IMG/VR virus record: IMGVR_UViG_2595698399_000001
Coordinates: 1 to 64,000 of that record
Source of the DNA: a virus
Taxonomy: Duplodnaviria; Caudoviricetes
Direction: 5' to 3' (one strand)
Length of the DNA: 64,000 nucleotides
A program made the translations under genes and the position numbers. A model generated the notes under the pieces. It saw only the letters and a list, made by a program, of their open reading frames with translations. It had not been told where the DNA came from and did not search any database. This document shows positions 1 through 64,000 of the stretch, one piece after another (positions within the stretch are counted from its first letter, which is position 1; every line of letters starts with the position of its first letter).

Positions 1-5
1 CTTTT

Positions 6-656
6 TTAAATCTGTATTAAGGACTCTAGAGCCTTGAATACTTTGTAGTGGTCTGAGATATCTTCTGCCACCTTTATTAACCGACCTTTAACGGCGTCTA
101 CCGCCTCTCTAGATACATCTTGGTCTATTGTTACCACAGACCCGCCTAAAGTTAACTGCTCTCCTTTAAAAGGGTTACCATTTCTTTCTATAAGCTCTAC
201 CCAACCTTTAAGGGGAAGTACTCCCGTCTCTTGTTCTATAGCGCCTGCATAGATAGTTACTTGGTCGTAGTCAGAGTCTTGATAAACTTCTTCTTTGTCG
301 AGGGCCCCAGTTTTATAATCGATAATTGTAGTTACTACGCCACCTTTATTATCGTTTGTATCAATGTAACCAAGTACTCCGAAGTCTCCTAAGTCAAATA
401 ATATCTTTCTTTCAAACTCATCTAACCTAGTTACGCTACTAAGCAATCTTACTTCGTGCGGCTCAAATCCGTCAAAGTTATCATTCTCTAAAGCTTCTCC
501 AATCATGCTACCGAACTCGGTGTATGCATTACCTTCAAACTTTTCTCCTAGGAAGTAAGACTTTATATAATCTTTCTTACTCCCTTTCCATTTACTATAC
601 TGACTGTAAGATAGGTAACTCTTACCCGTCTCGTCTTTTTTTGGTAGTTCTATCAT
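6..656 (-). CDS. PD-(D/E)XK nuclease (RecB/Cas4-like exonuclease)
   Basis: N-terminal LSYSQ motif, GYID..D...IIDYKTG catalytic motif, QxxxY. Confidence 0.8.
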   Translation of the reverse strand: MIELPKKDETGKSYLSYSQYSKWKGSKKDYIKSYFLGEKFEGNAYTEFGSMIGEALENDNFDGFEPHEVRLLSSVTRLDEFERKILFDLGDFGVLGYIDTNDNKGGVVTTIIDYKTGALDKEEVYQDSDYDQVTIYAGAIEQETGVLPLKGWVELIERNGNPFKGEQLTLGGSVVTIDQDVSREAVDAVKGRLIKVAEDISDHYKVFKALESLIQI

Positions 657-1132
657 TAAATAACTTTTTTTGATATTAAGTCCACCTCCGTTGGCGACTC
701 TCCGTCATTTAACCCCATTATTAAATCGTCACCTATGTGAGACCTAACACTAAAGTCTACTAGAATCCCCCAAATGAAGATACTAAAATCCGAAAATAAT
801 TTAGTTTGTGCCCTAGACCCCTTGTTATTGGAGTAGGCACTTGAATTACAACTTGCTACACTTTCTTTTATTCGAATTAAAGACTCTTCACTTAGGAAGA
901 CATCTAGTCTTAATTGCTCTGGCTTCTTCCCCAAAAAGCTTTTACTTAGCGTGGGGGAATGTGCTGCAGAGTATTTCAACTTCCTCTCTACATACATAGG
1001 TATAATCTCCTCTAGCCCCTCTACACTAATGTCAGTATCTCTAGTGAAGACATATCCTAATCTTTCTATCCTATCTTTTATAGAGTTTACGACCTCTATT
1101 TGCCTGTCCTCTGCTTCTTTATCTCCTAACAT
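656..1132 (-). CDS. hypothetical protein
   Basis: 158-aa ORF whose stop overlaps the next start in the leftward operon. Confidence 0.6.
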   Translation of the reverse strand: MLGDKEAEDRQIEVVNSIKDRIERLGYVFTRDTDISVEGLEEIIPMYVERKLKYSAAHSPTLSKSFLGKKPEQLRLDVFLSEESLIRIKESVASCNSSAYSNNKGSRAQTKLFSDFSIFIWGILVDFSVRSHIGDDLIMGLNDGESPTEVDLISKKVI

Positions 1133-1133
1133 A

Positions 1134-1307
1134 CTACTTAAGTTTAGTGAAATTCTTTCTCTCTCCCTCTACGTCTGGGTAGTCTTCTACATTTTGCTCA
1201 ATCCTGTATGACCTTACCTCAGATTCCCATTTTCCAGACTTAGCGTCGTATACTTCTACGTAGTATTTGTATTGGCCTTCCCCCGTCTCTCTATCTACTC
1301 TACCCAT
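1134..1307 (-). CDS. small hypothetical protein (57 aa, MGRVDRETGEGQYKYYVEVYDAK...)
   Basis: Read manually; fills the gap between neighbours exactly; below ORF-track cutoff. Confidence 0.5.
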   Translation of the reverse strand: MGRVDRETGEGQYKYYVEVYDAKSGKWESEVRSYRIEQNVEDYPDVEGERKNFTKLK

Positions 1308-2202
1308 TGGCTATTCTCTTTATGTCTTTTTTAGTTATGTAAGTTACCTTACCTTTTGCTTTTGTTGGTATAGCGTTAAGTATCTCTATAGCGGCAGCCT
1401 TATCTTTATCGTTAAAAGTGGCCAACGTCTCTATAAGCTTAGCTTCTACCTCTTCGTTGTACTCGCCACCTTCGTAAAGGTAAGTCAATACACCTTTCTT
1501 CTCTGCCTCAGGGTCTCCCTCTTGGTTGGCCAATGGCAGAGAGTCTTCTTGCCTAAGGGCTGTAACTACATCTACAACCGCCTTAACATCTTTCTCACAG
1601 TACTCGATTATTTCATCTAACCTACCTTCGTAGAATGCCTTACCTACATCTGCCCCACTAATTCCATCTTTAGGGGAATCTAGACCTAGTACAGAAGTAA
1701 GTGACAATAGAGTAGGGTACTTAAATCCGCTATTTTTCCAAAGTACTGCCGTATCTAAGTGAGACATCTCCCAAGGCTTCAAGTGAGCCGTATCGAATAT
1801 TTCAAGTGGTAGTATTCTGTTAACTAGGCATCTCCTCATAATGTAAGGAGCGTCAAATCCAGTTACAACGTGCCCACATAAGTAGGTCTTATTGTTAATT
1901 AATCCAGATACCACTTCGTTGAACTCTTTAAGTAATTCGGCCTCTTCTCCGCTAAAGGTCTTCAACCATACTTCACCGTTTCTAACTACACCTATAGTAA
2001 TACATGCAATAATCCCAAACTCAGCCTCTAGTCCGGCCTTATCGTAGAAAGAGTTTTTTACATCCTCTATGCCGTTCTTAATACAGTAATACTCCCAAGC
2101 ATCCCACATGTGGTGATCTTCATTGAAGTCGTTGGTACAAGGTACTGTCTCTATATCCAAGAAGAGTAAGTCTTCTAAATTTTGTTTCTTTAATAGTCTC
2201 AT
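1300..2202 (-). CDS. DEDD 3'-5' exonuclease (PolB-exonuclease-like)
   Basis: FLDIET (Exo I), GH..TGFDAPYI (Exo II), YCEKDV (Exo III). Confidence 0.85.
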   Translation of the reverse strand: MRLLKKQNLEDLLFLDIETVPCTNDFNEDHHMWDAWEYYCIKNGIEDVKNSFYDKAGLEAEFGIIACITIGVVRNGEVWLKTFSGEEAELLKEFNEVVSGLINNKTYLCGHVVTGFDAPYIMRRCLVNRILPLEIFDTAHLKPWEMSHLDTAVLWKNSGFKYPTLLSLTSVLGLDSPKDGISGADVGKAFYEGRLDEIIEYCEKDVKAVVDVVTALRQEDSLPLANQEGDPEAEKKGVLTYLYEGGEYNEEVEAKLIETLATFNDKDKAAAIEILNAIPTKAKGKVTYITKKDIKRIANG

Positions 2203-2213
2203 ATAATATTATT

Positions 2214-2243
2214 AAACCCCCTCAGGATTTTCCAAGGGGGCTA
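2214..2243 (-). terminator. probable intrinsic terminator after groEL
   Basis: Minus-strand AGCCCCCC/GGGGGTTT hairpin followed by an AT-rich tail. Confidence 0.5.
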
Positions 2244-2250
2244 GGTTAAT

Positions 2251-3816
2251 TTACTGGTTAAACACAACCACCGCTTCTGTGGTCAAGAATGTACCTACTA
2301 CTGAGGCAGCGTTCTCTAAAGCACATCTAGTAACCTTAACTGGGTCAATAATACCTGCCTCAATCATATCAACTAGGTCGCCACTTCTGACATCTACACC
2401 TATTCCTTTAGCAATGTGAGGCTTGTACTCAATTCCGGCATTATTAAGAATAGCCTCTATAGGTGCAATTGCCGACTCTAATACAGAGAGGTATCCAAGA
2501 GAGAATGCGTCTTCTAAGTCTTCGCTTTTATAAGCTCCAAGAACTTCTGCAGATGCATTTGCTAAAGCAACTCCTCCACCTGAAACAATTCCTTCTTCTA
2601 GGGCAGACCTTGTAGCATTAATACTATCCTCTACTCTATCTTGCTTCTCCTTCAACTCACTATCGGACTTTGCCCCTACATAAATAGTAGCTACGCCTCC
2701 TGTTATTCTAGATAACCTTTCTTGAAGGTCTTTCTTATCGAAAGTGTTTTCGGTGATTTTAATCTTCTTTTTAATCTCCTCGATAAGGTCAGATAAGTTA
2801 TCGCTATCTCCTACTAATAAGGTATCTCTGTCAGACATTACTGCCCTTTTAAGTTTGCCTAGTACTCCGGTAGATAATTTAACTCCCTCTACTTCTGAAA
2901 CAACCTTCGCTCCAGTAAGTGTTGCAATATCTCCTAAAAGATCTCTTTCAATCTTAAGAATCTGTGGAGACTTAACTACGCAAATCCTTCCTTTAAGAGG
3001 CCCGTTTGAGTTCTCTACTAAGTTACCTAATGTAACTGGGTCAATATCGTCTGTTATAATCAATAACTTGTTCTTAACAGAGGAGAATACTTGCTTTAGG
3101 AAGTTTGCAGTAACGTCTCCCTTCTCTAACTTACCCTTGTGAAGTAATACAAAAGTGTCCTCTAGCTCACAAACGTCTGTAAGGTTATTAGTCACAAATC
3201 TTGGGTGGTAATACCCTCTATCGAGTACAACACCGTTACGCATCTCTACATAACTTTCCGCTGTATCGGACACTGACGAAATAACTGTACCATTCTCACC
3301 TATCTTACTAAATGCCTTAGATACAATTTCTCCTATAACCTTATCTCCGTTTGCAGAGATAGTAGCGACACTCTTTAAGTTCTTTTTAGAAACTTTAGTA
3401 GAGTTGTTCCTCAACGTTTTAACCAAGTCTTCTACAGCCTTGTCTAGGCCTTTCTTGTACTCTGTTACCGACATATTACTGTCTTCCTTAAGCACTTTAA
3501 AACCTACATTAAATAAGTCTTGAGCTATTACTGTAGCGGTGGTTGTTCCATCACCTGCTTGTGAATTAGCTCTACTTGCAGCCTCCTTAATCATAGACGC
3601 CCCTATATTCTCGAAAGGGTCTTTAGGGGTTACAGTCCTAGCTACAGAGACTCCATCTTTAGTTACAGTATAAACTAATTGTCCATCTTTATTTGCAGGA
3701 ATGATTACATTGCGTCCAGACGCACCGAGAGTTACCTTAACGGCATCTGCAACAGTATCTACCCCTCTTTTAAGCGCCTCTCTTGAATCTAATCCGAACT
3801 TAATTGTTGTACTCAT
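2251..3816 (-). CDS. groEL: phage chaperonin GroEL (Cpn60)
   Basis: AVKVTLG, TKDGVSVA, AGDGTTTATV, EEGIVSGGG, GIIDPVKV motifs; lacks the GGM tail. Confidence 0.97.
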   Translation of the reverse strand: MSTTIKFGLDSREALKRGVDTVADAVKVTLGASGRNVIIPANKDGQLVYTVTKDGVSVARTVTPKDPFENIGASMIKEAASRANSQAGDGTTTATVIAQDLFNVGFKVLKEDSNMSVTEYKKGLDKAVEDLVKTLRNNSTKVSKKNLKSVATISANGDKVIGEIVSKAFSKIGENGTVISSVSDTAESYVEMRNGVVLDRGYYHPRFVTNNLTDVCELEDTFVLLHKGKLEKGDVTANFLKQVFSSVKNKLLIITDDIDPVTLGNLVENSNGPLKGRICVVKSPQILKIERDLLGDIATLTGAKVVSEVEGVKLSTGVLGKLKRAVMSDRDTLLVGDSDNLSDLIEEIKKKIKITENTFDKKDLQERLSRITGGVATIYVGAKSDSELKEKQDRVEDSINATRSALEEGIVSGGGVALANASAEVLGAYKSEDLEDAFSLGYLSVLESAIAPIEAILNNAGIEYKPHIAKGIGVDVRSGDLVDMIEAGIIDPVKVTRCALENAASVVGTFLTTEAVVVFNQ

Positions 3817-3824
3817 ATGTATTT

Positions 3825-4097
3825 CTAATTTAAAATTTTAACTTCTAGTCTTGTGTTTTTGTACCCTTGCCTAACTACCTTCTCTGTTTTTAAGAAGTGG
3901 AAAGGCCCGTACTTAGTTATTACTATTTGGCGGCCCTTCTTGTTAGAAAATGGCCTTGAAGAGGAGGTACCTGAGTCTATTCTCCTTTGTCTTCTATTAG
4001 GCCCTAAAGATCGGTATCCAAAGAGTATTTCATTAATTAAGTTTCCTTCTCCGTCGTATGCCTTTGTGTATGGCGTATTTAATCTGATTCCTTTCAT
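3825..4097 (-). CDS. hypothetical basic protein between groES and groEL
   Basis: 90-aa ORF tightly packed in the operon, contains NRRQRR. Confidence 0.55.
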   Translation of the reverse strand: MKGIRLNTPYTKAYDGEGNLINEILFGYRSLGPNRRQRRIDSGTSSSRPFSNKKGRQIVITKYGPFHFLKTEKVVRQGYKNTRLEVKILN

Positions 4098-4098
4098 A

Positions 4099-4374
4099 TT
4101 ATAATATAGCTACTATGTTTGCTATCGGTATGATATAATGGTCTTTATCCTCATACTGACACTTTCCTTTTTCTCTTGGCCTCACGTAAAAAACTTTATC
4201 CCCGACCTCTGGAATATTTACGAACTCCCCCTTACTCTTTAGCTCCTCAGATACCATGACAACTACCGCAGAGGGTATATTGTCATCATCTGGTCTAAAT
4301 GTCATACCAGAACCTTCGTCCACAGTATTTTCTTTGTAAGGCTTAATCATTATTCTGTCTCCTAGTATCTTCAT
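4099..4374 (-). CDS. groES: co-chaperonin GroES (Cpn10)
   Basis: MKILGDRIMIKP start, VGDKVFY, C-terminal IVAIL; next to groEL. Confidence 0.85.
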   Translation of the reverse strand: MKILGDRIMIKPYKENTVDEGSGMTFRPDDDNIPSAVVVMVSEELKSKGEFVNIPEVGDKVFYVRPREKGKCQYEDKDHYIIPIANIVAIL

Positions 4375-4375
4375 A

Positions 4376-4618
4376 TTAGTCTATAATTGTCTCCATTTTA
4401 ATTACTCCCTCTCTGCCTGCTACTGGCATATCTCTGTCTACCTTTGGTGCCGGTACAGTCACAGGATCCTTAACCATCATTTTAGACGCCTCCGCAGTTT
4501 GAATAGTTACTGCAACGTTGTTTATAGCCGAGGCTATTGTTAATACCTCGTTTACGTTGTAGACTCCCGCCTCTGTTGCCTTGTTGAAGGCTGCGTTAAT
4601 AACTTCTAAATTCTTCAT
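4376..4618 (-). CDS. hypothetical protein
   Basis: 80-aa ORF in operon. Confidence 0.55.
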   Translation of the reverse strand: MKNLEVINAAFNKATEAGVYNVNEVLTIASAINNVAVTIQTAEASKMMVKDPVTVPAPKVDRDMPVAGREGVIKMETIID

Positions 4619-4627
4619 ATGTTTGTT

Positions 4628-5608
4628 TTAAGATGGTATACTTACCGTTATATGTCTTCTTTCGTCTACTGACAATGCTCCTTTTCTACTTCTACCCCAA
4701 GATTGGCAATTGTTACATTGATACGCTCTATAGGCATTAACTGTAGTCTTGTATTCACTACCCCAAAATAGGTTATCGCTTCCACAAGTAGCACAAACCT
4801 CAACGTCGCTTGCAATATGTAATCCTACATTAGGATGAGGTTGAATGTACGGCCTTAGTTTAAGGTAAACCTCTTCTAAAACTCTCACATCTTGGTCACA
4901 GTATAACTGCATTGCTTTTAAAGCTTTCTCGTCACCCACAACACACCTGTTCCACAGATCTGTCTCTGTTCTAATCTTACCCTCTATTCCGAAGAAGTTT
5001 TTAGCTATGTAATCAAGTCTGTTAGATGTAATAGCAAAAGATCTTCTTGCATGCAGTAAAGTGTCAATACCTTTGTATGGAGAAGGTAAACCTAGTTCGT
5101 GTTGTAAAAACCTAGTGTTAGCTTTCTTTCTATCGAACTTATTTAAGTTGTGGGCAATTACAATATCAGCCTCATCCAACATATTCCATAATCCTATAGA
5201 AATCCTCTTATCGTCTCCTTTAAGAACCTCTTCTTTAGTTTGGCACATAGAGTAAATCTTGTCATCAAACAACCACTTACCGCTCCAACAAATCATAAAC
5301 CAATCTCTCACTATCATATTGTCTCCAATATTCACCCCCCATTTCTGGAACGATCGAACCTCCATTGCTGCCGTCTCTATATCGAAACATAGTATTTTTG
5401 CAGGTGAGGTATTCTTGATAGAAGAAACGTTTAATTTCTTAGCCCAATTACGAATAGTCCTTTCTGTTACTCCATGTTCAGATGCCAGTACTTCCTGAGC
5501 TTCTGCCCTAGTCATAGGATCCTTATCGTCGTCTGCTCTCCAATACAGCCCTTTAATAACTTTCTTCTCTACTTCCGTTAAATCTTTATATAATATCGCC
5601 ATGGACAA
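4628..5608 (-). CDS. RNase H-fold/DEDD exonuclease with N-terminal HTH and C-terminal Zn ribbon
   Basis: HGVTERTIRNW (HTH), FDIET, AHNLNKFD, YCDQDV, CATCGS...CNNC. Confidence 0.8.
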   Translation of the reverse strand: MSMAILYKDLTEVEKKVIKGLYWRADDDKDPMTRAEAQEVLASEHGVTERTIRNWAKKLNVSSIKNTSPAKILCFDIETAAMEVRSFQKWGVNIGDNMIVRDWFMICWSGKWLFDDKIYSMCQTKEEVLKGDDKRISIGLWNMLDEADIVIAHNLNKFDRKKANTRFLQHELGLPSPYKGIDTLLHARRSFAITSNRLDYIAKNFFGIEGKIRTETDLWNRCVVGDEKALKAMQLYCDQDVRVLEEVYLKLRPYIQPHPNVGLHIASDVEVCATCGSDNLFWGSEYKTTVNAYRAYQCNNCQSWGRSRKGALSVDERRHITVSIPS

Positions 5609-5780
5609 TCTGATCTTTTAATATGTTAAGCCCTTTTCTAAGGGATTCTATACCCTCTAGGGCTTCTACCCTATTTTTTTCAACCAACGAGTCTCTTAGC
5701 TCTACGCAAGATTGCCTTAGGTCAGTTGTTTGATGGTTGATAGACCGTATACGGGGGCTATCTAAACTCTCTCTAATCAT
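5586..5780 (-). CDS. hypothetical protein
   Basis: 64-aa ORF overlapping both neighbours. Confidence 0.45.
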   Translation of the reverse strand: MIRESLDSPRIRSINHQTTDLRQSCVELRDSLVEKNRVEALEGIESLRKGLNILKDQIVHGDII

Positions 5781-6247
5781 AAATTCTTAATTAAGGTTAT
5801 TGTTTCTTTACAATCTTCTAAATTTCTAGGCATAAAAAGAACTGTGTTTAGTTTGTAATCGACTAGATACTTCTTGAATAGCCTCCAAGTCCTAGGGAAG
5901 TCGGGGAAAGATCTCCCCTTTACTTCTATAAGCCAAGTTAATGGCTTTCCTACTGGCGGAGTAAAGTCAGGGGTGTAGATGGCATCTGTATATACCTTAC
6001 CTCCTCTGTTTTTGTAGACCCCGTTACCATTCATAAACTTCTCATAAGAAATATTAGGAGATGTAAATGCCGCATCTATATTAAACTTCTGTTCTTCATA
6101 AGCAAACGGAATATCGTTTTTTTGTAACAATCGATACATCATCATCTCCAACCTAGACCGGAAAGTTATGCCATCGTACACTATTTTTTTAGCGTTCGTT
6201 TGCCTATTATAGCCTCTAGCTGTTTTAGGTTTAGCTTTTTTCTTCAT
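5777..6247 (-). CDS. PD-(D/E)XK endonuclease (DUF1064/T7 endonuclease I-like)
   Basis: YDGITFRSRLE, YTPDF, IEVKG. Confidence 0.8.
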   Translation of the reverse strand: MKKKAKPKTARGYNRQTNAKKIVYDGITFRSRLEMMMYRLLQKNDIPFAYEEQKFNIDAAFTSPNISYEKFMNGNGVYKNRGGKVYTDAIYTPDFTPPVGKPLTWLIEVKGRSFPDFPRTWRLFKKYLVDYKLNTVLFMPRNLEDCKETITLIKNL

Positions 6248-6310
6248 ACTCTGTAAATATATAGCTTTTTTCCTTTGTTTACAAGGATTTAGTTAATTAT
6301 TTTTACTTTT

Positions 6311-8209
6311 TTAGTGAACATCTGCATAATTATCTCCAAATTGTACGTCAACAGAAATTTTTATGTTTAGTTTAAGTAGTTCATTAACTTTATCCATAGC
6401 TTCGTCTATAATAATCTTCACTTCTTCCCTCCTACCTTTCTCTACAGAAACTACCATTTCATCATGGTACTGCAAGAATGGGGAAAGGCCCTCTAAGGTT
6501 ATGTACTTTAACCAAACATCAAAGATGTAAGCACCTGTACCTTGATTAAGCGTTGAGAATATATCTTTTTCAGACCTAACCGAGTACCAGAAGTTACTAA
6601 CCGGGTTTAGTAACCACATTTGATCTCCTATAGTCTTAACTTTTATATCTCTTGGCAATTGTTTTATACTCCAATTTCTCTCCCAGTAGGCCTCAATAAG
6701 AACTTTTGCTTCTTGTGTGCTCATACCAATAGCTTCTCCAAGCTTCTCTGCTCCAATTCCGTAAATACACCCGTAGTTGGCCATCTTATAGCCATCTCGT
6801 ATAGGTTTAAGTAGGGTTTTAGTAGCTTTATCACCACTCTTATACAAGTCTAATTGTTCTTGGGTAATTGCGCCTGCCCTTAATGCCAAATCTAAGTGTG
6901 GATCGAAACCTTCTGACATCTGTTCTATAACATAGTCAGGGTCGTAGTTAAACATATAGTGCCTTTTGGTGTTATCCTCTAAGGAAACTATATCCGAACC
7001 ACACAGTTCTTGGCCCTCTTTAGCAATAATACATTCTCTGATTATTTGACCGTCTCTAAGGTTAGCTTCTACAGCCTCGGCCTTAGTCATCCCGCCTTTT
7101 ATGGCTTCGTGTATAGCTCCTGTAACCCCCGGTAGATTCACAATAGGCTTAGAGTGTCTAAGTCTTAATGTGTTGGTTAGTCCGGCAGCACTGGCTATGG
7201 TCATTCCATTCTCGTCAGAGCATTCTTGTAAAGATCTAAGTAAAGCAAGTCTGTGATTTATCACAGTAAGGCCATCCAAGTAAAGTATAGCAGGCTCTTT
7301 ATCACTTAGCTCTAATATACTCTCGCATAACTCCCTGTCTTTATTTCTAATCTGAGGTACTGGCCCGTTGGCCCCGTCATTAAATATCTTAGGCTCCCAA
7401 CCTATACTAAACAGCCAATCCTTAAGCTGAGTAGTGGAGCTAGGATTTGCAGGAGCTCTAACCTCCTCTGTTGTTGGGGGAAGGCCATTATCTTTTAAGT
7501 ACTGAAACCACTTAATAGCATTTGCAGAGGGTTGCCTATTCTTTTTAAACATTACCTTAGGCTTAGTTTTAATTATAGCCCCCTCAGGCATAGCTCTTAT
7601 AAGCATTTCCTCCTTTTCTAAAAGCATAGGCTCTAGGATATCTATATTCTCCTTAACCTTATCTAAGTCCACTCTACACATCTCAGATTGTTGAGTGACT
7701 AAGCAATCCATCTTAAACATCAAGTATTTTATAAACTCGAAGGCCGCTTCGGAAGAACCGTACAACTCCATTAACTTAGAGATCAACTCTTCCCAAAGTT
7801 TTATGTTTATCTTTACATCCTCTTGGCATCTGTTCTCATAATCCTCATAAGTAAGTCCTTCCCAATCCTCTATTTTAGGTTTAGGTATACCGTACTCTAC
7901 TCCAAACTGTGCTAACCCGAAGCTAGCTTTTCTCGTTGGAAATAAGTACCAAGCCAATGCCAAGGTGTCTATTACGAAGGCTTTTATTTTGAACCCTAAC
8001 AATCTCTCTAACTCTACCGAATCGAACAATTTAAAGAAGTGGCCGACTATGAAATTATCCTCGTCTTCCATTATACTTTTTATCTTATCCGGATCTTTGG
8101 TAGAAATTACCTGCCAGTCTCCATCTTCGTCTTGGTAACCTACAGATACTACGTGTAATTTAGTGGATTTAAGTCCGTCTGTTTCTATATCAACTACGTA
8201 TGTTGCCAT
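6311..8209 (-). CDS. polA: DNA polymerase family A with 3'-5' exonuclease domain
   Basis: VDIETDG, motif A GSDIVSLE, motif B R...KMANYGCIYG, motif C QYHDE. Confidence 0.95.
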   Translation of the reverse strand: MATYVVDIETDGLKSTKLHVVSVGYQDEDGDWQVISTKDPDKIKSIMEDEDNFIVGHFFKLFDSVELERLLGFKIKAFVIDTLALAWYLFPTRKASFGLAQFGVEYGIPKPKIEDWEGLTYEDYENRCQEDVKINIKLWEELISKLMELYGSSEAAFEFIKYLMFKMDCLVTQQSEMCRVDLDKVKENIDILEPMLLEKEEMLIRAMPEGAIIKTKPKVMFKKNRQPSANAIKWFQYLKDNGLPPTTEEVRAPANPSSTTQLKDWLFSIGWEPKIFNDGANGPVPQIRNKDRELCESILELSDKEPAILYLDGLTVINHRLALLRSLQECSDENGMTIASAAGLTNTLRLRHSKPIVNLPGVTGAIHEAIKGGMTKAEAVEANLRDGQIIRECIIAKEGQELCGSDIVSLEDNTKRHYMFNYDPDYVIEQMSEGFDPHLDLALRAGAITQEQLDLYKSGDKATKTLLKPIRDGYKMANYGCIYGIGAEKLGEAIGMSTQEAKVLIEAYWERNWSIKQLPRDIKVKTIGDQMWLLNPVSNFWYSVRSEKDIFSTLNQGTGAYIFDVWLKYITLEGLSPFLQYHDEMVVSVEKGRREEVKIIIDEAMDKVNELLKLNIKISVDVQFGDNYADVH

Positions 8210-8445
8210 TAGTATTCTCCTTTAAGTGAGTTGAGGTTTATAGGCAATCCTCCATGCCGCATAGAATAATCTATGTCTCTCTCATTAGAGACGCAAATGG
8301 CCTTAATGTCTTTGTGCTTAAACCCGTGCTCCTCTGATAGAAGTAGAAAATCTTCGGCCTCTAATACGTGACCCGAGTCTATAGATACACCGTCCAAATA
8401 AACAGTGTACCAGTCATCTAAGTAAAGTATCTTAACTCTGTGCAT
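8209..8445 (-). CDS. hypothetical protein
   Basis: 78-aa ORF, stop overlaps the polA start. Confidence 0.55.
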   Translation of the reverse strand: MHRVKILYLDDWYTVYLDGVSIDSGHVLEAEDFLLLSEEHGFKHKDIKAICVSNERDIDYSMRHGGLPINLNSLKGEY

Positions 8446-8447
8446 AA

Positions 8448-9377
8448 TTAAATTATATCGTTTATGTTAGTAATCCTTTTAAATCCTACGTCGTACTTAC
8501 GGTTATGGCTCTTATCCATTAAGAAACAGCAAATACCTGCGTTATTAAGTGCTTTAAAGTTTGCGAACGAATCGTCTACGAACACTTCAATACCTTCTCT
8601 CTTGGCAATATCTACTTTAGAAACCCCCGGACGAACTGTGTATACAGGTCTAGCAGGGAATCCATGCATGTCTAACCATCTCTCTGTAATCTTAGAGTCG
8701 ATCGGCCTAGAGGTTATGTAACAATGTACATCAAAGCTTATATCCTTAGGGTCTACTAAAGGTTTAATATCCATGAAGAAAGAGTTCAATACTCCGTCTG
8801 ACTCCATTTTACTAAAGATATCCATTAACTCCCTATCGAAGTACCAATCTTTTGGGTGTGCATCTGAACCCCTTAATTCAGTCCAAGCTCCTAGCCAATC
8901 GGCTAGTACTTCATCTATATCCAATCCTATCTTAACGTTCTCCAAGTATCCATGGGCCCTGTCATCCCCTTGTGGATAAATCTTGTAGTATGCCGATAAG
9001 AAGTGGGCGTTGCATTGTAAGTGATTTATGTGAAGCTCTCCCGTTTCTGGGTCGTAGTCCTCTCCATTCTTAAATGCTGCCCAATGTCGATCTAGAGACT
9101 GAATTACATCGCTCCATTTCATACCCCTTTCCCAATTCCTAGGGGCATACTTCTCTGCTCCCTTAGTTAGAACTTTTACTAACCCCTCGGTTGCAACTGG
9201 ATGCTGTAGGTCGTACCTCAATTTTCCACTGTTGTACCTGAGGCCTCCTCCCTTTCCCTCAGAAGCAGTTCTAGCTACTTTTTCTGCATCTTCTTGAGGC
9301 TTTACTATAGTTATTTCCAAACCTTCAAAAAGGTCGTCTTCCATCATGTCTTCAAATTTCTTTACGCTATCTCCCAT
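8448..9377 (-). CDS. DUF5664 dATP/dGTP diphosphohydrolase-like domain fused to a HAD-family 5'(3')-nucleotidase
   Basis: GLRYNSGKLRYDL...GAEKYAPRNWERG...RH...DPETGELHINHLQCNAHFL, then IGLDIDEVLAD (DxD) and FVDDS. Confidence 0.8.
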   Translation of the reverse strand: MGDSVKKFEDMMEDDLFEGLEITIVKPQEDAEKVARTASEGKGGGLRYNSGKLRYDLQHPVATEGLVKVLTKGAEKYAPRNWERGMKWSDVIQSLDRHWAAFKNGEDYDPETGELHINHLQCNAHFLSAYYKIYPQGDDRAHGYLENVKIGLDIDEVLADWLGAWTELRGSDAHPKDWYFDRELMDIFSKMESDGVLNSFFMDIKPLVDPKDISFDVHCYITSRPIDSKITERWLDMHGFPARPVYTVRPGVSKVDIAKREGIEVFVDDSFANFKALNNAGICCFLMDKSHNRKYDVGFKRITNINDII

Positions 9378-9544
9378 ATTATCTTATTTAATTTTATTCC
9401 TCTTTTTAATTTCGTTTATCCTAGATTTCATCTCCTTATCTTCTCCTTTACTTCTTAAGTACATAGACGATACTTCAAAAGCTTCGTTGTATGATTCTAA
9501 GTAACCTATAAGCGTCTTAATGTCATCTTTCATATTTAATATTT

Positions 9545-11437
9545 TTAAAATGGTCTTACTATTGGTTTAAAGTCATCTCCGAACGCATCCTCTGCAGTCT
9601 TCTTAGGTATAGTCTTCTCCTCAGTAACAATTCCTTGTTTCTTTAAAGACTCATACATGGGGTTTCTATTGGAGCTATCGAAGTAGCCTCTGAATCCATC
9701 TACAGTCTTGTAAGATAGAGCTGTAGACTCGCTAGCAGGTGTTATACTACCTCCTGTATCATAATCTTTTATCTTTGCAGACCTTATATCCATCATCCTC
9801 TTTAAGGCGTCTACTTTATGGTTTGTTATCCTATGATACACTAAGAATCCGTCGCATCTGTTAGCAAACATATTTCCTCCGATTGCATCGTAGTGGTATG
9901 GAGCTTTTAGATATCCGTCTTGGTCTCTAGGTGCTCTAGCCGCCTCCGTGTTAGGGTGGACAGACATGAATACCGCCATAACTTTCTTACTGTAAATATT
10001 AAGCCTTGAAAGAAGGTCGTCGTTATAGTTGTAAGTGTTTGCAGCAGGTTTCTTAAAGTATGAGAAAGGGTCGATAAATAGTCCATCTAAATTGTGGAAC
10101 TTATTTAAAACCTCTGCCCTCTTAAGAATATCCTCTACTGAGAAAAACTCTTCGTTTTTAAAGATAAAGAAGTGAGAGTACATGAAGTCTTTAAACACTT
10201 GCAATTCCTTGTCTCTACCTTTATAGTAAGAAATTTGCTTACCGCAAAGGGCCTCTAAAAGGTACCTTTTTACTGTACCCACATCATTTTCTCCGCAACA
10301 TATAGCAAACTTCTTACCGTAAAGGACAGATAGGCCTACTAATTTGTGAAGAACCATGAACGTCTTCCCTACACCTTCAAAGGCGAGTATAAAGTTTAGG
10401 GTCTTCTCTTTAAATACGTAGTACGGATCTAAGTCAGGCCAACCGAAAGATAATCCTAGTGGAATATCACCCGATATGTATTGGTCTAACTTTTCTTCGT
10501 CTTCGCCTGCCCAAGATATAAAGGATAAGTCGCTGTAATCAGTATCGTCGTCTTCCTCGTCTTCTTTAGGTAGGTCTACACCATACCCCATTTTACGTAG
10601 TTGTCTGTAACCTTTAGCAAAATCTCCGTCTGCATTTATAATAGAATAGATTGCAGAATTACTGTAAGGTTTCTCTGTATCGAATCCGGTAGAGGTTGAG
10701 AATACGTAAAGGAAATTGCCATCTAAGTTGTAAGTGGCAGACACACCATATCTTTGTTTGTCCGGCCTCCTTAGGTAGACCCAGTTTGCATCCTCTCTTA
10801 ATACTTCCCAACCTGCTTCTTCAAGTATGTCTAGCCCTATGTCAGGGTCTTCGTTGTACTTTGGGAAGGGGTCTTTAAATTCTCCATCACCGTAAAAGGT
10901 TTTCTTTTCTCTAATCCTTTCGTCGTATGTCTTACAAGTAGTTATAAGTACATTTCTTTCGTAGTTCTCTATAAACTGTATGTCTAGAATATCTCCGTAG
11001 ATAATCTCGTAACCCTCAGACGGATAGCATTTAATATATCCTCCCTGTCCTCTAGTCTCCATTATGACATCTTTATTTGCCTTAGATGCCAATTTCTGAT
11101 TGCCTTCTACTACGGAAGTTCTATACATTAAGTGGTAGCCGCCACTCTTAGTCTTAGCTACTACTAATTTTCTTAATATGTTATCAGGTATCTTAGACTT
11201 CCAATCTTCCCAAACCTCGTCTTGATTCTCTAAGACATCTAAATCCATATCTAGCACCTCAAGTCCTCCTGATACTGAACCCGTACAAATCCCAATCTCT
11301 TGGAAGTCGAACTCTGATAAGTCTTCTCCTATTGGGAGGCCCCAACCTGATATGTTAGGTATTTTATCTCCTTTATTTAGCGGCACGGGGTTTAGGCCCG
11401 CTTTTAAGTAAGACTCTGCTGTTTCTCTGTACGCCAT
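9545..11437 (-). CDS. primase (Prim-Pol/AEP) fused to DnaB/SF4-like helicase
   Basis: LEVLDMD, TKSGGYH, ETRGQGGY (Prim-Pol); AFEGVGKT Walker A, FIDPF Walker B, VHP. Confidence 0.88.
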   Translation of the reverse strand: MAYRETAESYLKAGLNPVPLNKGDKIPNISGWGLPIGEDLSEFDFQEIGICTGSVSGGLEVLDMDLDVLENQDEVWEDWKSKIPDNILRKLVVAKTKSGGYHLMYRTSVVEGNQKLASKANKDVIMETRGQGGYIKCYPSEGYEIIYGDILDIQFIENYERNVLITTCKTYDERIREKKTFYGDGEFKDPFPKYNEDPDIGLDILEEAGWEVLREDANWVYLRRPDKQRYGVSATYNLDGNFLYVFSTSTGFDTEKPYSNSAIYSIINADGDFAKGYRQLRKMGYGVDLPKEDEEDDDTDYSDLSFISWAGEDEEKLDQYISGDIPLGLSFGWPDLDPYYVFKEKTLNFILAFEGVGKTFMVLHKLVGLSVLYGKKFAICCGENDVGTVKRYLLEALCGKQISYYKGRDKELQVFKDFMYSHFFIFKNEEFFSVEDILKRAEVLNKFHNLDGLFIDPFSYFKKPAANTYNYNDDLLSRLNIYSKKVMAVFMSVHPNTEAARAPRDQDGYLKAPYHYDAIGGNMFANRCDGFLVYHRITNHKVDALKRMMDIRSAKIKDYDTGGSITPASESTALSYKTVDGFRGYFDSSNRNPMYESLKKQGIVTEEKTIPKKTAEDAFGDDFKPIVRPF

Positions 11438-11463
11438 ATTTGTTTTTTTGATAGTTTTATTTA

Positions 11464-11952
11464 TTATAGAATAATTGATACATCCTCTCTCCCGATTAAT
11501 TCAGACTCCGATACAACTGGACTTGAAGGGTCTACTTTTAAGAACCTTCTAAGTTGGATAGAGTAGACAAACACCTCTGAACTAGCCTCAGAACATGGAA
11601 TAGCCCAGTTATTCCTACTCCCGTAAAATTTAACTTCCTCTAAATTATATTGGTGAGCTTCATTCGGGTCTAGTGTAGTTCCTTGATAAGGGCTTTTATA
11701 AAAAACTCCGTTTGGTGGGTTGTATATTAAAAACTTTGTGTTTGATGCATATAATTTACTCTCTTTAACTAAGTCATGACCCTTAAGGTCAATATAATCA
11801 AGGGGCACTGGTACTACTCTCCCACTTAACTCACTCATTGCATCTGCTACATCTTTAGCTTCATAAACTTTTGCTTGCATTTTAAATGGAACTAGTATAC
11901 CATCGTCTCCTATAAACAAACTTTTATTGTATATTTTTATATAGAACTTCAT
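11464..11952 (-). CDS. hypothetical protein, paralog of 11980..12468
   Basis: 162 aa; MKFYIK...RFLKVD..P..SESELIGREDVSIIL. Confidence 0.7.
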   Translation of the reverse strand: MKFYIKIYNKSLFIGDDGILVPFKMQAKVYEAKDVADAMSELSGRVVPVPLDYIDLKGHDLVKESKLYASNTKFLIYNPPNGVFYKSPYQGTTLDPNEAHQYNLEEVKFYGSRNNWAIPCSEASSEVFVYSIQLRRFLKVDPSSPVVSESELIGREDVSIIL

Positions 11953-11979
11953 AATTACTTTTTTTGATAGTGTTAATTA

Positions 11980-12468
11980 TTATAGAATAACTGATATATC
12001 CTCTCTCCCGATTAATTCAGACTCCGATATATTTGGAATCGAAGTGTCTACTTTTAAGAACCTCTTAAGTCTTTCGGAGTATATAAATAAATCTGAAATA
12101 GGGTCAGAGCATGGAATAAACCACATACTTGACCCCGAGAAATAATCGACCCCTTTAAGATCGTACTTGTAGGCTAACTCAGGGTTTTGTGTAGTTCCCT
12201 CACAAGGCGCTCTATAAAAAAGCCCCGAATGGGGGTAGTATATCAAGCACTTTGAATCTTTTGGATACGGGATAGAAAGGTCACTTAAGCTTACATCGCC
12301 GGGTTCTAAGTAGTTAACAGGAGATGCTACCACGGGGTTATTTAATTCAGATATTACTTTATATACGTCCTCTGATTCGTAGATATTTGCCCCTTCCTTG
12401 GTTGGTAAAAACACTCCGTTCTCACCTAAGTACCTATCTCCGTAATTTTCTTTTATGTAAAACTTCAT
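11980..12468 (-). CDS. hypothetical protein, paralog of 11464..11952
   Basis: 162 aa; MKFYIK...RFLKVD..P..SESELIGREDISVIL. Confidence 0.7.
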   Translation of the reverse strand: MKFYIKENYGDRYLGENGVFLPTKEGANIYESEDVYKVISELNNPVVASPVNYLEPGDVSLSDLSIPYPKDSKCLIYYPHSGLFYRAPCEGTTQNPELAYKYDLKGVDYFSGSSMWFIPCSDPISDLFIYSERLKRFLKVDTSIPNISESELIGREDISVIL

Positions 12469-12470
12469 AG

Positions 12471-13202
12471 TTATTTTTTTGATTTTTCAAACTCTCTTCT
12501 AAGAAGCTCGGCCATAATATAATTACTATGCGTAGGTATTCCATCCCTCCAACCTTTTGGAGAAACTCTTGTACCATCGTCCGTGGTTATGAAGAAATAT
12601 TCATACCCTTTAGGAGCTCCATCTACGGCCTCTAACTTGTTTTCCTCTCGACACCATACTTTTTCTAGCGTGAGTTTCCAACTTCTTATTTTCTTATTAT
12701 TTTTATTATACCAGTCATTACTGGCGTAGTAGTCAACGAAAGTCTTTCCGTTTACTATGTAGCCTTTTTCCAATGCGTATTGTGTAGCTTCCTCAGGTGT
12801 TGGAGGTGTAAACGCTAATGGTGGCTTGAAGTCATCTTCTGTGTAGATCTCTAATAGTTCATCCCTATATCGAGAGGCCTTCCCCTCTTCTATAGCCTTA
12901 CGGATGTTAAGTTTTGATTTAGATAGCGATAAGAAATGTTCTTTTATTATAAAAACGTTAAATAAACCATCTTTGAAATGAACTAAATACCCACTCTCTT
13001 TTAATTCTTCTATACTCTCTTCTATTTCAACTTTGCCAGTAATCCCTATGTTTAAGTCTGTATTTAAAGACTCGTCTCTCAAAACCAACACTCCTAGAGT
13101 GCTTATTTGAGGTTGGGTTACTAAGTAAACATACAAGAGTTTAGAATGGGCAGACAACGTAGAAAAATACGCATCCGCCCATAATTTACCTATTGGTACC
13201 AT
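12471..13202 (-). CDS. putative replication initiator/replisome-organiser-like protein
   Basis: N-terminal wHTH-like LWADAYFSTLS..SKLLYVYL; C-terminal FTPPTPEE...FVDYYASNDW...KIRSWK. Confidence 0.55.
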   Translation of the reverse strand: MVPIGKLWADAYFSTLSAHSKLLYVYLVTQPQISTLGVLVLRDESLNTDLNIGITGKVEIEESIEELKESGYLVHFKDGLFNVFIIKEHFLSLSKSKLNIRKAIEEGKASRYRDELLEIYTEDDFKPPLAFTPPTPEEATQYALEKGYIVNGKTFVDYYASNDWYNKNNKKIRSWKLTLEKVWCREENKLEAVDGAPKGYEYFFITTDDGTRVSPKGWRDGIPTHSNYIMAELLRREFEKSKK

Positions 13203-13210
13203 CTATATCC

Positions 13211-13951
13211 TTAGAATGGTTTATTGCTCTTTGGTTTGTCCTCTTTAGCGTCAGTAGCCTTGGCCCTTTTCTTACGCTCAGGCTTAGCCTTTACTTCCTC
13301 TTTAGGAGTAGAGTCTTTATCTCCTGCATCCTCAGAAGGTGCGCCATCTTTAAAGTTTTCTTTGATGAAGTCAACTAAGTGGTCATAGATGAAAGTTTCT
13401 TGCTCTGAGTAATCCCACTCTGTAAGACGTCCTTTTTTCTTTTGGACTGGCTCAGGCATCTCGTCATAAGTAAGGAAGTAATCTACCTTCTCATCATCTT
13501 GATACATTTTTACACCGCTTCTAGAGGATTTTCCGGTCTCTTCTGCAGTCATGTTCCATAGACCAAAGTCCACTTCCTTGGTTAAATCTAAATTACCGAT
13601 TCTTCTAATGAAATCTTTAGAAGTTCTACTGAACACATCCCCAAGTGAGATAACATATTTGTCATCTACGTCAGTCATGCTAACCTCTACCATATCGCCC
13701 CAATCAGCTTCGTTGATAGAAATTCCGGTAATCTTAGCCTCTAAGTTTCTTAAGATGTAGTAATATACTACCTGACCTTCGTTCTTACCTTTAGTCTTCT
13801 TTCTTTCAAGAATATCTTCCGGATTAAGGCCTAAAGACTCTAACTTTGAGGTTAACTTCGCCTCATCGGTGTTCTCTAATACTAATTCGCTTGCGTAAAC
13901 TCCTACGTAAGTCGTGTTTGAAGCTCCCGCTCCCCTTGTGTTAATCGCCAT
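13211..13951 (-). CDS. putative ssDNA-binding protein
   Basis: Replication-module context, charged flexible tail ending in PF. Confidence 0.4.
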   Translation of the reverse strand: MAINTRGAGASNTTYVGVYASELVLENTDEAKLTSKLESLGLNPEDILERKKTKGKNEGQVVYYYILRNLEAKITGISINEADWGDMVEVSMTDVDDKYVISLGDVFSRTSKDFIRRIGNLDLTKEVDFGLWNMTAEETGKSSRSGVKMYQDDEKVDYFLTYDEMPEPVQKKKGRLTEWDYSEQETFIYDHLVDFIKENFKDGAPSEDAGDKDSTPKEEVKAKPERKKRAKATDAKEDKPKSNKPF

Positions 13952-13963
13952 ATTTAATTGAAT

Positions 13964-14476
13964 TTAATTGTTATATGATTTTATTCTGCTTTCGTAATAC
14001 TCGAAGTCTGAACTTAAAGACTCTTTATTTTCTTTAAGCAGTCTCCTTTTCTTCTCATACAGTTTTTTAGACCTTTCGTATGATTTAATAAGCTTGTCTG
14101 TGTTAGACCCCTGCTTCTGGATCCCCTTTTTCATATTTGAATACGCTAAGGTGGCCTGAACTGTCCAATAATTAATCTCTGTATCAATAGTTATTATTTG
14201 CCTGTTTATACTGGTAAGCTTATCTTGGTCATTATGAACCATAACCATTAGCAAAGTCTTTACAAAACCTAATCTTAGAATATTCTCTGTAATCTTAGGA
14301 TCTACTTCGTCGTAGTAGTCGCTAAATCTGACATCCTTCCAACCGTACTCCCCATTATGTCTCTTTGATATTTTGAAGCCCTTATAAATATAGGCTAAAT
14401 GGTCACCAAAATCAAACGGCTTTTTTTGCAGCTCTGATTCTGCCATTTTGTAAATCCTTTTATAAGTATCTTGCAT
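13964..14476 (-). CDS. hypothetical protein (coiled-coil C-terminus)
   Basis: 170-aa ORF preceded by minus-strand TATATTTGC -7 box near 14496-14504. Confidence 0.6.
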   Translation of the reverse strand: MQDTYKRIYKMAESELQKKPFDFGDHLAYIYKGFKISKRHNGEYGWKDVRFSDYYDEVDPKITENILRLGFVKTLLMVMVHNDQDKLTSINRQIITIDTEINYWTVQATLAYSNMKKGIQKQGSNTDKLIKSYERSKKLYEKKRRLLKENKESLSSDFEYYESRIKSYNN

Positions 14477-14530
14477 ATTTGTAATTTATATATTAGCAAA
14501 TATAGCGAAACTAAATGGAAATTCCAAATC

Positions 14531-14905
14531 TTACGGTACTATTCTAGATAGCTCTACAGTCTCATCTTTTAAACCCTTTACTACTTTTACTCTAAGAGCG
14601 TCTACCTTATCTAGTAACTCCTTTACTTTAGATTCTATCCTATTTACGGTAACCTTAACCATTTTATCCGCTATAGCTTCGTTTACTGATAGTAGTATTA
14701 TATTTCCGTTTTGTATCAACTCTACGACCCTGCCTCCGACTGTTATACAACAACCTTCGGACTCATTTAGGATTATGTACTTGTTTATACCTTTTTGGAA
14801 AATCTTACTACCATTTTTGTTTATTATCCTTAGAAACTTTTTGTATATCTCAAAGTCTGACTCTGTTTGGCCCGACCTGAAAATCTTTTCTATCTGCTCT
14901 TTCAT
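14531..14905 (-). CDS. hypothetical protein
   Basis: 124-aa ORF preceded by the ACACTATCAAA motif. Confidence 0.6.
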   Translation of the reverse strand: MKEQIEKIFRSGQTESDFEIYKKFLRIINKNGSKIFQKGINKYIILNESEGCCITVGGRVVELIQNGNIILLSVNEAIADKMVKVTVNRIESKVKELLDKVDALRVKVVKGLKDETVELSRIVP

Positions 14906-14926
14906 ATCCTGTATTTTTGATAGTGT

Positions 14927-15658
14927 TTATCCCCTTCCTTTAGAATCCGGATAGAGGTCTTTACTTCTATCTGATAACCAAAACTCTCTGGTGTTCATAT
15001 CCATTATACAAAGTTGTCCGTTCCAACCTGCTCCGGTGTCCATGTTACATAAATTACCCACCCAAAAAGGTTCTCCTTTGTCATGTGAAGTGTGGCCAAT
15101 GTATACCTCCTTGAATTGCTTAAGTGGTTTGAAGCTATCTAACTCCCTTCTATTTCTAAGAGATAGTGCAGATCTGTATAATTCTCTATCCCAATGGCAT
15201 TCTCTGGATATAGAGCCTGCGTCAACTCTCAGGCTTGCTTGCCTTTCAAAATCTCCGTGGTGAGTATAATCCCAACCTGCGTGTACAAAGAGCCTATTTT
15301 CATCGTCTATATACCAATCTACTTGGTCTTCCCAAAACTTTACGTGCCTTTCGTCTTGTATTAATTTCTTATCTACGTAAGAGCGTACTGTAGCCTCTCC
15401 TCCTTGTTTAAGCCAATTGTTTGGGGCATCTTTATACTTAATCCAATCGTGGCACCACACATCGTGATTACCTCTGATAGCCACTAAATTCTTTATACTT
15501 AGTAGTATTTCTACACACTCGGGAGTATCATCCCAACCGTCTGCAACATCTCCTAGCTGTATTAACTTATCTACATCTTTATCAAACCCCGACCTTTCCA
15601 AACATTGCTTTAAGGCTCTTGCAGATCCGTGGATGTCTCCCATTACAAATACTCTCAT
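14927..15658 (-). CDS. calcineurin-like metallophosphoesterase (PPP-type)
   Basis: GDIHG, LGDVADG, RGNHD, VHAG, GHT, DTGAG. Confidence 0.92.
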   Translation of the reverse strand: MRVFVMGDIHGSARALKQCLERSGFDKDVDKLIQLGDVADGWDDTPECVEILLSIKNLVAIRGNHDVWCHDWIKYKDAPNNWLKQGGEATVRSYVDKKLIQDERHVKFWEDQVDWYIDDENRLFVHAGWDYTHHGDFERQASLRVDAGSISRECHWDRELYRSALSLRNRRELDSFKPLKQFKEVYIGHTSHDKGEPFWVGNLCNMDTGAGWNGQLCIMDMNTREFWLSDRSKDLYPDSKGRG

Positions 15659-15680
15659 AATTTTTGTTTTTAATTATTAG

Positions 15681-15750
15681 TGGAGGTGCCGGAGTTGAAC
15701 CGGTATAGGCGCTTGTGAGGCCCCTGTTTTCCACATATGCATCTACCTCC
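15681..15750 (-). ncRNA. degenerate tRNA-like element (CAC in loop position)
   Basis: GGAGGT/ACCTCC acceptor-like stem, CCGG-TTCAACT-CCGG T-arm, GGGGC-CTCACAA-GCGCC arm, no proper D-stem. Confidence 0.55.
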
Positions 15751-15762
15751 TTACCAAATTGA

Positions 15763-16113
15763 TTACTGGTTGTCTAAAACATCTTTCAAGAAGCTTATCT
15801 TATCTAAATGGTCTTGTAGATTTTGCTCTGCATCCGTTAAGTCGTTCTTAGCTGTTAGTAATACTGTAATGTAATCCTTTCTGTCTGAGATAGGGTTTCC
15901 AAAGTTTACTTTAGAGCCTTCTAAACGCTCTTTACTCTTTGTTACCATGTCTTCAAAGTCTATTGTATCACCTTCGTAAGAAGAGATATGAGATTTTAAA
16001 GAGCTTTGCGCTTGCCTGTAAGCTTTTTCCGCTAATACTGAATCGTCGTCTCCTTTTAAAAACGCTTTAAAACTCGTTAAGAAAGACTCTGTTGTTGTTT
16101 TTGTTTTGCTCAT
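15763..16113 (-). CDS. coiled-coil hypothetical protein
   Basis: 116 aa, helical; similar style to 28736..29008 and 29673..29963. Confidence 0.6.
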   Translation of the reverse strand: MSKTKTTTESFLTSFKAFLKGDDDSVLAEKAYRQAQSSLKSHISSYEGDTIDFEDMVTKSKERLEGSKVNFGNPISDRKDYITVLLTAKNDLTDAEQNLQDHLDKISFLKDVLDNQ

Positions 16114-16132
16114 AGTTGTATAATTTACTTAG

Positions 16133-17083
16133 TTAATATTTTAATTTTGATTTTCTAATTTTTTTAAGTTTGACGTCAGACGTCTCTATGCCTTTGTGGA
16201 CTACGGTGGTAGGAGTTGTTGTGCTAGGGGTTTTTATAAATGACTTATCCGAACCCTTATAAAGCCCTTCAAAAGGATTTCCCTGTACCGTCACGCCTTT
16301 ATCGCCTAATAAAACACCCCATTTTCCATTGCTGTGTATGAACCCTTTCTGGTTATACGTCCAAATATCTCCCTTACTATTGGATCTTATATCTCCGTTA
16401 GACTCAACTGTAACTCCTTCCATACCACTGAAACCTCTAACAGGTCTGTATAATACGCCTTTTCCGTATATTTTTCTGGCTTTATCTAGATTAATGTCTA
16501 AGATCAAGGCTTCTATATCTTTTTCTGGATTATCTACTATATCTGACCATACTCCATCTTTGTAGATGAACCCTTTTTGACCCCCCACCCAAATATCTCC
16601 TCTACCATTAGACTTTATAATACCGCTAGAGATACTTGTAAACTTACTTTCAGGGCCTTTAAACGGCCTGTATACCACTCCTTTTTTGTATAATCTCTTG
16701 GCTTTTTCTAAAATTTCTTCTTTAGCGACTTTAACTAAACCCTCAAGAGTGGTGGTAGGTTTTGATCCTTTTACTACACCTGCAATATCTTTTCCTGTCT
16801 TCTCTTTACTGATACTGTACTGACTTAGTATAGCACTTATTACAGATAGTACGTCTGCTTTTGAATCCTTGGTGCTAGTGTATACCGAAGACCAACTTAT
16901 ACCGTGGTCTAAAGACTTCATCCAATTTATTTTAGAGAATATTACTGAGGACAATGGTCTATCTAGTAAATTAGACATATCTACACCTTTATTAGTGTCT
17001 TTTACACAGAACTCCAATACGCTATAAGCGATTAAACTGTTTTCTAATACATCTCTTACTTTTATATCTATCCCTTTTTTCAT
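16133..17083 (-). CDS. hypothetical protein with tandem duplicated domain
   Basis: Two copies of L.KA...Y.KGV.YRP...S.G.I.SN..GDIW...QKGFI...G.W. Confidence 0.65.
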   Translation of the reverse strand: MKKGIDIKVRDVLENSLIAYSVLEFCVKDTNKGVDMSNLLDRPLSSVIFSKINWMKSLDHGISWSSVYTSTKDSKADVLSVISAILSQYSISKEKTGKDIAGVVKGSKPTTTLEGLVKVAKEEILEKAKRLYKKGVVYRPFKGPESKFTSISSGIIKSNGRGDIWVGGQKGFIYKDGVWSDIVDNPEKDIEALILDINLDKARKIYGKGVLYRPVRGFSGMEGVTVESNGDIRSNSKGDIWTYNQKGFIHSNGKWGVLLGDKGVTVQGNPFEGLYKGSDKSFIKTPSTTTPTTVVHKGIETSDVKLKKIRKSKLKY

Positions 17084-17094
17084 ACCTCTTTGTT

Positions 17095-17502
17095 TTATTG
17101 GTTAATAAAGTACTCTATTAGATAGAGCCTTGGTGCAATTAGAACCTTTAAAAGGCTGTACACTCCGTCAATCAAGCTGTAAAATGATAAAGGTGCTGCA
17201 ATTGCTGTAAAAATACAAAGGAGGGCAAACATAGGGCCTCCTTTTTCGTAATACCTTCCCATAATCAGGCTGTCGTAGCGATTAGACTTCTCCTTCCTTC
17301 CTAATAAAATAAATATCTTGTATATTAGGAAAAGGTATAAGGATGAAAAAACTATCCCTAAAACTTCCGAGGCTATATGCCACCTATAAAACTCTTTCAA
17401 CAGGATTGGTGCCTGCTCTATTACAAAGTCACCTGTAGACTCCGCCACCTCTATACCTTTCTTTACTAATTTTGCTAATTCTGAATCTAGATTATCTTCC
17501 AT
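17095..17502 (-). CDS. membrane protein
   Basis: Two hydrophobic segments; EQAPILLKEF.RW and IAPRLYLIEY termini. Confidence 0.65.
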   Translation of the reverse strand: MEDNLDSELAKLVKKGIEVAESTGDFVIEQAPILLKEFYRWHIASEVLGIVFSSLYLFLIYKIFILLGRKEKSNRYDSLIMGRYYEKGGPMFALLCIFTAIAAPLSFYSLIDGVYSLLKVLIAPRLYLIEYFINQ

Positions 17503-17524
17503 ATAACTGCCTTATTTTTTCTGT

Positions 17525-18304
17525 TTATAAGTTTTCTTTAACCCAATTTTCTAATCTTACACATCTATCTACATCTCTTCCTTGATACCAAGTGCATAGG
17601 TGTTGAATATCGGATTTTAATACTTGCAACTCTGACCTACTATAAGTCTTTTCTTCTACAAATTTAATTGTGATAGTGTTGTATACTAGGTCTACTTTAA
17701 GTTTATAAATATTATTTTCAGAAAAACTTGGAGTCCAGTATCCTAGCCCCTTATTTTTAAAGTTTAATCTAGTATTATATTCATCAAATTCATACTCAAT
17801 TAACACCTCATCAATACCACCGAGCTCACAATACTTCTTGATGAACTCTTGTGGTGGCGATGGTAAATATGCAGTTTGAACTTTATCTCCTTGACATATA
17901 TCACACACCCTTTGTGTAGTGTACGTTCCAGAAAATGTTGTTTCTCCTGTACCATTACATTGAAAACACTGCTTAGTTTTTATTAATGATGTATCAGTTG
18001 TAGCTATTATTTTAACTAATGAAAATATATTAGTTTTAATTTCATATTCTCCATTTGTAAAATGATAAGATTCTGAAGTTACCATTTGTACTTGAAGTAT
18101 TTCTTTCTGATTATAGAGTACCCAATTACCCGCTTCAATATCCTCATCTACAGTTAGGTATAGATGTTGATTTGTATATTGCTTCTTTTCATTTGCTTCC
18201 TTGACATTATCATAATAGTATAAATTCTTACTGTTCATGTGTGCTATAATGCAGGTCTTTCCTTTTGTTGGCAACATCGCTACTCTACTCTTTCTATACT
18301 CCAT
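17525..18304 (-). CDS. hypothetical protein with DnaJ-type zinc-finger insert
   Basis: NQHLYLT.DEDI..G.W, KIIATTD.SL, CFQCNGTG...CDICQG. Confidence 0.65.
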   Translation of the reverse strand: MEYRKSRVAMLPTKGKTCIIAHMNSKNLYYYDNVKEANEKKQYTNQHLYLTVDEDIEAGNWVLYNQKEILQVQMVTSESYHFTNGEYEIKTNIFSLVKIIATTDTSLIKTKQCFQCNGTGETTFSGTYTTQRVCDICQGDKVQTAYLPSPPQEFIKKYCELGGIDEVLIEYEFDEYNTRLNFKNKGLGYWTPSFSENNIYKLKVDLVYNTITIKFVEEKTYSRSELQVLKSDIQHLCTWYQGRDVDRCVRLENWVKENL

Positions 18305-18492
18305 GTTAGCAAATTTAATTTTTTAAAAATCTATGTACTTAATATCTGGCAAAAGGCCAAGATAGACTACAGGCCGTTCATCGACCTCTTTAGTAATCAT
18401 CTTTAGCCAGTGCCACTTACCTTCAATGCACTTAACTGGGTGCCATGCAAACCATCTATAGCTGCTTATATATTTACTTCCGTTCATTTAAT

Positions 18493-19230
18493 TTAAAGAT
18501 TATAATAGCTATATGCTGCTTTGTACACTTCTTCTTTTACCGCTCTTCTGATATCTTTTAGAGAGTTTATAGTCTCTAGGTCTCCATCAAGGTATTTTTT
18601 GGCATAATAGCTAGAGATTAACCCCCTATCTAGTAAAATTGAAATATAAGGATCTCTACCCTCTTTGAACTCGGCAACATCGGCCATAATGCCTCCTTTA
18701 GTCATTAACTTAGCTCTTAAAACACCTCCATTTGATTGAGCCCAATATCCTGACGAACCTTTTACTACGTTATCATCGTTTATGACAATAGGCGTAGAGT
18801 TAAGTAGGCAAATTACCTCTTTTGCATCTCCAAACACCCTTTTTATATACGCATCTACTTCCGATCCACTAATCCTATTGTTTACTTTAGACATATTTAA
18901 AGGCATATAATCTACCCCTCTTAATAATCCGTCGTCTTCTGACCTTAAGATTGAACCTCTGTACATCATGCTCTCTAAAGAATTTTGAGACTCCTCTATT
19001 AAAACCATTATCCTATCGTCTAAATTTTTAGAGCATGCCATGGTAATAGAGAACGCCATTAATTTACCTAAAGCCTCTGCCAATTTATCGGGGTCTTTGT
19101 CTAATGCATCTGAGTAATCTCTTAAAAGAGACTCCATAAACTTCTTACTGTCCTCCGATGCTAGTCCTCCCGCTCTACCTCTTGCTAAAAATGATGATAA
19201 TCTGCTCGCTTTTTTTATTATTTCTTTCAT
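18493..19230 (-). CDS. hypothetical protein (start probably MKEIIKK at 19230)
   Basis: ORF 18493..19284; the later ATG follows the ACACTATCAAA motif and avoids overlap with rtcB. Confidence 0.6.
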   Translation of the reverse strand: MKEIIKKASRLSSFLARGRAGGLASEDSKKFMESLLRDYSDALDKDPDKLAEALGKLMAFSITMACSKNLDDRIMVLIEESQNSLESMMYRGSILRSEDDGLLRGVDYMPLNMSKVNNRISGSEVDAYIKRVFGDAKEVICLLNSTPIVINDDNVVKGSSGYWAQSNGGVLRAKLMTKGGIMADVAEFKEGRDPYISILLDRGLISSYYAKKYLDGDLETINSLKDIRRAVKEEVYKAAYSYYNL

Positions 19231-19246
19231 GTTTGATAGTGTTTTA

Positions 19247-20650
19247 TTATTTCTTTTTCCAAGGTTTAAATCTGTCGTAATCACCTGCCATTATGCTTCC
19301 ATAAGGCATTATTTTATCTAATACGTCTCCAAGTCCAAAACTCTCCATTTGGTCTTGTACTGTATCTGCGTTCTTATAAGCGGATGGCAACTCAGAGATA
19401 TCTATCTCTCCTGAGAAGAATCTTATATCTAACCCTGCAGTCTCGTCTTTGAATATCTGAGGGTTGCTCTTGGCTGACATACTTCTCTTATGTGCTGCTC
19501 TACTTACATTTCTACCTGCACCGTGTGGAGCAAATCCTAAGTTTGTTCTTGTAGTTTTTCCTTTTACTATTAGTATAGGCTCTGCCATGTTTAAAGGTAT
19601 TAGTCTTAGACCCTCTGTAGAATCCGGTACAAACTTATCATCTAAAGGGGTTGCGCCTTTGGCATGGTAGAACTTATCTCCGTCCTTGAATACAAAATTG
19701 TGCTCATTCCAAAAAGATCTTATTGGAGTAGTCTTCAACTTGTTTGCTACCCTATTGTGTATAGAAGAGTGGTTTAATTTAGTCCATTCTCTTAGTATTT
19801 GCAAAGCCTCCCAATACAACTCTCCTTCTTTTTCTTCAAAAGGTATCCAAGCATTCATCGGGTCTGTTTTAGGGCTTAATTGCTTTCTAAATCTCTCTGC
19901 GGTATGCATCCCTTTTTTATAGACACTAGAACCAAACCCTCTAGACCCATGGTGCGTTACCATCATCGTTCTTCCGGTAGCTTCTGACACCCCTACGAAT
20001 AAGAAGTGGTTACCGTCTCCCTGTGTTCCCATGTGCATCCTAGCCTTCTCTATGTAATCTTTAGTGAAGTAGTTCTCTTCTATTCTACTTGTAAGTAGAG
20101 ACTCTCCATCTAATATAGATGACCAACCTCCTAATCCTCTCCTACCCCCTGGGCCAAATTGAGTTGTCTCAAATGCAATATCCATAACATCTTTTGGTTT
20201 AACTCCTTCGGCAAACTCCGTGGCGTACACAGAGCAGCAAATATCTGCTGAATGAAAACCGGGATGTATTGCGTTTTTAGTTACTACTACAGAGCCTACT
20301 GGTATCTGACCTAGCTTCCCTGTGGGGCATGCATCTGGCATTATAGTTCCGTCTACAATAGTAGGAGTCTTCATAAGACTGTCCATGGACATCTTTACTA
20401 GATCTACATTGTCTTGCTCCTTTTCGTTGGTTGGTAAAATGTTGATAGTGTAACTCACAGGATTTTTATGTAGTCCTATAGTTGGGGGAGGTAAGTACTT
20501 ATTACACGAAAATACTATTTCGTCGTCCGTTAACCTCCTACCTAATATTTTTAGAAATTGCTTCTCTTGGGCGTTAAGCTCGTCAATAGCTTCTCCAAAC
20601 CATTTACTTGGCTTATACCCTAATTCAATCAGAGTTTTTCCTGTTACCAT
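19247..20650 (-). CDS. rtcB: RtcB family RNA ligase (3'-phosphate/2',3'-cyclic phosphate to 5'-OH)
   Basis: MPDAC, SADICC, GTQGDGNHF, HHGSRG, EHN, HAKGAT, HGAGR, ELPSAYK. Confidence 0.93.
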   Translation of the reverse strand: MVTGKTLIELGYKPSKWFGEAIDELNAQEKQFLKILGRRLTDDEIVFSCNKYLPPPTIGLHKNPVSYTINILPTNEKEQDNVDLVKMSMDSLMKTPTIVDGTIMPDACPTGKLGQIPVGSVVVTKNAIHPGFHSADICCSVYATEFAEGVKPKDVMDIAFETTQFGPGGRRGLGGWSSILDGESLLTSRIEENYFTKDYIEKARMHMGTQGDGNHFLFVGVSEATGRTMMVTHHGSRGFGSSVYKKGMHTAERFRKQLSPKTDPMNAWIPFEEKEGELYWEALQILREWTKLNHSSIHNRVANKLKTTPIRSFWNEHNFVFKDGDKFYHAKGATPLDDKFVPDSTEGLRLIPLNMAEPILIVKGKTTRTNLGFAPHGAGRNVSRAAHKRSMSAKSNPQIFKDETAGLDIRFFSGEIDISELPSAYKNADTVQDQMESFGLGDVLDKIMPYGSIMAGDYDRFKPWKKK

Positions 20651-20677
20651 TCTTATTGATTTAATTGATTTATATTG

Positions 20678-20817
20678 TTCCTTAGAGAGGATTCGAACCT
20701 CCGTGTAAAAGCCTGCCCATAACTATATATCTCGTTATAGGCAGACACAGTTTACATTTCTATAAAGCCTTGTACTTCGGCCTTAATCATAGACTATAAC
20801 CACTTGTCTACTAAGGA
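20678..20817 (-). ncRNA. 140-nt enlarged tRNA-like RNA directly upstream of rtcB
   Basis: TCCTTAG/CTAAGGA acceptor stem, GAC-AAGTGGTTATA-GTC D-arm, GGAGG-TTCGAAT-CCTCT T-arm; central ~90 nt form two long hairpins. Confidence 0.75.
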
Positions 20818-20828
20818 AGTCTTTTTAA

Positions 20829-21236
20829 TTAGTCACAACCGCAGTCGTCACAATCTCCTTTATCACAACCTTTTTTTGAAGGCGATACGAAGCTTATCCC
20901 TCCATCGGGATCTATGTCTACAACTTCGTCTCCAACTAACATTCCTAGAGACTTTCTAAGATCTTTCTCTCTAAAGGCGGCCATAAGACCTTGCTCTGTC
21001 ATAGATGCTAAGAATTGGCACACGATTAAGTCTACTTCTTTTTCCTCGAACTCTAAGTGGAAGTCGTTGAAGATATCTGTCGTATCTAAGTTGTTTGTAT
21101 CTTGAAGCAAGATGTCTATCTTACCTGCTAAGAACCCCTGAACTCTAGTTAATACCCCAGTTGCCTCCTCGTCCGTGTACCCTAAGTGCTCTAAGATAGT
21201 TGGTGTTTTCGTCTTGTCTACTTTAATTTTTGCCAT
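20829..21236 (-). CDS. hypothetical protein
   Basis: 135 aa, Cys/Asp-rich C-terminus (CDKGDCDDCGCD). Confidence 0.6.
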   Translation of the reverse strand: MAKIKVDKTKTPTILEHLGYTDEEATGVLTRVQGFLAGKIDILLQDTNNLDTTDIFNDFHLEFEEKEVDLIVCQFLASMTEQGLMAAFREKDLRKSLGMLVGDEVVDIDPDGGISFVSPSKKGCDKGDCDDCGCD

Positions 21237-21250
21237 AATTTTAAATTTAA

Positions 21251-21682
21251 TTAATTGATTCTACTGTCTAATTTTTCTCTTACTTTTTTGTACTTCCTAT
21301 AGTACCCCTTAGTGGCTTCTATCTTATATCCTTGGTATACACCCCCATTATGGTTTCTTACTATAACCTCTGCTGTAGGGCTTTTACCATACTTCTTTAG
21401 GTATCTCTCTATACCAATGGTGGCATATAACTTGAACACCTCTTCGGCACACTCTACGTTAAACATATCTTTGTGCCTGTATGATGTTCCGAACCTCCTG
21501 TTTACGTCTTTAACACAGGCCTTTTGTATTTGTAGTATCCCGAACGACCTCCCGTTGTCGCCTATTGCATCTGGGTTATTGTTGGATTCGATATACTTTA
21601 AAGCCTCTATTATCTTGTCTAAATCCGCTGCATGAGACTCAACGCTGAACAAAACTACGGATAATAATATGAATAATCGCAT
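21251..21682 (-). CDS. lysozyme-like/lytic transglycosylase with signal peptide
   Basis: Signal-peptide-like N-terminus (ESHA-A); IESNNNPDAIGDNGRSFGILQI; RNHNGG. Confidence 0.75.
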   Translation of the reverse strand: MRLFILLSVVLFSVESHAADLDKIIEALKYIESNNNPDAIGDNGRSFGILQIQKACVKDVNRRFGTSYRHKDMFNVECAEEVFKLYATIGIERYLKKYGKSPTAEVIVRNHNGGVYQGYKIEATKGYYRKYKKVREKLDSRIN

Positions 21683-21694
21683 AATTTATTACTT

Positions 21695-22231
21695 TTATTT
21701 TTTAGGTAACATCCTAATGATCGGTTTAAGTCTGTCCTCTATAATACTTAATTGCTCTGAGTTCAACCCTTTTAACTGCATTAGAATATTGAATACTTTT
21801 TCGTTCCTAACCTGCCTTAATATGTAGTCTGTCTCTAATCTCACGGTGTCTTCTAACCCGTTAATCTCTTTGTCTAGCTTATCTCTAGCTTCGTATAAAG
21901 ACCTCATAGACTCACTTAAAAAGGAGTTAGATTTACTTATTTTCATAGAGAATGGATTGAAGGATTTTATAGCCCTATCGTACTTGTACAGCACCCTCTC
22001 TTCTCTTCTTTGTAGCATCTTTGAAACAGATACTCTATCCCTACCGTCCGCAATCATTCCCATCTCTGCGTGGGAAGCTTTGGTGTAGTTGCAAGATAAT
22101 ATGTAGTACATGGTCAGCGCCTCTAAAAAAACCACTTTTCTAGTTCTACTCCTTGTTGATATATCTTGACCAGTCGCCTTTTTAACGTAGTCCTTTATAG
22201 AGTTTAACTCTGCCCTAAGTTCGTTATCCAT
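21695..22231 (-). CDS. hypothetical protein (possible DnaA C-terminal-like HTH)
   Basis: SRTRKVV...SHAEMG...RDRVSV pattern. Confidence 0.45.
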   Translation of the reverse strand: MDNELRAELNSIKDYVKKATGQDISTRSRTRKVVFLEALTMYYILSCNYTKASHAEMGMIADGRDRVSVSKMLQRREERVLYKYDRAIKSFNPFSMKISKSNSFLSESMRSLYEARDKLDKEINGLEDTVRLETDYILRQVRNEKVFNILMQLKGLNSEQLSIIEDRLKPIIRMLPKK

Positions 22232-22610
22232 TATACTCTATTTCACTAGGTCTTACCACACTTTTAACATATTGACTACAGGAATGGCATGAGTAGTAAG
22301 CAGTTGGGTCTATAGCGCAATCTTTTATCCATTTAAAACTTTGAGACCCGTATCTAGACTCATCTACTGAAAACTCTTCCCAATTTCCGCACTCACACTT
22401 TATAGTCTGTCTCCAATCTAGGGAATCTATCCAAGATACAATATTAGAGCTAATAGAGGTGTGTTCTGTGCCCTTAGGAAAGTATTCACTACTTTTGAAC
22501 AAGTCATACACCCTATGTATAATAGTATATTGATACTCCGGACTAAAATTCTTAAATTCTGTGTCGTATTTTGAGTATATTACCGAGAATATGTATAGCT
22601 CTAATTCCAT
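22224..22610 (-). CDS. hypothetical Zn-ribbon protein
   Basis: CECG and CHSC. Confidence 0.55.
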   Translation of the reverse strand: MELELYIFSVIYSKYDTEFKNFSPEYQYTIIHRVYDLFKSSEYFPKGTEHTSISSNIVSWIDSLDWRQTIKCECGNWEEFSVDESRYGSQSFKWIKDCAIDPTAYYSCHSCSQYVKSVVRPSEIEYNG

Positions 22611-22772
22611 ATCTTTTATTTAAGTATTATATTTTCCCTTATCCATTGATTAGCTATCCTATAGGCCCTCTCTAATAAGGGGGCCTCTTTAGGAAGAACT
22701 GGCGATATATTCACCTCTTTATCAGCTTTGTGGTGTATGTAAATCTGTACGATGGCTATTTTCTCCTCTACA

Positions 22773-23045
22773 CTAGTCCTTAACATTGATAGTGTTTTTT
22801 AGGTCTACGTATACCATCTCTCTGGCGTCGTGATCGAAGTATTCAAACTTCGTTACCCTACCCGTAACCACCACCTCTTTTGAGATAGGGAAGGGTATTA
22901 ATCCGGTATCGTCAAAGGTACTACCAATGTCTCCACCTTTGTGGAATAAAGGGTTTACTAATTTGCCATTTACGAAATGGTTTCCTGTACTGTCTAACTT
23001 GTGTATGTCTTTTAAAATGACATCTTCGAATTTTTCTGTATACAT
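22773..23045 (-). CDS. hypothetical protein
   Basis: 90-aa ORF in operon. Confidence 0.55.
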   Translation of the reverse strand: MYTEKFEDVILKDIHKLDSTGNHFVNGKLVNPLFHKGGDIGSTFDDTGLIPFPISKEVVVTGRVTKFEYFDHDAREMVYVDLKNTINVKD

Positions 23046-23069
23046 ATATTTGTTTTAATTATTACTTTA

Positions 23070-24398
23070 TTATACCTCTTCTTCTACTTCTTCGTCTTCT
23101 TCTAACTCTTCTACCCAATCTCCGTCAGAGTTTTTAAACCACCCTCTATCTTCGTAAACTTCGTCTATGTAATCTGTATGTACACTAACGTCTAAGTCTT
23201 CTAGGTACTCTATTTCTTCGTTAGGTTGAAGTCTTTCACTCCACTCGCAAACAGAGTAGTCCTCTAGATGGACGTATTCTAACCTATATTCGCAGAAGGC
23301 TATCATTTCGTCCTCTTTATAATAATTTCTTGAGTAAATTTCTCCTACTCTAGTTATTGATACAACATCATCGTTTAAGTAATATTCTCCATCTACCTCT
23401 GAGCAATTATCATAGTGAGTGTATAGCTCTCTGTATTCTATGTATACTGCATCTTCCTCGTTTATATTACACTCGTCGATTTCATCCCAAATTTGATTCA
23501 TTTGTTGGTCTGGCTCTTCTTGTGCGAAAAATACTGATCTTGAAACACAGTCAGAGAAGTTTCTAACTCCGTCTGTAGATACATAAGAGAACGTGTCCAT
23601 GTAAGGGTAAACTGAGTATGATACTTCACTTAATGGTATAGTAACCTCATCATTTGTAGTAGAGCCGTCAGGATTCACCCAAGAGTTATTTGTTCCGCAG
23701 TTTTGGTGGAGTTTGTGACTCCATCCTTTACTTTTAGCGTATATTTTAAAGGCCTCTGTTATATGGTCGTTTGCATAGATTCTATCTAACCAAGTACGAC
23801 CCTCTGAACACTTCCAAACCAAGGCTCTACCCCTAACCATACCATCGTCGTTCAATAGGACTAATATACTACAATGATCTTCGTTGTCTACGTATATACT
23901 ACAAGCATCTTGGCAGTTGTCATACCTCATACAAGAACTTCCTAAACTACCTATATTAAAGCCGGATTCGTCGTAGTTATCTTCTAAGTATGCCCATCTT
24001 ATATCCTCTCCTGATAAGACTTTAAAAGAGCCTTCTAATTTATACTTAGCCTTAATTAAATTTACTAGAGCCTCTAGCTCGCTAAGTACTAAAAGTTCTT
24101 CCTTACCTCTCTCTTTCATTAGCTTAGATAAGATTTTACCATATCTACCTTCTTGCCTATCCTCGTTTGAGTAAGCAAGCCCTCCTACGATTAACTTAAC
24201 TTCTTTACCTTTAGGAAGGAATCTCATAACCCCCATTGCATCTATATCTATACACTTTATTCCGTCAACGTCGTCCGGCGCTTCTTGGTGGTATATGTCA
24301 ACCAAATGCTCTACTAACTTACCTACTTTAGGATTTCCGTGGTGAGACATAAGCTCAATCATAAAATCTCTAGCTATGTATTTTTTATCTATACTCAT
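23070..24398 (-). CDS. conserved-type phage protein with acidic repeat C-terminus
   Basis: GSLGSSCMRY, RGRALVW, WLDRIY, YPYMDTF; acidic Cys/His-containing repeats. Confidence 0.6.
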   Translation of the reverse strand: MSIDKKYIARDFMIELMSHHGNPKVGKLVEHLVDIYHQEAPDDVDGIKCIDIDAMGVMRFLPKGKEVKLIVGGLAYSNEDRQEGRYGKILSKLMKERGKEELLVLSELEALVNLIKAKYKLEGSFKVLSGEDIRWAYLEDNYDESGFNIGSLGSSCMRYDNCQDACSIYVDNEDHCSILVLLNDDGMVRGRALVWKCSEGRTWLDRIYANDHITEAFKIYAKSKGWSHKLHQNCGTNNSWVNPDGSTTNDEVTIPLSEVSYSVYPYMDTFSYVSTDGVRNFSDCVSRSVFFAQEEPDQQMNQIWDEIDECNINEEDAVYIEYRELYTHYDNCSEVDGEYYLNDDVVSITRVGEIYSRNYYKEDEMIAFCEYRLEYVHLEDYSVCEWSERLQPNEEIEYLEDLDVSVHTDYIDEVYEDRGWFKNSDGDWVEELEEDEEVEEEV

Positions 24399-24428
24399 TA
24401 TACTTCTTTTTTTGATTTGATAGTGTTT

Positions 24429-25499
24429 TTATCTTTCTTGGTAATTGTTATACTTATTTGTATACTCTCCGCATGAGAAGCACCAATCGGCGTCTTCGTT
24501 TGCATCGTACATTAGGTCAATTCCGTCGCATTGTTCGCAAAGGCACATTAGCCCTAAAGGCTCTCCTTTTGAGTTAAATGGATTCTCTTCTTGGCTACTA
24601 CTAGGATACTCTTTTTCAGAAGATTTACTACTGCTAAACTCTACCCAATTACCTTTCTTATTAAAGTACCCATTTTCAAACTTCCCCGGCAACTCTTCTT
24701 CTCTGTAAGATTTAGGGTATCTAGATTTACTCTTTAGAGAGTTTCTCCAAACTGTTCCAGAGATAGATTTTACTATTTCGTCTACTAAATCTCTAGTTCT
24801 AAATACATCTTCTATTATAATGATCTCATCATCACAATGTGGTCTATAGTATCCACATGATATATTTGCAGAGCAAACCTCTAAGCCGTTCAGGCATAGT
24901 TGGTATACATCTGTCATACCCCCTTTTGTAGTCTCTACTTTTCCGTACTTTTCAAGTATTCCTGAGATTGCGTTAGAGAATGCCCTATCCGATAGAACCA
25001 CTCCGTATATCTCTGTTACGAAGTCTTTATATCCTTGTCTATCACATTGTAGTACAAACTCTACATCTTTAAAGAACCTCATATCTGCATCCATTGAACC
25101 TAGGCACCCCATTTCCTCATCTCTAAAGAAGGCTACCTTAATGTAATCATTGTTTCTTAAGGCTTCTAAGGCTATATAAATACCAACCTTGTCATCTCCT
25201 CCTATACCCATTTGCAAGCCCTTTCTCATGTTCATTGCGAACATTGTTATACCGTCGTCGAATACCGTCATGTCAGACTGTATTTCGTGTACTGTATCCG
25301 TGTGGGCTACAACACATGGATAAGTGTCTGCATAACCTTTAGTTATGTAGATGTTCTCGTCCTCAATTACAATGCAGTAATTGTCAGGATCGTCTGCTGA
25401 GATAGATTCAAACTCGTCTGAGATAAAGTCTATCATGTCTTGTGTTTCGTAGGACTCTGACTGAATAGCCATCACCTTTTTTAATCTTTCTTTACTCAA
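24429..25499 (-). CDS. M20/M28-family zinc peptidase-like protein
   Basis: VAHTDTVH, GGDDKVG, DEEMGC, QCDR, GYYRPH; C-terminal Zn ribbon; TTG start. Confidence 0.8.
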   Translation of the reverse strand: MSKERLKKVMAIQSESYETQDMIDFISDEFESISADDPDNYCIVIEDENIYITKGYADTYPCVVAHTDTVHEIQSDMTVFDDGITMFAMNMRKGLQMGIGGDDKVGIYIALEALRNNDYIKVAFFRDEEMGCLGSMDADMRFFKDVEFVLQCDRQGYKDFVTEIYGVVLSDRAFSNAISGILEKYGKVETTKGGMTDVYQLCLNGLEVCSANISCGYYRPHCDDEIIIIEDVFRTRDLVDEIVKSISGTVWRNSLKSKSRYPKSYREEELPGKFENGYFNKKGNWVEFSSSKSSEKEYPSSSQEENPFNSKGEPLGLMCLCEQCDGIDLMYDANEDADWCFSCGEYTNKYNNYQER

Positions 25500-25562
25500 T
25501 TTAATTGTGTTTATAGTTACGTGATTGCAATATTGCCTTACACGTTAATATTTTGATAGTGT

Positions 25563-26189
25563 TTATATGATCCCTTCTCTCTCTAGGGCATTTCTTATAG
25601 CATCCATACTGCTTTTGTCTATAAACACTCCGCTGCTCAATGTCATATGTTTGATGTACCTGTTTAAATGACCCTTAAAAAACTCTACACTTATCTTAGC
25701 GCACCCGTAGTCAACTGTCTTTTTATCAAGAGAGATAGACCCCGTGTATCCGTTTACCTTGGGTAAAGAATTAATAGCCTCTATTTCCGCTATTGTTGCA
25801 AGCCTTACATTTTTGTCTATATCAACTCCACCTAATTCGGTCTTGTACATATATCCACCTATGTAGACACTTATTGGGCCGGTTATTTTGAAAGTCCTAT
25901 CCTCTGTATTGTTCATCCAGTAGTTCTTCTTATCCCCTCTCTCGTATCTAACTGTTATATAGTCGCCTTCCTTGTACTTATTGATAAAGTTAAGAGCTTC
26001 GTGTATTTCATTCAAACTGGCTAAATACTCTCTATCCTTATTTCTAATTAAGTTTTGAGCCCTTTTATAGATAGATTTAGATAACGGATTGTATACTATT
26101 ATACCTCCGTCAGAATTTCGTAAGCAGGTCATCCGAACCGTATTATCTTGATAATCTAAATCTGCTGTAAATATTTCTGATATCTCCAT
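25563..26189 (-). CDS. hypothetical protein
   Basis: 208-aa ORF, VRLATIAEI motif. Confidence 0.6.
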   Translation of the reverse strand: MEISEIFTADLDYQDNTVRMTCLRNSDGGIIVYNPLSKSIYKRAQNLIRNKDREYLASLNEIHEALNFINKYKEGDYITVRYERGDKKNYWMNNTEDRTFKITGPISVYIGGYMYKTELGGVDIDKNVRLATIAEIEAINSLPKVNGYTGSISLDKKTVDYGCAKISVEFFKGHLNRYIKHMTLSSGVFIDKSSMDAIRNALEREGII

Positions 26190-26296
26190 GTCTTTGTTTT
26201 AAAGGTTTGATACTATGTAAAACATTACTGCTAACACTAGTATATTAATTACTGTTATTACTGCCACTACCTTTCGGTCTTCTTTACTTGCCTTCA

Positions 26297-26782
26297 TTAA
26301 TACTTGCTTATTACTTTACTAATTAATGGTTTATCCCAATCTATCCAATCTGCAAAGTCCTGTGTAACATCTCCGCTAAAGATTACTAAATCTATCTTAG
26401 ATACATTAGACCTTTTGATTGCATTCTTATAGACTTTCCCTATAGTCTTTCCGGACTCTACAAAATCATCTACTATTATATTGAATGCATTGTTTTTACA
26501 GTCTACTCTACTACTGTGAGATTTTTCTCCATCTTTCTTTACGTGTATGATCCATATATCATTACTTTCGTTAGATATCTCATTCAATATTATGGCGGCT
26601 GTTATAGCCCCAGAGGATCCCATACAGAATATGTTCATCCTTTCTAACTTACTCTTACTAAACTCGATATTTACTATTTTAGCCATCGATTTAAGAGTGT
26701 TTAGGGATTCGTTAAGTACAGCCCCTAATGGATACCCTAAATGGTGTAACCTTCCGTCTTTTTCGTAAATAGTTTTTGACAT
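26297..26782 (-). CDS. phosphoribosyltransferase-fold protein
   Basis: PRPP-binding loop IIVDDFVESGKT; GSSGA. Confidence 0.8.
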   Translation of the reverse strand: MSKTIYEKDGRLHHLGYPLGAVLNESLNTLKSMAKIVNIEFSKSKLERMNIFCMGSSGAITAAIILNEISNESNDIWIIHVKKDGEKSHSSRVDCKNNAFNIIVDDFVESGKTIGKVYKNAIKRSNVSKIDLVIFSGDVTQDFADWIDWDKPLISKVISKY

Positions 26783-26805
26783 CTTTATTGTTTTGTGATT
26801 ATTAG

Positions 26806-27164
26806 TGGAGGCGGAGGGAATCGAACCCTCGTCCAGAGCACTTAATCGTTAATGTTTTATACAGCTTTTGCGTAGTATCGTTACACACGGCATTTCTTTA
26901 GACTCTTTATGCTAGAGGGGCCAACCATAGTTATGATTGAAGCTCCACCAAACTGTTTTGAGAAAACAGATAAAACGGTCAGCTTATACCCCTACTGCTA
27001 CTTCAAGGTTAAGGATAGCGTTTACCGCTTCCATATTAGCTTCGATCTGTGCGTTTACCGCATTCGTGTTGTTTCCGTTTAAAGAATTTCACCTTAGTTT
27101 GTGCAGTTATCTCTCTGCGCTGAACATTAACGACTGTTATACCCTGTCAAAACCAGTCGCCCCC
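26806..27164 (-). ncRNA. ssrA: tmRNA (SsrA); predicted tag GNNTNAVNAQIEANMEAVNAILNLEVAVGV* (26984-27076)
   Basis: 5' GGGGGCGACTGGTTTTGACAG, 3' GGACGAGGGTTCGATTCCCTCCGCCTCCA; G3.U70 alanine identity pair; TAAAC|GGA resume context. Confidence 0.92.
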
Positions 27165-27457
27165 TTTTTTAACTCATTGAGATACCTAGCGTATCCAATT
27201 CCTTTTTTAAATATTTCGTAAAAGCTTGTACCTCTATCGCTGCCATCCATACTTCAAATGGCATTTTCTCACCTTTCTTTTTATCTTCGCTCATATAAGT
27301 CCTCCCTCTTTTCTATTAACCTGTTTACAGTTATGTTTATTAACCCTATTAAAAATGCAGCTACAGAATACTCAAGGTTATCCGAGTCTGATAGGTACAT
27401 TAATGCCGCTGAAACGAAGCATATTTTAGATATAATTTTACGCATTTTGATAGTGTT

Positions 27458-27706
27458 TTAATCTCTCTCTTCAAATAATAGTCTATACAACCCTACTACA
27501 AGTGCGGTCAGTATTGAAGACCCAACAAATACGAGGAATACTGACGCTATAATAGAGGTTAACATCCCCAATCCCCCTATAACAGATAGTACAGGGCTAC
27601 TATTTAAGTAGTCTTCATCTAGGAAGAGGTACATAGCTAGGGGAGATGCTACAGAACATACTATTAAGAAGTCTACAACCCATTTAATAATCTTTCTATT
27701 TTTCAT
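27458..27706 (-). CDS. small membrane protein
   Basis: Two hydrophobic helices. Confidence 0.55.
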   Translation of the reverse strand: MKNRKIIKWVVDFLIVCSVASPLAMYLFLDEDYLNSSPVLSVIGGLGMLTSIIASVFLVFVGSSILTALVVGLYRLLFEERD

Positions 27707-27879
27707 AGCCTAATATTTTGATAGTATTGCATCAGCCATACTATTAATGTCGTCTGCTATTTGTTCCCTCTCTCCGTGTGGAATACTGTCTAACTTTTGC
27801 TCTAGTTTTTCTATAGCTTCCATTGCAAATACGTAATCTAAATCCATTGCCATAACTTTATTTGTGTTTATTATATTAA

Positions 27880-28584
27880 TTATTGTATGTAAGAGAAAAT
27901 ATCTTCTGTACCAATTATGTTGTGCTCTACATCCTCCGAAGCGAATGATATACTTTCTATCGCAGCCTTTTGACCGTGATTCATTATTATTGCCTTTGCA
28001 AGGTCTTTTACTAAGCCTCTTGTGTTTAATAAATTTAAACCTATTTCAAAATGACTTTCCCCGTTATCGAACATCTCTAAAAACCATTCGTATGTAGAGT
28101 CTCCGTTAAGGTGAGCCGCAGTGAGTATATCCTCTTCGTAAATCGATCCAATAGTCTCTGCATCAAATGTCATTAAATCTTCGTATACTAAATCAGTGCA
28201 TGAACCCCCTTTTAACATGAATAAGTCTCTACTTGAACTTCCATCGATCTCTACTTCTACATAATCCCGTCTTGTGCCCCTTCTTAAAAACTTTTCTATA
28301 GACTTCACCACACTACCTAAATTAAGCACCTTGTTTAAATCTAAGTGACTAGATATGATCGATAGGGCTTCGTGTCTAAGCGATCCTTCGGCTTCACTAA
28401 CCTTTATTTTTTTGGATCCTAGTTTATTCCACTCCACTACTTCATTAAAGACTTCATTGAGCATCTCATCAGTAATGTCAATCCCTTTCTTAACGCCCTT
28501 TTTTATATCTACTACTGAACCAATCGGAACAGAACTCCCTATTACTCTAGGGGTGTATAAAGTGTTTAGTCTTATTATTCCCAT
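27880..28584 (-). CDS. hypothetical protein
   Basis: 234-aa ORF directly downstream of tRNA-Glu. Confidence 0.6.
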   Translation of the reverse strand: MGIIRLNTLYTPRVIGSSVPIGSVVDIKKGVKKGIDITDEMLNEVFNEVVEWNKLGSKKIKVSEAEGSLRHEALSIISSHLDLNKVLNLGSVVKSIEKFLRRGTRRDYVEVEIDGSSSRDLFMLKGGSCTDLVYEDLMTFDAETIGSIYEEDILTAAHLNGDSTYEWFLEMFDNGESHFEIGLNLLNTRGLVKDLAKAIIMNHGQKAAIESISFASEDVEHNIIGTEDIFSYIQ

Positions 28585-28604
28585 GACTAGTTTGTATTAA
28601 TTAG

Positions 28605-28676
28605 TACTCTCTATAGGATTCGAACCTATGTTTTTCGGATGAAAACCGAATGTCCTTACCGCTAGACGAAAAGAGC
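28605..28676 (-). tRNA. tRNA-Glu(UUC), copy A
   Basis: GCTCTTT/AGAGAGT, TTCGG-TTTTCAT-CCGAA, ATAGG-TTCGAAT-CCTAT. Confidence 0.9.
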
Positions 28677-28678
28677 AG

Positions 28679-28710
28679 AAAAAGCTAGTAAACATTGCTA
28701 CTAGCTTTTA
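28679..28710 (-). terminator. terminator-like hairpin immediately upstream of tRNA-Glu copy A
   Basis: Minus-strand AAAAGCTAGTA-GCAATGTT-TACTAGCTTTTTT. Confidence 0.55.
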
Positions 28711-28735
28711 TTATATATGTATTTGATAGTGTTTC

Positions 28736-29008
28736 TTAAGAGTCTCCGAATAATTCCTTAACTTCTTTTTCGGCTATTTCATACCCTTTTTGATAATCGG
28801 ATACTACCATAGTTTGCTCTACGATTTTAGATAGAGATAAGCTCTTGCTTGACCTTAAATTCTCCAACTTTTGCTTTTCTTTGCTTAACTGCAATTTTGT
28901 TGCCAATAAGTCTGCCTTGGCTTGCAACTCTGCCTGTTCCACGTCGTGCGCTAATTGCTCTGCCCCCGTCTGTCCTTCCGTCTTCTGTAATCTGCTCTTG
29001 TAATTCAT
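28736..29008 (-). CDS. coiled-coil protein, paralog of 29673..29963; overlaps 28827..29642
   Basis: EQAELQAKADLLATK vs QEASLQADSSILETK; both end in ..FG(DS/A). Confidence 0.65.
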   Translation of the reverse strand: MNYKSRLQKTEGQTGAEQLAHDVEQAELQAKADLLATKLQLSKEKQKLENLRSSKSLSLSKIVEQTMVVSDYQKGYEIAEKEVKELFGDS

Positions 29009-29642
29009 CTTTTTTATCTGATTTAATTTGCCCTTCGTTGGGTCTTGTTTTACTAACCTTGTTTAACCTTGTTTGTATTTCTTGGATAACTCTAGAGGCT
29101 GCTAACATATCGTCTTCCTTATAACATGGAAACGACCCTTTATCTGGGTAATAACCGTAAGCCTCTTTACAAAGCTCCATCTTACCCTCTGGTAAAAGTC
29201 CTTTATCTCTTAATACACAGAATATCAATTCGTTTGAACCCCCTGTAGATGATAAATGGTCGTATGAAACCCTGTACTTAAAAACTTCTTCGCCTAATTC
29301 AAACTTTACAATATCTCCCTTTGAATACCTTTTTGTAGATACATCTTCTTTAGGTCTTAAGATTTCCTTACTCTCTAAGTCCTTTAGACTCTCCACCAAT
29401 CTTGTCAATGCTTCGTAGTCGCCTGTCCTACACTCCGGACACATTCCGAATTTTGCTCTATAGCCGTAGGCCTTTGTACAAAAGGCTTCCCTTTCCTCGT
29501 CATCGTACATACCAAACATTTTGAATATCTGTTCATTGCCATTCTTTACACTAGAGAGGTGATTATCAAAAACAATTACTTCCAACTCATCCCCTTGATA
29601 ATTTTTGAGGGTTACTCTTTGTCCATGTTTTAATGTCTCCAT
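28827..29642 (-). CDS. hypothetical protein with duplicated domain
   Basis: Two copies of HLSS..G.NE.IF.....C..AYGY....G..P. Confidence 0.65.
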   Translation of the reverse strand: METLKHGQRVTLKNYQGDELEVIVFDNHLSSVKNGNEQIFKMFGMYDDEEREAFCTKAYGYRAKFGMCPECRTGDYEALTRLVESLKDLESKEILRPKEDVSTKRYSKGDIVKFELGEEVFKYRVSYDHLSSTGGSNELIFCVLRDKGLLPEGKMELCKEAYGYYPDKGSFPCYKEDDMLAASRVIQEIQTRLNKVSKTRPNEGQIKSDKKDELQEQITEDGRTDGGRAISARRGTGRVASQGRLIGNKIAVKQRKAKVGEFKVKQELISI

Positions 29643-29672
29643 AAGTAAAGTTTTTAAGATTTTTGATAGTGT

Positions 29673-29963
29673 TTACGCCCCGAATCTGCTCTTTTGAATA
29701 CTCTCGGCTATACTAAGACCTTCTTCAAGGTTCTTTACCTCTATTGTCTTAGAGATTTCTTTGTCGAAGCTGTAAGGGATTGCTCTTTTTAATTCAGTAA
29801 GCTCTCTCTTTGCCGTTGCGATTGCTTTCTTAGTCTCTAAGATTGAAGAGTCTGCTTGAAGAGATGCCTCTTGCGCTCTAAATTGTAATTGCTCTGTCTC
29901 TACATCTTTAGAAGATTGAGAGATTAAATCGATGTACTTTTCTGATTGTGCCTTGTTTGCCAT
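29673..29963 (-). CDS. coiled-coil protein, paralog of 28736..29008
   Basis: 96 aa, helical, shares motifs with its paralog. Confidence 0.65.
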   Translation of the reverse strand: MANKAQSEKYIDLISQSSKDVETEQLQFRAQEASLQADSSILETKKAIATAKRELTELKRAIPYSFDKEISKTIEVKNLEEGLSIAESIQKSRFGA

Positions 29964-30107
29964 AATTAATTTTAGTACGATGCTCTACAGCTTTGATTAT
30001 TAATTGATTTTTGTTTGTATGTAAAATATTAAAGGTGTTCTGTTTGGTCATATGGTTCTTTGAACTATTATCTACCCGTGTCTCCCCTAATACCCCCATT
30101 GTATTGT

Positions 30108-30554
30108 TTAATATACTTTGCTTATCCTTTCAATAGCTTCTTTACACTCTATCTCTAATGCTAATTTAGAGGCCTCTGTACCCTTCCAATTCGCTGAATC
30201 GTCGTGTATTATTTGAAGGAACTCCCAAACAATTACTGGATAACCTTTATACTCGTCTTTAAGGTATATATCTAATTCGGGTAAAGGCTTGGACTTATCT
30301 ACCGTTGATATCTTTACACCTGCCAATGAGTAAAGACCCCCTCTATTGTTTAACTCCCCATAGTCCAACCCATCTAACATACATCTACCTACAGCGCACA
30401 TTCCTCCGCCTTCTGCACGGTATTTGCAAAAATTAGATCCCTTGCTCTCTACACCCCTTCTACTCAAATCCTCGGAGTAGTATTGTACAGTCTCGTTTAA
30501 CAATCTTACCATGTCTTCTTTAGACCTTGCGGTTTCTACTTTTACTTCTGACAT
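30108..30554 (-). CDS. hypothetical protein, paralog of 31380..31799
   Basis: ETVQYYSEDLSRR...C.Y...G.MCAVGRCM...LQ..HD..NW. Confidence 0.7.
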   Translation of the reverse strand: MSEVKVETARSKEDMVRLLNETVQYYSEDLSRRGVESKGSNFCKYRAEGGGMCAVGRCMLDGLDYGELNNRGGLYSLAGVKISTVDKSKPLPELDIYLKDEYKGYPVIVWEFLQIIHDDSANWKGTEASKLALEIECKEAIERISKVY

Positions 30555-30574
30555 CTCTTAAATTTTAATATTAG

Positions 30575-30646
30575 TACTCTCTATAGGATTCGAACCTATG
30601 TTTTTCGGATGAAAACCGAATGTCCTTACCGCTAGACGAAAAGAGC
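30575..30646 (-). tRNA. tRNA-Glu(UUC), copy B (identical to copy A)
   Basis: Base-for-base identical to 28605-28676. Confidence 0.9.
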
Positions 30647-30653
30647 TTTGTAC

Positions 30654-31052
30654 TTATTGTTTTACCCAATCACCTTTACCTTTATCTTTGAAGATGTATA
30701 GCCTGCCCATAATATCATATGCACTCCCACCGCAGTAGTTCTCTTGCTCCCACTCTGTCCAATAATGGTAACCGCTGTCGTAGCTATCTTGAAGAGACTC
30801 GTACCCATTCTCTTTAGCCATTTTCTCGGCGTCAGATCGGTACTTTATGTACATTGTGTCATGGAATAGGTAACCCTTATCCATACCCTCTCCTGTTACG
30901 TCGCAACGTCTTGGATACAGCCTAGGTTCATTGGTTCCTTCTGTAATATTACGACGCTTCCAGTCTTCCAATTTTGATTCCAACTCTTCTATAGCAAAGG
31001 CTACGGAAGATATGGAGTATATTATCATTTCTATCAACTGTCTTTTAATCAT
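30654..31052 (-). CDS. hypothetical protein
   Basis: 132 aa; RCDVTGEGMDKGY, YWTEWE. Confidence 0.6.
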   Translation of the reverse strand: MIKRQLIEMIIYSISSVAFAIEELESKLEDWKRRNITEGTNEPRLYPRRCDVTGEGMDKGYLFHDTMYIKYRSDAEKMAKENGYESLQDSYDSGYHYWTEWEQENYCGGSAYDIMGRLYIFKDKGKGDWVKQ

Positions 31053-31089
31053 AATTTCCCTAGGTTTTGGATAGTGAATAGGTCTCCTT

Positions 31090-31383
31090 TTATAGACCAG
31101 TTATTTTTATATATTGCTTATACTCTTTTCCGGACTTCTTACTAGTCCTAAGAATGTAGTAACTACCCCTAGTACTTTTATACACGGGGTACTCAACACC
31201 TTTCACGTCCATGGTGTATTTGGTCTTTGTAGCTTCGGATGCAGATTTACCACCTCCTACTTTTACTATTTTGTCACCTTGTACCACATAGGTAGGCTCT
31301 GTACTTTCTTGTGCAGACGCAACTATTGTTACAAATACTAATGTCAGTACTAATATTAACGATAACCTTTTAACTCTTCTCAT
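31090..31383 (-). CDS. secreted hypothetical protein
   Basis: Signal-peptide-like N-terminus (ASA-Q); YPVYKSTRGSYYILRTSKKSGKEYKQY. Confidence 0.6.
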   Translation of the reverse strand: MRRVKRLSLILVLTLVFVTIVASAQESTEPTYVVQGDKIVKVGGGKSASEATKTKYTMDVKGVEYPVYKSTRGSYYILRTSKKSGKEYKQYIKITGL

Positions 31384-31799
31384 AACTCTCCTTTTTCTAT
31401 ATCTGATTTAATTTGATTTAACTTTGCCGACCCCATTCTCGAAAGTCCTCTCCCTTCCCAATTAAGACTTTGGTCATGTAAACTTTGCAGAGACATCCAA
31501 AAGGTCATGTTTACACCTCTGTACTCATCCTTTAAGAGGGTGTCTAATTTCTCATCTTGCTCTTCAACTTCTACATTACGGAATATCTCTAAAGAAGTTA
31601 ATTCGCCCTGTGTGTTAAGGTCTTCAAATGGTGCGTCATCTCGCATACATCTACCCACAGCACACATATTCCCATGAGGAGTCTTGTATAGACACATGAA
31701 GTTTTCGTCGAGCGCCCTTCTACTTAAGTCCTCGGAGTAATACTTTACAGTTTCGTCTAGTATCTGTAGCTTTTTATCCCTTAATGCTTGGTTGTTCAT
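31380..31799 (-). CDS. hypothetical protein, paralog of 30108..30554
   Basis: DETVKYYSEDLSRR...CLY...GNMCAVGRCM...LQSLHD..NW. Confidence 0.7.
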   Translation of the reverse strand: MNNQALRDKKLQILDETVKYYSEDLSRRALDENFMCLYKTPHGNMCAVGRCMRDDAPFEDLNTQGELTSLEIFRNVEVEEQDEKLDTLLKDEYRGVNMTFWMSLQSLHDQSLNWEGRGLSRMGSAKLNQIKSDIEKGEL

Positions 31800-31833
31800 T
31801 TCGTCCTGTTTTTGATAGTGGATACTTGTTCTT

Positions 31834-32088
31834 TTATACTATTTCCCATGCCTCGTGCAACTCACCGAATGCATAAACTAAACAGTAGTCCTCACCTTCT
31901 AAGTCGTCAGTATCCCAAAAGTTGGTGTTTACGGCTATTTTTTCAGGGTGATAAGCTGCTATAATAGTATGGTCTCCACCATAAAGAGGGTGTTCATACA
32001 AAGATATAGTTTGCCCCTCTCTATTTATAACTTCTGATAATAGTGTAGGATTTAGAGACATTAATTTCTCGTAGCTAATTCTTTTCAT
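31834..32088 (-). CDS. hypothetical protein
   Basis: 84 aa; LYEHPLYGG. Confidence 0.55.
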   Translation of the reverse strand: MKRISYEKLMSLNPTLLSEVINREGQTISLYEHPLYGGDHTIIAAYHPEKIAVNTNFWDTDDLEGEDYCLVYAFGELHEAWEIV

Positions 32089-32112
32089 AACTTGTTTATT
32101 TTTGGGGTTTTA

Positions 32113-32226
32113 TTAAAGATTTGATGTGTTCACTGCTCCCGATAAGATAGCGACCAATAAACTTAATGCAGTTACTACTATAATAACTACCAATACATTT
32201 ACGAATACTTTTTTTGCAAGTTCCAT
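32113..32226 (-). CDS. small membrane peptide (37 aa, MELAKKVFVNVLVVIIVVTALSLLVAILSGAVNTSNL)
   Basis: Read manually; single hydrophobic helix; fits better than the track ORF 32096..32311. Confidence 0.5.
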   Translation of the reverse strand: MELAKKVFVNVLVVIIVVTALSLLVAILSGAVNTSNL

Positions 32227-32247
32227 ATCTTACTATTTTAAAATTAG

Positions 32248-32309
32248 GGGCAATTAGTGGGATCGAGCCACCTACCAAGAGTAAATTCAAGGTGTTACCA
32301 AACATTACC
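32248..32309 (-). ncRNA. miniature degenerate tRNA-like element
   Basis: GGTAAT/ATTGCC acceptor-like stem, TGTT-TGGT-AACA D-like arm, GGTGG-CTCGATC-CCACT T-arm, broken anticodon stem. Confidence 0.4.
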
Positions 32310-32313
32310 ATAT

Positions 32314-32350
32314 AAAAAACCCGTGATAACTGTCAAGGATTACCACGGGC
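32314..32350 (-). terminator. intrinsic terminator after the first early gene
   Basis: Minus-strand GCCCGTGGTAA...TTATCACGGGT-TTTTT. Confidence 0.7.
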
Positions 32351-32393
32351 AAAATGAAAAAAATACTGTTTAATCGTAAACAGCATACCTTAA

Positions 32394-32879
32394 TTATGCC
32401 ATTACAGGCTCTAATACTTCTTTTTTAGCTTCTGCTTTTTTAGCCGCTTCTTTTTTAGCCTTATTAGCTGCCCTTGTTTCAGCCGCTTTTTTAGCTCTAT
32501 CTTTAGCCGCCTTTATTTGTTCAGGAGTTCTCACTTCTGTTGTAGGCTTCGCCACCTCTTTTTTAGCTTCAACTGGCTCTGTGGTCATATCCTTTGCCAC
32601 CTTCAAAGTTCTGTGTAGTGTTTGCAATACGTAGTAAGCCGAGTAAGTTCCTAGGTCTTTACCTTTGTACTTTGAAGTACGAACTGTTTTCTTAAATTTC
32701 TTGAATGCATCGGAATCGTCTCTTATGAAAGTCAATAATTCGATTGCAGGCTCACTTAAGTTTATTTCCTTCTTAAATATTAGTAACATTTTTACACACC
32801 CTCCCAAAGTTTTACCTTCTGCTTTAAGTGCCTTGTTTACATCATTTACATTTTTTTGGTAACTAGATACATTTGCCAT
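32394..32879 (-). CDS. first leftward gene; Lys/Ala/Glu-rich C-terminal tail
   Basis: 161 aa; AAKDRAKKAAETRAANKAKKEAAKKAEAKKE. Confidence 0.7.
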   Translation of the reverse strand: MANVSSYQKNVNDVNKALKAEGKTLGGCVKMLLIFKKEINLSEPAIELLTFIRDDSDAFKKFKKTVRTSKYKGKDLGTYSAYYVLQTLHRTLKVAKDMTTEPVEAKKEVAKPTTEVRTPEQIKAAKDRAKKAAETRAANKAKKEAAKKAEAKKEVLEPVMA

Positions 32880-33538
32880 AACTTTTAATTTTAAGATTAT
32901 TATTTTATTTTATTATTTGATTATTTTGCGTTTCTACGCTTAGGTACTACACAGAATATTCTCTACGTCTGTGTAGCAAGTTGTAATTTCAATTTATTGT
33001 TTATACTTCTATTTTGTCAAATTTTACTCGGTTTGGCTCGTTTTAATATTGCAAAATACTGTTTACATTATTGCCTTTGCTATTGGCTAGTAAAACAGTA
33101 CATAAAACTTATTAAGGTTTTATCGTAGTGCAACACGAAATTGCTAAAATTATCAATTTCAAAGTGTTTTATTACTTTATAAGCACTCAAGTCGTGCCGG
33201 TATAGGAGTGCCAAATATTTTACGGTGGCTTCCACTGGTAACATTCTAAGTTACCCTCCTGACAGTTTCTTATATACCGAAGAACTGCCTTTTCGGTTTT
33301 ATAATTAAAATAGTGTTTATTGTTTGAAATTTAAGGCTGTGCCTACTTTATACAAATTACCCTTGCGTCCTGTTTTAAACGTACACGGTATTTCACCGTT
33401 ATTAAAAAATCAAGTATCTCGATTCTTTCTAACTAATTCGTTAGATTTTAGCAGTTTTAAGGCTGCCACACTTCCGAGGGATTATAAACTACACTAAATT
33501 AAAGAACTTATGTTATAATTAGTTACTTACTAACTACG

Positions 33539-33612
33539 CTACAAATGTATTAAAACAATATTGATTAAAAGCTATTTATTCGACGAACTACCTAAAAATC
33601 GGTTAAACTGTA
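33539..33612 (-). promoter_or_regulatory. leftward promoter copy 1 (TACATTTG -7 box plus upstream direct-repeat element)
   Basis: CTACAAATGTA at 33539-33549 and CGACGAACTACCTAAAAATCGGTTAAAC at 33581-33608, repeated ~238 bp away. Confidence 0.55.
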
Positions 33613-33776
33613 TTTTGTAGACCCTGAGCCAAGTTTTTAGTAGATTTATACATTAAGATACTACTTACTTACTTTTATTGGCAGCTATACACATATACAC
33701 CCTATGATAGGTATTTTCGTCACTTGCTTATCAATATGCTAAAAGAACGTTTGCAGCTTGTTACTCGTTAACTGCC

Positions 33777-33850
33777 CTACAAATGTACGGCGGACTTAGA
33801 GATATTAAACTAAAAATCCGACGAACTACCTAAAAAATCGTTAAACGGTA
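33777..33850 (-). promoter_or_regulatory. leftward promoter copy 2
   Basis: CTACAAATGTA at ~33777-33787 and CGACGAACTACCTAAAAAATCGTTAAAC at 33819-33846. Confidence 0.55.
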
Positions 33851-34024
33851 AAATTGAGGTTTTTGTGGGCTACTATAGGTATTTGCGCACGTGTGCGGGA
33901 TACGTTGTAAAAAAGAAAGGTGGTTTTGTGGGTGGTTTGCGGGGCGGGTTGGTAAGGTCTACCATGTGAATGGCTGCTATTATGATAGTGATATTTTAAC
34001 AGAGTTAGTTATCTGGTAAGCATG

Positions 34025-34132
34025 TGACAGTATGGCAGGTTATGGTGTCAGTTTGTCAGGTGTTGTTATGTGGAAGGTAGAGTCTGACAGGGTGGCAGTA
34101 TGTGGAAGGTATTATATGACAGGGTGGCAGTA
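34025..34132. repeat. short direct repeats TGACAG(GG/TA)TGGCAG x3 and TATGTGGAAGGT x2
   Basis: Seen directly in the G/T-rich part of the strand-switch region. Confidence 0.7.
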
Positions 34133-34562
34133 AAACAATAATTATTTATAGAATAGCAAGCAGCAAATAAATATCCTAATCAAATAAACTATGTTAAACA
34201 GGTATTAAACAGACTTTATTTATAGCAGATTGACCCGTATAAAATGATGCGGAGAAAGTTAAGGAGTTTAATGTAAGTGACTGCAAACCAAGTAATTAAC
34301 AGCCTAGAAAAGCTAAAAACTATACGCAAATTTGAAAAAATGCGAACCCCACCCCGTTAAAAAAATCGGGTTTGCCATAGCAGCGTGAGGCCCGTGGGTA
34401 TAGTATGTCTTAAAACAGAAAATGCAAGAGAACTTCGAAAGTTGGTGCAAAAACATGCATAAAATGGCCCCTAAAGTACGTGACAAACTTTTTACCGAAT
34501 TATTTACTTGCACCCCTCGAAAGATTTTACTACCTTTATATCTCATTTAAACAAGGATTATT

Positions 34563-34856
34563 ATGTCAGATAAATTACTAGGAGCGATCGAATTAAAAAC
34601 TATTAGAATAGATACAGTATTCTACGATTATGAGGGTCAAGATTTAGGAGACGAAGAAGTAAGGGAAAGTATCCTCGGAGGAGACTATGGAGCAGTTAGT
34701 GTTTATGTAAACGACGTCTTAGCATCTTCTTACGGTGACTACTACCACGAGAAGGGTGATGTAGCAGCAGATGCTTTTGCAAGTGGCCTGTTATTTGCAT
34801 TAAACGCCCCAGAAGACTTCGAGATACTCTATACAAATTCAATAGAGGTGTATTAA
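34563..34856 (+). CDS. acidic hypothetical protein (first rightward gene)
   Basis: 97 aa; upstream TACCTTTA -7-like box. Confidence 0.6.
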   Translation: MSDKLLGAIELKTIRIDTVFYDYEGQDLGDEEVRESILGGDYGAVSVYVNDVLASSYGDYYHEKGDVAADAFASGLLFALNAPEDFEILYTNSIEVY

Positions 34857-35061
34857 TAGTGGTAATTTTATAAAATATGGCACGTACATGGGAATCATTC
34901 GGGGAGTTTTGGTCTGAACTATCAAAAGATCAGAGGACGTACTTAAAAGAGTACATAAATAAGAAAACACGACAGGCCGTCGAACAATATAAAGAAAGTC
35001 TCGAATAACAGCTCGAATACTTTTACTATATTTGCACCTAACACTATAAACATTATAAACT

Positions 35062-35208
35062 ATGATTACATTTTTAGTAGGAGTATTGGCCGGAGCGGCA
35101 GGCTTCGCATTAATCTTGAAGAACAACCCTAAATTACAAGCATATTTCAATAGTGCTGCAGACGAGTTGGAGCGAAAGATTGAAGAAAAAACCGGAAAAG
35201 ACATCTAA
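35062..35208 (+). CDS. small membrane-anchored protein (48 aa, MITFLVGVLAGAAGFALILKNNPK..., YtxH-like)
   Basis: Read manually; upstream TATATTTG box at ~35027. Confidence 0.55.
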   Translation: MITFLVGVLAGAAGFALILKNNPKLQAYFNSAADELERKIEEKTGKDI

Positions 35209-35227
35209 AACAAAAATTATTTACAAG

Positions 35228-35263
35228 TAAGTTTTTTTATATCAAAAAAAAGTTGTATATTTG
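35228..35263 (+). promoter_or_regulatory. tRNA array 1 promoter (repeat copy 1)
   Basis: TAAGTTTTTTTATATCAAAAAAAAGTTGTATATTTG; Bacteroidota -7 box TAnnTTTG; repeated at 36705 and 37947. Confidence 0.8.
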
Positions 35264-35282
35264 TATCAAAGCAATAAGATCG

Positions 35283-35360
35283 ATGAAAACAATTATGAAC
35301 ATAGCGACAGATATTAGAACCAAGGGAGTGAAACTCTTGGGGAGGAGCCGTGTACTATAA
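35283..35360 (+). CDS. attenuator leader peptide 1 (MKTIMNIATDIRTKGVKLLGRSRVL)
   Basis: 16 of the first 17 codons are M/K/T/I/A/D/R/G/V, the amino acids of tRNA array 1. Confidence 0.8.
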   Translation: MKTIMNIATDIRTKGVKLLGRSRVL

Positions 35361-35388
35361 TTTCTTTAGATATAAGATGTTTATTACA

Positions 35389-35415
35389 GCCCTCCCCTAA
35401 AAAGGAGGGTTTTTT
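35389..35415 (+). terminator. attenuator terminator 1
   Basis: GCCCTCC/GGAGGGT stem plus U-run, 3 nt before tRNA-Ala; leader GGGGAGG can pair with CCTCCCC. Confidence 0.85.
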
Positions 35416-35418
35416 ATT

Positions 35419-35493
35419 GGGGCTGCATGAACCAAGGCAAGGCGACTTTGATTTGCAATCAGAGTGAGATGGGTTCGATACCCATGAGTTCCA
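35419..35493 (+). tRNA. tRNA-Ala(UGC)
   Basis: Loop TTTGCAA, GGGGCTG start with G3.U70, ATGGG-TTCGATA-CCCAT. Confidence 0.8.
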
Positions 35494-35521
35494 CAATAAG
35501 ATCCCTTACTGACACCAAATT

Positions 35522-35594
35522 GCCCTTGTAGCAAACAGGTTGTAGGCAACCGTCTTTTAAACGGTGGGGCTAGGTTCGATTCCTAGCAGGGGCA
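35522..35594 (+). tRNA. tRNA-Lys(UUU)
   Basis: ACCGT-CTTTTAA-ACGGT; GCCCTTG/CAGGGGC. Confidence 0.9.
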
Positions 35595-35643
35595 CATAAG
35601 TAAATTAGCTTATATAATGGATTATAAGCGAATAAGGTAATAT

Positions 35644-35716
35644 TGGAGTATAGCTCAGCGGTTAGAGCACTCCCCTGATACGGGAGATGTCGTAGGTTCG
35701 AAACCTTCTACTCCAA
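35644..35716 (+). tRNA. tRNA-Ile(GAU)
   Basis: CTCCC-CTGATAC-GGGAG; TGGAGTA/TACTCCA. Confidence 0.9.
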
Positions 35717-35804
35717 CGAGGCGGAAGACTACCGAAAGAAGGAAAAAGGAAAAAAGTTGGACTAAGAGATTGTTTTTACCTCAACTCTATAAAAAGAGGA
35801 ATTT

Positions 35805-35877
35805 GCGTAAGAGGCCATAGTGGAATGGCGCCTGCCTTCCAAGTAGGAGATAGCGAGTTCGAACCTCGTCTTACGCT
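35805..35877 (+). tRNA. tRNA-Gly(UCC)
   Basis: CCTGC-CTTCCAA-GTAGG; GCGTAAG/CTTACGC. Confidence 0.9.
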
Positions 35878-35887
35878 CTTTTAAAAT

Positions 35888-35956
35888 TGTGGGTGGTCGT
35901 GGTGACCAGAGGGCCTCATAAGTCCTTATAGATGGGTTCGACTCCCATACCCGCCA
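35888..35956 (+). tRNA. tRNA-Met (or Ile2) (CAU), atypical short D-arm
   Basis: AGGGC-CTCATAA-GTCCT; 1:72 mismatch; ATGGG-TTCGACT-CCCAT. Confidence 0.7.
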
Positions 35957-36031
35957 CAAAAGTCGTTTCTACACTCTTCGGGATAAAGGGTGTTCGTACG
36001 ACACTCGGCAGTTAATCGACATCTGCCAACT

Positions 36032-36108
36032 GGTCTAATAAGCGTGTTTGGTAACACGAATTGCACTGTCACTGCTCTAAAACGAGGGTTCGAATCCCTC
36101 TTAGACCG
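36032..36108 (+). tRNA. tRNA-Asp(GUC)
   Basis: GCA-CTGTCAC-TGC; GGTCTAA/TTAGACC, G73; GAGGG-TTCGAAT-CCCTC. Confidence 0.8.
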
Positions 36109-36118
36109 CTTTAATTAT

Positions 36119-36192
36119 GCACTAATGACTGAATAGGAAATGGTACTTCATTTGTAACGAAGATAATTCGGGTTCGACTCCTGATTAGTGCT
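36119..36192 (+). tRNA. tRNA-Thr(UGU)
   Basis: Loop TTTGTAA; GCACTAA/TTAGTGC. Confidence 0.85.
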
Positions 36193-36401
36193 CAACATAC
36201 TTAATCCGCCTATCGAGAAGTTTTGAAGCGCATTAGATTAAGTGTTTTCTGAAAAAGGGGCTTAGCGAATACTAGATATCGTTAACAAAGGCCCCTTTTT
36301 ATTTATCAGGATAAAAGTATTGTAATGGAGTTTTGAGTTATGGAAATAAGCTTCTCCACGTTAAAAACAAAAAAGTAGGTGTAGTAATATGCTTACCATA
36401 T

Positions 36402-36475
36402 ACCAGATTAGCTCAGCGGTTTAGAGCAGCTCTTTTACAAGGAGAAGGTCGATAGTTCGAATCTATCATTTGGTA
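36402..36475 (+). tRNA. tRNA-Val(UAC)
   Basis: Loop TTTACAA; ACCAGAT/ATTTGGT; canonical D-arm. Confidence 0.88.
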
Positions 36476-36536
36476 CGACAGTACCTACCACACTTCTAGG
36501 AGAACGTCTCAAAGTGTCCAAGGGTAGGTCTTTTTT

Positions 36537-36607
36537 ACCTCTATAGTTTAAAGGAAGAATACGGCGCTTCTAACGCTATGGTCGGGGTTCGAATCCCTGT
36601 AGAGGTT
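36537..36607 (+). tRNA. tRNA-Arg(UCU)
   Basis: GGCG-CTTCTAA-CGCT; ACCTCTA/TAGAGGT. Confidence 0.88.
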
Positions 36608-36612
36608 CTTAT

Positions 36613-36683
36613 TGGAGTAAGCCTAGGTAGGTTAGCACGTCTTATATGCGTGTGGAGATGGGTTCGATTCCCTCTATTCCAAC
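36613..36683 (+). tRNA. tRNA-Ile(UAU), atypical D-arm
   Basis: CACGT-CTTATAT-GCGTG; TGGAGTA/TATTCCA; GGTTCGATTCC. Confidence 0.65.
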
Positions 36684-36704
36684 TATTTATAAAATAAAAA
36701 GATA

Positions 36705-36740
36705 TAAGTTTTTTTATATCAAAAAAAGTTGTATATTTAC
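36705..36740 (+). promoter_or_regulatory. tRNA array 2 promoter (repeat copy 2)
   Basis: TAAGTTTTTTTATATCAAAAAAAGTTGTATATTTAC directly before the leader ATG. Confidence 0.8.
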
Positions 36741-36743
36741 AAT

Positions 36744-36833
36744 ATGAAAACAAACATGACATACAATAATTTCTCTTGGTATTCGAATTGTAGCTTTAGT
36801 AGCTATAATGTCGAGAGGTTGTACTTGTCTTAA
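36744..36833 (+). CDS. attenuator leader peptide 2 (MKTNMTYNNFSWYSNCSFSSYNVERLYLS)
   Basis: Codons 7-22 are exclusively Y/N/F/S/W/C, the amino acids of tRNA array 2. Confidence 0.85.
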   Translation: MKTNMTYNNFSWYSNCSFSSYNVERLYLS

Positions 36834-36882
36834 AAATATATTCATTTCTTTTATTAATTTTTGATTATTAATTTTGATTTTT

Positions 36883-36917
36883 ACCCTCTTGGTCTTTCAT
36901 AGCTAGGAGGGTTTTTT
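36883..36917 (+). terminator. attenuator terminator 2
   Basis: ACCCTCTTGGT/GCTAGGAGGGT stem plus U-run before tRNA-Tyr; leader GTCGAGAGG can pair with CCTCTTGGT. Confidence 0.85.
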
Positions 36918-36930
36918 GTTTTTTATAACT

Positions 36931-37012
36931 TGCAACGTAAAGCTAGTGGTTCTAGCAGGCTGTCTGTAAAACAGTTCTTGAGAGGGGAGTGGTTCGATTC
37001 CGCACGGTGCAA
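36931..37012 (+). tRNA. tRNA-Tyr(GUA)
   Basis: GCTGT-CTGTAAA-ACAGT; long variable arm. Confidence 0.85.
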
Positions 37013-37019
37013 CAATAAT

Positions 37020-37109
37020 GGAAGAGTAAGCCAAGTAGGTCTACTGGTCGCTGTCTTGAAAACAGTTGGGGTTTAAAAGCCCGTGTGGGTTCGAGCCCCA
37101 CTTCTTCCG
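37020..37109 (+). tRNA. tRNA-Ser(UGA)
   Basis: GCTGT-CTTGAAA-ACAGT; long variable arm; G73. Confidence 0.9.
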
Positions 37110-37114
37110 CATTT

Positions 37115-37199
37115 AGAGAGGTGTCTGAGTGGCTTAAGGTACTACTTTGCTAAAGTAGTGGGGTTAACGCCTCCGAGGGTTCGAATCCCTTCTTCTCTA
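37115..37199 (+). tRNA. tRNA-Ser(GCU)
   Basis: CTACT-TTGCTAA-AGTAG; long variable arm. Confidence 0.9.
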
Positions 37200-37208
37200 C
37201 AAACACAC

Positions 37209-37280
37209 GGCTAGGTAGCTCAGAGGAAGAGCAGGCGCCTGTTAAGCGTCAGGTCGAGATATCGTAATTCTCCCTAGCCT
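37209..37280 (+). tRNA. tRNA-Asn(GUU), non-canonical T-loop
   Basis: GGCGC-CTGTTAA-GCGTC; GGCTAGG/CCTAGCC; T-loop ATCGTAA. Confidence 0.85.
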
Positions 37281-37287
37281 CTTTAAT

Positions 37288-37359
37288 ATGTCTCAGCATA
37301 AGGTATGCAGTCGGTCTCCAAAACCGTACATGGACAAGGTTCGATTCCTTGGGGGCGTG
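37288..37359 (+). tRNA. tRNA-Trp(CCA)
   Basis: CGGT-CTCCAAA-ACCG; CAAGG-TTCGATT-CCTTG; G73. Confidence 0.85.
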
Positions 37360-37439
37360 CAATAAAACAACAGAGCATCCTATAATGTAAAGGAGCCGCC
37401 ATAAAATCCGAGAGAAGGTCTTGGCTGTTGTTTTTTAAT

Positions 37440-37512
37440 GCGTTAGAAGCTAACTTGGTAGAAGCACTGGCTTGAAATCCCAGAGGAGTAGGTTCGATTC
37501 CTACCTATCGCA
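37440..37512 (+). tRNA. tRNA-Phe(GAA)
   Basis: Loop TTGAAAT in a CTGG/CCAG stem; GTAGG-TTCGATT-CCTAC. Confidence 0.85.
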
Positions 37513-37517
37513 CTTAT

Positions 37518-37589
37518 ATCGGAGATCCTGACGGAGAAGGGGCCTGTCTGCAAAACTGCGCTATACCGGTTCAATTCCGGTCTCCGATT
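37518..37589 (+). tRNA. tRNA-Cys(GCA)
   Basis: Loop CTGCAAA; ATCGGAG/CTCCGAT; U73. Confidence 0.8.
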
Positions 37590-37640
37590 CTTATGTTTGT
37601 ATTTTTCGTACCTTTACTACTTAACGTTAAACAAACAACA

Positions 37641-37934
37641 ATGAGAAGAACTACAAGAAAAACTGTGCCAACTAATAAAACTGCGCCTAAGAAAAACGTA
37701 ACAATCAAATCTGATAAGAGTAGTGTTGCAAGTACCAAGGCTAAAAAATACACTGTTAAGACAAGTGGCAAGCTTAAGAAAGAAGAAGAAGCTAGAGGAA
37801 CTAGGGGTCGTAATGACGCCAATAGATCTGCAGCCTTTAAGAAAGATGTAGAGAAGGCCGGAGGTATGAGTGCATATACTAAGAAATTAACTGATGCAAA
37901 GAAGAGGGTCAAGAAGAATCCAACAAGAATCTAA
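37641..37934 (+). CDS. highly basic Lys/Arg/Thr-rich protein (start probably MRRTTRK)
   Basis: Part of ORF 37593..37934; ATG after A-rich AAACAAACAACA and a TACCTTTA box. Confidence 0.6.
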   Translation: MRRTTRKTVPTNKTAPKKNVTIKSDKSSVASTKAKKYTVKTSGKLKKEEEARGTRGRNDANRSAAFKKDVEKAGGMSAYTKKLTDAKKRVKKNPTRI

Positions 37935-37946
37935 TATAAAACAGTA

Positions 37947-37983
37947 TAAGTTTTTTTATATCAAAAAAAAGTTGTATATTTAC
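37947..37983 (+). promoter_or_regulatory. tRNA array 3 promoter (repeat copy 3)
   Basis: TAAGTTTTTTTATATCAAAAAAAAGTTGTATATTTAC directly before the leader ATG. Confidence 0.8.
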
Positions 37984-37986
37984 AAT

Positions 37987-38076
37987 ATGAACGTAACGCT
38001 ATTACATCAAGAGCCCTTAGAACAACTTCGATTACCATCGAGGGTGCCTTATTATGGGATTGATGAACTATCATAG
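37987..38076 (+). CDS. attenuator leader peptide 3 (MNVTLLHQEPLEQLRLPSRVPYYGIDELS)
   Basis: Codons 5-17 are exclusively L/H/Q/E/P/R, the amino acids of tRNA array 3. Confidence 0.85.
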   Translation: MNVTLLHQEPLEQLRLPSRVPYYGIDELS

Positions 38077-38100
38077 TTTACAACGCACAATATCCTATTA

Positions 38101-38136
38101 AGAGCCCCTTTGGTATAAACCATTGGGGCTTTTTTT
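38101..38136 (+). terminator. attenuator terminator 3
   Basis: AGAGCCCC-TTTGGTATAAACCATT-GGGGCTTT plus U-run 4 nt before tRNA-Pro; leader 38038-38062 is complementary to 38088-38113. Confidence 0.85.
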
Positions 38137-38140
38137 ATTT

Positions 38141-38212
38141 CGAGTAGTGACAAAATTGGCACGTGCCGACCTTGGACGTCGGAGAATGCAGGTTCGATCC
38201 CTGCCTACTCGA
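38141..38212 (+). tRNA. tRNA-Pro(UGG)
   Basis: CCGAC-CTTGGAC-GTCGG; CGAGTAG/CTACTCG. Confidence 0.9.
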
Positions 38213-38221
38213 CTTTGATTT

Positions 38222-38296
38222 GCTATCGTCTTCTAAATGGAATAGGAATCCACCCTTTCAAGGTGTGCAATGCGAGTTCAAGTCTCGTCGATAGTA
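38222..38296 (+). tRNA. tRNA-Glu(UUC), distinct sequence from copies A/B
   Basis: CACC-CTTTCAA-GGTG; GCTATCG/CGATAGT. Confidence 0.88.
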
Positions 38297-38342
38297 CGAA
38301 GGTTGTTTGCTAGTATCTCCCAACAAAGTAGAAACTAGACAT

Positions 38343-38414
38343 TGGAGTATGATGTAACGGTTAGCATGACTGGTTTTGAGCCAGTTCGTCGGGGTTCGAA
38401 TCCCTGTACTCCAT
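38343..38414 (+). tRNA. tRNA-Gln(UUG)
   Basis: ACTGG-TTTTGAG-CCAGT; TGGAGTA/TACTCCA. Confidence 0.9.
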
Positions 38415-38425
38415 CTTATAAGAGT

Positions 38426-38499
38426 CCTCCGTTGCGCCAAATTGGAAAGGCGGTCAAGCTGTGAACTTGATTACATGGGTTCGATTCCCATACGGTTGT
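38426..38499 (+). tRNA. tRNA-His(GUG), mismatched acceptor stem
   Basis: TCAAG-CTGTGAA-CTTGA; ATGGG-TTCGATT-CCCAT. Confidence 0.75.
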
Positions 38500-38538
38500 C
38501 CAACACGGGGTAGTGTCATAATGTCATACCCCTTTTAT

Positions 38539-38621
38539 GCCGGAGTGAGTAAAAAAGAGAATGGCAGATCATTGGGTCTTAGAAACCCAGACTTTTGGGG
38601 GTTCGAATCCCTCCTCCGGTA
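38539..38621 (+). tRNA. tRNA-Leu(UAG), atypical (short variable arm, long D region)
   Basis: TGGGT-CTTAGAA-ACCCA; GCCGGAG/CTCCGGT; A73. Confidence 0.75.
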
Positions 38622-38630
38622 CTTATTAAT

Positions 38631-38713
38631 GCATCCATGGTGGAAAGGGCTATACACTACAGGCTTAAAACCTGTCGCCGAAAGGATTGGGGGTTCGAAT
38701 CCCTCTGGATGCA
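38631..38713 (+). tRNA. tRNA-Leu(UAA)
   Basis: ACAGG-CTTAAAA-CCTGT; long variable arm; GCATCCA/TGGATGC. Confidence 0.9.
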
Positions 38714-38720
38714 CTTTCAC

Positions 38721-38792
38721 ACTTCTATAGCTTAACGGAAAAGCGTTCCGCTACGAACGGATAGATTGGGGGTTCGAATCCCTCTAGAAGTT
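38721..38792 (+). tRNA. tRNA-Arg(ACG)
   Basis: TCCG-CTACGAA-CGGA; ACTTCTA/TAGAAGT. Confidence 0.9.
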
Positions 38793-38800
38793 CTTAAACA

Positions 38801-38832
38801 AAAAAAGCCATCTAATTAAAGGTGGCTTTCTT
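38801..38832. terminator. terminator closing tRNA array 3 (probably bidirectional)
   Basis: AAAAAAGCCATCT-AATTAA-AGGTGGCTTTCTT. Confidence 0.7.
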
Positions 38833-38853
38833 ATTTTCAACTGGTGGTTGGTG

Positions 38854-39006
38854 CTAGGCTAATTTGGATTTGCCCCTAATTTTAAAAGATAGGGCATCCT
38901 TCACCTTGCTATTTTTTCGTTTATAAACTCGAGCAGTCGAATCTTCTTTCTTAGAATCCAACTTACTATTCTTCTTACTTTCTATTTTATGGTCTTTATA
39001 TCTCAT
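38854..39006 (-). CDS. small basic protein (50 aa, MRYKDHKIESKKNSK...IRGKSKLA)
   Basis: Read manually; converges on the 38801-38832 terminator. Confidence 0.4.
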   Translation of the reverse strand: MRYKDHKIESKKNSKLDSKKEDSTARVYKRKNSKVKDALSFKIRGKSKLA

Positions 39007-39583
39007 ATCTTATCTCGGGGCTAGGTTATCTATATTCTATTATATCTATATTTATTATCTAATAATATACTTTAGGTAATCCTCTCTGGATATAGCTTCG
39101 CTAAAGAGTAAAACCCGTTAGAGTGATACAATTTAGACGAAAACATATAACTTAATTTGGTTTAGAAGCTTGCGCTCTTTAGTATAAACCTCCTGTTATA
39201 ATGGGAGCCATAAATGGCGGAGGAATTGCCTCTCTTACTCCAAACACTCCTCAGTGTTCCTTCGCTCGAATAACTATCTTAGCACGCCTATCCTTGGCCA
39301 GAACGATATGTAGCCCGACTAACTACTTCCCTATTCGCTAGGTTCTTTATCTTCGGTACTTAGTTTGAGTAAGTCAAACCCTTAGAAACTCTTCGTATGT
39401 AATATGTTGTAAATATAGTAAAAATAAAGCGTGTATGCAAATATACAAATAATTATTTTATACTTTTTTACCCCCCCCAAATAATTTAATTATGTAAAAC
39501 GCTAATAGTCAACAACTTATAAAATAAATTAAAAATAATTGAAAATAAATTAGGTTTAACAGACTTTATGTACTATCTTTGTA

Positions 39584-39814
39584 ATGAGCAAAACAAAAAC
39601 AATTTGTATTATGAAAGATTTTATAGGCGTAGGATTAAAGATTGGAGATAAGGTAGGATTTGTTGTACCGAGGTACAGAACCCTTAAAGAGGGTACTATA
39701 TTAAAACTAGGTAATAAGATGGCCACCATAGGATATCCTGATAGCAAAGGAAAAGAAGTTAAGGTTACTAGATACTACTCACAAGTAGTTTTCGTAGGGA
39801 GTGCCACTAAGTAA
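39584..39814 (+). CDS. small SH3/KOW-like hypothetical protein
   Basis: KDFIGVGLKIGDKVGF...GTILKLGNKM. Confidence 0.6.
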   Translation: MSKTKTICIMKDFIGVGLKIGDKVGFVVPRYRTLKEGTILKLGNKMATIGYPDSKGKEVKVTRYYSQVVFVGSATK

Positions 39815-39843
39815 TCAAATAAAATAATCAAAAATTAATAAAG

Positions 39844-40557
39844 ATGGATAATAAGAAATACGTAGCATACTACAGGGCGTCGACAGAAAGCCAAAGAGAT
39901 GGAATAGGTCTAGAAGTTCAAAAGAGTTCGGTAGAGGCGTTTGTTAAGTCTTACGGCGGAACTATAGTAGAAGAGGTTAGCGAGATAATCTCGGGTGGGG
40001 CCCAAGTTCGAGAAGGATTTGATAAGGCATTAGAACTTTGTAAGAAACACTCTGCGGTATTACTGGTTCACCGCATAGATAGATTATCTAGAGCAGGGTT
40101 TATGACCATAGCAAAGCTAGAGGAGAAGGGTGTTCCTTTTATAGAAGCTGATTCACCTCACGATAGCGAGTTCTCTAAAAACATCAAGTTCTTAATTGCT
40201 AAAGAAGAAAAAGATAAAACTCAGAGAAGGGTAAAAGACGCCTTAGGCCAGATAAAGGCCAATATAGAATCTGACGGATACCATATTACTAAAGCCGGTG
40301 ATCGAATCACTTCTTTAGGCAACCCTCAGAATCTCTCTGATATGGCCAGAGAGCGCTCTAAAGTAATTAGAAAGGCAAAGGCCATTGCTAACGAGAACAA
40401 CCGTAGAGCGTACGCTATGGCATCTAGAATGAAGTCTAACAAGAGTACTTTAAAGCAGATAGCAGATTACCTTAATAAAAACGGATTTGAAACATCTAAA
40501 GGAAATAAATTTTACCCAATACAAGTAAGCAACTTAATCAAATTATATGAAAACTAA
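39844..40557 (+). CDS. serine recombinase (resolvase-type catalytic domain with C-terminal DNA-binding helix)
   Basis: YVAYYRASTESQ (catalytic Ser), EIISG, IDRLSR, TLKQIADYLNKNGFETSKG. Confidence 0.9.
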   Translation: MDNKKYVAYYRASTESQRDGIGLEVQKSSVEAFVKSYGGTIVEEVSEIISGGAQVREGFDKALELCKKHSAVLLVHRIDRLSRAGFMTIAKLEEKGVPFIEADSPHDSEFSKNIKFLIAKEEKDKTQRRVKDALGQIKANIESDGYHITKAGDRITSLGNPQNLSDMARERSKVIRKAKAIANENNRRAYAMASRMKSNKSTLKQIADYLNKNGFETSKGNKFYPIQVSNLIKLYEN

Positions 40558-40729
40558 TATGAAAGTTAATATAGAGAATTTAATCGATAAGAGTCCTAGG
40601 GAGTTGAACATCCTTAAGAAAGAGTATTTAGATAACATGGATTTCGTAAGCGCTTGCGAGGTAAAGAGCTTCGCTAGGCATTGTACAAAAATAAAAATGT
40701 TGGTGAAAAGGGGGGGTCAAGAACAATAA
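40547..40729 (+). CDS. hypothetical protein
   Basis: 60-aa ORF overlapping the recombinase stop. Confidence 0.4.
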   Translation: MKTNMKVNIENLIDKSPRELNILKKEYLDNMDFVSACEVKSFARHCTKIKMLVKRGGQEQ

Positions 40730-40778
40730 AATAAAAGGGTTATCTTTGTAGTGTAACAAATTATAAACAACACAAACA

Positions 40779-41321
40779 ATGGGAAAAGGAATAGCAGCAT
40801 TATCGTACTTACCTAAAGTAGATATTTTATTCCCTGCAGAAAACGCAGCTTGTTCAACTGACGCTCTTAAAGGGGCAGCATTCTTAGTTTCAAAACTACA
40901 AGCAAACGGTACCGCAGACGGAACATACTCTAACTTAATATCAAAAGGTAACTCTCCTTACAGCACATCTAAGTGGACTGTAGTGGTAGCAGACTCAGGA
41001 ACTACATTTACATGTACTTTCGTAGAAGAAGAAACAGTTCAATCAGGGGCTAGCGGTAGATCTGCATTGACTACAAGACGTCCTGTAAGTTTAGTTAGAG
41101 CTACCGGAGGTACTTTCGACTTTAACACAAGGTCAGTATTGGCACTTATAAACTTCATTGAGAAGATGGAGGATAAGGTAGCACAGACAGCCGACGATAA
41201 CGCAGGAGATGGCACTTTAACAGAGCTGACTCTAAGAGGGTTCACACCTTTCGACGCATTTGTTTGGACTATCACTAAGCTAGACGATGTATATACAGTA
41301 GTGTCTACAGAAGGATCATAA
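40779..41321 (+). CDS. hypothetical protein, possibly an abundant virion protein
   Basis: Own TATCTTTG box, A-rich leader, own terminator; Ala/Thr/Gly-rich. Confidence 0.6.
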   Translation: MGKGIAALSYLPKVDILFPAENAACSTDALKGAAFLVSKLQANGTADGTYSNLISKGNSPYSTSKWTVVVADSGTTFTCTFVEEETVQSGASGRSALTTRRPVSLVRATGGTFDFNTRSVLALINFIEKMEDKVAQTADDNAGDGTLTELTLRGFTPFDAFVWTITKLDDVYTVVSTEGS

Positions 41322-41342
41322 TAACATAAACACCAACCAACC

Positions 41343-41377
41343 AAAGAGTTAAGGCCAAAAGCTTTAGCTCTTTTTTC
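41343..41377 (+). terminator. intrinsic terminator
   Basis: AAAGAGTTAAGGC-CAAAA-GCTTTAGCTCTTTTTT. Confidence 0.75.
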
Positions 41378-41415
41378 ATTTGTATATGTCAGGTAAATTA
41401 CTTACCTTTACTACA

Positions 41416-41961
41416 ATGGATGACAAATTAATTAAAAGGAGAGAGCACGAAGGCTTCGTCCATGAGAGGATAACAGAAGATATCTTATTTAAAAGGATGG
41501 CATTAAAGAAGCAGAAAGATTATAAGAAGAAGGTAAGGGTTGCTAATTTAGATTACAACTTCTTGCAGTACTCTTATATGGTAAGGGAGTGGGCTAAGAG
41601 AAACCACAACCTGACAGATAGGCAGATAGGGATACTCTTCTACATATATCCACTACAAATATTTACAGTCCAACAATTTAAAGACGCTATTAAAGAGATG
41701 GGAATAAGTGATTATACTCAGTTCGGAAAATTACGTAAAGAGGGTTGGATAATAGAGTGGGCCAAATCTGAGAGAATAAAGTACTTCGTATTAAGCCACA
41801 AAGGAAACGAGCTAATGAAGAGGTGCCACAAGATGTTCATGTTGGAGGAGGAGATACCAATGAGCGCTAGGAGAAATGTAATAGTGAGGAGTAACAAAAA
41901 AGCAGACGAAGGGTTAATAGGGCTTTTCAAATTATTTAACGACAAAGTAAAAAACAAGTAG
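41416..41961 (+). CDS. winged-helix (MarR-like) DNA-binding protein
   Basis: LTDRQIGILFYI...KLRKEGWI...FVLSHKG; start probably MDDKL. Confidence 0.55.
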   Translation: MDDKLIKRREHEGFVHERITEDILFKRMALKKQKDYKKKVRVANLDYNFLQYSYMVREWAKRNHNLTDRQIGILFYIYPLQIFTVQQFKDAIKEMGISDYTQFGKLRKEGWIIEWAKSERIKYFVLSHKGNELMKRCHKMFMLEEEIPMSARRNVIVRSNKKADEGLIGLFKLFNDKVKNK

Positions 41962-41962
41962 T

Positions 41963-42424
41963 ATGGCAACAGCAAAAAACAGTAAAGCAAAGACAACAGC
42001 AGCGACAAAGGCAGAAGATAAGGTAGAGGCTAGCCACAAAGCTAAGCTAAAGGAGGTAGACAACACTCCGGAGAAGTTAGAAAGTGACAGATTAAGCAAC
42101 ATCGCAAAAACGTGTCACGAGGTGAACCGAGCGTATTGCGAGGGTCATAATGATATGTCACAAGCCCCTTGGGAAGAGGTTCCAGATAATATTAAAAACT
42201 CTGCTATAGACGGTGTTAAGTTCGCACTAGCTAATCCAAAAGCAACATCAAAATCTATGCACGACAACTGGCTTGCGTTTAAGATAGAAGACGGTTGGGT
42301 GTACGGAGAGACTAAAGATATTGAGAAAAAAGAACACAATTGTTTAGTTGCATATGAGGAACTTCCTCTAGCTCAGAGGGTTAAAGACAGTTTGTTCCTA
42401 ACAGTAGTTAGAAGTTTTGAGTAA
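41963..42424 (+). CDS. RyR-domain protein
   Basis: HDNWLAFKIEDGWVYGETKD.EKKEHNCLVAYEELP..QRVKD. Confidence 0.8.
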   Translation: MATAKNSKAKTTAATKAEDKVEASHKAKLKEVDNTPEKLESDRLSNIAKTCHEVNRAYCEGHNDMSQAPWEEVPDNIKNSAIDGVKFALANPKATSKSMHDNWLAFKIEDGWVYGETKDIEKKEHNCLVAYEELPLAQRVKDSLFLTVVRSFE

Positions 42425-42521
42425 TATAAACCTATTTTAGAAAGGAGGTTAACTAGAGGCAAGGGGGGTTCATTTATGTTCCTCCCTTTTTTTGTACCTT
42501 TACATTAAAATTTATATAAAT

Positions 42522-42797
42522 ATGGCACCACCAAAAAAGAAGGGCGCTTTAAGTAAATCAGCTAAATTTTATAGGGATAATCCTACAGCTAGAAAGAAAA
42601 AAGCAGCCGACGATAAAAAAATAAACGCAAGACCAGAACAGAAAAAGAAAAGATCTGAATCAGGGTCGAAGAGATACGCTGCTAAAAAGTCCGGCAAGAA
42701 TATTTCTGGAAAAGACTACGATCATGCGGTAGGGAAGTTTGTTTCTTCTTCTACTAACAGAGGTAGAAAAGGAGAAGGCGGACGGAAGAAAAAATAA
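42522..42797 (+). CDS. small very basic protein with minimal HNH-like motif
   Basis: GKDYDH...S.TNRGR; start probably MAPPKKK. Confidence 0.5.
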   Translation: MAPPKKKGALSKSAKFYRDNPTARKKKAADDKKINARPEQKKKRSESGSKRYAAKKSGKNISGKDYDHAVGKFVSSSTNRGRKGEGGRKKK

Positions 42798-42800
42798 CTA

Positions 42801-43166
42801 ATGAATACATTGATAGCTAAACTTAAACAAAAAGAAGATAGTTTAATTACATACGATGTAGCTAGTACCCATACAACCGGAAAGAGGATAGAATTGGTAA
42901 GCGGACTTTTTACAGAAAGGTTGCCAAGCATGGATGACACATTATTCTTTAGGGGTGAGTTAAAGGCAGGTAAAATAGTCGAGTCTCACCACCATGATTG
43001 CATAGAGGAGTTAGTAGTTTACAGCGGAGTGTTAAGAGAATTGGTCACAGGATTAGAATTAAAGAATTTTGGAAGGCTGATAATACCTATAGGACAATGT
43101 CACATACTGTACGCCGAAAAAGATTGCGTTTTTTACGCCCACCTACATAAACCCCAAACAAAGTAA
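42801..43166 (+). CDS. cupin-fold protein
   Basis: HHHDCIEELVVYSG...IPIGQCH. Confidence 0.7.
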   Translation: MNTLIAKLKQKEDSLITYDVASTHTTGKRIELVSGLFTERLPSMDDTLFFRGELKAGKIVESHHHDCIEELVVYSGVLRELVTGLELKNFGRLIIPIGQCHILYAEKDCVFYAHLHKPQTK

Positions 43167-43561
43167 TGGAATTTGAAGTAATAGAAAAAATAGGTATTGG
43201 AGTACTTGGATTAGTCTCTACGATAATAGCCCTTAACAAAGATATGATACAAAGCTCTTTCAGTAGGAAGAGTAATACCGTATCCATAGATGTTAGTAAA
43301 GAGGATTTAGAAAGCATGCAACTAAAAAATGTAGAGCACGAGATCAACATTTATAGGGGGCTACTAGATGATATGGTTACCCGTCACAAGGCGACCATAA
43401 TAGATTTACAAGACAGCTTCGCAGAGTCTCTTTCTAGATTAGAAGGTAAGATAGAAGAGCTTAATAACTTGGTACTAGAGCAAAAAGGGTTTATAGAAAA
43501 GCAAAGTAAGAGGTTGCACTTCTATGAAAAGAAATTCGGAAAGATAAACGACCATATATAA
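43166..43561 (+). CDS. putative holin/lysis membrane protein
   Basis: N-terminal TM helix plus coiled coil, directly upstream of the endolysin. Confidence 0.5.
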   Translation: MEFEVIEKIGIGVLGLVSTIIALNKDMIQSSFSRKSNTVSIDVSKEDLESMQLKNVEHEINIYRGLLDDMVTRHKATIIDLQDSFAESLSRLEGKIEELNNLVLEQKGFIEKQSKRLHFYEKKFGKINDHI

Positions 43562-43570
43562 AAAAGAAAG

Positions 43571-44197
43571 ATGATAAAGAACGTAGTATTAGACCCCGGA
43601 CATGGAGGGATAGACAGGAACGGTAAATACACAACAGCTCCGGCTAAGATGTACAAATTCCCTAACGGAGAAGTGGCCTATGAAGGGGTTCTTAACAGGG
43701 CTATAGCTAAAGAGGTCGCTAGATGTCTAGAGGGTGAAAGTGGTATAAATGTAATATTTACAGTATCGCCAGAGGATCCTAAAGACGTATCATTAAGCGA
43801 GAGGGTTAGAATTACGAATAAGTACAACTCTAAGGAGACGGTATTCATATCCATTCATTGTAACGCATCTGCATCACACAAAGGTGAAGGATTTGAGATA
43901 TACACGACCAAGGGAACTACTAAAAGTGATAGACTAGCAGAATTGATAGCAGACTCGGCAGAGGTGTCTATTAAAGATGTGAGCATGAAACTTAGGTACG
44001 ACTTATCAGACAAAGATAAAGACAAGGAGTCCAACTTCAAAGTAATAAGAGAAACCAACTGCCCTGCGGTTTTAATAGAGTGTGGGTTCTTTGATAACGA
44101 GAAAGACTTCAAGAACTTGAAAGATCCAAAATTCCAATCGGATTTAGGGTCTAGGATTTACACAGGAATTTTAAACTATATAAATGAAAATAGGTAA
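43571..44197 (+). CDS. endolysin, N-acetylmuramoyl-L-alanine amidase (Amidase_3)
   Basis: LDPGHGG, E..LN, SIHCNA, PAVLIECGFFDN. Confidence 0.93.
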   Translation: MIKNVVLDPGHGGIDRNGKYTTAPAKMYKFPNGEVAYEGVLNRAIAKEVARCLEGESGINVIFTVSPEDPKDVSLSERVRITNKYNSKETVFISIHCNASASHKGEGFEIYTTKGTTKSDRLAELIADSAEVSIKDVSMKLRYDLSDKDKDKESNFKVIRETNCPAVLIECGFFDNEKDFKNLKDPKFQSDLGSRIYTGILNYINENR

Positions 44198-44783
44198 CAC
44201 GGAAATAACCGTAAATTTAATACCATGGGTGATTGCTATAATAAGCTCTATGATGCTATTTACGGAGTGCAATAGAAAAAGTGGTATAGAATATATAGAA
44301 AAAGAAGTAAAGGTCTTAGTGCCGTCCGTAGAGGGCTCCTTCGAGGAGGTGAAGCCCGTTAAAATAAACACTACGGTAGTTGAGATAGATTCTACCTACT
44401 ACGAGAGGTATGTATCTTTAAAAGATAGCGTAAGTAAGTTAGAGTTGTTCAAGGAGGCTATAGAGATAAATGAATACTCAGAAAAGTTCACAGACTCATT
44501 ACAAACTATTGAAGTGTACACTAAGACGAGGGGAGAGATACTAGGGCAGTCTGTAAAATATAAGACTAACCCATATTACATAGAAACCGAAGTAAAGATA
44601 CCTATAGAAGCTAAGAGGTACTTTTCAATAGGTACAGAAGTAGGAGTATCTACAATAGAGCCATTGACAACTACTCCGGTAGTAAAAGGTAATCTACTTT
44701 ACACAAATAAGAAAGGAAACACAATCTCAATATCTTACGATACAGAAGGAAGAGCTTGGATTGGAAAAACATGGAAATTATAG
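44184..44783 (+). CDS. putative spanin-like membrane protein
   Basis: N-terminal TM/Cys, C-terminal beta-strands ending in WKL; overlaps the endolysin stop. Confidence 0.45.
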   Translation: MKIGNTEITVNLIPWVIAIISSMMLFTECNRKSGIEYIEKEVKVLVPSVEGSFEEVKPVKINTTVVEIDSTYYERYVSLKDSVSKLELFKEAIEINEYSEKFTDSLQTIEVYTKTRGEILGQSVKYKTNPYYIETEVKIPIEAKRYFSIGTEVGVSTIEPLTTTPVVKGNLLYTNKKGNTISISYDTEGRAWIGKTWKL

Positions 44784-47714
44784 ATGGCTAGAATAAAGAA
44801 TACCGACGTATATGTATTTGACAACGTACCTGAATCATCGTCGTTTTTAGTTGGGTCAGACCAAGGAGACGGTAGGATAACTAAGTCATACAGAATAGAT
44901 ACCATATTTGGGATACTTCCCTCATATGGATATTTCACAGACGCACCTAGAGATGGTCAGCCTTACCTAAGACAAAACGGGTCTTGGGCATTAGTGCCTG
45001 CATCTGGTGTAGGTAGTGTGTTCTCGGTGTTTGGTCAAACAGGTGCTATAGAGGCAAAAGAAGACGATTACAAGGACTTCTACTCTTTGCTAGGACATAC
45101 GCACACAGAGAGCGAGATAATCGATCTAGGAGACTATTTAGAGTCTGTAAACATATCTGATATAAATGCCACAGGGAGCGCAAACTCAAACACGTTCCTT
45201 AGGGGAGACGGAGTGTGGGCAGACGCCTCTAATATAAATAGCGTATTTGGAAGAGGTGGAGAAGTTACAGCAGAAGAAGGAGACTACTCAGGATTCTACT
45301 CTTTGCTAGGGCATACTCATAACTCTTCTGAAATAGACGACTTTAACTCAGAGCTATCCGGAAAAAATAACACTACAGCTTATACTCCAACAGGGGATTA
45401 CAACGTATCAACTAAAAAGTACGTAGATGACTCTATATCTTCATACAATCGAGTTACCGGAGTATTCGGTAGAGATGGAGAAGTTACAGCAGAAGAAGGA
45501 GATTACTCAGGATTCTACTCTTTATTAGGACACACTCACTTAGAATCAGACATCACAGATTTAGGGAACTACCTAGAGTCTGTAAATATTGGAGATATAA
45601 ACGCACTAGGTACACCTACCTCAGATAATTTTCTTAGGGGAGATGGTAATTGGGCAAGCATAGCTACCTCATTATCAGGACTTTCTGACGTAACCCTAGG
45701 ATCTGTATTGTCAGGAGAAGTTTTAAGACATAATGGAACAGTTTGGGAGAATAAAAAAATAACTATAGCAGACATAGATAATTTCCCGTCTTACGAGTTA
45801 TTATCAAATAAGGGGGCATCTAACGGATACGCACCCCTTAACGCATCTGGACTTATAGATTCAGGATACTTACCATCTTTCGTAGATGATGTTTTAGAGT
45901 TCAATGACTACGCCAGTTTCCCATTAACAGGAGAGACTGGTAAAATATACATTGACCTTTATGAGAATAATCTTTATAGATGGGGAGGGTCTAACTACAT
46001 ACCAGTAGGCGGAACAGAGGCTATTAACTGGGGAGCAATCACAGGTACCTTATCTAATCAAACAGATTTACAATCGGCATTAGATGGTAAACTAGGAACT
46101 CTTGGAACAGCCTACAACTCAAATTTACTAGGTGGGTTTAACTCAGGTCAGTTTTTAAGAAGTGATACTAGTGATACTATGAATGGTACGTTAGGTGTGC
46201 TTCAAAACATAAATGTCGGAGGTAGTTTAGATGTAGACGGTAATTCTAATACTTCTGGTATATTGGCAACTCAGGAGTATTTAATAACTAAAGGATCATC
46301 AAATGGACTAAGATTGCAGAATCCGATAAGTGTAGGAGATGCAGCAGATATCTATATGTCTTACTATGATTCAGTAAACACTAGGATGGGTTATGTTGGA
46401 TTTGGATCTCAAAGTAGTTCAGACTTTATTATCAGGAATGACATGGCCGATAGTACCCTAACACTCTCTTCCACAGGAACAAAAGACCTAAAATACTCAA
46501 GTAACGGAATTACTGGCACTGTATGGCATTCTGCTAATGATGGGATTGGTTCTGGATTAGATGCCGATAGATTTAGAGGACTTACTAAATCTAGTTCAGG
46601 AGATCGATTTAACATAGTACCAGTAGTAAGTCCAACAGGCGTAATGGAAATTGGAAGGTATGTTGATTTTCACGATTCAGATGAAGATACATCCGATTAT
46701 AGTAATAGATTGTCATCGAATGGAGCAAGTGGGTTGACTGCATCAGGTAACTTTACTTCTTCTAAAGAGCTTCGTAGTGAAAACTCTGGGGAAAATGCAA
46801 GGTTATTGTACCTTGCTACAGAACGTCCTTGGTATTTTAAACAAGGATTAACAGGGGGTACAACTAGATTATCATTAATATCAACATCTGCTTCTAAGGT
46901 TTTTACAATAGGAGACGAGACAAATGATGACAACTTTATTGTAAATGCATCAAGCGGTTCAATTACAACACAAGGAGAAATTACCGCAAATGGTAATAAT
47001 ATATATACAGAAAACTGTAGAATTAGAGATAATGGAATAGGTGCGCTTATTGTTAGTGCATCAGGAGATGGTGTATACCTGAGACCAAATGGAGACGGCT
47101 CGGTTGCAGGTCAGTTTGAAATTTCCTCAAGTAAAGTGGTGACATCAAATCACATTGAAGTAACAGCAGCCGAGAGAAGAGTTGCTTACTCAGTTTGGTC
47201 AGGTAGTACATATGGTATTGGAATGGGGTCTGGCTATACTTATGGTGCATTGAGTGGATATGCAATGACTTTTCAAATGAACTCTGACGCAGGCAGAGGT
47301 TGGTGGTGGGGGAAATCAACCCACAGTAACGCACAAGGAGCTATGTCCTTAGCTAATGATGGAAGATTAACAGTAGGTAGCACGGTAACTGCTACTAACT
47401 TTATATTATCATCTGATAAAAGGTTAAAAGAAAATATAAAAGAGTATAAACCTCTTGACCTAAGCTTCAAGGCAGTAACATTCGATTGGATAGACAAGGA
47501 GCACGGGGGTACTCAAACTGGATATATAGCACAGGATGTAGAGATGAGTAATCCTCAATTTGTAAACACAGATAATAATGGATTTAAGTCTGTAAAGTAC
47601 ATAGATGTACTAGTTGCTAAAATGGCAGAGAAGGATATTCAAATAGAATCTTTGGAAGAGAGGGTTGAAATATTAGAAGAAAAACTAAACTTAATAGTAG
47701 ATAATTTATTATAA
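44784..47714 (+). CDS. tail fibre/spike with C-terminal intramolecular chaperone (peptidase S74)
   Basis: DAPRDGQPYLRQNGSW, HTH-type repeats, FLRGDG.W, SSDKRLKENI...GYIAQDVE...YIDVLVAK. Confidence 0.88.
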   Translation: MARIKNTDVYVFDNVPESSSFLVGSDQGDGRITKSYRIDTIFGILPSYGYFTDAPRDGQPYLRQNGSWALVPASGVGSVFSVFGQTGAIEAKEDDYKDFYSLLGHTHTESEIIDLGDYLESVNISDINATGSANSNTFLRGDGVWADASNINSVFGRGGEVTAEEGDYSGFYSLLGHTHNSSEIDDFNSELSGKNNTTAYTPTGDYNVSTKKYVDDSISSYNRVTGVFGRDGEVTAEEGDYSGFYSLLGHTHLESDITDLGNYLESVNIGDINALGTPTSDNFLRGDGNWASIATSLSGLSDVTLGSVLSGEVLRHNGTVWENKKITIADIDNFPSYELLSNKGASNGYAPLNASGLIDSGYLPSFVDDVLEFNDYASFPLTGETGKIYIDLYENNLYRWGGSNYIPVGGTEAINWGAITGTLSNQTDLQSALDGKLGTLGTAYNSNLLGGFNSGQFLRSDTSDTMNGTLGVLQNINVGGSLDVDGNSNTSGILATQEYLITKGSSNGLRLQNPISVGDAADIYMSYYDSVNTRMGYVGFGSQSSSDFIIRNDMADSTLTLSSTGTKDLKYSSNGITGTVWHSANDGIGSGLDADRFRGLTKSSSGDRFNIVPVVSPTGVMEIGRYVDFHDSDEDTSDYSNRLSSNGASGLTASGNFTSSKELRSENSGENARLLYLATERPWYFKQGLTGGTTRLSLISTSASKVFTIGDETNDDNFIVNASSGSITTQGEITANGNNIYTENCRIRDNGIGALIVSASGDGVYLRPNGDGSVAGQFEISSSKVVTSNHIEVTAAERRVAYSVWSGSTYGIGMGSGYTYGALSGYAMTFQMNSDAGRGWWWGKSTHSNAQGAMSLANDGRLTVGSTVTATNFILSSDKRLKENIKEYKPLDLSFKAVTFDWIDKEHGGTQTGYIAQDVEMSNPQFVNTDNNGFKSVKYIDVLVAKMAEKDIQIESLEERVEILEEKLNLIVDNLL

Positions 47715-48166
47715 TGTCAGTACCAAACACAACAACATTTAACCTGATAAATGTAACAACAGAGTTAGGCTTATCGTCTAACTCTAGTTTACAGGAGTGC
47801 TTTTCGGTGTCGTCTGCAAATGGATTTGACTCTAGCTATGCAGGCAGCAAGAACGGACTATTGAACTTTAGAAACTATAGCAATGTAGCAACGGAAGTCA
47901 CAACTAGAATTGTAATGTCAAATACAGGAACATCCGCATTACCTAACGCATGTAGCACCTTAACAACAAGTGTTTTCAGGTATTTCAGAAGCACTGTAAG
48001 TTACCCTAGGATTGGAGATATAATATACGGAGATTCAAACCTAAACTTCCCAATGAACGGACTTAATAATTATTTTAAGTTTGAGTACACAACAGGAACA
48101 GGTTCATATTTAATAAGAGTAAGCTCACAAGGGCAAGTGGTTAGTAGTGTAGCACTATGTTCATAA
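47714..48166 (+). CDS. tail-fibre-associated protein (possible adhesin tip)
   Basis: Coupled to the fibre gene; VPNTTTFNL..V..EL, LLNFRNY, C-terminal IRVSSQGQVVS..LC. Confidence 0.55.
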   Translation: MSVPNTTTFNLINVTTELGLSSNSSLQECFSVSSANGFDSSYAGSKNGLLNFRNYSNVATEVTTRIVMSNTGTSALPNACSTLTTSVFRYFRSTVSYPRIGDIIYGDSNLNFPMNGLNNYFKFEYTTGTGSYLIRVSSQGQVVSSVALCS

Positions 48167-48191
48167 TTAACAGAAAACAACAATAAAAGTA

Positions 48192-49523
48192 ATGGCAAGA
48201 ATAAAAAATACACAGATATACGACTATGATGCATCTCCTTCACCGGAAGACTATTTAATAGGAACGGATAGCCAAGATAATCTAAGAACTAGAAGCTACC
48301 TGATTGGAGATATAATAGCCTTAAGAAATAGTTTTCTAGGTTTGCCAGATACACCCAATAGTTTTGAAGGACAATCTGGAAAAACTTTAATAGTAAATGA
48401 CGACGAAGATGGACTAATATTCGGGGAATCAGCATCCTCATTTTTAAGTTTATTAGACACTCCCGACACTTTTACAGGTCAATCAGGTAAGTCTATAATA
48501 GTAAACAACGACGAGGATGGGGTAGTGTTTGGAGAGGCAATATCTAAGTTTTTAAGTTTATCAGATACACCGTCCTCTTACGTAGCACAGGCCGGAAAGT
48601 CGGTATTAGTAAATGCCCAAGGAACTGGATTGACATTCGGAGAGTCTACCTCTACGTTTTTAAGTTTATCAGATACACCTGACGATTACGAGTTCAGAAA
48701 AGGTTGGATATTGAAGGTAAATGATGACGAGGATGGAATAAAGTTCCAACAAGATAATTACGTAACATTAGATACAGTTCAAACAATAAACGCTGCAAAA
48801 ACTTTCAATGGAGTAGTTAGGACAAATAATATAATAGCAGACGACCTTATAACCGCAAATAGCTCTGTGTACATCACAGGTGGTCTTAGAGTAGGTAAGT
48901 CGGGATCAACGGGCAGTATTACTATTTTTCCATCGACATCTTTGTTAGCACAAAACACTACTACCTCACATAGTTACTTTTCAGCAGTAGGTACTGGTTC
49001 TGGAATAGAGGGGTTTACCTTCAAGCCAGGCGGGATCAAGTTTGCCGGAACACTTAATTTTGATGGATTTACGTCAAATAGAGTTCACTCGTTCCAAGAT
49101 AGAGACGGAACGGTGGCTTATCTTGATGATGTAATTTCTCAGGAGTCTGGCAGTTTTACTGCAACATTAGGGGATAGTAATGGTAGGTATAGTTATTCTC
49201 AAGGTTCTTCTGTAGGAAGTTATGTGAAGACGGGTAAGGTTATAAATTTCTCAATTAATATAAGAACAAGCGGAACTACTGATAATGGCGGAACTGCAGG
49301 ATTACTGTCAATAAGTGGTTTTGATTTCTTGGATGACGAGCTTTTTGAGTATAATCAGGTTTTCGCTTGCTTATTCAATAACAAACAGTATCACGGTACA
49401 ATACACGGAGATAATACTATTATCTTTAGGGAAATTGGAGGAAGTATATCAACAGCGGTTATAGCAACTAGTTTACCCAACAGCACTCAGGTGTATATGA
49501 CAGGGTCTATAGTATTAAATTAA
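48192..49523 (+). CDS. second tail fibre protein
   Basis: MARIKNT N-terminus shared with 44784..47714; 4x FLSL.DTP..(F/Y).GQ.GK...VN....G..FGE; VTLDTVQTINAAKTF. Confidence 0.75.
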   Translation: MARIKNTQIYDYDASPSPEDYLIGTDSQDNLRTRSYLIGDIIALRNSFLGLPDTPNSFEGQSGKTLIVNDDEDGLIFGESASSFLSLLDTPDTFTGQSGKSIIVNNDEDGVVFGEAISKFLSLSDTPSSYVAQAGKSVLVNAQGTGLTFGESTSTFLSLSDTPDDYEFRKGWILKVNDDEDGIKFQQDNYVTLDTVQTINAAKTFNGVVRTNNIIADDLITANSSVYITGGLRVGKSGSTGSITIFPSTSLLAQNTTTSHSYFSAVGTGSGIEGFTFKPGGIKFAGTLNFDGFTSNRVHSFQDRDGTVAYLDDVISQESGSFTATLGDSNGRYSYSQGSSVGSYVKTGKVINFSINIRTSGTTDNGGTAGLLSISGFDFLDDELFEYNQVFACLFNNKQYHGTIHGDNTIIFREIGGSISTAVIATSLPNSTQVYMTGSIVLN

Positions 49524-49602
49524 CGAGTCGCCGAGCACATAATATTAGTGTAAGGCGATTTTCTTTATATTTGTATAAGTATTAATTTAATAAAATCTAA
49601 CA

Positions 49603-49845
49603 ATGGCAACGAAACAATTTAGAAAAATAACAGTAGGAGATAATTTCTCTAACTGCATAGCTTACGTAAAAACTATAAAATACTTAGGACGTTCGGTAGA
49701 AATTACTGACATTATAGAAGAAGAAGAAAATAAAGGTTACATAGATATTTACGTCACTGCAGACGATGGTAGAACCACAGTTATATGGAAGACTATACCG
49801 TACAGTAAAGTGATAGAATTTGAATACGATGTAAACTTCAAGTAA
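49603..49845 (+). CDS. conserved hypothetical protein upstream of terminase
   Basis: RKITVG...WK......EYDVNF. Confidence 0.6.
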   Translation: MATKQFRKITVGDNFSNCIAYVKTIKYLGRSVEITDIIEEEENKGYIDIYVTADDGRTTVIWKTIPYSKVIEFEYDVNFK

Positions 49846-49846
49846 T

Positions 49847-50431
49847 ATGAAAGCAACTATATATTTTATAGTACACGTGGAAAATTCTTATAATAACCAC
49901 GTGGAACTAAACGACTCTCAAACAATGGCCGTAAACAACTCAATAGAGAGTGTAGAGCACATTAACAGAGTAGGAAAAGTGATAAGCTCCCCTAAAGGCG
50001 CTCTAGTCAAAGAGGGAGATTTAGTCTTATTTCACCACAACATCTGCAGAAAATCTTGGGGCCTCAAAGGAAAAAAGAAGCCTAGCGAGTACTCGATCAC
50101 CGAGAATGAATACTACGTTCCGACAGAAGAGATATTTATGTACATGAGTGAGGGCGATAGTGATTGGAAAGCTATAGACCCTTTCGTATTTGTAAGGCCT
50201 ATAGAATCCGAGCCTAAGGTTCTAGATAACGGACTAAGGGTGATAGAAGAAGAGTACAAAGGGATGGTTCCTCTAGTGGGAATAATGGCCTATCCAAACA
50301 GAGAGCTCCTAGATAAGGGAGTCAAGGCAGGGGATAAAGTAGCTTTTCAACAAGATTCAGAACACGAGTACATGATTAAGGGTGTACTACATTATAAAAT
50401 GAGAACTAACGACATTTTAGCAGTTATATGA
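49847..50431 (+). CDS. tandem GroES-like protein
   Basis: GKVISSP...VKEGDLVLFHH and FVFVRPI...GVKAGDKVAF....EYMIKG..HYKMRTNDILAVI. Confidence 0.6.
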   Translation: MKATIYFIVHVENSYNNHVELNDSQTMAVNNSIESVEHINRVGKVISSPKGALVKEGDLVLFHHNICRKSWGLKGKKKPSEYSITENEYYVPTEEIFMYMSEGDSDWKAIDPFVFVRPIESEPKVLDNGLRVIEEEYKGMVPLVGIMAYPNRELLDKGVKAGDKVAFQQDSEHEYMIKGVLHYKMRTNDILAVI

Positions 50432-53067
50432 TAGGATTAAGCCATGACATAGAATTAGCACTAGACATAGTTATAGAAGGTCTAGATTATCAGATGGTAG
50501 TAGATGCCATAGAACCTGATAAGGTTAAGGCTGCCATGGAGTCAAAATTAACGTCATTCAAAACAGCTAAGGAATTACTTTCTAAGTGGGTAAATAGCCC
50601 AAATTCTCCATCGGATAAAAAGTTTACAAACTACGTAGAGAAATTAATAAATTCAGGAGAGTCTTCACTTAAGACTTTAAGGAAAGCATTAGTAGCAAAG
50701 ATCGATTACGACTTATTAGATGCACACAAGCATAAGCTAGCTGCCCAGACTAAACTACTTGTACTTAACTCTATAACCGAGTTAGATTCTTCATTAATAG
50801 AGCTTAGGCACCAGTTTGAAACAGGTAAAGTAATCTTAAAAGAAGCAGAATTTACCAGAGGGTTTGCAGAAAAGTTTGCATACGGAGAGTTTTTCCCTTT
50901 AGATAACTACTATAAAAAGTGGTACAATGAAGAGGAAGACGCAGTAGTTATTGACCCAAAGGGTTCTAGAGGTGAGATTATAGAGTTAGACGGGCTAAGG
51001 GTTCAGCTACCAATACCACCTAGAGACAGAAAGAAGATAAGATTCCACGATAAAAAGAAAGAGGATCAGTATTGGAGAAGGGAAGAGTTACCTAAAGGCC
51101 TTACCCCTGACAATGCCGAGCCTTTTACAGAATACATATTAGAGCAGTTTAGAATAAGAAGAGAAGGACTTTGGTTCTACAACAACGGAAAACCTACTTG
51201 GTTGTCTCCTAGACATTGGATGCAATTACAATGGGGAAAGATGTTTGATGACCAGATATACCCTACTTATAGACACGCTCAACTTTTACTTTACTACCAT
51301 AAGGAGGCCTGCTACGTAGATTCTAGGTCTATGGGTCAAATATTCCTTAAGTCTCGTCAAACGGGGTATACTTATGGGATGATGTCAGACTCTTTAGAAT
51401 TAGTAACTAGGGTTATAGGAGCCAGAACAGGATTGACTTCGATGACGGATGATGATGCCAGAGTAGCTTTTGGTAAGATGTCTTATACGTTTCAAGAATG
51501 GCCGTTCTTCTTCCAACCTATTTATAAAGGTAAAGTCGATTCTCCTACTAACTTAGCTTTTGGTAAGCCATCAAACTCTAGTAAGGATGAGAAAAAGAAA
51601 AAGGATACAACTACAGATGGTTATGTGAACAGTATGACTGACTTCGAGGCTACCAAGGTTAAGGCCTATGATGGTAGACACATGAAGTTGTATATTGGGG
51701 ATGAATCAGCTAAATGGGATAGAGCAAGTTACATAGAACACTTAGGTACGCTATTACCTACAACCTTCCGTGGTGGTAGAGTAGTGGGTAAAGTATTCTT
51801 AGGATCTACCATGGGTAAATTAAATGCCGGTGGTGAGGATTTTAAAATACTTTATAGAAACTCTAAGGTTTCAGAGAGACAAGAGTCAGGGTTTACCTCA
51901 ACTAAATTGTACTCTTACTTTATGGGAGCGCATACCAACTACGAAAACTGTATTGATAAATATGGTAAGTGTTGGGAAGAGACCCCTCCAAAAGGAACCC
52001 TTAACGTGTTCGGAGAGCCAATACTTAAAGGATCTATACAGGCTATTAAAGAGATGTACAATGATGCAAAGAATACAGATGATGTAGCTCTTAACGCAGC
52101 ATATAGAGCATTCCCTATGACCGAGTCTCACGCTATGAGGGATGAGGCCGACGAGTGTGTATTCAACCTTACTAAACTTACTGACCAATGGGATAACAAT
52201 GAAGAAGTGTCTATTTTTAAGAGTCAATATGTTAGAGGTAATTTCAAGTGGGAAAATGACATAAGATTCTCTAAGGTAGAATTTATACCAGATGATAGAG
52301 GTAGGTTCAAGATAGCTTGGATGCCGAACAAGGGAGATAACACAGACCACCTTAGAAATAATGTAAAGTCCGTAAGAAACTTATACACTCCGATGAACGA
52401 CTACGGTTGTATAGGAGTCGATTGTTTTGGTTCATACGTACAAGGTAAAAATAAAGCGTCTAAAGGAGCTGCCCACGGGTACTCTAAACCTAACGCACAT
52501 GGAGTTCCGACAAACTTCTTCTTCTTTGAATACTTAGATAGGCCTGCAACACAGGACATATTTAACGAAGATATATTTATGGCGGCATGGTTCTACGGAC
52601 TACCTATATTAGCAGAGAACAACAGGAGGGATTTTGTTAGATACATTTACTCTAACAGATCTAGACCATTCTCAATGAATAGAGTAGACAAGAAGAAACT
52701 AGACGGAGATGATTTAGTATTAGGAGGACAGCCAATGCAGAGTAAGGATATTTTAGATACTCACGAAAACTGTATTAGAACTTTTATACAATGTCACGTA
52801 GGGGTTAGTACAGCGCCAGAGGGTATAAAATACAGACCGGAAGGAGACATGGGTAATATGGTCTTCAACGACACTATTTCCGACTGGATGATATTCAATC
52901 CAAGTGCTAGAACTGCCCATGATGCAACTATCTCTAGTGGATTAGCCATAATGGGATGTCAAAGAGAGAGATACAACCCTATCGAGAAAAAGAATGATAA
53001 GGAAAAAAACGTATCTTTGATAAGAAAATATAAAAATACGGGTTACACCAGTACACTTATAAAATAG
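50428..53067 (+). CDS. terL: terminase large subunit with N-terminal extension
   Basis: LKSRQTGYT Walker A, YIGDESAKW Walker B, GST, IGVDCF nuclease motif, AENN, HDATISSGLA. Confidence 0.9.
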   Translation: MIGLSHDIELALDIVIEGLDYQMVVDAIEPDKVKAAMESKLTSFKTAKELLSKWVNSPNSPSDKKFTNYVEKLINSGESSLKTLRKALVAKIDYDLLDAHKHKLAAQTKLLVLNSITELDSSLIELRHQFETGKVILKEAEFTRGFAEKFAYGEFFPLDNYYKKWYNEEEDAVVIDPKGSRGEIIELDGLRVQLPIPPRDRKKIRFHDKKKEDQYWRREELPKGLTPDNAEPFTEYILEQFRIRREGLWFYNNGKPTWLSPRHWMQLQWGKMFDDQIYPTYRHAQLLLYYHKEACYVDSRSMGQIFLKSRQTGYTYGMMSDSLELVTRVIGARTGLTSMTDDDARVAFGKMSYTFQEWPFFFQPIYKGKVDSPTNLAFGKPSNSSKDEKKKKDTTTDGYVNSMTDFEATKVKAYDGRHMKLYIGDESAKWDRASYIEHLGTLLPTTFRGGRVVGKVFLGSTMGKLNAGGEDFKILYRNSKVSERQESGFTSTKLYSYFMGAHTNYENCIDKYGKCWEETPPKGTLNVFGEPILKGSIQAIKEMYNDAKNTDDVALNAAYRAFPMTESHAMRDEADECVFNLTKLTDQWDNNEEVSIFKSQYVRGNFKWENDIRFSKVEFIPDDRGRFKIAWMPNKGDNTDHLRNNVKSVRNLYTPMNDYGCIGVDCFGSYVQGKNKASKGAAHGYSKPNAHGVPTNFFFFEYLDRPATQDIFNEDIFMAAWFYGLPILAENNRRDFVRYIYSNRSRPFSMNRVDKKKLDGDDLVLGGQPMQSKDILDTHENCIRTFIQCHVGVSTAPEGIKYRPEGDMGNMVFNDTISDWMIFNPSARTAHDATISSGLAIMGCQRERYNPIEKKNDKEKNVSLIRKYKNTGYTSTLIK

Positions 53068-53071
53068 ATAG

Positions 53072-55558
53072 ATGAATAATAAAAGTAAAAACCTTAAAAT
53101 GGCAGCTCACAGAACTCAGCCAGACCCTTTCGCATCTTCCGAAGAAAAAGGAAGTGAAGAGTATGGTTTGAAGTTCGGTAAGTTAATAGAACACGAATGG
53201 TTCTTTATTAAATCAGGAGGCACAGATAGCCAGTTTTATGATAAGCAAGCTAAGTTCCACGAGCTTAGAAAGTACGCTAGAGGTGAACACGATACCGGAT
53301 TAACTAAGAAACTTATTTCAGATGGAGTGGATGGAGAGTCTTATACCAACTACGATTGGAGACCTATTCAAATACTTCCTAAATTTATTAAGTTAGTAGT
53401 AAATCAAATGCTAGAGCGTCTATATGAAATAGATGCCCAAGCTATTGACGGAATCTCGCAAGGCTTAAGAGACGAGTATAAAGACATACTTCAAAAGAAC
53501 ATGGTTGCAAAACCTATGTTAGAAGACGCTAAAAATTTACTAGGTATAGACTTATCCCCAGATGGAATGGGAGAAATACCTGACAGTAATGAAGAGCTAG
53601 ACCTTCACATGAATCTTAACTACAAGCCTGCCATTGAGGTGGCTATAGAACAAGCTTTAAAGTATACCTTAGAGTTAAACGAGTACGATGAGACTCAAAA
53701 AATGATGTTGAAAGATTTGACAGAGATCGGTGTGGCCGCTCTACACCACAGGACTGACCCTACAAAAGGAATAGTAGCTGAGTATAGAGACCCTGCGGAT
53801 ATGGTCTGGTCTTACCCAACAAGGAGTAATTTTGAAAATGTATACTACTACGGATCAGCTAGAAGGTTGACACTTAACGAAGTACAAAGATTATCAGGTA
53901 AGAAGTTCTCTCAGGATGAGCTTGAAAAATATGCCAACGTTTCAAAAGAATGGGGTGCATATAATAAAATATCTAACGAGTTCTGGTACAGAGGTGAGGA
54001 TTTAACAAACTACCAAGTAGACGTATTAGACTTCACATTCAAGACGACTAAGTTAACTAAATACAAAAAGAAGTATAAGAAAAATGGAGGGTTTTCAATA
54101 ATAGAAAAACCTTCTGATTATATCAAACCTCAAAGTATTTTAGACAAAGAAGAAAAGCAAGGGTTTAAAGAGTACGACATCCTAGAGAATGTGGATGAAG
54201 TATGGTACGAAGGTTCTTTAGTAATAGGTACAGATTTATTATTCAACTACGGGGAGTGTACTAATATGCTTAGGCCAGAGGGATACATAAACAATAAAGT
54301 TATGTCTAACTATGTTGTATACGCACCGGAATTATACCAAGGACGTATCCAATCTTTAGTTGGGAGGGTGACTCAATACATAGACCAATTACAACAAATT
54401 CAAGTTAAGATACAACAATTCATTGCCAAGGCTAAGCCTAACGGGATATGGATAGATGTTGACGGTCTACAAGAATTAGATATGGGTGAGGGTAACACCT
54501 TCGGGCCTTTGGAATTAATCAGGTACTACGATGAAACGGGTAACCTTTTAGGTACTTCTAAGTTAGCGGATGGCAATTACAATAACGGAGCTATGCCTAT
54601 TAAAGAGCTTAATAACGGTGGTATGGCAGGTTTAGAGCAGTTAATGAACTCTTACAACTTCCATTTGAACTTATTCAGAGAAGCTATTGGTATAGGACAA
54701 GGTGCCGACGGTACTTTACCAGACCCTAGAACTTCTAACGGAGCTTTAGAAGCACAACAAAATAAATCCAACGTTGCGACTAGGTACATCCTAGATGCTC
54801 AACTTAAAATAACACAGTACTTAGCCAATGGACTTTCATTGAGACTAAAGGATATTTTCAAGTATTCTAATCTTAAGAAGGCTTACATAAATTCTATAGG
54901 TAAAGTTAATGTGGATGTATTGAAGTCTATACAAAACCTTCACTTACACGATTTTGGTATTACTATTAAGCTTAAACCAGACGCACAAGATAGAGCCATG
55001 TTAGAGAATAACATACAGGCCGAGATTGCTGCAGGCGGACTTTCTACAGTAGATGGTATTGACATTAGAAGAATAGGGAATATTACCCTAGCTAATGAAA
55101 TGCTTAAAATAAGAAAGAAGAAGAACATAGAGGAAAATCACAAGAGGGAGCTTGAAAAAATCGAAGCTAACGGAGAGGCATCTGCTAGGGGTGCTCAAGC
55201 AGCAGCGGAAGCTAAGCAAAGTGAAATGTCCATGGAGTTCGACTTTAAGAAGCAAATACTATTATTAGAGAGAGAAAGTGCGGAGCTTAGAACTAACGGA
55301 GAGTTAGAAGCTAAGAGGTTACTTATGGCAGACGAATATTTCTACCAAACAGGTATTCAAGCAGAACTTGATAAGAACACTAAAAACTTGGAGAAATATA
55401 AGGAAGACAGAAAGGACGAAAGAACTAAGATACAAGCAACGCAGCAATCTAAGATTAAGTCAGAGCAAAGTAAAGAAGGTGGAGGAGAGGCCATAGATTT
55501 CAGATCTGGTAACACTAGTATCACAGGTGACTTAGGAATGGACGACTTTACAGCATAA
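53072..55558 (+). CDS. portal protein
   Basis: Follows TerL; LRKYARGE, DWRPIQILPKFI, long C-terminal coiled coil (crAss/P22-like). Confidence 0.85.
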   Translation: MNNKSKNLKMAAHRTQPDPFASSEEKGSEEYGLKFGKLIEHEWFFIKSGGTDSQFYDKQAKFHELRKYARGEHDTGLTKKLISDGVDGESYTNYDWRPIQILPKFIKLVVNQMLERLYEIDAQAIDGISQGLRDEYKDILQKNMVAKPMLEDAKNLLGIDLSPDGMGEIPDSNEELDLHMNLNYKPAIEVAIEQALKYTLELNEYDETQKMMLKDLTEIGVAALHHRTDPTKGIVAEYRDPADMVWSYPTRSNFENVYYYGSARRLTLNEVQRLSGKKFSQDELEKYANVSKEWGAYNKISNEFWYRGEDLTNYQVDVLDFTFKTTKLTKYKKKYKKNGGFSIIEKPSDYIKPQSILDKEEKQGFKEYDILENVDEVWYEGSLVIGTDLLFNYGECTNMLRPEGYINNKVMSNYVVYAPELYQGRIQSLVGRVTQYIDQLQQIQVKIQQFIAKAKPNGIWIDVDGLQELDMGEGNTFGPLELIRYYDETGNLLGTSKLADGNYNNGAMPIKELNNGGMAGLEQLMNSYNFHLNLFREAIGIGQGADGTLPDPRTSNGALEAQQNKSNVATRYILDAQLKITQYLANGLSLRLKDIFKYSNLKKAYINSIGKVNVDVLKSIQNLHLHDFGITIKLKPDAQDRAMLENNIQAEIAAGGLSTVDGIDIRRIGNITLANEMLKIRKKKNIEENHKRELEKIEANGEASARGAQAAAEAKQSEMSMEFDFKKQILLLERESAELRTNGELEAKRLLMADEYFYQTGIQAELDKNTKNLEKYKEDRKDERTKIQATQQSKIKSEQSKEGGGEAIDFRSGNTSITGDLGMDDFTA

Positions 55559-55619
55559 AAAAAGCATATATAATAATTACTATCTTTGTAAGGTAGTTTC
55601 AAACTAAATTCAATTCAAT

Positions 55620-56822
55620 ATGGCATTTTTCAAAAAACAAGGGGATAACCTAAGTAGAGCAGCATCTATTATATCAGGCATTTCCAAAACTCCTTCTGGT
55701 GAACCAAAACCACCAGTAGAGCCAACAATAGAACCAACAGTAGAGCCAACAGTAGAGCCAACAATAGAACCTACAGTAGAGCCAACAATAGAACCAACAG
55801 TAGAGCCTACAGTAGAGCCTACAGATAATATACCACCAGTAGAAGAGGGAGTTGCAGACCCAATTCCTCCGGTGGAAGTAAAACCAGAAGTTCCTAAACC
55901 AGTAGAAACTCCTGAGGTTACGCCAGAAGTTACAGAAGAAGCACTATTATCATTATTGAGCGAGAGGCTAGGTAGAAGTATTAGTAGTGTAGACGATCTT
56001 AAACAGAAGGAAGTTGATCCGGAGGTAGAAGCACTTTTAAAGTGGAAAGAAGACACAGGTTTAAGCTTATCAGATTGGTCTGAATACAATAAAGATTTTT
56101 CAAGTATGAAGGACTTGGACGTGGCTAGAGAGATTCTATCCCAAGAGTTTCCAAACTTCACAGACGAAGAAATAGAGTATTCATTAAAAGACTATATTTA
56201 CGATGAGGACTATGACGACGACGGAGATAAGATGCGTAAAAACATAAATCTTAAGAAGTTCGCCAAAGAGGGGCGGGAAAAGTTAGAGTCTAGTAAAGTT
56301 AATTTACCTAAAGGTAATAAACAACCTAGCCTGACAAAAGAGCAACAAGAGGCTATTAATTTTGCTAATCAGTTTAAGGAAACCCAAGCAGCTAGTGCAA
56401 AAGCTACCGAGGATTATAACTTGAACATTTCAAAACAATCTCAATCTCTTGAAGCTATAGAGCTGAATTTGAAAGAGGGGATGACGTTAAAGTACAGCAT
56501 CCCCGAAGAGACTAGAAGAAATTTACCTAAAATGGTCGCAGAAATGCCTCATTGGTATAATGAAGATGGTTCTTACAATCACGCTAATGTAGTTAAAGAT
56601 GTTGCAAAAGTAACAAACTTCGACGCTATGATACAAGCTGCTTATAATCAAGGAGTTGAATCAGGAAAAGAAGGACAGATTAGAGTAGGGGCTAACATCA
56701 CAATAGATGGATCACCTTCTCCGGCAAAGCCGACAACAAAGAAAGGTAATATAGAAAGTGTTGTAAGCAACATAACAGGGGGTAGACAAGGCTCTAAATT
56801 ACGTTTCAAACGAAAAAAGTAA
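55620..56822 (+). CDS. putative capsid scaffolding protein with EPT(V/I) repeats
   Basis: Acidic, located between portal and MCP; AYNQG near the C-terminus. Confidence 0.6.
   Translation: MAFFKKQGDNLSRAASIISGISKTPSGEPKPPVEPTIEPTVEPTVEPTIEPTVEPTIEPTVEPTVEPTDNIPPVEEGVADPIPPVEVKPEVPKPVETPEVTPEVTEEALLSLLSERLGRSISSVDDLKQKEVDPEVEALLKWKEDTGLSLSDWSEYNKDFSSMKDLDVAREILSQEFPNFTDEEIEYSLKDYIYDEDYDDDGDKMRKNINLKKFAKEGREKLESSKVNLPKGNKQPSLTKEQQEAINFANQFKETQAASAKATEDYNLNISKQSQSLEAIELNLKEGMTLKYSIPEETRRNLPKMVAEMPHWYNEDGSYNHANVVKDVAKVTNFDAMIQAAYNQGVESGKEGQIRVGANITIDGSPSPAKPTTKKGNIESVVSNITGGRQGSKLRFKRKK
55719..55823 (+). repeat. 12-bp tandem repeat (GA[GA]CC[AT]ACA[GA]TA), about 9 units
   Basis: Encodes EPTI/EPTV. 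Confidence 0.9.
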
Positions 56823-56851
56823 GAAACACAACCAAATAACAAATAACAAAA

Positions 56852-58192
56852 ATGGCATTAACAACAGTACCAAGCTATCAAATTTCGCCTAGTTCAGTTA
56901 AGGCACCTAGCCAAACTAACTACATCGACGTATTTGATTACACTAATCAATTCGCCCCAGACGCATACGAGGAGTTGGTATCTATCTATGGAGACCAGTC
57001 TCTTACAGGTATGATTTTCAACCTTGGTAGCGAGGAAGCAATTTCTTCGGATCAATACATCTGGACGGAGAAAGGACGTTTACATACATCTTACGAGTCA
57101 GTAGCTCGTACAGGTAACGTCTTCACACAAGCAGGTCACGTATTCAGAGTAGGTGAAGTAGTAGCTTGTTCAGGTAACGGAGCTTTCCAACTTGGACGTA
57201 TTTCAGCCGTAACACCTAATACATTTACAGCATTACCGTACAAAGCGGCAGGATGGTCTGTAGGTGCGACTGGAATCAAAGCGTTTATCTCTCACACAGA
57301 GTTCTTAAAAGGATCTGGCCCTATGGACGGAAGCCTTGAGACTGACTTCACGGTTCTTAACAACAAGACTATTATCTCAAGAGATAACTACTTGGCGAAT
57401 GGATCAGAGGTTACACAAGACTCTTGGATTGAGACAGATAACGGAGGTTTCGTTTGGTATCTACAATCAGAGTTAGACGGCAGACGTAGATTCGAAGACA
57501 GGATCGAGATGGGTCTATTACAAGGTGAGTCTGCGGAAGCAGGTTCAGAGGCCGGAGCAGCCGGTTTCGATGGTTCAGAAGGACTATTCCAATCTGTAAG
57601 AACTAGAGGAAATATGTTCGAAGGATTAGCAACTACAATTGCTGATTTTGATACTATCTTGAAGCGTTTCGATGCACAAGGTAAGATTAGAGAATACATG
57701 TTCTACGTAGATAGAGACCAGTCTTTAGCTATCGATGACTTACTAGGTGAGTTAAACGCAGGTTACTCAGGAGGTATCTCTTACGGTATGTTCGATAACG
57801 ATGAGCAAATGGCTATCAACCTTGGATTCAGAGGATTCAAGAGAGGTTCTTATAACTTCTACAAGTCTGATTGGAAAATCTTAAATGACCCAACACTTTT
57901 AGGAGCAGTTGACCCTGCAAACGGAAAAGTACGTGGTTTACTTGTACCTCACGGGGATACAGAAGTATACGACGGTTCAAGCCCACAAGCAGACAGAGTT
58001 ACTAAACCTTACTTGTCTATCAAGTACAGAGTTAAGGGTTCTGAGAACAGAAGACACAAAACATGGATCACTGGATCTGTTGGAACTAACGCTCCTACGG
58101 ATGGTAACGATCACATGAGAGTTCACCACTTAGCGGACAGAGGTGTTAGTACCATCGGTGCAAACAACTACATGATCTTCGAAGGGGAGTAA
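56852..58192 (+). CDS. major capsid protein
   Basis: Position, highly biased codon usage, SDQYIWTEKGRLH, NLGFRGFKRGSYNFYKSDWKILND, GANNY; followed by a terminator. Confidence 0.88.
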   Translation: MALTTVPSYQISPSSVKAPSQTNYIDVFDYTNQFAPDAYEELVSIYGDQSLTGMIFNLGSEEAISSDQYIWTEKGRLHTSYESVARTGNVFTQAGHVFRVGEVVACSGNGAFQLGRISAVTPNTFTALPYKAAGWSVGATGIKAFISHTEFLKGSGPMDGSLETDFTVLNNKTIISRDNYLANGSEVTQDSWIETDNGGFVWYLQSELDGRRRFEDRIEMGLLQGESAEAGSEAGAAGFDGSEGLFQSVRTRGNMFEGLATTIADFDTILKRFDAQGKIREYMFYVDRDQSLAIDDLLGELNAGYSGGISYGMFDNDEQMAINLGFRGFKRGSYNFYKSDWKILNDPTLLGAVDPANGKVRGLLVPHGDTEVYDGSSPQADRVTKPYLSIKYRVKGSENRRHKTWITGSVGTNAPTDGNDHMRVHHLADRGVSTIGANNYMIFEGE

Positions 58193-58200
58193 TAAAACTA

Positions 58201-58225
58201 AGGGGGTCTAATCGCCCCCTTTTTT
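58201..58225 (+). terminator. intrinsic terminator after MCP
   Basis: AGGGGG-TCTAATCG-CCCCCT-TTTTT. Confidence 0.8.
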
Positions 58226-58261
58226 AATTTCAATAATTTAACTTTAATTCAACAGAACAAA

Positions 58262-59062
58262 ATGGCAGCACCAAAAAAAGCAGCTACAAAAGCAGCAACA
58301 TCAAAAACAGTATTACAAGAAAAAGAATACAGACTACTAGATTTCCAACCACTTACTTACACTATTAAGACAGGTAGAGATAACAACTTACTTGTGTGGG
58401 ATGAGGAATCACAATCTACAAGAGCTATCAAGCATTGCCCTAACGAAAAATCAATCTTCGTAGACGAGCAATCTGACAAGGCGGTAGTTAGAGCAATTGT
58501 GTTCCTTAATGGACTCTTAAGCACAAAAGCATCAGAAAAAACAACACAAGACTTTTTAGAAAATCACCCAAAAAGAGGTATCTTATTTGAACTAATCGAC
58601 GCAGCAGCAGACGCACAAGTGTTCTCTGACATCGAGGAAATTAAATTAGACGTTAAGCAAGCTATTAGATTAAAAGCTAAAGAAGAAACTGGAATGACTG
58701 AACTACGTTTAATCGTATCGGTATTGAACAATGACTCTTTAAGCGCATCTAAAATGGAGCCTGCAGAAGTTAAGAACGAGCTTTACAGCTTGGTTGAAAC
58801 TAACTTAAATAGGTTCGTAGACATGGAGACTGGCGAGGTTACTGTGTTTGACGACGTAGATATACAAAGAATGGCCCTTGCCCAACACTCATTTGACTCA
58901 GGAGTAATCCAAGTAAGTGCAGACGGAAACAAGGTAATGTGGTCAGATAACAAGAAAACAATTTGCATGATTCCTTCGGGTCAAAACCACTTAGATTTCT
59001 TCGCTAAGTACTTAGGTACAGAAGAAGGTATCCAAGTAGCAAAGGAAATTTCTAAACGATAA
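58262..59062 (+). CDS. conserved virion-module protein
   Basis: Follows MCP; CPNEKSIFVDEQ, FLENHP, LGTEEG. Confidence 0.6.
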   Translation: MAAPKKAATKAATSKTVLQEKEYRLLDFQPLTYTIKTGRDNNLLVWDEESQSTRAIKHCPNEKSIFVDEQSDKAVVRAIVFLNGLLSTKASEKTTQDFLENHPKRGILFELIDAAADAQVFSDIEEIKLDVKQAIRLKAKEETGMTELRLIVSVLNNDSLSASKMEPAEVKNELYSLVETNLNRFVDMETGEVTVFDDVDIQRMALAQHSFDSGVIQVSADGNKVMWSDNKKTICMIPSGQNHLDFFAKYLGTEEGIQVAKEISKR

Positions 59063-59087
59063 AAACAATCACTTACTATTTTAAGAC

Positions 59088-59113
59088 GAGCCCCTTTGGG
59101 GCTTTTCTTTTTT
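59088..59113 (+). terminator. intrinsic terminator
   Basis: GAGCCCC-TTT-GGGGCTT-TTCTTTTT. Confidence 0.7.
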
Positions 59114-59145
59114 CCGTATATTTGTAATACATAAAAATAGATAAG

Positions 59146-59844
59146 ATGATAAACAAAGTATTCGATCTTTTAAAGACGATCGTAAATAAAGAGGTCAGAG
59201 GGAACGTACCTTCTCCTGACGAACTTAACTTAATAGCCAAGCAAGTACAATCAGAAATATTCAGAGCCTATTTTGAGGACGAGAATAGAGATAAGATTAA
59301 ACAGAACAGGGGGGCCACTAGTAGCGGATACTCTAACTTGGCATTCAACCAAAGACAGAAGATAGACCAATTCTCAGATAAAGCTGCCTTAGTTGTATCA
59401 ACTGGATCAGACTTCCTTTTACCAGACGACTTATACCAAATAAAGGATAATGGTCTAGACTACAACGGTAAAGTAATTTCTGAGATGGAGGGGCAGAGGT
59501 TTTCTTTCGCTAACACGTCTCTAATGAAGCCTAGCGAAACATTCCCAACATACGAGAGATACGGTAATAAAATATCAGTATCGCCAAACACAATAACATC
59601 CGGGGTTACTTGCAGGTATACAAGGATTCCTAAAGACCCTAAATGGACTTACTCAATAGCCTTTGACAGAGAGTTCTTCAACCCTTCTGCGGACGACTTC
59701 CAAGATTTTGAGCTACACGAGTCAGAGTTTTCTAACATAGTAGTTAGAATGCTATCTTACTTAGGTATTCACATAAGAGAAGTAGAAGTTACTCAATATG
59801 CTGAGAAACTTAAAGAGAAAACAGAAATAAGAGACGAACAATAA
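59146..59844 (+). CDS. tail ring/tubular protein (P22 gp4/crAss ring-like)
   Basis: NKEVRG...PDELNL.A.QVQ.EIF, Y.R.PKDPKW, DFELHESE. Confidence 0.65.
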   Translation: MINKVFDLLKTIVNKEVRGNVPSPDELNLIAKQVQSEIFRAYFEDENRDKIKQNRGATSSGYSNLAFNQRQKIDQFSDKAALVVSTGSDFLLPDDLYQIKDNGLDYNGKVISEMEGQRFSFANTSLMKPSETFPTYERYGNKISVSPNTITSGVTCRYTRIPKDPKWTYSIAFDREFFNPSADDFQDFELHESEFSNIVVRMLSYLGIHIREVEVTQYAEKLKEKTEIRDEQ

Positions 59845-59855
59845 AATAGAGTACA

Positions 59856-60707
59856 ATGGCATTACATAATTTTACAAATTTAGATGAATACTACAGCGAC
59901 TCTAGCCAGTTCGGTGAGTATCAATATACGACACTAGAAGAGATAATAAGTAACTACATGTTCGGAATGTCCGACGATGATTACACTATAAACTCAGATA
60001 GAAACAGAGTAGCACTATTCGGTAAGAAAGGGGTTAGGGAATTATACTTTGACGTAGTTAACGAGGTTATATCTATAGAACTAGATTTAAGTCCGACATT
60101 AACAATACCACTTCCACATGACTACATAGCATTTACTAGGATTTCATGGGTAGACGACACAGGTAAATTGCACCCTCTTGCAGTAGACAAGAGTAATAAC
60201 TTATCTCAAGCGTTCTTACAAGCAAACGACTACGAATTTTTATACGACGTAAACGGAGATATTTTAAAAGGTAGTCACATACAAAACTTACCGGAGAACA
60301 GTAAGAGAGTAGACTCGCAGTCTCCTAGCGGAAGCTCTCCAACTTTCAACTTGGATAGGTCTAAGATGTATAATAACGGTAGCTATAGGATAGACAAAAC
60401 TAAAGGGGAGATACAATTTTCATCGGCAGTAGACGGGAGAACGATAGTTTTAGACTACATAAGCGACGGACTGTTCCAAAGGGATGATAGTGATATAAAA
60501 ATACATAAGTTCGCTGAGGACGCCTTAGACTCATTTATTTACTACAATTTAGTAAAAAGAAATAGGAGCGTACCGGCCAATGAGAAATACAGAGCCGAAA
60601 AAGAGTGGTGGAATCTTAGAAGGATCGCCAAAAGAAGAATAAACCCTGTTAATTACGACAACATTAAGCAAGTTCTTAAAGGTGGGTCAAGATGGATTAA
60701 AGATTAA
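59856..60707 (+). CDS. tail ring/tubular protein
   Basis: GEYQY..LEEII, LPHDY, LDYISDGL, IHKFAEDA, WIKD end. Confidence 0.65.
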   Translation: MALHNFTNLDEYYSDSSQFGEYQYTTLEEIISNYMFGMSDDDYTINSDRNRVALFGKKGVRELYFDVVNEVISIELDLSPTLTIPLPHDYIAFTRISWVDDTGKLHPLAVDKSNNLSQAFLQANDYEFLYDVNGDILKGSHIQNLPENSKRVDSQSPSGSSPTFNLDRSKMYNNGSYRIDKTKGEIQFSSAVDGRTIVLDYISDGLFQRDDSDIKIHKFAEDALDSFIYYNLVKRNRSVPANEKYRAEKEWWNLRRIAKRRINPVNYDNIKQVLKGGSRWIKD

Positions 60708-60712
60708 AAACA

Positions 60713-63700
60713 ATGATAGAAATTAAAAACTTATTTACATCTGGAAAAATGAACAAGGGTGCTGACTCTAGACTTATGCCTGACGGAGAGTATAGAGATG
60801 CCTTGAATATAAAGCTAAGCACTTCACAAGGTTCAGATATAGGGGCTATAGAGAACTGCCTATCTACAAAGCAATTAACAACGCTTCCTCTTGGAAGTAC
60901 AGTTAATACTTTGGGGGCCTTCTTTGATAGCTCGGCAGATATGATTTACTGGTTTGTTAATTCAAATACAGGGGATTATGTAATAGAGTACGACACTATT
61001 TCAGATTCGTCTACTATAATCTTGACAGACACTACAGCAAACGTATTAAACTTTAACCCTGACTACCTTATTACTGGTGTCGGGGTTATCGTGGATACAG
61101 ACAGTAATAAAAGAATACTTGTTTGGACTGACGGAATTAATCCTGTAAGGTCTATAAATATAAACACAGCAAAAGGGTATTCTGCGAATGGTTTCAACGA
61201 CTCTCAAATATCTCTAGCAAAAGCTCCTCCATTGTATCCACCGACTATGGTATTAGGTACAACGGACACAGAGCAAGAAAATAACTTACTTAATAGATTC
61301 CTTAGGTTTTCTTACAGATACAAGTATGCCGATGGTGAGGTAAGCGCATTCTCTCCATTTACTGAGACTGCATTCTCTCCAAAAAACTTTAACTACGATT
61401 ACTCTATATCTTCTAACGAGTCTATGGAGAATCAATACAATACAGTAGACATCTCTTTCAACACAGGGGTGAGTGAAGTTGTAGGTATCGATATACTTAT
61501 GAAGGAGTCTAGTAGCAGTAATGTATCATTGGTACAAAGCTTTAATAAAGAAGAAGAAAACTGGGGGAATGGAGAAACAAAGACATTCACATTTTCAAAT
61601 AATAAAATATCTACGGTTTTACCGTCAGACCAACTTAGTAGACTTTACGACGCAGTACCACTTTCAGCCAAGGCTTTAGAGCTTATCGGTAATAGAATTG
61701 TATTAGGTAACTACGTAGAGGGCTACAACATAGAGGATGCATCTGGTAACAGAATCAAGATAGATTTTTCAGTAGAGGTGTTATCTACATCTGTACCTAG
61801 CGGACAACCTAGAGCCACTTTAAAAAGTAATAGGGGTTACGAAGTTGGTATAGTTTACTTAGATGATTACGGAAGGATGACGACCGTTCTTACTAGCCCT
61901 ACAAACACTACTCACATTAGTAATGGTAATTGCGTAGACCAAAATAAGCTAAGGGTTACTATTGAGAATGAGGCACCTAGTTGGGCAACTAAATACAGAT
62001 TCTTCTTAAAGCAAACTAGAACTGACTATGAAACAATCGTACCATCTATCTTTTACCAAGATGGCGTATACGTGTGGATTAAAATTGAAGCCGACGAACA
62101 AAATAAATTTGATGTTGGTGATTTTATCTATGTTAAGTCAGACTCTACGCAAGTTTTAGATAAGGCGGTTCAGACTAGAGTATTAGAGCTAGTTAACCAA
62201 GAGGAGAATTTCTTAGAGGATCCTGAGGACGATTCTATAACTACGGTAAACCAGATTAGAGGTACTTACTTTAAAATTAAGCCAGTAGACTTTAGAATCA
62301 GAGAAGAGGATTTCCAAATCTACGAGAATGTTACATACGGTTTTAGGTCTACAAATAGTTCAAATAACTTCAATAACGACAGTCTTTACTATGTAGAGGA
62401 GCCAGTTTATTACGGTACTACTGGTATAGACGATTTATCTTCTGCCGGAACATACACAGGGAGTACAGATATAAGATACATAGTAGATATAAACGCAGTA
62501 GGGGCTACAGATTCATTTAGATGGAGTAGTGACGGAGGACTTACCTATAGCGCTGACATTGCCATAACTGGCGGTAATCAGGTCATGGAAAAAGGAATAA
62601 CTGTAAAATTCGATAACGTTTCAGGTCACTCTTTAGATGATAACTGGATTTTATCTGCAAAGTCAGGGCAAGTTACTATGAACGTTAGAAGTAGTGAAGC
62701 CTCTGGATCGGCAGGTACAACCAAGAGATCTGCTATTATGCATTACGCAGGTAAGCAAAAAACAGCCGTTGGAGGGGAGACTATTAAAGGTGGGGCCAAT
62801 ATCACAATAGTGTACGACGATACAGCTAGTGACGGGGCCAATGACGATAACAGTATTAAATACACACAGTCGTTCAACGCCACTAGAGACTACGCAAACT
62901 TAGAAGAGTGGTTCTACGGTGATAATATTATAGACACTTTACAATACCCAACTTCTGACCAAGCGGATAGAGTTATCTTTAGAAGAGGAGAAGAGGATTC
63001 GGGTAATTCCGAGGGGTCTCAAGTAGTTTCTATATCTGCCACGGGGTCTAGGATGAATATGTGCTTTATGTCTAAGAAAGGATTTAGCGGTGGGGAAAGA
63101 GTTAGAGTTAACAAATTCTCAGAGCCGTCTTTGACTATACTAGAGCTTAACAACAATATAATTTTCGAGACTATACCAGTTAACGACGATTCTCAATTGT
63201 TCTTTGAGGTAGGTAGGACTTATGAAATTTCTAACGGACTGCATAGAAGTACTCACGCAGGGGATGTTAACCAAACATCAAACGCACCGGCCGAGTTGAC
63301 TCTACCAGTATACAACGCATTCGCTTGGGGTAACGCATTCGAGAGCTATAAGATAAAGGATTTATTCAATGAAAAGTCCATGAAGATAGATAGCAGGCCT
63401 TCGGGAGTTATCCAAGACTATAGACAAAATAATAGGATTGCAGACCTTACATATAGTAAGCCATTTGAAAAGTCTACTAATTACAACGGAATAAACGAGT
63501 TTAACTTGTCTACAGCCAACTTCATGCAAATGGATGACAGATACGGAAGTATTCAAAAGTTATTCTCTGCGGAAACAAACTTAGAGGTATACCAAGAGGA
63601 CAAGATACATAACGTACTTTACTCTAAAGATGTCTTATTAGATGCCGATGGAGAGGGTAATATTAAGGAAAGTACTAATGTCTTGGGTGGCACTCCTGTA

Positions 63701-64000
63701 CCATGGTCGGGAGAATATGGTATTTCAAAAAATCCTGAGAGTCATGCGTCATACGGAAACTCTAGATTCTTTACGGATGCTAGGAGAGGTGTTTTACTTA
63801 GAAGAGGTCTAGAAGGAATCACGGAAATAACTTCTGGTATGGAAGATTTCTTAAGCGATAGTTTTAGACTTAGGCCGGACAACAAGAGGTTCGGGGCGTT
63901 TGACCTTAGAGACAAGGAGTATGTAATGCACGAGAAAGGTGTGTTTACAACAGCCTACAGTAATTTAGTTACGGGATATCCTTCATTCTATTCTTTTAGT
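60713..64000 (+). CDS. tail stabilisation/nozzle (muzzle) protein, runs off the window end
   Basis: Absent from the ORF track because it is open at the edge; starts MIEIKNLFTSGKMNKGADSRLMPDGEYRDALNI; RFSYRYKY..GE.SAFSPF, GNRIVLGNY.EGY, GISKNPES. Confidence 0.8.
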   Translation, partial: MIEIKNLFTSGKMNKGADSRLMPDGEYRDALNIKLSTSQGSDIGAIENCLSTKQLTTLPLGSTVNTLGAFFDSSADMIYWFVNSNTGDYVIEYDTISDSSTIILTDTTANVLNFNPDYLITGVGVIVDTDSNKRILVWTDGINPVRSININTAKGYSANGFNDSQISLAKAPPLYPPTMVLGTTDTEQENNLLNRFLRFSYRYKYADGEVSAFSPFTETAFSPKNFNYDYSISSNESMENQYNTVDISFNTGVSEVVGIDILMKESSSSNVSLVQSFNKEEENWGNGETKTFTFSNNKISTVLPSDQLSRLYDAVPLSAKALELIGNRIVLGNYVEGYNIEDASGNRIKIDFSVEVLSTSVPSGQPRATLKSNRGYEVGIVYLDDYGRMTTVLTSPTNTTHISNGNCVDQNKLRVTIENEAPSWATKYRFFLKQTRTDYETIVPSIFYQDGVYVWIKIEADEQNKFDVGDFIYVKSDSTQVLDKAVQTRVLELVNQEENFLEDPEDDSITTVNQIRGTYFKIKPVDFRIREEDFQIYENVTYGFRSTNSSNNFNNDSLYYVEEPVYYGTTGIDDLSSAGTYTGSTDIRYIVDINAVGATDSFRWSSDGGLTYSADIAITGGNQVMEKGITVKFDNVSGHSLDDNWILSAKSGQVTMNVRSSEASGSAGTTKRSAIMHYAGKQKTAVGGETIKGGANITIVYDDTASDGANDDNSIKYTQSFNATRDYANLEEWFYGDNIIDTLQYPTSDQADRVIFRRGEEDSGNSEGSQVVSISATGSRMNMCFMSKKGFSGGERVRVNKFSEPSLTILELNNNIIFETIPVNDDSQLFFEVGRTYEISNGLHRSTHAGDVNQTSNAPAELTLPVYNAFAWGNAFESYKIKDLFNEKSMKIDSRPSGVIQDYRQNNRIADLTYSKPFEKSTNYNGINEFNLSTANFMQMDDRYGSIQKLFSAETNLEVYQEDKIHNVLYSKDVLLDADGEGNIKESTNVLGGTPVPWSGEYGISKNPESHASYGNSRFFTDARRGVLLRRGLEGITEITSGMEDFLSDSFRLRPDNKRFGAFDLRDKEYVMHEKGVFTTAYSNLVTGYPSFYSFS

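What the first reader, a model, noticed from the sequence alone, without database searches (positions are those of the whole stretch)
35228..38792. Three codon-sensing leader-peptide attenuators control three phage tRNA arrays: a candidate tRNA-depletion sensor
Seen in sequence: the same design occurs three times. Each unit has a shared ~35-bp promoter, a 25-29 codon ORF, a segment near the ORF's 3' end complementary to the 5' strand of a terminator, an intrinsic terminator, and then a tRNA array. Each leader's codon run matches its own array and covers every amino acid in it (10, 7 and 7 tRNAs). Established: this is the trp/his/ilv attenuator layout, where a ribosome stalled on hungry codons frees the antiterminator strand. 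Inference: the phage monitors all 20 amino-acid tRNA pools and transcribes a replacement array only when a member becomes limiting, for example through host anticodon nucleases/toxins or starvation. I know of no described attenuation control of phage tRNA genes, but could not search the literature.
Basis: partly seen in the sequence, partly recalled or inferred. Interest (0 to 1): 0.97.

Follow-up and report, generated by a model that had tools for sequence, protein, structure and literature searches.

The report
Codon-sensing switches gating phage tRNA genes
This marine phage puts each of its three blocks of tRNA genes behind a tiny test gene written in the codons those tRNAs read, followed by a switchable transcription stop, so it probably makes tRNAs only when those codons are decoded slowly, a control long known for amino-acid genes that I could not find in print for tRNA genes.

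Summary
At 35228-38830 (+) the same cassette occurs three times: a repeated 35-nt promoter, a 25-29 codon ORF, a hairpin plus T-run, then 10, 7 and 7 tRNA genes. Leaders 2 and 3 hold the longest runs of their arrays' codons in all six frames of the window (16 and 13 codons). All 24 tRNAs have a cognate codon in their own leader, and the match is frame-specific. The decisive evidence is comparative. Two other phage genomes sort the 20 amino acids into three different arrays, and their leaders change accordingly. In all 17 units folded, the terminator's 5' arm can instead pair with a segment near the ORF's 3' end. The best reading is ribosome-mediated (trp/ilv-type) attenuation: slow decoding of any array-cognate codon causes read-through, giving negative feedback on the phage's own tRNA supply. 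Translation, termination and the response to tRNA shortage are inferred, not shown. RNA-library contigs were uninformative. A role as a sensor of host tRNA nucleases remains speculative, although the phage also carries RtcB and a tmRNA. Nine literature searches found no described case. This scan has already reported the same design on other phage DNA, including two close relatives. Novelty: new variant of a known kind.

The parts
35228..35262 (+). Promoter repeat copy 1. It ends in a TATATTTG box of the Bacteroidota -7 type. The ATG lies 20 nt further on, so the 5' UTR is short.
   Evidence: Direct-repeat family D3. Promoter function and the consensus are recalled, not tested.
35283..35360 (+). 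Leader ORF 1, MKTIMNIATDIRTKGVKLLGRSRVL. Sensing codons are 35286-35333 (K T I M n I A T D I R T K G V K).
   Evidence: 18 of 24 codons belong to array 1, and 10 of 10 tRNAs are covered.
35339..35347 (+). Region 2 of unit 1 (GGGGAGGAG), the antiterminator strand. It lies inside the ORF, 12-20 nt before the stop codon.
   Evidence: The MFE switches to the 2:3 pairing when nt 1-40 are masked.
35388..35417 (+). Terminator 1 (CCCTCC / GGAGGG plus T6). tRNA-Ala starts 3 nt after the T-run.
35419..36683 (+). Array 1, 10 tRNAs: Ala(tgc), Lys(ttt), Ile(gat), Gly(tcc), Met(cat), Asp(gtc), Thr(tgt), Val(tac), Arg(tct), Ile(tat).
36705..36739 (+). Promoter repeat copy 2. The ATG lies 4 nt after the -7 box, so the mRNA is leaderless or nearly so.
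36744..36833 (+). Leader ORF 2, MKTNMTYNNFSWYSNCSFSSYNVERLYLS. The sensing run is 36762-36809 (16 codons of Y/N/F/S/W/C). Region 2 is at 36811-36821.
36883..36917 (+). Terminator 2 (11-bp stem plus T6).
36931..37590 (+). Array 2, 7 tRNAs: Tyr(gta), Ser(tga), Ser(gct), Asn(gtt), Trp(cca), Phe(gaa), Cys(gca).
37947..37981 (+). Promoter repeat copy 3. The ATG lies about 5 nt after the -7 box.
37987..38076 (+). Leader ORF 3, MNVTLLHQEPLEQLRLPSRVPYYGIDELS. The sensing run is 37999-38037 (13 codons of L/H/Q/E/P/R). Region 2 is at 38034-38047.
38104..38136 (+). Terminator 3 (GCCCC..GGGGC with an internal loop, plus T7).
   Evidence: -15.9 kcal/mol. Not found by the consensus scan.
38141..38793 (+). 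Array 3, 7 tRNAs: Pro(tgg), Glu(ttc), Gln(ttg), His(gtg), Leu(tag, weak call), Leu(taa), Arg(acg).
38804..38829 (+). Terminator-like hairpin that closes array 3.

Best explanation
These are three ribosome-mediated (leader-peptide) transcription attenuators, one in front of each tRNA array. Host RNA polymerase starts at the repeated promoter. A ribosome begins on the leaderless or nearly leaderless ORF and follows the polymerase. If every codon is decoded promptly, the ribosome reaches or covers region 2 near the ORF's 3' end. The terminator hairpin then forms, and transcription stops a few bases before the first tRNA gene. If any codon read by a tRNA of that array is decoded slowly, the ribosome stalls upstream. 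Region 2 then pairs with the 5' arm of the terminator, the terminator cannot form, and the whole array is transcribed. Because the products are the very tRNAs that relieve the stall, each cassette is a negative-feedback loop on decoding speed for its own codon set. The three cassettes together cover all 61 sense codons. Shown: the anatomy, the codon match, the frame specificity, the co-variation with array content in other phages, and the alternative pairings in silico. Inferred: translation of the ORFs, termination at the hairpins, and the response to aminoacyl-tRNA supply.
For: 1) Codon match in the window. The leader-by-array table is 18/2/4, 6/19/3 and 7/5/16. 24 of 24 tRNAs are covered, and the arrays jointly cover all 61 sense codons at box level.
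2) The runs of 16 and 13 codons are the longest in six frames of 64 kb. 0 of 200,000 simulated ORFs reach them.
3) Frame control over 17 units: own-array codons are 211/417 in frame 0, 78/417 in frame +1 and 87/417 in frame +2.
4) Co-variation. G001 and G004 (the latter a complete 155-kb genome) sort the tRNAs as {P,T,C,F,W,Q,H,R(acg)}, {K,V,R(tct),N,M,G,E,D,I,A} and {L,L,S,S,Y}. G001's leaders read HRTHTWFTTCPQCPF, INMIVDRINGAEK and YSSLSLLYS; G004's are looser versions of the same three sets (its first leader holds no Arg codon). Each leader fits its own array best.
5) Arrays with only P,Q,H,R,Leu(tag) have leaders LRHPQQ and HRLPQP. These lack Glu codons, and their sensing runs use CTN rather than TTR for Leu.
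6) Arg codon type follows the array's Arg tRNA in the sensing runs where the array's Arg tRNA was called.
7) Panino's Tyr-Ser-Ser-Asn-Trp-Phe-Cys array lies about 40 kb from its other arrays, on the other strand, and still has its own FSWFNYSNCS leader.
8) Structure. 17 of 17 units have a hairpin plus T-run 25-58 nt after the stop. In 17 of 17 the best upstream partner of the terminator's 5' arm lies between the sensing run and the stop region; 13 of 17 have p <= 0.055 against 200 dinucleotide shuffles.
9) For 9 of 17 units, including most of those whose arm differs from CCCTCC-like sequences, the unit's own leader is the best partner among all 17 leaders.
10) With a ribosome masked at codon 9 (codon 7 in the short G1c leader) and the 3' arm not yet made, the MFE pairs region 3 with region 2 in 17 of 17.
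11) In unit 1 the full-length MFE itself flips between terminator and antiterminator.
Against: There is no experimental evidence of translation, of 3' ends at the hairpins, or of regulation.
In units 2 and 3 the terminator remains the thermodynamic optimum even with a stalled ribosome, so the switch must be kinetic.
Region-2 complementarity is not significant against shuffles in 4 of 17 units: W1 p = 0.22, PanB 0.20, G2B 0.095, L127 0.225.
Leader 1 is the weakest match: one Asn codon in the run, P = 6.5e-3, and longer runs of that codon set elsewhere.
One relative, L127, keeps an S/F/W/N/Y/C leader but only tRNA-Phe and a remnant downstream.
PanB, G2B and L244b are not significant with the arrays as I could call them (P = 0.23-0.42).
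Terminator-like hairpins lie inside array 1 (about 36253-36300) and array 2 (about 37364-37436). If efficient, they would uncouple the distal tRNAs from the leaders.
6 of the 24 tRNAs are sub-threshold calls.
Translation of leaderless mRNA in this host is assumed.
Confidence: 0.8

Rival explanations
1. The hardware is the same, but its main biological role is counter-defence. The cassettes would detect tRNA loss caused by host anticodon nucleases or tRNA-cleaving toxins and switch on replacement tRNAs, working together with the phage's RtcB ligase and tmRNA.
For: RtcB is encoded at 19247-20650 (-) (Pfam E = 1.9e-34). A tmRNA lies at 26803-27164 (-) (87.6 bits). The tRNA set is complete, covering all 61 sense codons at box level. 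In print, the tRNA array of Anabaena is induced under translational stress together with rtcB (PMC8421152, passages read).
Against: Nothing in the sequence distinguishes nuclease damage from any other cause of slow decoding, such as host shut-off, codon-usage mismatch or starvation. No host defence gene or tRNA cleavage was examined. Phage tRNAs would have to resist the nuclease, which I did not test.
Confidence: 0.25
2. The attenuators respond mainly to amino-acid starvation (uncharged tRNA), as classical leader peptides do. tRNA output would simply be tied to the host's nutritional state, not to tRNA abundance.
For: Leader-peptide attenuation senses aminoacyl-tRNA at the A site (established knowledge, recalled). 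The architecture is indistinguishable from that of amino-acid operon attenuators.
Against: Making more tRNA does not relieve an amino-acid shortage, so induction would be futile. The exact one-to-one cover of each array's tRNAs, down to isoacceptor boxes (AGR vs CGN, CTN vs TTR, ATA vs ATY), fits a sensor of those tRNA species better than a sensor of amino-acid pools.
Confidence: 0.1
3. The short ORFs and hairpins are not a switch. The ORFs would be small protein genes or chance frames, and the hairpins constitutive partial terminators or processing signals.
For: None of the ORFs has proven translation. Some leaders are Cys/Gly-rich at the 3' end and could be imagined as peptides.
Against: Codon runs this long do not occur by chance. 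They are frame-specific. They change with array content across phages while the peptide sequence is not conserved. Region 2 co-varies with the terminator arm.
Confidence: 0.03
4. A translation-independent RNA sensor (T-box-like): uncharged tRNAs pair directly with the codon string in the leader RNA.
For: The leader carries codons complementary to the anticodons of the downstream tRNAs.
Against: No T-box or other leader family matches at E <= 10 in 35200-38900. The codons form one uninterrupted reading frame that starts at an ATG at a fixed distance from the promoter and ends at a stop placed just before the terminator, in 17 of 17 units. The other frames lose the signal.
Confidence: 0.03

Closest known systems
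Multivalent leader-peptide attenuators of enterobacterial amino-acid operons (thr leader: Thr+Ile; ilvGMEDA leader: Ile/Leu/Val; also trpL, hisL, pheL, leuL). Recalled from textbooks. PMC1183508 and PMC3082878 were seen only in a search listing.
   Same: A short leader ORF enriched in regulatory codons, an intrinsic terminator, and a mutually exclusive antiterminator whose formation depends on where the ribosome stands. Several amino acids are sensed by one leader.
   Different: The regulated genes are tRNA genes, not biosynthetic enzymes, so the effector (aminoacyl-tRNA) derives from the product itself. Up to 10 amino acids and 13 tRNAs are sensed by one leader. Codons are mostly single or double rather than long homopolymeric runs. 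The mRNAs are leaderless or nearly so. The elements are phage-borne and the host is a Bacteroidota.
pheST (pheM leader) attenuation of phenylalanyl-tRNA synthetase in E. coli (recalled).
   Same: Leader-peptide attenuation is applied to a component of the decoding apparatus, and the signal is the cognate charged tRNA.
   Different: It controls a synthetase, senses one amino acid, and is a cellular gene.
T-box riboswitches (recalled; no Rfam match here).
   Same: Transcription antitermination that reads the state of a specific tRNA through codon-anticodon recognition.
   Different: T-boxes bind one uncharged tRNA directly, without a ribosome, and have conserved Stem I and T-box elements that are absent here.
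The silent 26-gene tRNA operon of Anabaena sp. PCC 7120, induced by translational stress (PMC8421152, passages read; PMC10272220, abstract read).
   Same: A supplementary tRNA array is kept off and switched on when translation is impaired. rtcB is functionally associated.
   Different: Control there is at the promoter, through direct repeats bound by the repressor TrcR. The words 'attenuat', 'leader' and 'terminator' do not occur in PMC8421152. It is cellular, not phage.
Leaderless polycysteine short ORFs acting as cysteine-responsive attenuators in mycobacteria (bioRxiv 10.1101/834739; title and start of abstract seen in a listing).
   Same: Leaderless short ORFs whose codon content makes downstream gene expression responsive to decoding of those codons.
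   Different: They sense one amino acid, control protein-coding operons, and their mechanism was not read by me.

Membership tests
Ribosome-mediated (leader-peptide) transcription attenuator | A short ORF in the transcript upstream of the regulated genes | tested here: met
   ORFs of 25, 29 and 29 codons lie between promoter and array. 17 of 17 units in this and other phages have ORFs of 15-32 codons.
Ribosome-mediated (leader-peptide) transcription attenuator | Regulatory codons that correspond to the product or pathway controlled | tested here: met
   The runs of own-array codons are frame-specific and co-vary with array content.
Ribosome-mediated (leader-peptide) transcription attenuator | A factor-independent terminator between the leader ORF and the first regulated gene | tested here: met
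   hairpin plus T5-8 in 17 of 17 units. Termination activity was not tested.
Ribosome-mediated (leader-peptide) transcription attenuator | An antiterminator (2:3) mutually exclusive with the terminator (3:4) and dependent on ribosome position | tested here: met
   in silico only. In units 2 and 3 the antiterminator is weaker than the terminator (-11.1 vs -14.6 and -13.1 vs -15.9 kcal/mol).
Ribosome-mediated (leader-peptide) transcription attenuator | A 1:2 pairing that restores termination when the leader is not being translated | tested here: inconclusive
   The full-length MFE of all three window leaders keeps the terminator. In units 1 and 2 region 2 pairs with an upstream segment of the ORF. 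This was not examined systematically in the relatives.
Ribosome-mediated (leader-peptide) transcription attenuator | The leader is translated, coupled to transcription, and read-through responds to charged-tRNA supply | not testable with these tools
   Only Logan contigs of RNA libraries were available. They cannot show ends, strand or level.
T-box riboswitch | Stem I with specifier loop and a conserved T-box antiterminator bulge | tested here: not met
   No T-box family appears among 39 matches at E <= 10 in 35200-38900.

The most novel reading that the evidence does not exclude
Leader-plus-array cassettes would be a general, mobile invention of phages of Bacteroidota: closed-loop 'decoding-speed homeostats'. 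They would let a phage run a complete private tRNA set on demand. In nature they would be triggered chiefly by host tRNA-targeting defences or host shut-off, acting with RtcB and tmRNA as a translation-rescue regulon. If so, tRNA genes can be feedback-regulated by their own product through the ribosome. The leaders would also be natural single-codon-resolution reporters of decoding speed in a phylum where transcription-translation coupling and leaderless initiation are barely studied.
Probability: 0.3. Interest if true: 0.95.

Novelty: new variant of a known kind. Interest (0 to 1): 0.88.

Why it matters
Textbook control of bacterial and phage tRNA genes works through promoters (growth-rate and stringent control) and through processing. 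A ribosome-read, product-sensing attenuator in front of tRNA genes would be a new regulatory logic for the decoding apparatus itself.

It would explain how a 72.5-kb phage can carry a complete 24-tRNA decoding set without paying for it constitutively. It would bear on why phages keep tRNAs at all: codon supply, host shut-off, or escape from tRNA-cleaving defences.

It would also imply functional transcription-translation coupling and leaderless initiation in Flavobacteriia.

This copy is useful for testing. The nearest named relatives are cultured Cellulophaga phages, and RNA libraries holding the locus exist. The prediction can therefore be tested with ordinary reporters, Term-seq and Ribo-seq. 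The leaders could also serve as compact, codon-specific sensors of decoding speed.

Tried and rejected
RNA evidence. One search for runs gave nine RNA libraries; five hold 78-88% of the sampled words. I laid four of them. All are Logan contigs, so they cannot show starts, ends, strand or level. Contigs from these RNA libraries cover the leaders and the arrays, and some bridge terminators 1 and 2 (for example 34990-36270 in X5 and 36710-37971 in X1). No listed contig bridges terminator 3. Separate contigs end at 38060/38065 and begin at 38128, but 50 records were not listed and no DNA run was laid. DNA carry-over cannot be excluded either. I draw no conclusion from this, nor from the contig depths.

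L026 (two pattern matches beside three tRNAs) has no ORF-terminator unit. L138 has a short ORF after the promoter but no tRNA nearby.

L255 and L226 have 25-tRNA arrays covering all 20 amino acids, so any ORF 'matches' them. I ignored them.

Calle_1 is 92-100% identical across unit 1 and most of array 1, falling to 63-76% in the last 100 bases compared, and its leader 1 is identical, so it gives no independent evidence there.

The Rfam scan at E <= 10 gave only spurious non-tRNA hits in the leaders.

The paper on the transcriptome of a cultured Cellulophaga podovirus (PMC5335546, passages read) mentions only host tRNA genes. It has no 'terminator', and its only 'attenuat' is in a reference title.

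I considered and rejected chance, small-protein genes and a T-box-like mechanism (see the rivals).

An apparent mirror relation between codon order in leader 3 and gene order in array 3 was noted but does not hold for units 1 and 2.

Full report
WHAT IS THERE.
The window belongs to a 72,534-base virus record (G000). Its nearest named relatives are Cellulophaga phages Calle_1 to Calle_3 (Pervagoviridae), at 95% identity over 61% of the query. A more distant relative is Maribacter phage Panino.

Between 35228 and 38830 on the + strand the same cassette occurs three times.
- A 35-nt repeat lies at 35228-35262, 36705-36739 and 37947-37981. A 30-nt version of it matches nowhere else in the window at up to 3 mismatches.
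- The repeat ends in TATATTTG/A. As far as I recall, this is the Bacteroidota -7 promoter box (TAnnTTTG). That reading is recalled, not tested.
- An ATG follows after 20 nt in unit 1 and after 4-5 nt in units 2 and 3, so the mRNAs of units 2 and 3 would be leaderless or nearly so.
- The ORFs are 35283-35360 (MKTIMNIATDIRTKGVKLLGRSRVL), 36744-36833 (MKTNMTYNNFSWYSNCSFSSYNVERLYLS) and 37987-38076 (MNVTLLHQEPLEQLRLPSRVPYYGIDELS).
- Each ORF is followed, about 30-55 nt after its stop, by a GC-rich hairpin and a T6-7 run. The first tRNA gene follows within a few bases.

THE tRNAs.
- Default ARAGORN finds 18 tRNAs in the region. Rfam at gathering score finds 17.
- ARAGORN -ps90 adds Ile(tat), Tyr(gta), Trp(cca) and Cys(gca).
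- A tRNA-Ala(tgc) at 35419-35495 is supported by alignment with the tRNA-Ala of three relatives (anticodon loop, T-arm, G3.U70).
- A tRNA-Leu(tag) at about 38539-38622 is weak: Rfam 20.8 bits, E 0.65, with a 10-nt insertion in the D region.
Six of the 24 are non-canonical calls.
- At the level of codon boxes the 24 tRNAs cover all 61 sense codons. This is a minimal but complete decoding set.

IS THE CODON MATCH MORE THAN CHANCE?
I counted every codon after the ATG.
- Leader 1 has 18 of 24 codons in array 1's boxes (2 and 4 in the other arrays). Leader 2 has 19 of 28 in array 2 (6 and 3). Leader 3 has 16 of 28 in array 3 (7 and 5).
- The non-matching codons sit at the first two to five positions and in the 3' part that forms RNA structure.
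- All 24 tRNAs have at least one cognate-box codon in their own leader. This includes both Ile, both Ser and both Leu isoacceptors, and AGA for Arg(tct) in leader 1 versus CGA for Arg(acg) in leader 3.
- Among 127,996 codon positions in all six frames of the window, the longest run of array-2 codons is leader 2 (16; next longest 12). The longest run of array-3 codons is leader 3 (13; next longest 10).
- With the window's own codon usage, 0 of 200,000 random ORFs of the same length reach either run.
- Leader 1 is weaker. Its codon set is large (53% of coding codons), its run is 11 and is broken by one Asn codon, P = 6.5e-3, and longer runs of that set occur elsewhere.

COMPARATIVE EVIDENCE.
Two promoter-plus-ATG patterns were scanned over IMG/VR and one over the species genomes.
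- First pattern: of 23 stretches, 7 carry a leader of this kind. These are L094, L121, L123, L127, L134, L137 (two units; the same length as Calle_1) and L141. The other 16 are ordinary genes or have no tRNA nearby.
A blind screen of all 257 loci then held (35 arrays of two or more same-strand tRNAs) added L194 (L225 has the same leader), L216 and L244.
- Genome contigs: of 16 stretches, 2 carry leader-array units. Both lie on one 78.9-kb contig binned with a Lacinutrix MAG, which looks like a Panino-sized phage.

Relatives with the same partition of amino acids keep the composition of each leader but not its peptide sequence.
- Before Pro-Glu-Gln-His-Leu-Leu-Arg the leaders read LLHQEPLEQLRLP (window), QRLHQELEQP (Panino) and RLHLEQLEQP (G002).
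- Panino's Tyr-Ser-Ser-Asn-Trp-Phe-Cys array sits about 40 kb from its other arrays, on the other strand. It still has its own promoter, FSWFNYSNCS leader and terminator.

The strongest result comes from two phages with a different partition: G001 (a 106.8-kb contig) and G004 (a complete 155-kb genome with terminal repeats).
- Their arrays are {Pro, Thr, Cys, Phe, Trp, Gln, His, Arg(acg)}, {Lys, Val, Arg(tct), Asn, Met, Gly, Glu, Asp, Ile, Ile, Ala} and {Leu, Leu, Ser, Ser, Tyr}.
- Their leaders read HRTHTWFTTCPQCPF, INMIVDRINGAEK (G004: MIVRNIlGADEK) and YSSLSLLYS (G004: LYtYYSLSLLSL).
- Thr, Asn, Glu, Cys/Phe/Trp and Leu have thus moved between arrays, and the leaders have moved with them.
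- In a 7-leader by 6-array table, every one of the six leaders of the window and G004 fits its own array best, both in count and in run length; Panino's third leader fits the matching window array.
- Arrays with only Pro, Gln, His, Arg(acg) and Leu(tag) have the leaders LRHPQQ and HRLPQP. Their sensing runs contain no Glu codon and use CTN rather than TTR for Leu.
- Over 17 units, own-array codons make up 211 of 417 in the ORF frame, against 78 and 87 of 417 in the two other frames. The signal is therefore one of codons, not of base composition.

EXCEPTIONS.
- L127 keeps a Ser/Phe/Trp/Asn/Tyr/Cys leader, but only tRNA-Phe and a tRNA remnant follow it.
- PanB, G2B and L244b are not significant with the arrays as I could call them (P = 0.41, 0.42, 0.23). 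Those arrays are interrupted by protein genes, cut by a contig or locus end, or hold odd tRNAs that ARAGORN miscalls.

THE RNA SWITCH.
- In all 17 units the ORF is followed by a hairpin plus T-run.
- The best pairing partner of the hairpin's 5' arm (region 3) anywhere upstream lies between the sensing run and the stop codon. It sits 2-41 nt before the stop, or just after it in the shortest leader. This holds in 17 of 17 units, with p <= 0.055 against 200 dinucleotide shuffles in 13 of 17.
- Where the terminator arm departs from the common CCCTCC-like sequence, region 2 departs with it. Examples are CCAGAGCC with GGCTCTGG, GCCATCC with GGGTGG, and CCCTGGAGC with GCTCTAGGG. For 9 of 17 units the unit's own leader is the best partner among all 17 leaders.
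- I masked the RNA under a ribosome whose A site is at codon 9 (codon 7 in the short leader) and cut the transcript before the 3' arm is made. The minimum-energy fold then pairs region 3 with region 2 in 17 of 17 units.
- In unit 1 the full-length fold itself switches. Free RNA gives a 1:2 hairpin plus the terminator. A ribosome stalled mid-sensor gives the 2:3 antiterminator. A ribosome at the stop gives the terminator.
- In units 2 and 3 the terminator stays the thermodynamic optimum: -14.6 and -15.9 kcal/mol, against -11.1 and -13.1 for 2:3. The choice there would have to be kinetic. As I recall, the same is true of the trp attenuator.

MECHANISM.
The best reading is classical ribosome-mediated attenuation applied to tRNA genes.
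- Prompt decoding brings the ribosome onto region 2. The terminator forms and only a leader RNA of about 130-175 nt is made.
- A stall at any codon whose tRNA is encoded downstream frees region 2, prevents the terminator and lets the array be transcribed.
- Because the products relieve the stall, each cassette is a negative-feedback loop on decoding speed for its codon set.
- Shown: the anatomy, the statistics, the co-variation and the in-silico alternatives.
- Inferred: translation (leaderless in units 2 and 3), coupling to transcription, termination, and the response to aminoacyl-tRNA.
- What makes tRNAs limiting in nature is open. Candidates are host shut-off during infection, codon-usage mismatch, starvation, or host tRNA-cleaving defences.
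- The phage also carries RtcB, a tmRNA and two extra tRNA-Glu genes. These fit a translation-rescue theme but do not identify the trigger.

COMPARISON WITH WHAT IS KNOWN.
- The unit works like the multivalent leader-peptide attenuators of the thr and ilv operons and meets every sequence-level criterion of that class (see the membership test).
- It is not a T-box.
- Nine full-text searches returned no paper describing attenuation or leader-peptide control of tRNA genes, in phages or in cells.
- The nearest in print is the Anabaena tRNA operon. It is silent until translation is impaired, but it is controlled at its promoter by the repressor TrcR (PMC8421152, passages; PMC10272220, abstract).
- Subscription journals are mostly outside the library, so an older description cannot be excluded.
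- This scan has already reported the same design on other DNA: at least eight other phage genomes and two close relatives of this phage. Those notes are not independent evidence. I re-derived everything here.

VERDICT.
This is a new variant of a known kind of regulator. Interest is high because it gives tRNA genes a product-sensing control, and because it lies in a phage whose named relatives are cultured, so the prediction can be tested directly.

Noticed in passing
window 19247-20650 (-): A 467-aa ORF matches Pfam RtcB, the tRNA-splicing/repair ligase (E = 1.9e-34). A metallophosphatase lies at 14927-15658 (-).
   Followed up: partly
window 26803-27164 (-): A phage-borne tmRNA (Rfam RF00023, 87.6 bits). 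ARAGORN reads a tag ending in AVGV rather than the usual ALAA-type end.
   Followed up: no
window 28605-28676 and 30575-30646 (-): Two tRNA-Glu(ttc) genes with identical scores lie on the opposite strand, outside the three arrays and without a leader cassette that I looked for.
   Followed up: no
window 36194-36401 and 37361-37439 (+): Structured spacers lie inside array 1 (between Thr and Val) and array 2 (between Trp and Phe). Each contains a terminator-like hairpin followed by a T-run (z = -3.0 for both folds). They could be internal partial terminators or processing sites. Leader 1 nevertheless carries codons for the three tRNAs downstream of the first hairpin.
   Followed up: partly
window 35419-38793 (+): The 24 tRNAs give exactly one tRNA per codon box (two for Ile) and cover all 61 sense codons. 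Most four-codon boxes are served by a single U34 tRNA, as in minimal decoding systems.
   Followed up: partly
Panino and L194 show it partly. Units 1 and 2 do not. Unexplained; it may be chance or a relic.
   Followed up: partly
window 35062-35208 (+); L002 5269-5418; L143 (rc) about 2236-2370; L244 about 5589-5700: A small hydrophobic protein of about 45-50 aa with a conserved C-terminal part sits directly upstream of the Ala/Lys-type leader in several phages. In the relatives the leader ORF follows its stop codon within 0-15 nt, with no promoter between them. The window has the promoter repeat inserted there.
   Followed up: no
L142 4636-4708 (G001): A tRNA with anticodon CTA (called 'Pyl' by ARAGORN, that is, an amber-reading tRNA) stands alone between arrays behind its own promoter-like box. 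This could point to amber read-through or recoding in that phage.
   Followed up: no
window 37593-37934 (+): A lysine-rich 113-aa ORF lies between array 2 and cassette 3. Its counterpart in Calle_1 is annotated as a structural protein. A TAtgTTTG box lies directly after tRNA-Cys, so the ORF may have its own promoter.
   Followed up: no
L127 (rc) 6073-6500: A leader of the Ser/Phe/Trp/Asn/Tyr/Cys type is followed only by tRNA-Phe and a tRNA fragment, and then by genes on the other strand. It looks like a decayed or rearranged cassette.
   Followed up: partly

What the first reader, a model, noticed from the sequence alone, without database searches (positions are those of the whole stretch)
35283..36683. 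Attenuator unit 1: leader MKTIMNIATDIRTKGVK matches the Ala/Lys/Ile/Gly/Met/Asp/Thr/Val/Arg/Ile array
The codons ATG AAA ACA ATT ATG AAC ATA GCG ACA GAT ATT AGA ACC AAG GGA GTG AAA match at isoacceptor level: ATT for Ile(GAU), ATA for Ile(UAU), AGA for Arg(UCU), GGA for Gly(UCC), ACA for Thr(UGU), GAT for Asp(GUC), GCG for Ala(UGC), GTG for Val(UAC). Only AAC (Asn) does not fit. The next bases, TTGGGGAGGAGCCGTG (35337-35352), can pair with TACAGCCCTCCCCTAA (35385-35400), which is the terminator's 5' arm.
Basis: partly seen in the sequence, partly recalled or inferred. Interest (0 to 1): 0.85.

Follow-up and report, generated by a model that had tools for sequence, protein, structure and literature searches.

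The report
Codon-matched attenuator before phage tRNA genes
A marine phage puts a tiny reading frame, spelled almost only in the codons read by the ten tRNA genes behind it, in front of a stop-or-go RNA switch, so the phage probably makes those tRNAs only when decoding of those codons runs slow.

Summary
Window 35231-36683 holds a promoter-like box, a 25-codon ORF (35283-35360), an intrinsic terminator (35388-35415) and ten tRNA genes. Own-array tRNAs read 14 of 16 sensor codons by strict wobble, against 1 and 0 for the other two arrays. It is the only one of 127,900 six-frame 17-residue windows with this composition. Folding gives a classical attenuator. A ribosome held on codons 5-14 lets 35339-35348 pair with the terminator's 5' arm (-27.6 against -13.1 kcal/mol). 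A ribosome at codon 20 or the stop frees the terminator.

Two sibling units in the window (Tyr/Ser/Asn/Trp/Phe/Cys and Pro/Glu/Gln/His/Leu/Arg) work the same way. So do units in Maribacter phage Panino, Cellulophaga phage phi4:1 and several IMG/VR contigs, where peptide order differs but composition and pairing are kept.

A blind sample of phage tRNA arrays turned up unrelated contigs, up to 424 and 635 kb, whose different tRNA groupings are mirrored by their leaders.

Ten literature searches found no description of this. It is best read as ribosome-mediated attenuation applied to tRNA genes, a new variant of a known kind. No experiment supports it yet.

The parts
35231..35263 (+). Promoter-like box shared by the three tRNA units. 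It contains TATATTTG (35255-35262).
   Evidence: GTTGTATATTTR occurs exactly 3 times in the window and 3 times in the whole 72,534-base record, each time just before a leader (0.04 expected by chance). The longer box is seen at 35240-35262 and 37959-37981 and at 36711-36738. The likeness of TATATTTG to the Bacteroidota -7 consensus TAnnTTTG is recalled, not tested. The sigma-70 scan found no more sites than shuffles.
35283..35360 (+). Leader ORF, 25 codons plus TAA: MKTIMNIATDIRTKGVKLLGRSRVL.
   Evidence: It is identical in Cellulophaga phage Calle_1.
35286..35333 (+). Sensor codons 2-17.
   Evidence: 14 of 16 are read by the unit's own tRNAs under strict wobble and 15 of 16 under relaxed wobble, against 1 of 16 and 0 of 16 for arrays 2 and 3. 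It is unique among 127,900 six-frame windows.
35320..35340 (+). Region 1:2 hairpin (35320-35326 with 35334-35340), which ties up part of the antiterminator strand when no ribosome is present.
   Evidence: It appears in the MFE fold of 35270-35418, together with the terminator, at -30.1 kcal/mol. That is nearly isoenergetic with the antiterminator fold at -30.4.
35330..35348 (+). Antiterminator 5' strand, over codons 16-22 of the leader.
   Evidence: 35339-35348 pairs with 35389-35397, and 35330-35338 pairs with 35405-35413. The fold is -27.6 kcal/mol with a ribosome masked at codon 12.
35351..35388 (+). Inner stem-loop of the antiterminator. It spans the stop codon and the spacer.
   Evidence: pair list.
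35388..35415 (+). Intrinsic terminator: stem 35388-35395 with 35404-35411, then a T-run at 35410-35415.
   Evidence: -13.1 kcal/mol. Its 5' arm is unpaired only when the ribosome mask reaches codon 20 or the stop.
35419..35495 (+). tRNA-Ala(UGC)-like gene with an aberrant D arm.
   Evidence: Not called by ARAGORN or Rfam. It aligns with the tRNA-Ala genes of Panino, phi4:1, L011 and L068 at the same position.
35522..36193 (+). tRNA genes Lys-UUU (35522-35595), Ile-GAU (35644-35717), Gly-UCC (35805-35878), Met-CAU (35888-35957), Asp-GUC (36032-36109) and Thr-UGU (36119-36193).
36247..36311 (+). Strong hairpin followed by a T-run, inside the array between Thr and Val.
   Evidence: -22.5 kcal/mol, z -4.1, 0 of 200 shuffles fold as well. 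Its role is unknown.
36402..36683 (+). tRNA genes Val-UAC (36402-36476), Arg-UCU (36537-36608) and Ile-UAU (36613-36683).
   Evidence: The Ile-UAU gene scores 23 bits in Rfam.
36699..37590 (+). Sibling unit 2. It has the box, the leader 36744-36833 (MKTNMTYNNFSWYSNCSFSSYNVERLYLS), a terminator at 36883-36917 and the tRNAs Tyr, Ser, Ser, Asn, Trp, Phe, Cys.
37949..38835 (+). Sibling unit 3. It has the box, the leader 37987-38076 (MNVTLLHQEPLEQLRLPSRVPYYGIDELS), a terminator at about 38096-38137, the tRNAs Pro, Glu, Gln, His, a Leu-UAG-like gene, Leu-UAA and Arg-ACG, and a final terminator at 38804-38829.

Best explanation
Unit 1 is a ribosome-mediated (leader-peptide) transcription attenuator that gates a ten-gene tRNA array of a Callevirus-like Cellulophaga phage.

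Proposed sequence of events:
1. Transcription starts at the box at 35231-35263.
2. A ribosome translates the 25-codon leader.
3. If decoding of the codons for Lys, Thr, Ile (ATT and ATA), Met, Ala, Asp, Arg (AGA), Gly or Val is slow, the ribosome lingers on codons 2-15.
4. Strand 35330-35348 then stays free and pairs with the terminator's 5' arm as that arm emerges. RNA polymerase runs on into the tRNA genes.
5. If decoding is fast, the ribosome reaches codons 17-25 or the stop and covers that strand. The hairpin at 35388-35411 plus its T-run then forms and the transcript ends.

The sensor codons are the ones read by the tRNAs downstream, so the loop is negative feedback on the supply of those tRNAs. 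The array is made on demand. The window carries three such units, which together cover all 20 amino acids.

Shown here: the sequence features, the codon-to-anticodon match, the alternative folds and their conservation.

Inferred: translation of the leader, coupling to RNA polymerase, the direction of the response, and the physiological trigger.
For: Match.
- Own-array tRNAs read 14 of 16 sensor codons, against 1 of 16 and 0 of 16 for the other arrays. The 3x3 table is diagonal for all three units (U2 16 of 21, U3 11 of 16).
- The unit 2 and unit 3 runs (16 and 13 residues) are the longest runs of their amino-acid sets in all six frames of the 64 kb, and the only ones listed that hold all six amino acids.
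- The unit 1 window is unique among 127,900.

Switch.
- In 8 of 8 units (3 in the window, 2 in Panino, 3 in phi4:1), the nascent transcript pairs the terminator 5' arm with the 3' end of the ORF while the ribosome mask sits at codons 5-14.
- The arm is fully or largely unpaired with the mask at the stop: 0 arm bases stay paired in six units, 4 of 11 in window unit 2 and 6 of 19 in window unit 3.
- The energy gain beats all but 0-7 of 300 dinucleotide shuffles.
- For unit 1 the antiterminator is -27.6 and the terminator -13.1 kcal/mol.

Promoter box. There are 3 copies in the whole genome, all before leaders.

Conservation with reshuffled order.
- Unit 1 leaders: MRAATGIAIIGRTKDK... (Panino), MRTVTGIAIIGRTKDK... 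(L011), MNTVTGMAIIGRTKDK... (L068) and ..TKTGITVIDKTKGARA.. (phi4:1).
- Unit 2 and unit 3 leaders occur in L072, L073, L105, L076 and L068.

Isoacceptor level.
- Arg is AGA 7 of 7 times in unit 1 leaders.
- Arg is CGA, CGC, CGC or CGT in the unit 3 runs.
- Both Ser boxes appear in unit 2, and both Leu boxes in unit 3.

Covariation across unrelated arrays.
- The sample was 119 IMG/VR loci. 257 upstream regions in 112 of them were tested.
- The own-set score is in the top 0.5% of 200 swapped tRNA sets for 11 regions, where 1.3 are expected.
- Example: FEHEFFAAERAAAEFAAAAFEAF lies before Glu/Ala/Phe genes.
- 11 of 11 units examined have a hairpin plus U-run, and 8 of 11 have a significant antiterminator.
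- A 634,780-base phage record shows the same design.

L069 has the upstream small membrane-protein gene and a terminator, but no leader and no array.
Against: - No experiment shows translation of the leader or regulated termination.
- Each sensor codon occurs only 1-3 times. Classical attenuators mostly use runs of one codon, so sensitivity to shortage of a single tRNA is uncertain.
- The Ala gene is not recognised by ARAGORN or Rfam. AAC is foreign to the array and ACC needs relaxed wobble.
- With the 5' UTR included, the unconstrained MFE is the terminator form (-30.1), against the antiterminator form at -30.4 without it. The resting state is therefore ambiguous.
- Full-length MFE folds did not show an antiterminator for units 2 and 3. 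Only nascent-transcript folds did.
- A strong terminator-like hairpin (36247-36311) separates Val, Arg and Ile-UAU from the rest of the array, although their codons are in the leader.
- L086 and L088 keep unit-2-type leaders but have only one called tRNA behind them.
- Panino's unit 1 leader has two AGA codons, but no tRNA-Arg(UCU) is annotated or called there.
- 3 of 11 unrelated units lack a significant antiterminator.
- Most sampled phage tRNA arrays show no leader signal. 237 of 257 regions fall outside the top 5%. The Klebsiella, Pseudomonas and Bacillus phage arrays checked had none.
- RNA-library contigs bridge the unit 1 terminator. If these are RNA, read-through is common under those conditions.
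Confidence: 0.8

Rival explanations
1. The machine is the same, but the input is different. The attenuator reports amino-acid starvation or poor charging in the host rather than tRNA abundance, and so works as a general growth-state sensor for the phage.
For: A leader peptide cannot tell a missing tRNA from an uncharged one (established for the trp and his attenuators; recalled). The three units together cover all 20 amino acids.
Against: Making more tRNA does not relieve amino-acid starvation, so the exact unit-by-unit match of leader to its own array would have no purpose. That match includes the Arg isoacceptor split and the diagonal table. Unrelated phages re-create the match for quite different groupings.
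Confidence: 0.2
2. The leader is translated but acts by another route. Examples are changing processing or stability of the precursor, or Rho access, with the hairpin serving as a processing or stability element rather than a regulated terminator.
For: The hairpins with T-runs inside the arrays show that such elements also occur where no leader is present. RNA-library contigs cross the unit 1 terminator.
Against: The hairpin has a canonical T-run. The conserved feature is the mutually exclusive pairing of the ORF's 3' end with the terminator's 5' arm. It is found in 8 of 8 related units and 8 of 11 unrelated units. That pairing is what a termination switch needs.
Confidence: 0.08
3. A chance ORF sits next to an ordinary terminator or insulator that merely separates the upstream gene from the tRNA genes.
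For: In Panino, L011 and L068 the leader directly follows a small membrane-protein gene. In L069 that gene is followed by a plain terminator.
Against: The unit 1 window is unique among 127,900. The three units give a diagonal codon table. Composition is conserved while residue order changes. The swapped-set control gives 11 regions against 1.3 expected.
Confidence: 0.03
4. The short ORFs encode small peptides that function as peptides.
For: Some are annotated as hypothetical proteins in public records, namely PANI_CDS0063 and Phi4113_075.
Against: Residue order is not conserved while composition is. The C-terminal part is dictated by RNA pairing. Composition follows the neighbouring tRNA genes.
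Confidence: 0.03

Closest known systems
Multivalent leader-peptide attenuators of enterobacterial ilvGMEDA (ilvL) and thr (thrL) operons (recalled from textbook knowledge)
   Same: A short ORF mixes several kinds of regulatory codons. It has 1:2, 2:3 and 3:4 alternative hairpins and an intrinsic terminator. A ribosome stalled on the regulatory codons favours the antiterminator.
   Different: The regulated genes here are tRNAs, not biosynthetic enzymes. The sensor spans 9 amino acids (6 in the sibling units), each with 1-3 codons. The element is phage-borne. No Rfam leader family matches, even at E up to 1.
trp, his, leu and pheA leaders, and the pheM leader of the pheST synthetase operon (recalled)
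   Same: The mechanistic class is the same. pheST shows that a gene of the translation apparatus can be under leader-peptide control.
   Different: Those sense one amino acid through a run of one codon. None controls tRNA genes. Here the product, a tRNA, is itself the molecule that is sensed.
T-box riboswitches
   Same: Both use a terminator/antiterminator switch that reads tRNA status upstream of translation-related genes.
   Different: A T-box binds the tRNA directly through a specifier codon and a conserved T-box sequence, without translation. No T-box or any other cis-regulatory Rfam family matched 35000-39500 above chance. Here an ORF does the reading.
Phage tRNA clusters without known leaders (T4-like Klebsiella phage Roth19, Pseudomonas phage PA5oct, Bacillus phage Thrax1)
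   Same: They are arrays of many tRNA genes in a virulent phage.
   Different: No codon-matched ORF lies upstream of them. Their best region E-values were 0.07 to 1.1.

Membership tests
Ribosome-mediated (leader-peptide) transcription attenuator | Short ORF upstream, enriched in codons tied to the regulated product | tested here: met
   14 of 16 codons are read by the unit's own tRNAs. The window is unique in the 64 kb.
Ribosome-mediated (leader-peptide) transcription attenuator | Intrinsic terminator between the leader ORF and the regulated genes | tested here: met
   Hairpin at 35388-35411 plus a T-run.
Ribosome-mediated (leader-peptide) transcription attenuator | Antiterminator mutually exclusive with the terminator, with its 5' strand overlapping the ORF's 3' end so that ribosome position decides the fold | tested here: met
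   0 of 300 shuffles do as well. This is prediction only.
Ribosome-mediated (leader-peptide) transcription attenuator | The leader is translated and termination responds to stalling | not testable with these tools
   RNA-library contigs cover the region, but they cannot show ends, strand or level.
Ribosome-mediated (leader-peptide) transcription attenuator | Regulated genes are amino-acid biosynthesis, transport or synthetase genes (all classical members) | tested here: not met
   Only tRNA genes lie downstream. It is therefore filed as a new variant, not as a member of any described leader family.
Rfam leader families (Trp, His, Leu, Thr, Phe leaders and others) | Match to a curated covariance model | tested here: not met
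   No leader family appears among the matches at E up to 1 for 35000-39500, or at gathering scores for the whole window.
T-box riboswitch | Specifier loop and conserved T-box sequence (Rfam T-box model) | tested here: not met
   No match.

The most novel reading that the evidence does not exclude
Phages of several lineages, from 70-kb flavobacterial podophages to contigs of 424 and 635 kb, turn each tRNA array into a self-regulating, demand-driven module. A leader peptide is written in the array's own codons. It senses depletion of exactly those tRNAs, for example by host shut-off or by host anticodon nucleases, and then releases transcription of the replacements. This would be the first case of tRNA genes controlled by translation of their own cognate codons. 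It would also be a built-in reporter of which tRNAs a phage expects to lose.
Probability: 0.55. Interest if true: 0.92.

Novelty: new variant of a known kind. Interest (0 to 1): 0.87.

Why it matters
Why phages carry tRNA genes, and when they use them, is an old question. Codon-usage compensation, host tRNA decay and escape from tRNA-cleaving defences have all been proposed.

A sensor written in the array's own codons says that the phage measures decoding capacity and answers with tRNA synthesis. That gives a concrete prediction for each unit, testable in cultured systems: Cellulophaga phages of the Calle and phi4:1 groups, and Maribacter phage Panino.

It extends leader-peptide attenuation from metabolic operons to tRNA genes. 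It offers a way to find functional tRNA groupings in metagenomic phages. It also supplies compact, codon-specific sensors that could be reused as reporters of tRNA supply.

Tried and rejected
Searches that gave little or nothing.
- Exact-pattern scans of IMG/VR for the unit 1 antiterminator found little. One search gave 63 stretches, of which only 2 have a tRNA within 200 bases. One search gave the same 2.
- A DNA pattern from the unit 3 leader start found only phi4:1's own copy.
- tblastn with the Panino unit 3 peptide found only itself.
- The profile of the small membrane protein found 2 relatives among 586 pattern hits.

Candidate leaders rejected.
- Four 27-28-codon ORFs (MKTNLLLELSLIQEHPQQ..., in L075, L081, L091 and L096) were rejected. 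The one I read (L075) lies inside a longer coding region with no terminator. No tRNA follows within 2.5 kb in any of the four.
- L117 is a 141-residue protein with a distant tRNA call and was also rejected.
- In the prokaryote-genome sample, L354 and L254 ranked high but have no credible ORF or terminator.

Methods that did not work.
- Low-threshold ARAGORN on the Ala-like and Leu-UAG-like genes gave inconsistent calls. The same happened for a tRNA-like stretch in Panino.
- Full-length MFE folding with ribosome masks did not show an antiterminator for units 2 and 3. I replaced it with folding of the nascent transcript cut before the terminator's 3' arm.
- The sigma-70 promoter scan gave 7 sites against 8.6 in shuffles.
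- The MAFFT alignment of five unit 1 leaders (A3) is shifted in the terminator region, so I did not count pairs on it.

RNA libraries.
- Only assembled contigs were available, and depth cannot rank parts.
- Short high-depth contigs over the unit 3 leader (37962-38060 and 37962-38065) against lower-depth array contigs are no more than a hint.
- Stretches without cover, and contig ends near 36270-36320, are not evidence.

- Supplements of PMC8776804 (annotation tables) could not be seen. They might list the small ORFs.
- The structure, complex and protein-homology tools were not used, as they have no bearing on the question.
Full report
WHAT IS THERE. The window is bases 1-64000 of a 72,534-base virus record. 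Over the unit 1 region it is 99.3% identical to Cellulophaga phage Calle_1 (Pervagoviridae, Callevirus). Over 36610-39000 it is 95.5% identical. At 35283 an ORF of 25 codons starts, MKTIMNIATDIRTKGVKLLGRSRVL, with its stop at 35358-35360. It follows a 33-base box (35231-35263) and precedes a hairpin with a T-run (35388-35415).

Ten tRNA genes follow. Lys-UUU, Ile-GAU, Gly-UCC, Met-CAU, Asp-GUC, Thr-UGU, Val-UAC and Arg-UCU are called at default settings. Ile-UAU is called only at a relaxed threshold. An Ala-UGC-like gene at 35419-35495 is called by no program, but it aligns with the annotated tRNA-Ala genes that hold the same position in four relatives.

IS IT MORE THAN CHANCE. Under strict wobble, the unit's own tRNAs read 14 of the 16 codons after the start codon. 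Under relaxed wobble they read 15 of 16. The tRNAs of the window's other two arrays read 1 and 0. Among 127,900 17-residue windows in all six frames, this is the only one with at least 16 residues from the nine-amino-acid set and all nine present.

The window holds two more units of the same build, each behind a copy of the box. The core GTTGTATATTTR occurs three times in the whole genome and nowhere else.
- Unit 2 leader: MKTNMTYNNFSWYSNCSFSSYNVERLYLS, before Tyr, Ser, Ser, Asn, Trp, Phe and Cys genes.
- Unit 3 leader: MNVTLLHQEPLEQLRLPSRVPYYGIDELS, before Pro, Glu, Gln, His, Leu, Leu and Arg-ACG genes.

Their runs of 16 and 13 residues are the longest for their sets in the whole window, and the only ones listed with all six amino acids. 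The leader-by-array codon table is diagonal: 14/1/0, 4/16/0 and 2/1/11. Together the three sets cover all 20 amino acids.

THE RNA SWITCH. I folded the nascent transcript, cut just before the terminator's 3' arm, with the stretch under a ribosome masked.
- With the A site at codons 5-14, all 8 bases of the unit 1 terminator 5' arm are paired with the 3' end of the ORF.
- At codon 17, 4 of 8 are paired. At codon 20, 1 of 8. At the stop, 0 of 8.
- The pairs are 35339-35348 with 35389-35397, extended by 35330-35338 with 35405-35413. The energy is -27.6 kcal/mol, against -13.1 for the terminator alone.
- No dinucleotide shuffle of the intervening sequence (0 of 300) sequesters the arm as well.
- Without a ribosome, two folds are nearly equal. 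One is the antiterminator (-30.4). The other is a 1:2 hairpin (35320-35326 with 35334-35340) plus the terminator (-30.1). This is the four-region layout of classical attenuators.
- Units 2 and 3, and five units in two distant phages, behave the same way: 8 of 8, with 0-7 of 300 shuffles as good.
- Full-length MFE folds did not show this for units 2 and 3, so the case for them rests on co-transcriptional logic.

RELATIVES. Maribacter phage Panino and Cellulophaga phage phi4:1_13 are different genera, the latter with a 146-kb genome. Both carry the same three tRNA groupings, with leaders of the same composition but different order.
- Unit 1: MRAATGIAIIGRTKDKPLGRISVL (Panino) and, from a GTG start, QLTKTGITVIDKTKGARAYLGDTVIG (phi4:1).
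- Unit 3: MKTQRLHQELEQP... and MKIQRLHLQELEQP...
- Unit 2: MKTNYCTYNNSNWSFSY....

IMG/VR contigs add more: unit 1 in L011 and L068, unit 2 in L072, L073 and L105, and unit 3 in L076 and L068.

Over the first 18 codons of these leaders, the codon choices follow the isoacceptors.
- Arg is AGA 7 of 7 times in unit 1, where the arrays carry tRNA-Arg UCU.
- Arg is CGA, CGC, CGC or CGT in the unit 3 runs, where the arrays carry tRNA-Arg ACG. One AGG lies in an antiterminator strand.
- Unit 2 uses both Ser boxes (15 TCN, 8 AGY), and its arrays have two tRNA-Ser genes.
- Unit 3 uses TTA (7) and CTN (6), and its arrays have two tRNA-Leu genes.
- ATA occurs in 4 of 5 unit 1 leaders.

The antiterminator sequences differ between units and phages, but the pairing is kept.

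Counter-examples also exist. L086 and L088 keep a unit-2-type leader and terminator but have only one called tRNA behind them. Panino's unit 1 leader has two AGA codons with no called tRNA-Arg UCU. L069 has the upstream membrane-protein gene and a terminator, but neither leader nor array.

UNRELATED PHAGES AND CONTROLS. I fetched 119 IMG/VR loci using only a pattern of three tRNA T-loops. For every gap of at least 100 bases before three or more tRNA genes, I scored the best stop-free segment rich in the amino acids of those tRNAs. That gave 257 regions in 112 loci.

Against 200 swapped tRNA sets per region, the own set ranks in the top 0.5% for 11 regions, where 1.3 are expected. Below the top few per cent the distribution is flat: 28 regions against 25.7 expected at 10%. 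I examined ten of those 11 regions plus one more, L218 at 12919, which ranked in the top 1%. The eleventh top-0.5% region, L218 at 5968 (set Ala/Gly), was not looked at. The 11 units examined lie in seven contigs with quite different groupings.
- L197 (a 424-kb contig): MTMNVFEHEFFAAERAAAEFAAAAFEAF... before Glu/Ala/Phe genes. MTYVMNTNNTNPNNNP... before Asn/Pro/Thr/Tyr. ...RRDGRGFGKHDKDR... before Asp/Arg/Lys/Gly.
- L202: MKTNTVNINVITITNCVNNTT... before Asn/Ile/Val/Cys/Thr. ...PQPMQDQD... before Gln/Pro/Asp.
- L218: ...ETYYYEAYEE... before Glu/Tyr. ...RTMNLNITNLNLT... before Leu/Arg/Asn/Thr/Cys.
- L178, L201, L158 and L136: one unit each.

All 11 units I examined have a hairpin plus U-run. 8 of 11 have an antiterminator better than all but 0-6 of 200 shuffles. 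L178, L218 at 4400 and L201 do not.

A 634,780-base uncultured phage record (LR745206) has ...SYESYYEE... before Glu/Tyr genes. Arrays of Klebsiella phage Roth19, Pseudomonas phage PA5oct and Bacillus phage Thrax1 show nothing.

In 120 prokaryote-genome loci fetched with the same pattern, I tested 125 regions in 97 loci. Three regions reach the top 0.5%, where 0.6 are expected. By eye only one is convincing. It is ...TYCSSSYCY... plus a terminator before Cys/Ser/Tyr genes, on a 12,953-base contig of a Bacteroidota MAG (L298). That contig may be viral.

So the design is a minority among phage tRNA arrays, but it recurs, and the leader follows the array.

RNA LIBRARIES. Nine RNA runs hold part of the stretch, and five hold most of it. 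Only assembled contigs could be laid, for four runs from two studies. They cover the region, and some bridge the unit 1 terminator: X2 at 35310-35735, X3 at 35228-35735 and X5 at 34990-36270. If these are RNA, read-through transcripts exist. Contigs cannot show ends, strand or level, and DNA carry-over was not excluded.

MECHANISM. Best reading: ribosome-mediated attenuation with negative feedback on tRNA supply, as set out under Best explanation. I put this at 0.8.
- Shown: the parts, the codon-to-anticodon match, the alternative pairings, and their conservation and covariation.
- Inferred: translation, coupling, the direction of the response and the trigger.

The likeness of TATATTTG to the Bacteroidota -7 consensus, and the weak use of Shine-Dalgarno sequences in that phylum, are recalled, not tested.

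COMPARISON AND NOVELTY. It works like the multivalent ilv and thr attenuators. It is not a member of any described leader family (no Rfam match), and it fails the feature that all of them share, a metabolic or synthetase target. It is not a T-box.

Ten full-text searches listed no paper on leader ORFs or attenuators before phage tRNA genes. For these I saw listings and abstract starts only. In passages of PMC8776804 (Calle) and PMC11590407 (Panino), found with the terms tRNA, tmRNA, attenuat and leader, the tRNA genes are only counted. Subscription journals are largely outside the library, so an earlier description cannot be excluded.

CAVEATS. All structure evidence is predicted. My unit borders in the blind sample are set by gap lengths, so prevalence is a rough lower bound. 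Three loci failed in my script and were dropped (L124, L139, L246). The related flavobacterial-phage units probably share ancestry, so they count as conservation, not as independent inventions. Independence rests on the unrelated contigs.

Noticed in passing
window 36247-36311, 37366-37439, 38507-38537: Each of the three arrays has an internal hairpin followed by a T-run between two of its tRNA genes. The unit 1 hairpin is -22.5 kcal/mol, with 0 of 200 shuffles as good. The other two are weaker, with 7 and 10 of 200 shuffles as good. They could be partial terminators or processing signals. tRNAs whose codons are in the leader lie beyond them.
   Followed up: partly
window 26805-27164 (-), 28604-28676 (-), 30574-30646 (-): The phage encodes a tmRNA (Rfam 87.6 bits) and has two further tRNA-Glu(UUC) genes with equal scores on the other strand, outside the three units. 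They sit next to paralogous ORFs (30108-30554 and 31380-31799). No leader search was done for them.
   Followed up: no
window 35718-35804: The 87-base spacer between tRNA-Ile and tRNA-Gly falls in the bin with by far the highest summed contig depth in three RNA runs. It has no special fold (z -0.03). Depth from contigs is unreliable, so this may or may not be a stable RNA.
   Followed up: partly
window 35062-35208 (+); L002:4269-4418; L011:2730-2870; L068:4001-4144; L069:4001-4126: A conserved gene for a small protein of about 48 residues, with a hydrophobic N-terminal half (read as a membrane protein by eye), lies directly upstream of the unit 1 leader in several phages. In Panino, L011 and L068 the leader follows it with no copy of the box in between. 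In the window a box lies between them. In L069 the gene is present without leader or array.
   Followed up: partly
window 37623-37934 (+): A lysine-rich basic protein gene sits between unit 2 and unit 3. It is annotated as a structural protein in Calle_1 (Calle1_30).
   Followed up: no
L218 (IMGVR_UViG_3300032294_002710) about 5808; L197 leaders: L218 carries a tRNA with a CTA anticodon, a possible amber suppressor, within its arrays. All three L197 leader ORFs end in TAG. Stop-codon recoding in these large phages could change where the leaders end.
   Followed up: no
L298 (JBCCQN010000225.1, MAG Bacteroidota, 12,953 bases) about 3600-3790: A GTG-started short ORF (...KTYCSSSYCYPAIRERNVFLRE) plus a terminator lies before Cys, Ser and Tyr tRNA genes on a contig binned as bacterial. 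It is either a phage contig in a bin or a cellular example of the same design.
   Followed up: partly
L240 (LR745206.1) about 10990-11150: A second candidate leader (...MKNLNNISIAVIGNGAGAIREWLSYGI) lies before Ile, Gly, Met and Gly tRNA genes in the 635-kb phage record. It was seen in a frame translation only.
   Followed up: no

What the first reader, a model, noticed from the sequence alone, without database searches (positions are those of the whole stretch)
36744..37589. Attenuator unit 2: 16 consecutive Y/N/F/S/W/C codons ahead of Tyr, Ser, Ser, Asn, Trp, Phe and Cys tRNAs
YNNFSWYSNCSFSSYN uses only the six amino acids of the downstream array, including rare Trp and Cys. Both Ser codon boxes appear (TCT/TCG for Ser-UGA; AGC/AGT for Ser-GCU). 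It is followed by GTCGAGAGG (36810-36818), which can pair (with G.U) with CCTCTTGGT of the 36883-36917 terminator. This is the clearest codon match of the three units; its antiterminator is the weakest.
Basis: partly seen in the sequence, partly recalled or inferred. Interest (0 to 1): 0.88.

Follow-up and report, generated by a model that had tools for sequence, protein, structure and literature searches.

The report
Leader-peptide attenuator controlling phage tRNA genes
A marine phage puts a tiny test gene, written only in the codons read by the tRNAs that follow it, in front of each of its tRNA gene clusters, most likely so that slow decoding of those codons switches on more of exactly those tRNAs.

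Summary
Confirmed and extended. A 29-codon ORF (36744-36833) starts 4 nt after a ~35-nt promoter box. That box occurs exactly three times in the window, each time before a short ORF, a hairpin plus T-run, and a tRNA array. Codons 7-22 (36762-36809) are 16 consecutive Y/N/F/S/W/C codons, the longest such run in all six frames of the 72.5-kb phage genome. Each of the seven downstream tRNAs (Tyr, Ser-UGA, Ser-GCU, Asn, Trp, Phe, Cys) has a cognate codon in the run.

I found 21 such units in at least 12 Flavobacteriia-phage lineages. Where tRNAs are divided differently among arrays, leader composition follows the tRNA set: Asn, Trp, Thr, Asp and Arg-AGA versus Arg-CGN move with their codons. The leader segment complementary to the terminator's 5' arm also covaries.

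Folding gives the classical 1:2 / 2:3 / 3:4 alternative. The predicted switch point coincides with the end of the matching codons.

Best reading: ribosome-mediated attenuators that raise transcription of a tRNA array when decoding by those same tRNAs is slow.

Nothing is shown experimentally. Unit 2's antiterminator is the weakest, and three of its tRNAs are divergent. Eight literature searches found no prior description.

The parts
36703..36743 (+). Promoter box of unit 2. About 35 nt are identical in the three units and end in a Bacteroidota-type -7-like element at 36732-36739. The ATG follows 4 nt later, so the mRNA is probably (nearly) leaderless.
   Evidence: The exact 11-mer occurs only at 35252, 36728 and 37971 in the window. 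The promoter type is recalled knowledge, not tested.
36744..36833 (+). Leader ORF of unit 2, 29 codons plus TAA: MKTNMTYNNFSWYSNCSFSSYNVERLYLS.
   Evidence: No Pfam or PHROG family matches it.
36762..36809 (+). Regulatory codon block: 16 consecutive codons for Y, N, F, S (both boxes), W and C.
   Evidence: Longest such run in the whole genome. 19 of 28 leader codons are decodable by the unit's own array, against 6 and 3 by the other two arrays.
36766..36775 (+). Region 1 (anti-antiterminator strand). It lies inside codons 8-11 and pairs with region 2 in the free-RNA fold.
   Evidence: Free-RNA MFE. 9 of 10 nt of region 2 pair upstream in the free MFE.
36810..36822 (+). Region 2 (antiterminator 5' strand, GTCGAGAGGT...). 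It is complementary, with G.U pairs, to the terminator's 5' arm.
   Evidence: RNAduplex gives -11.1 kcal/mol and 2 of 200 shuffles do as well. P(region 3 paired before the 3' arm exists) is 0.83-0.87 while the A site is at codons 3-17 and 0.72 at codon 19. It falls to about 0.4 from codon 21 on.
36883..36924 (+). Intrinsic terminator: regions 3 and 4, an 11-bp stem at 36883-36912 followed by a T-run. It ends 7 nt before tRNA-Tyr.
   Evidence: -17.5 kcal/mol. Calle_1 carries a G.U to A-U change in the stem.
36931..37013 (+). tRNA-Tyr(GUA), divergent.
   Evidence: ARAGORN finds it at relaxed threshold only. Rfam does not find it.
37020..37110 (+). tRNA-Ser(UGA).
   Evidence: Rfam gives 39.8 bits with the tRNA-Sec model.
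37115..37200 (+). tRNA-Ser(GCU).
   Evidence: 45.5 bits.
37209..37281 (+). tRNA-Asn(GUU).
   Evidence: 48.9 bits.
37288..37360 (+). tRNA-Trp(CCA), divergent. Calle_1 has a different Trp gene at the same place.
   Evidence: relaxed threshold. Not found by Rfam. Calle_1 annotation and sequence are.
37362..37437 (+). Structured spacer with a long stem and T-run between tRNA-Trp and tRNA-Phe. Its function is unknown.
   Evidence: Read. The inner hairpin 37408-37424 is listed.
37440..37513 (+). tRNA-Phe(GAA).
   Evidence: 52.2 bits.
37518..37590 (+). tRNA-Cys(GCA), divergent.
   Evidence: relaxed threshold. Rfam gives 25.8 bits, below threshold.
35228..36683 (+). Unit 1, a sister unit. It has the promoter box, the leader 35283-35360 (MKTIMNIATDIRTKGVKLLGRSRVL) and the terminator 35388-35415. 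The tRNAs follow: Ala(UGC, by eye), Lys, Ile-GAU, Gly, Met, Asp, Thr, Val, Arg-UCU, Ile-UAU.
   Evidence: This unit switches cleanly even at equilibrium: P(terminator) is 0.00-0.07 with a stalled ribosome and 0.99 once it has passed.
37946..38840 (+). Unit 3, a sister unit. It has the promoter box, the leader 37987-38076 (MNVTLLHQEPLEQLRLPSRVPYYGIDELS) and the terminator 38100-38136. The tRNAs follow: Pro, Glu, Gln, His, Leu-UAG (by eye), Leu-UAA, Arg-ACG. A final terminator lies at 38804-38829.

Best explanation
Unit 2 is one of three ribosome-mediated (leader-peptide) transcription attenuators. Each controls one tRNA sub-array of a Cellulophaga podophage related to Calle_1.

Proposed mechanism. 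Transcription starts at a dedicated promoter. A ribosome translates the 29-codon leader while RNA polymerase moves towards the hairpin plus U-run that lies 7 nt before tRNA-Tyr.
- Fast decoding. If the Tyr, Asn, Phe, Ser (UCN and AGY), Trp and Cys codons are decoded quickly, the ribosome reaches the tail and the stop codon. It then covers region 2 (36810-36822), the terminator forms, and the tRNA genes are not transcribed.
- Slow decoding. If any of these codons is decoded slowly, the ribosome stalls inside 36762-~36800. That masks region 1 and leaves region 2 free to pair with the terminator's 5' arm. Polymerase then reads through into Tyr-Ser-Ser-Asn-Trp-Phe-Cys, and probably the small basic CDS 37593-37934.
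- No translation. Region 1 pairs with region 2 and termination occurs.

The codons sensed are those read by the very tRNAs being controlled, so the circuit is a negative-feedback homeostat for decoding capacity. Low supply of a charged tRNA species gives more of that tRNA. Possible causes are codon-usage mismatch, host shut-off, host tRNA-cleaving defences, or amino-acid starvation.

Shown here: the sequence anatomy, the codon/anticodon match, its co-variation with tRNA content across phages, the complementarity and its co-variation, and the predicted folds.
Inferred: translation of the ORF, termination at the hairpin, the direction of the response, and the physiological trigger.
For: (1) Anatomy in the window.
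- The promoter box is found exactly 3 times, always before a leader.
- The terminators are detected.
- In 14 of the 15 units then in hand the stop codon lies 45-57 nt before the T-run. In unit 2 the distance is 81 nt.

(2) Codon match in the window.
- The runs in units 2 and 3 are the longest genome-wide for their amino-acid sets.
- Codons decodable by the unit's own array number 18, 19 and 16. Those decodable by the other arrays number 2-7.
- Arg is AGA in leader 1, whose array has Arg-UCU. It is CGA in leader 3, whose array has Arg-ACG.
- Read by eye, all 24 array tRNAs have a cognate codon in their leader.

(3) Co-variation across phages.
- The same architecture occurs in Maribacter phage Panino, Cellulophaga phages phi4:1, phi17:2 and phi10:1, and Tenacibaculum phage Gundel_1. 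It also occurs in IMG/VR contigs L006, L008, L072/L080, L099, L104, L118, L191 and L208.
- L008 has the partitions {A,K,R,W,I,M,G,V,N,D}, {L,S,Y} and {E,P,C,F,T,R,Q,H}. Its leaders are MTMNFNIAINKVWGDR.....YSYSSLYL.. and ..TFTQRPEQHTPCFT...
- In Gundel_1 the Asn tRNA sits in array 2. Leader 2 has 4 Asn codons, and leader 1 has one, outside its matching block.
- The observed leader-array assignment is the single best of 864 within-phage permutations, scoring 192 against 179 for the next best.
- Hand counts from the printed outputs: at least 2 Asn codons in 6 of 6 leaders whose array has tRNA-Asn, against 1 of 15 without. A Trp codon in 7 of 7 leaders whose array has tRNA-Trp, against 2 of 14 without.

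(4) RNA switch.
- In 15 of 15 units the free-RNA MFE is a leader hairpin plus the terminator. A ribosome at the stop codon leaves the terminator in 15 of 15.
- The cognate leader segment is the best partner of its terminator 5' arm in 8 of 18 units, and among the best three in 12 of 18. The paired motifs differ between units (Gundel_1 units 1 and 2, phi4:1 unit 2, L008 unit A).
- Co-transcriptional folds put the switch at codon ~19-21 in unit 2, 15-17 in unit 1 and 11-15 in unit 3. That is at the end of the matching block.

(5) Controls and context.
- 0 of 11 array starts in Klebsiella phage Metamorpho, Mycobacterium phage Myrna and Pseudomonas phage PA5oct have such an ORF.
- RNA-library contigs cover the leaders and tRNAs.
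Against: - There is no experiment.
- For unit 2 the terminator wins at equilibrium even with a stalled ribosome (P(terminator) 0.86-1.00). The switch would therefore have to be kinetic. Only 5 of 15 units switch in the equilibrium MFE.
- Unit 2's region 2 to region 3 duplex is not better than that of other leaders, ranking 9 of 18. phi4:1 unit 1, L008 unit B and L118 also rank poorly.
- Three of the seven unit-2 tRNAs (Tyr, Trp, Cys) are divergent and fail Rfam.
- There are mismatches inside the matching blocks:
  - N in window leader 1.
  - T in phi4:1 unit 2.
  - F in L008 unit A.
  - H and TTA-Leu in Gundel_1 leader 2.
  - AGA codons in Panino without an Arg-UCU tRNA.
  - AGT in phi10:1 without Ser-GCU.
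  - H, C, V and K in L191.
  - K and T in L208.
- L118 keeps an N/F/S/W/Y/C leader, yet only tRNA-Phe and a fragment follow it.
- RNA contigs from three runs bridge the unit-2 terminator. Either read-through is common or DNA was carried over.
- Transcription-translation coupling in Bacteroidota is not established here, nor is translation of a nearly leaderless ORF.
Confidence: 0.74

Rival explanations
1. The leader ORF is translated and does sense decoding of its codons, but the output is not intrinsic-terminator attenuation. A ribosome on the leader might control processing or stability of the tRNA precursor, or Rho access. The hairpin plus U-run would then be a processing or stability element.
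For: Unit 2 and 9 other units of 15 do not switch at equilibrium. RNA contigs bridge the hairpin. The antiterminator of unit 2 is not specific, ranking 9 of 18.
Against: The hairpins have canonical GC stems followed by runs of 5-8 T directly before the first tRNA. Complementarity between the leader tail and the terminator 5' arm covaries, with the cognate ranked first in 8 of 18 units. The predicted switch point coincides with the end of the codon block. Rho-type polarity would give the opposite, less sensible response.
Confidence: 0.12
2. The codon block is read directly by tRNAs without a ribosome, in a T-box-like RNA-tRNA interaction, or the RNA binds a protein. The open frame would be incidental.
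For: The regulated genes are tRNAs, and T-box systems sense tRNA directly. No ribosome-binding site is visible.
Against: In the 21 units read, the block is in frame with a start codon and followed by a stop at a regular distance from the T-run in most units. 20 units start with ATG and phi4:1 unit 1 with GTG. Composition is conserved but order is not, as expected for decoding. Rfam gives no match in the three leader intervals, T-box or other, at E<=1 over 25000-42000.
Confidence: 0.05
3. The short ORFs encode functional micropeptides, or nothing at all, and the resemblance to the tRNA sets is coincidence plus shared ancestry of the cassettes.
For: Many units are related by descent (units of type 3 in Panino, phi4:1, L006 and L208). 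They are therefore not independent. The unit 1 run is not exceptional on its own.
Against: Phages with different partitions have correspondingly different leaders (L008, Gundel_1, L099, L104, L191). The assignment is the best of 864 permutations. The runs are the longest genome-wide. The peptides match no family, and only their composition is conserved.
Confidence: 0.04

Closest known systems
Multivalent leader-peptide attenuators of enterobacterial amino-acid operons (ilvGMEDA/ilvBN: Ile, Leu, Val; thr: Thr, Ile), and the his, trp, leu and pheA leaders. Described from recalled knowledge.
   Same: A short promoter-proximal ORF enriched in regulatory codons. Mutually exclusive 1:2, 2:3 and 3:4 pairings ending in an intrinsic terminator. 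Ribosome position selects the fold. Several amino acids are sensed by one leader.
   Different: The regulated genes here are tRNAs, not biosynthetic enzymes. Six to ten amino acids are sensed at once. Codons are matched at anticodon level, including split Arg, Ser and Leu boxes. The system is phage-encoded, has a Bacteroidota-type promoter, no visible Shine-Dalgarno sequence and an almost leaderless start. Rfam gives no match at all in the three leader intervals.
pheST (phenylalanyl-tRNA synthetase) attenuator of E. coli. Recalled.
   Same: A leader-peptide attenuator that controls a component of the decoding apparatus rather than a biosynthetic pathway.
   Different: It controls a synthetase and senses a single amino acid. 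It is a cellular system.
T-box riboswitches. Recalled.
   Same: They adjust expression of translation-supply genes according to the charging state of a specific tRNA, through a terminator/antiterminator choice.
   Different: T-boxes bind uncharged tRNA directly through one specifier codon and need no ribosome. Here an in-frame ORF of many codons is present, and Rfam reports no T-box match.
Phage tRNA clusters in general, such as those of T4-like phages, mycobacteriophages and jumbo phages.
   Same: Arrays of tRNA genes carried by lytic phages.
   Different: In the three unrelated tRNA-rich phages checked (Metamorpho, Myrna, PA5oct), 0 of 11 array starts have a matching upstream leader ORF. No regulatory leader for phage tRNA arrays turned up in the literature searches.

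Membership tests
Ribosome-mediated (leader-peptide) transcription attenuator | A short ORF with a start codon lies directly downstream of a promoter and upstream of the regulated genes. | tested here: met
   ORF 36744-36833 starts 4 nt after the promoter box. The promoter itself is inferred from the threefold repeat and from a motif type that is recalled.
Ribosome-mediated (leader-peptide) transcription attenuator | A cluster of codons corresponds to the product being regulated. | tested here: met
   16 consecutive cognate codons form the longest run in the genome. There is a codon/anticodon-level match and a permutation test. Leader composition co-varies with tRNA content in other phages.
Ribosome-mediated (leader-peptide) transcription attenuator | An intrinsic terminator lies between the leader ORF and the first regulated gene. 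| tested here: met
   Stem 36883-36912 plus T-run, -17.5 kcal/mol, 7 nt before tRNA-Tyr.
Ribosome-mediated (leader-peptide) transcription attenuator | An antiterminator pairing uses the terminator's 5' arm and a strand inside or next to the end of the ORF. | tested here: met
   36810-36819 pairs with 36884-36893 at -11.1 kcal/mol, and 2 of 200 shuffles do as well. In the nascent RNA the pairing is predicted with P 0.83-0.87. Across units the cognate strand ranks first in 8 of 18.
Ribosome-mediated (leader-peptide) transcription attenuator | The antiterminator is strong enough to prevent the terminator when the ribosome stalls. | tested here: inconclusive
   At equilibrium the unit 2 terminator still forms (P 0.86-1.00). 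Unit 1 switches fully. Kinetics cannot be computed with these tools.
Ribosome-mediated (leader-peptide) transcription attenuator | An anti-antiterminator (1:2) hairpin overlaps the regulatory codons. | tested here: met
   Leader nt 23-32 pair with nt 70-79 in the free-RNA MFE. 9 of 10 nt of region 2 pair upstream.
Ribosome-mediated (leader-peptide) transcription attenuator | Read-through rises when the cognate charged tRNA is limiting. | not testable with these tools
   Only assembled RNA contigs were available. They cannot give transcript ends or levels.
Ribosome-mediated (leader-peptide) transcription attenuator | The usual cargo is amino-acid biosynthesis or aminoacyl-tRNA synthetase genes. 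| tested here: not met
   The cargo is seven tRNA genes. This is the point of novelty and not a mechanistic criterion.
T-box riboswitch (Rfam T-box family) | A match to the T-box covariance model (specifier loop plus conserved T-box sequence). | tested here: not met
   There is no T-box match in 25000-42000 at E<=1.
Curated Rfam amino-acid leader families (His, Trp, Thr, Leu leaders) | A match to one of these covariance models. | tested here: not met
   There is no such match in 25000-42000 at E<=1.

The most novel reading that the evidence does not exclude
These cassettes (promoter, leader, attenuator, tRNA set) are a phage-borne sensor and repair circuit for decoding capacity. Each leader samples, codon by codon, every tRNA species of its array. 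It turns the array on when any one of them runs short, for instance after a host anticodon nuclease or another tRNA-depleting defence fires, or after host shut-off. The cassettes are exchanged among unrelated Flavobacteriia phage families, and the leader is re-written whenever tRNA genes are gained, lost or moved. This would be the first case of tRNA genes regulated by translation of their own codons. It would also give a direct, demand-driven rationale for why phages carry tRNAs.
Probability: 0.35. Interest if true: 0.95.

Novelty: new variant of a known kind. Interest (0 to 1): 0.88.

Why it matters
Why phages carry tRNA genes, and how those genes are controlled, is an open question. Current explanations are codon-usage compensation, replacement of degraded host tRNAs, and evasion of anticodon nucleases.

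A leader peptide written in the codons of the downstream tRNAs would show that, in these phages, tRNA arrays are expressed on demand, in response to decoding speed, separately for each group of tRNAs.

It extends leader-peptide attenuation in three ways: from amino-acid biosynthesis to the tRNA pool itself, from one to three amino acids to six to ten, and from cells to viruses.

It also gives a purely sequence-based marker. Leader composition predicts array content, which helps to annotate divergent phage tRNAs and to tell which tRNAs belong to one transcription unit.

The units are compact natural sensors of the decoding of chosen codons, which could be useful as reporters.

Tried and rejected
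- RNA evidence. Four RNA-seq runs hold the region, but only as assembled contigs. Contigs break at the three repeated promoter boxes, and depth is one figure per contig.
  - Short high-depth contigs over leader 3 (37962-38060 in X2, 37962-38065 in X3) are followed by contigs of 8-9-fold lower depth. This is at most a weak hint of attenuation. The contigs stop about 70 nt before the T-run.
  - For unit 2 the contigs bridge the terminator.
  - I draw no conclusion on transcript ends or levels.
- Equilibrium folding as a test of the switch is uninformative for unit 2, because the terminator always wins. Only the nascent-RNA folds discriminate.
- Rfam gave no known cis-regulatory family at the leaders. 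It did not confirm tRNA-Tyr or tRNA-Trp.
- Retrieving relatives through the leader peptide failed. An alignment of four type-3 leaders has no stretch conserved enough. A single 29-aa leader is too short.
- A degenerate DNA pattern for the Y-S-N-C core had too few plain bases and was dropped.
- Neighbour proteins (48-aa membrane protein, 97-113-aa basic protein) have relatives only in Calle_1-3 and Panino within the phage collection.
- Promoter-plus-start patterns in IMG/VR had low yield:
  - 3 of 19 stretches useful.
  - The rest are unrelated genes.
- The automatic scanner under-calls real units when arrays chain across units or when tRNAs are missed. L191 and L208 were recognised by eye only.
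- Supplementary files were not opened. The expression tables of the Cellulophaga-podovirus transcriptome paper PMC5335546 might show phage tRNA-region expression. I read only its passages containing 'tRNA', which concern host tRNA genes.
- Literature. Searches listed no paper describing leader peptides or attenuators before phage tRNA genes. I saw only listings and abstracts, apart from the passages of PMC5335546.
- Rejected idea: an alternative genetic code in the window phage. Ordinary long ORFs appear under table 11, and no suppressor tRNA was found.
Full report
**What is there**

The window belongs to a 72,534-bp phage genome of 38.1% G+C. Parts of the tRNA region are about 95% identical to Cellulophaga phage Calle_1 (Pervagoviridae).

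On the + strand between 35228 and 38840 lie 24 tRNA genes in three blocks. Each block is preceded by the same arrangement:
- a promoter-like box of about 35 identical nucleotides;
- a short ORF;
- a GC-rich hairpin with a T-run;
- the first tRNA, within 2-7 nt of the T-run.

The core 11-mer of the box occurs exactly three times in the window, at 35252, 36728 and 37971. Alignment of the three units shows that only the box and the terminator tail are conserved between them.

**The observation (unit 2)**

The ORF runs from 36744 to 36833 and encodes MKTNMTYNNFSWYSNCSFSSYNVERLYLS. Codons 7-22 (36762-36809) are sixteen consecutive codons for Tyr, Asn, Phe, Ser, Trp and Cys. Both serine boxes are used (TCT and TCG; AGC, AGT and AGC).

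In all six frames of the genome this is the longest run of that amino-acid set. It is 16 long, the runner-up is 12, and 100 shuffled genomes reached at most 13.

The hairpin 36883-36912 with its T-run is called terminator-like and folds at -17.5 kcal/mol.

The downstream genes are Tyr-GUA, Ser-UGA, Ser-GCU, Asn-GUU, Trp-CCA, Phe-GAA and Cys-GCA.
- Four are found by ARAGORN at default settings.
- Tyr, Trp and Cys are found only at relaxed thresholds. Their cloverleaves are plausible but contain mismatches.
- Rfam misses Tyr and Trp, and scores Cys at 25.8 bits.

All first-reader coordinates are correct.

**The two sister units**

Leader 1 is at 35283-35360 and encodes MKTIMNIATDIRTKGVKLLGRSRVL. 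It precedes Ala (by eye, with a G3:U70 pair), Lys, Ile-GAU, Gly, Met, Asp, Thr, Val, Arg-UCU and Ile-UAU.

Leader 3 is at 37987-38076 and encodes MNVTLLHQEPLEQLRLPSRVPYYGIDELS. It precedes Pro, Glu, Gln, His, Leu-UAG (by eye), Leu-UAA and Arg-ACG.

At codon/anticodon level, 18, 19 and 16 leader codons are decodable by the unit's own array. Only 2-7 are decodable by either other array.

Arginine is AGA in leader 1 (Arg-UCU array) and CGA in leader 3 (Arg-ACG array).

The 13-residue run in leader 3 is also the longest of its set in the genome. The run in leader 1 is not exceptional on its own, because its set covers 42% of codons.

Read by eye, every one of the 24 array tRNAs has at least one cognate codon in its leader.

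**Comparative evidence**

The same architecture occurs in named phages of other families.

| Phage | Leader | tRNAs that follow |
|---|---|---|
| Maribacter phage Panino | MKTQRLHQELEQP... | Pro Glu Gln His Leu Leu Arg |
| Maribacter phage Panino | MRAATGIAIIGRTKDK... | Ala Lys Ile Gly ... Asp Thr Val Met |
| Cellulophaga phages phi4:1 and phi17:2 (Lightbulbvirus) | three units, including MKTNYCTYNNSNWSFSY... | Tyr Ser Ser Asn Trp Phe |
| Cellulophaga phage phi10:1 (Assiduviridae) | ...WSYSCFSYSF... | Tyr Trp Phe Ser Cys |
| Tenacibaculum phage Gundel_1 (Pachyviridae) | two units (see below) | see below |

It also occurs in IMG/VR contigs L006, L008, L072/L080, L099, L104, L118, L191 and L208.

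Several of these divide the amino acids differently, and the leaders follow.

| Locus | Leader | tRNAs that follow |
|---|---|---|
| L008 unit A | MTMNFNIAINKVWGDR... | Ala, Lys, Arg-UCU, Trp, Ile, Met, Gly, Val, Met, Asn, Asp |
| L008 unit B | ...YSYSSLYL... | Leu, Leu, Ser, Ser, Tyr |
| L008 unit C | ...TFTQRPEQHTPCFT... | Glu, Pro, Cys, Phe, Thr, Arg-ACG, Gln, His |
| Gundel_1 unit 2 | ...NNLHIQQNNLP... | Pro, Gln, Met/Ile2, Asn, Leu |
| Gundel_1 unit 1 | Y/S/C/F/W block with no Asn codon | Trp, Phe, Ser, Ser detected; Tyr and Cys added by eye (no Asn tRNA) |
| L099 | ...LYLSLSYSLLS... | Tyr, Leu, Ser, Ser, Leu |
| L104 | Y/L/S/F/C-type leader with an added Asp codon | includes tRNA-Asp |
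| L191 | contains R, I, Q, N, M, A, F, W, Y | Ala, Phe, Ile, Gln, Arg-ACG, Trp, Tyr, Asn, Met |

Within the five phages that have at least two units, the observed leader-array assignment is the single best of 864 permutations. It scores 192 matched codons against 179 for the next best, with wide margins in each phage.

Hand counts from the printed outputs:
- At least two Asn codons occur in 6 of 6 leaders whose array has tRNA-Asn, and in 1 of 15 others.
- A Trp codon occurs in 7 of 7 leaders whose array has tRNA-Trp, and in 2 of 14 others.

**Exceptions**

Single non-matching codons sit inside several blocks (listed in the Against line). L118 retains a full N/F/S/W/Y/C leader although only tRNA-Phe and a tRNA fragment follow it.

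**RNA structure**

For 15 units, the minimum-free-energy fold of the free RNA always shows a hairpin within the leader plus the terminator. With a ribosome at the stop codon the terminator always remains.

A segment near the 3' end of each ORF is complementary to the 5' arm of its own terminator.
- Against the same arm, the cognate leader is the best partner in 8 of 18 units and among the best three in 12 of 18.
- The paired sequences differ between units, for example in Gundel_1 units 1 and 2, phi4:1 unit 2 and L008 unit A. This is compensatory variation.
- For unit 2 the duplex (36810-36819 with 36884-36893) is -11.1 kcal/mol. It beats 198 of 200 shuffles of its own leader tail but ranks only 9 of 18 among leaders.

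In the free fold, 9 of 10 nt of this segment pair instead with codons 8-11 (36766-36775). This gives a classical set of regions 1 to 4.

Folding the nascent RNA, before the terminator's 3' arm exists, with the ribosome placed at successive codons gave the following.

| Unit | P(5' arm paired to region 2) while the A site is in the matching block | After the ribosome passes |
|---|---|---|
| Unit 2 | 0.83-0.87 | about 0.4, from codon ~21 |
| Unit 1 | 0.95 | 0.05-0.3, from codon ~17 |
| Unit 3 | 0.91 | about 0.44, from codon ~15 |

In each unit the switch falls at the end of the matching block.

In the full-length RNA at equilibrium only unit 1 switches, with P(terminator) 0.00-0.07 against 0.99. 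Units 2 and 3 would need a kinetic switch. Between the window and Calle_1 the unit-2 stem differs by a G.U to A-U change.

**Mechanism proposed**

This is ribosome-mediated attenuation, as set out under Best explanation. Slow decoding of any codon read by the array's tRNAs stalls the ribosome and frees the antiterminator strand, so the array is transcribed. Fast decoding, or no translation at all, leads to termination.

Because the sensed codons are those of the controlled tRNAs, this is negative feedback on decoding capacity.

The anatomy, the matches and the co-variation are shown. Translation, termination, the direction of the response and the trigger are inferred.

**Controls and limits**

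Three unrelated tRNA-rich phages (Klebsiella phage Metamorpho, Mycobacterium phage Myrna, Pseudomonas phage PA5oct) show no such ORF at 0 of 11 array starts. The crAss-like phage cr7_1 had no array in the stretch fetched. All positives so far come either from phages of marine Flavobacteriia or from IMG/VR contigs whose host and habitat I did not look up.

The leader peptides match no Pfam or PHROG family.

RNA-library contigs cover leaders and tRNAs and bridge the unit-1 and unit-2 terminators. Being assemblies, they cannot give ends or levels.

**Novelty**

Eight full-text searches listed no description of leader peptides or attenuators in front of phage or cellular tRNA genes. I saw listings and abstracts, plus the 'tRNA' passages of PMC5335546, which concern host tRNAs only.

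The mechanism class is known. New here are its cargo (tRNA genes), its breadth (six to ten amino acids, with split codon boxes resolved) and its viral, modular context.

**Verdict**

Interest is high. Confidence in attenuation as the mechanism is about 0.74.

Noticed in passing
window 26805-27164 (-): The phage encodes a tmRNA (Rfam 87.6 bits). Panino and the crAss-like phage cr7_1 also carry a tmRNA inside or next to their tRNA clusters. A ribosome-rescue RNA beside leaders that rely on ribosome stalling may not be a coincidence.
   Followed up: no
window 28604-28676 and 30574-30646 (-): Two tRNA-Glu(UUC) genes with the same Rfam score (63.7 bits each) lie on the opposite strand, outside the three leader-controlled arrays. 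A third tRNA-Glu is in unit 3.
   Followed up: no
window 36255-36305 and 37362-37437 (+): Long-stem hairpins followed by T-runs lie inside arrays 1 (between Thr and Val) and 2 (between Trp and Phe). They could be internal terminators, processing signals or small RNAs. The leaders still contain codons for the tRNAs beyond them.
   Followed up: partly
L008 6087-6759: The leader of array B ends at TAG, and the array it controls includes a tRNA with anticodon CUA (an amber suppressor, called 'Pyl' by ARAGORN). Read-through of that TAG would carry the ribosome into the terminator's 5' arm. This could be a sensor for the suppressor tRNA in a phage that may recode TAG.
   Followed up: no
L002 4972-5045; L006 (minus strand) 1516-1591; L008 6200-6274; window ~38536-38620: The tRNAs with anticodon UAG ('Leu') are only 74-76 nt long in Panino, L006 and L008, so they lack the long variable arm expected of tRNA-Leu. 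The window's counterpart escapes ARAGORN at default and -ps90 (at -ps80 it reports a gene of undetermined type at 38539-38622) and is annotated 'undetermined' in Calle_1.
   Followed up: no
L008 4031-4460; L046 4462-4968: HNH-endonuclease-like genes are inserted between a leader/terminator (or the first tRNA) and the rest of the array. This suggests that homing endonucleases help to shuffle tRNA cassettes.
   Followed up: no
window 35062-35208 (+): A 48-aa membrane-protein gene (phrog_11666) lies immediately upstream of unit 1. In Panino its homologue is followed directly by the type-1 leader with no promoter box of its own, so there the leader may be read from the upstream transcript.
   Followed up: partly
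window 37593-37934 (+): A small, very basic protein (annotated 'structural protein' in Calle_1, with no Pfam or PHROG match) sits after tRNA-Cys, with no terminator before the next promoter box. It may therefore be co-regulated by the unit-2 attenuator. RNA contigs span the leader, the tRNAs and this gene.
   Followed up: partly
window 37288-37360 versus L001 4129-4197: The tRNA-Trp genes of the window phage and of Calle_1 are unrelated in sequence, although the flanks are about 95% identical. This looks like a replacement of a single tRNA gene within a conserved array.
   Followed up: no
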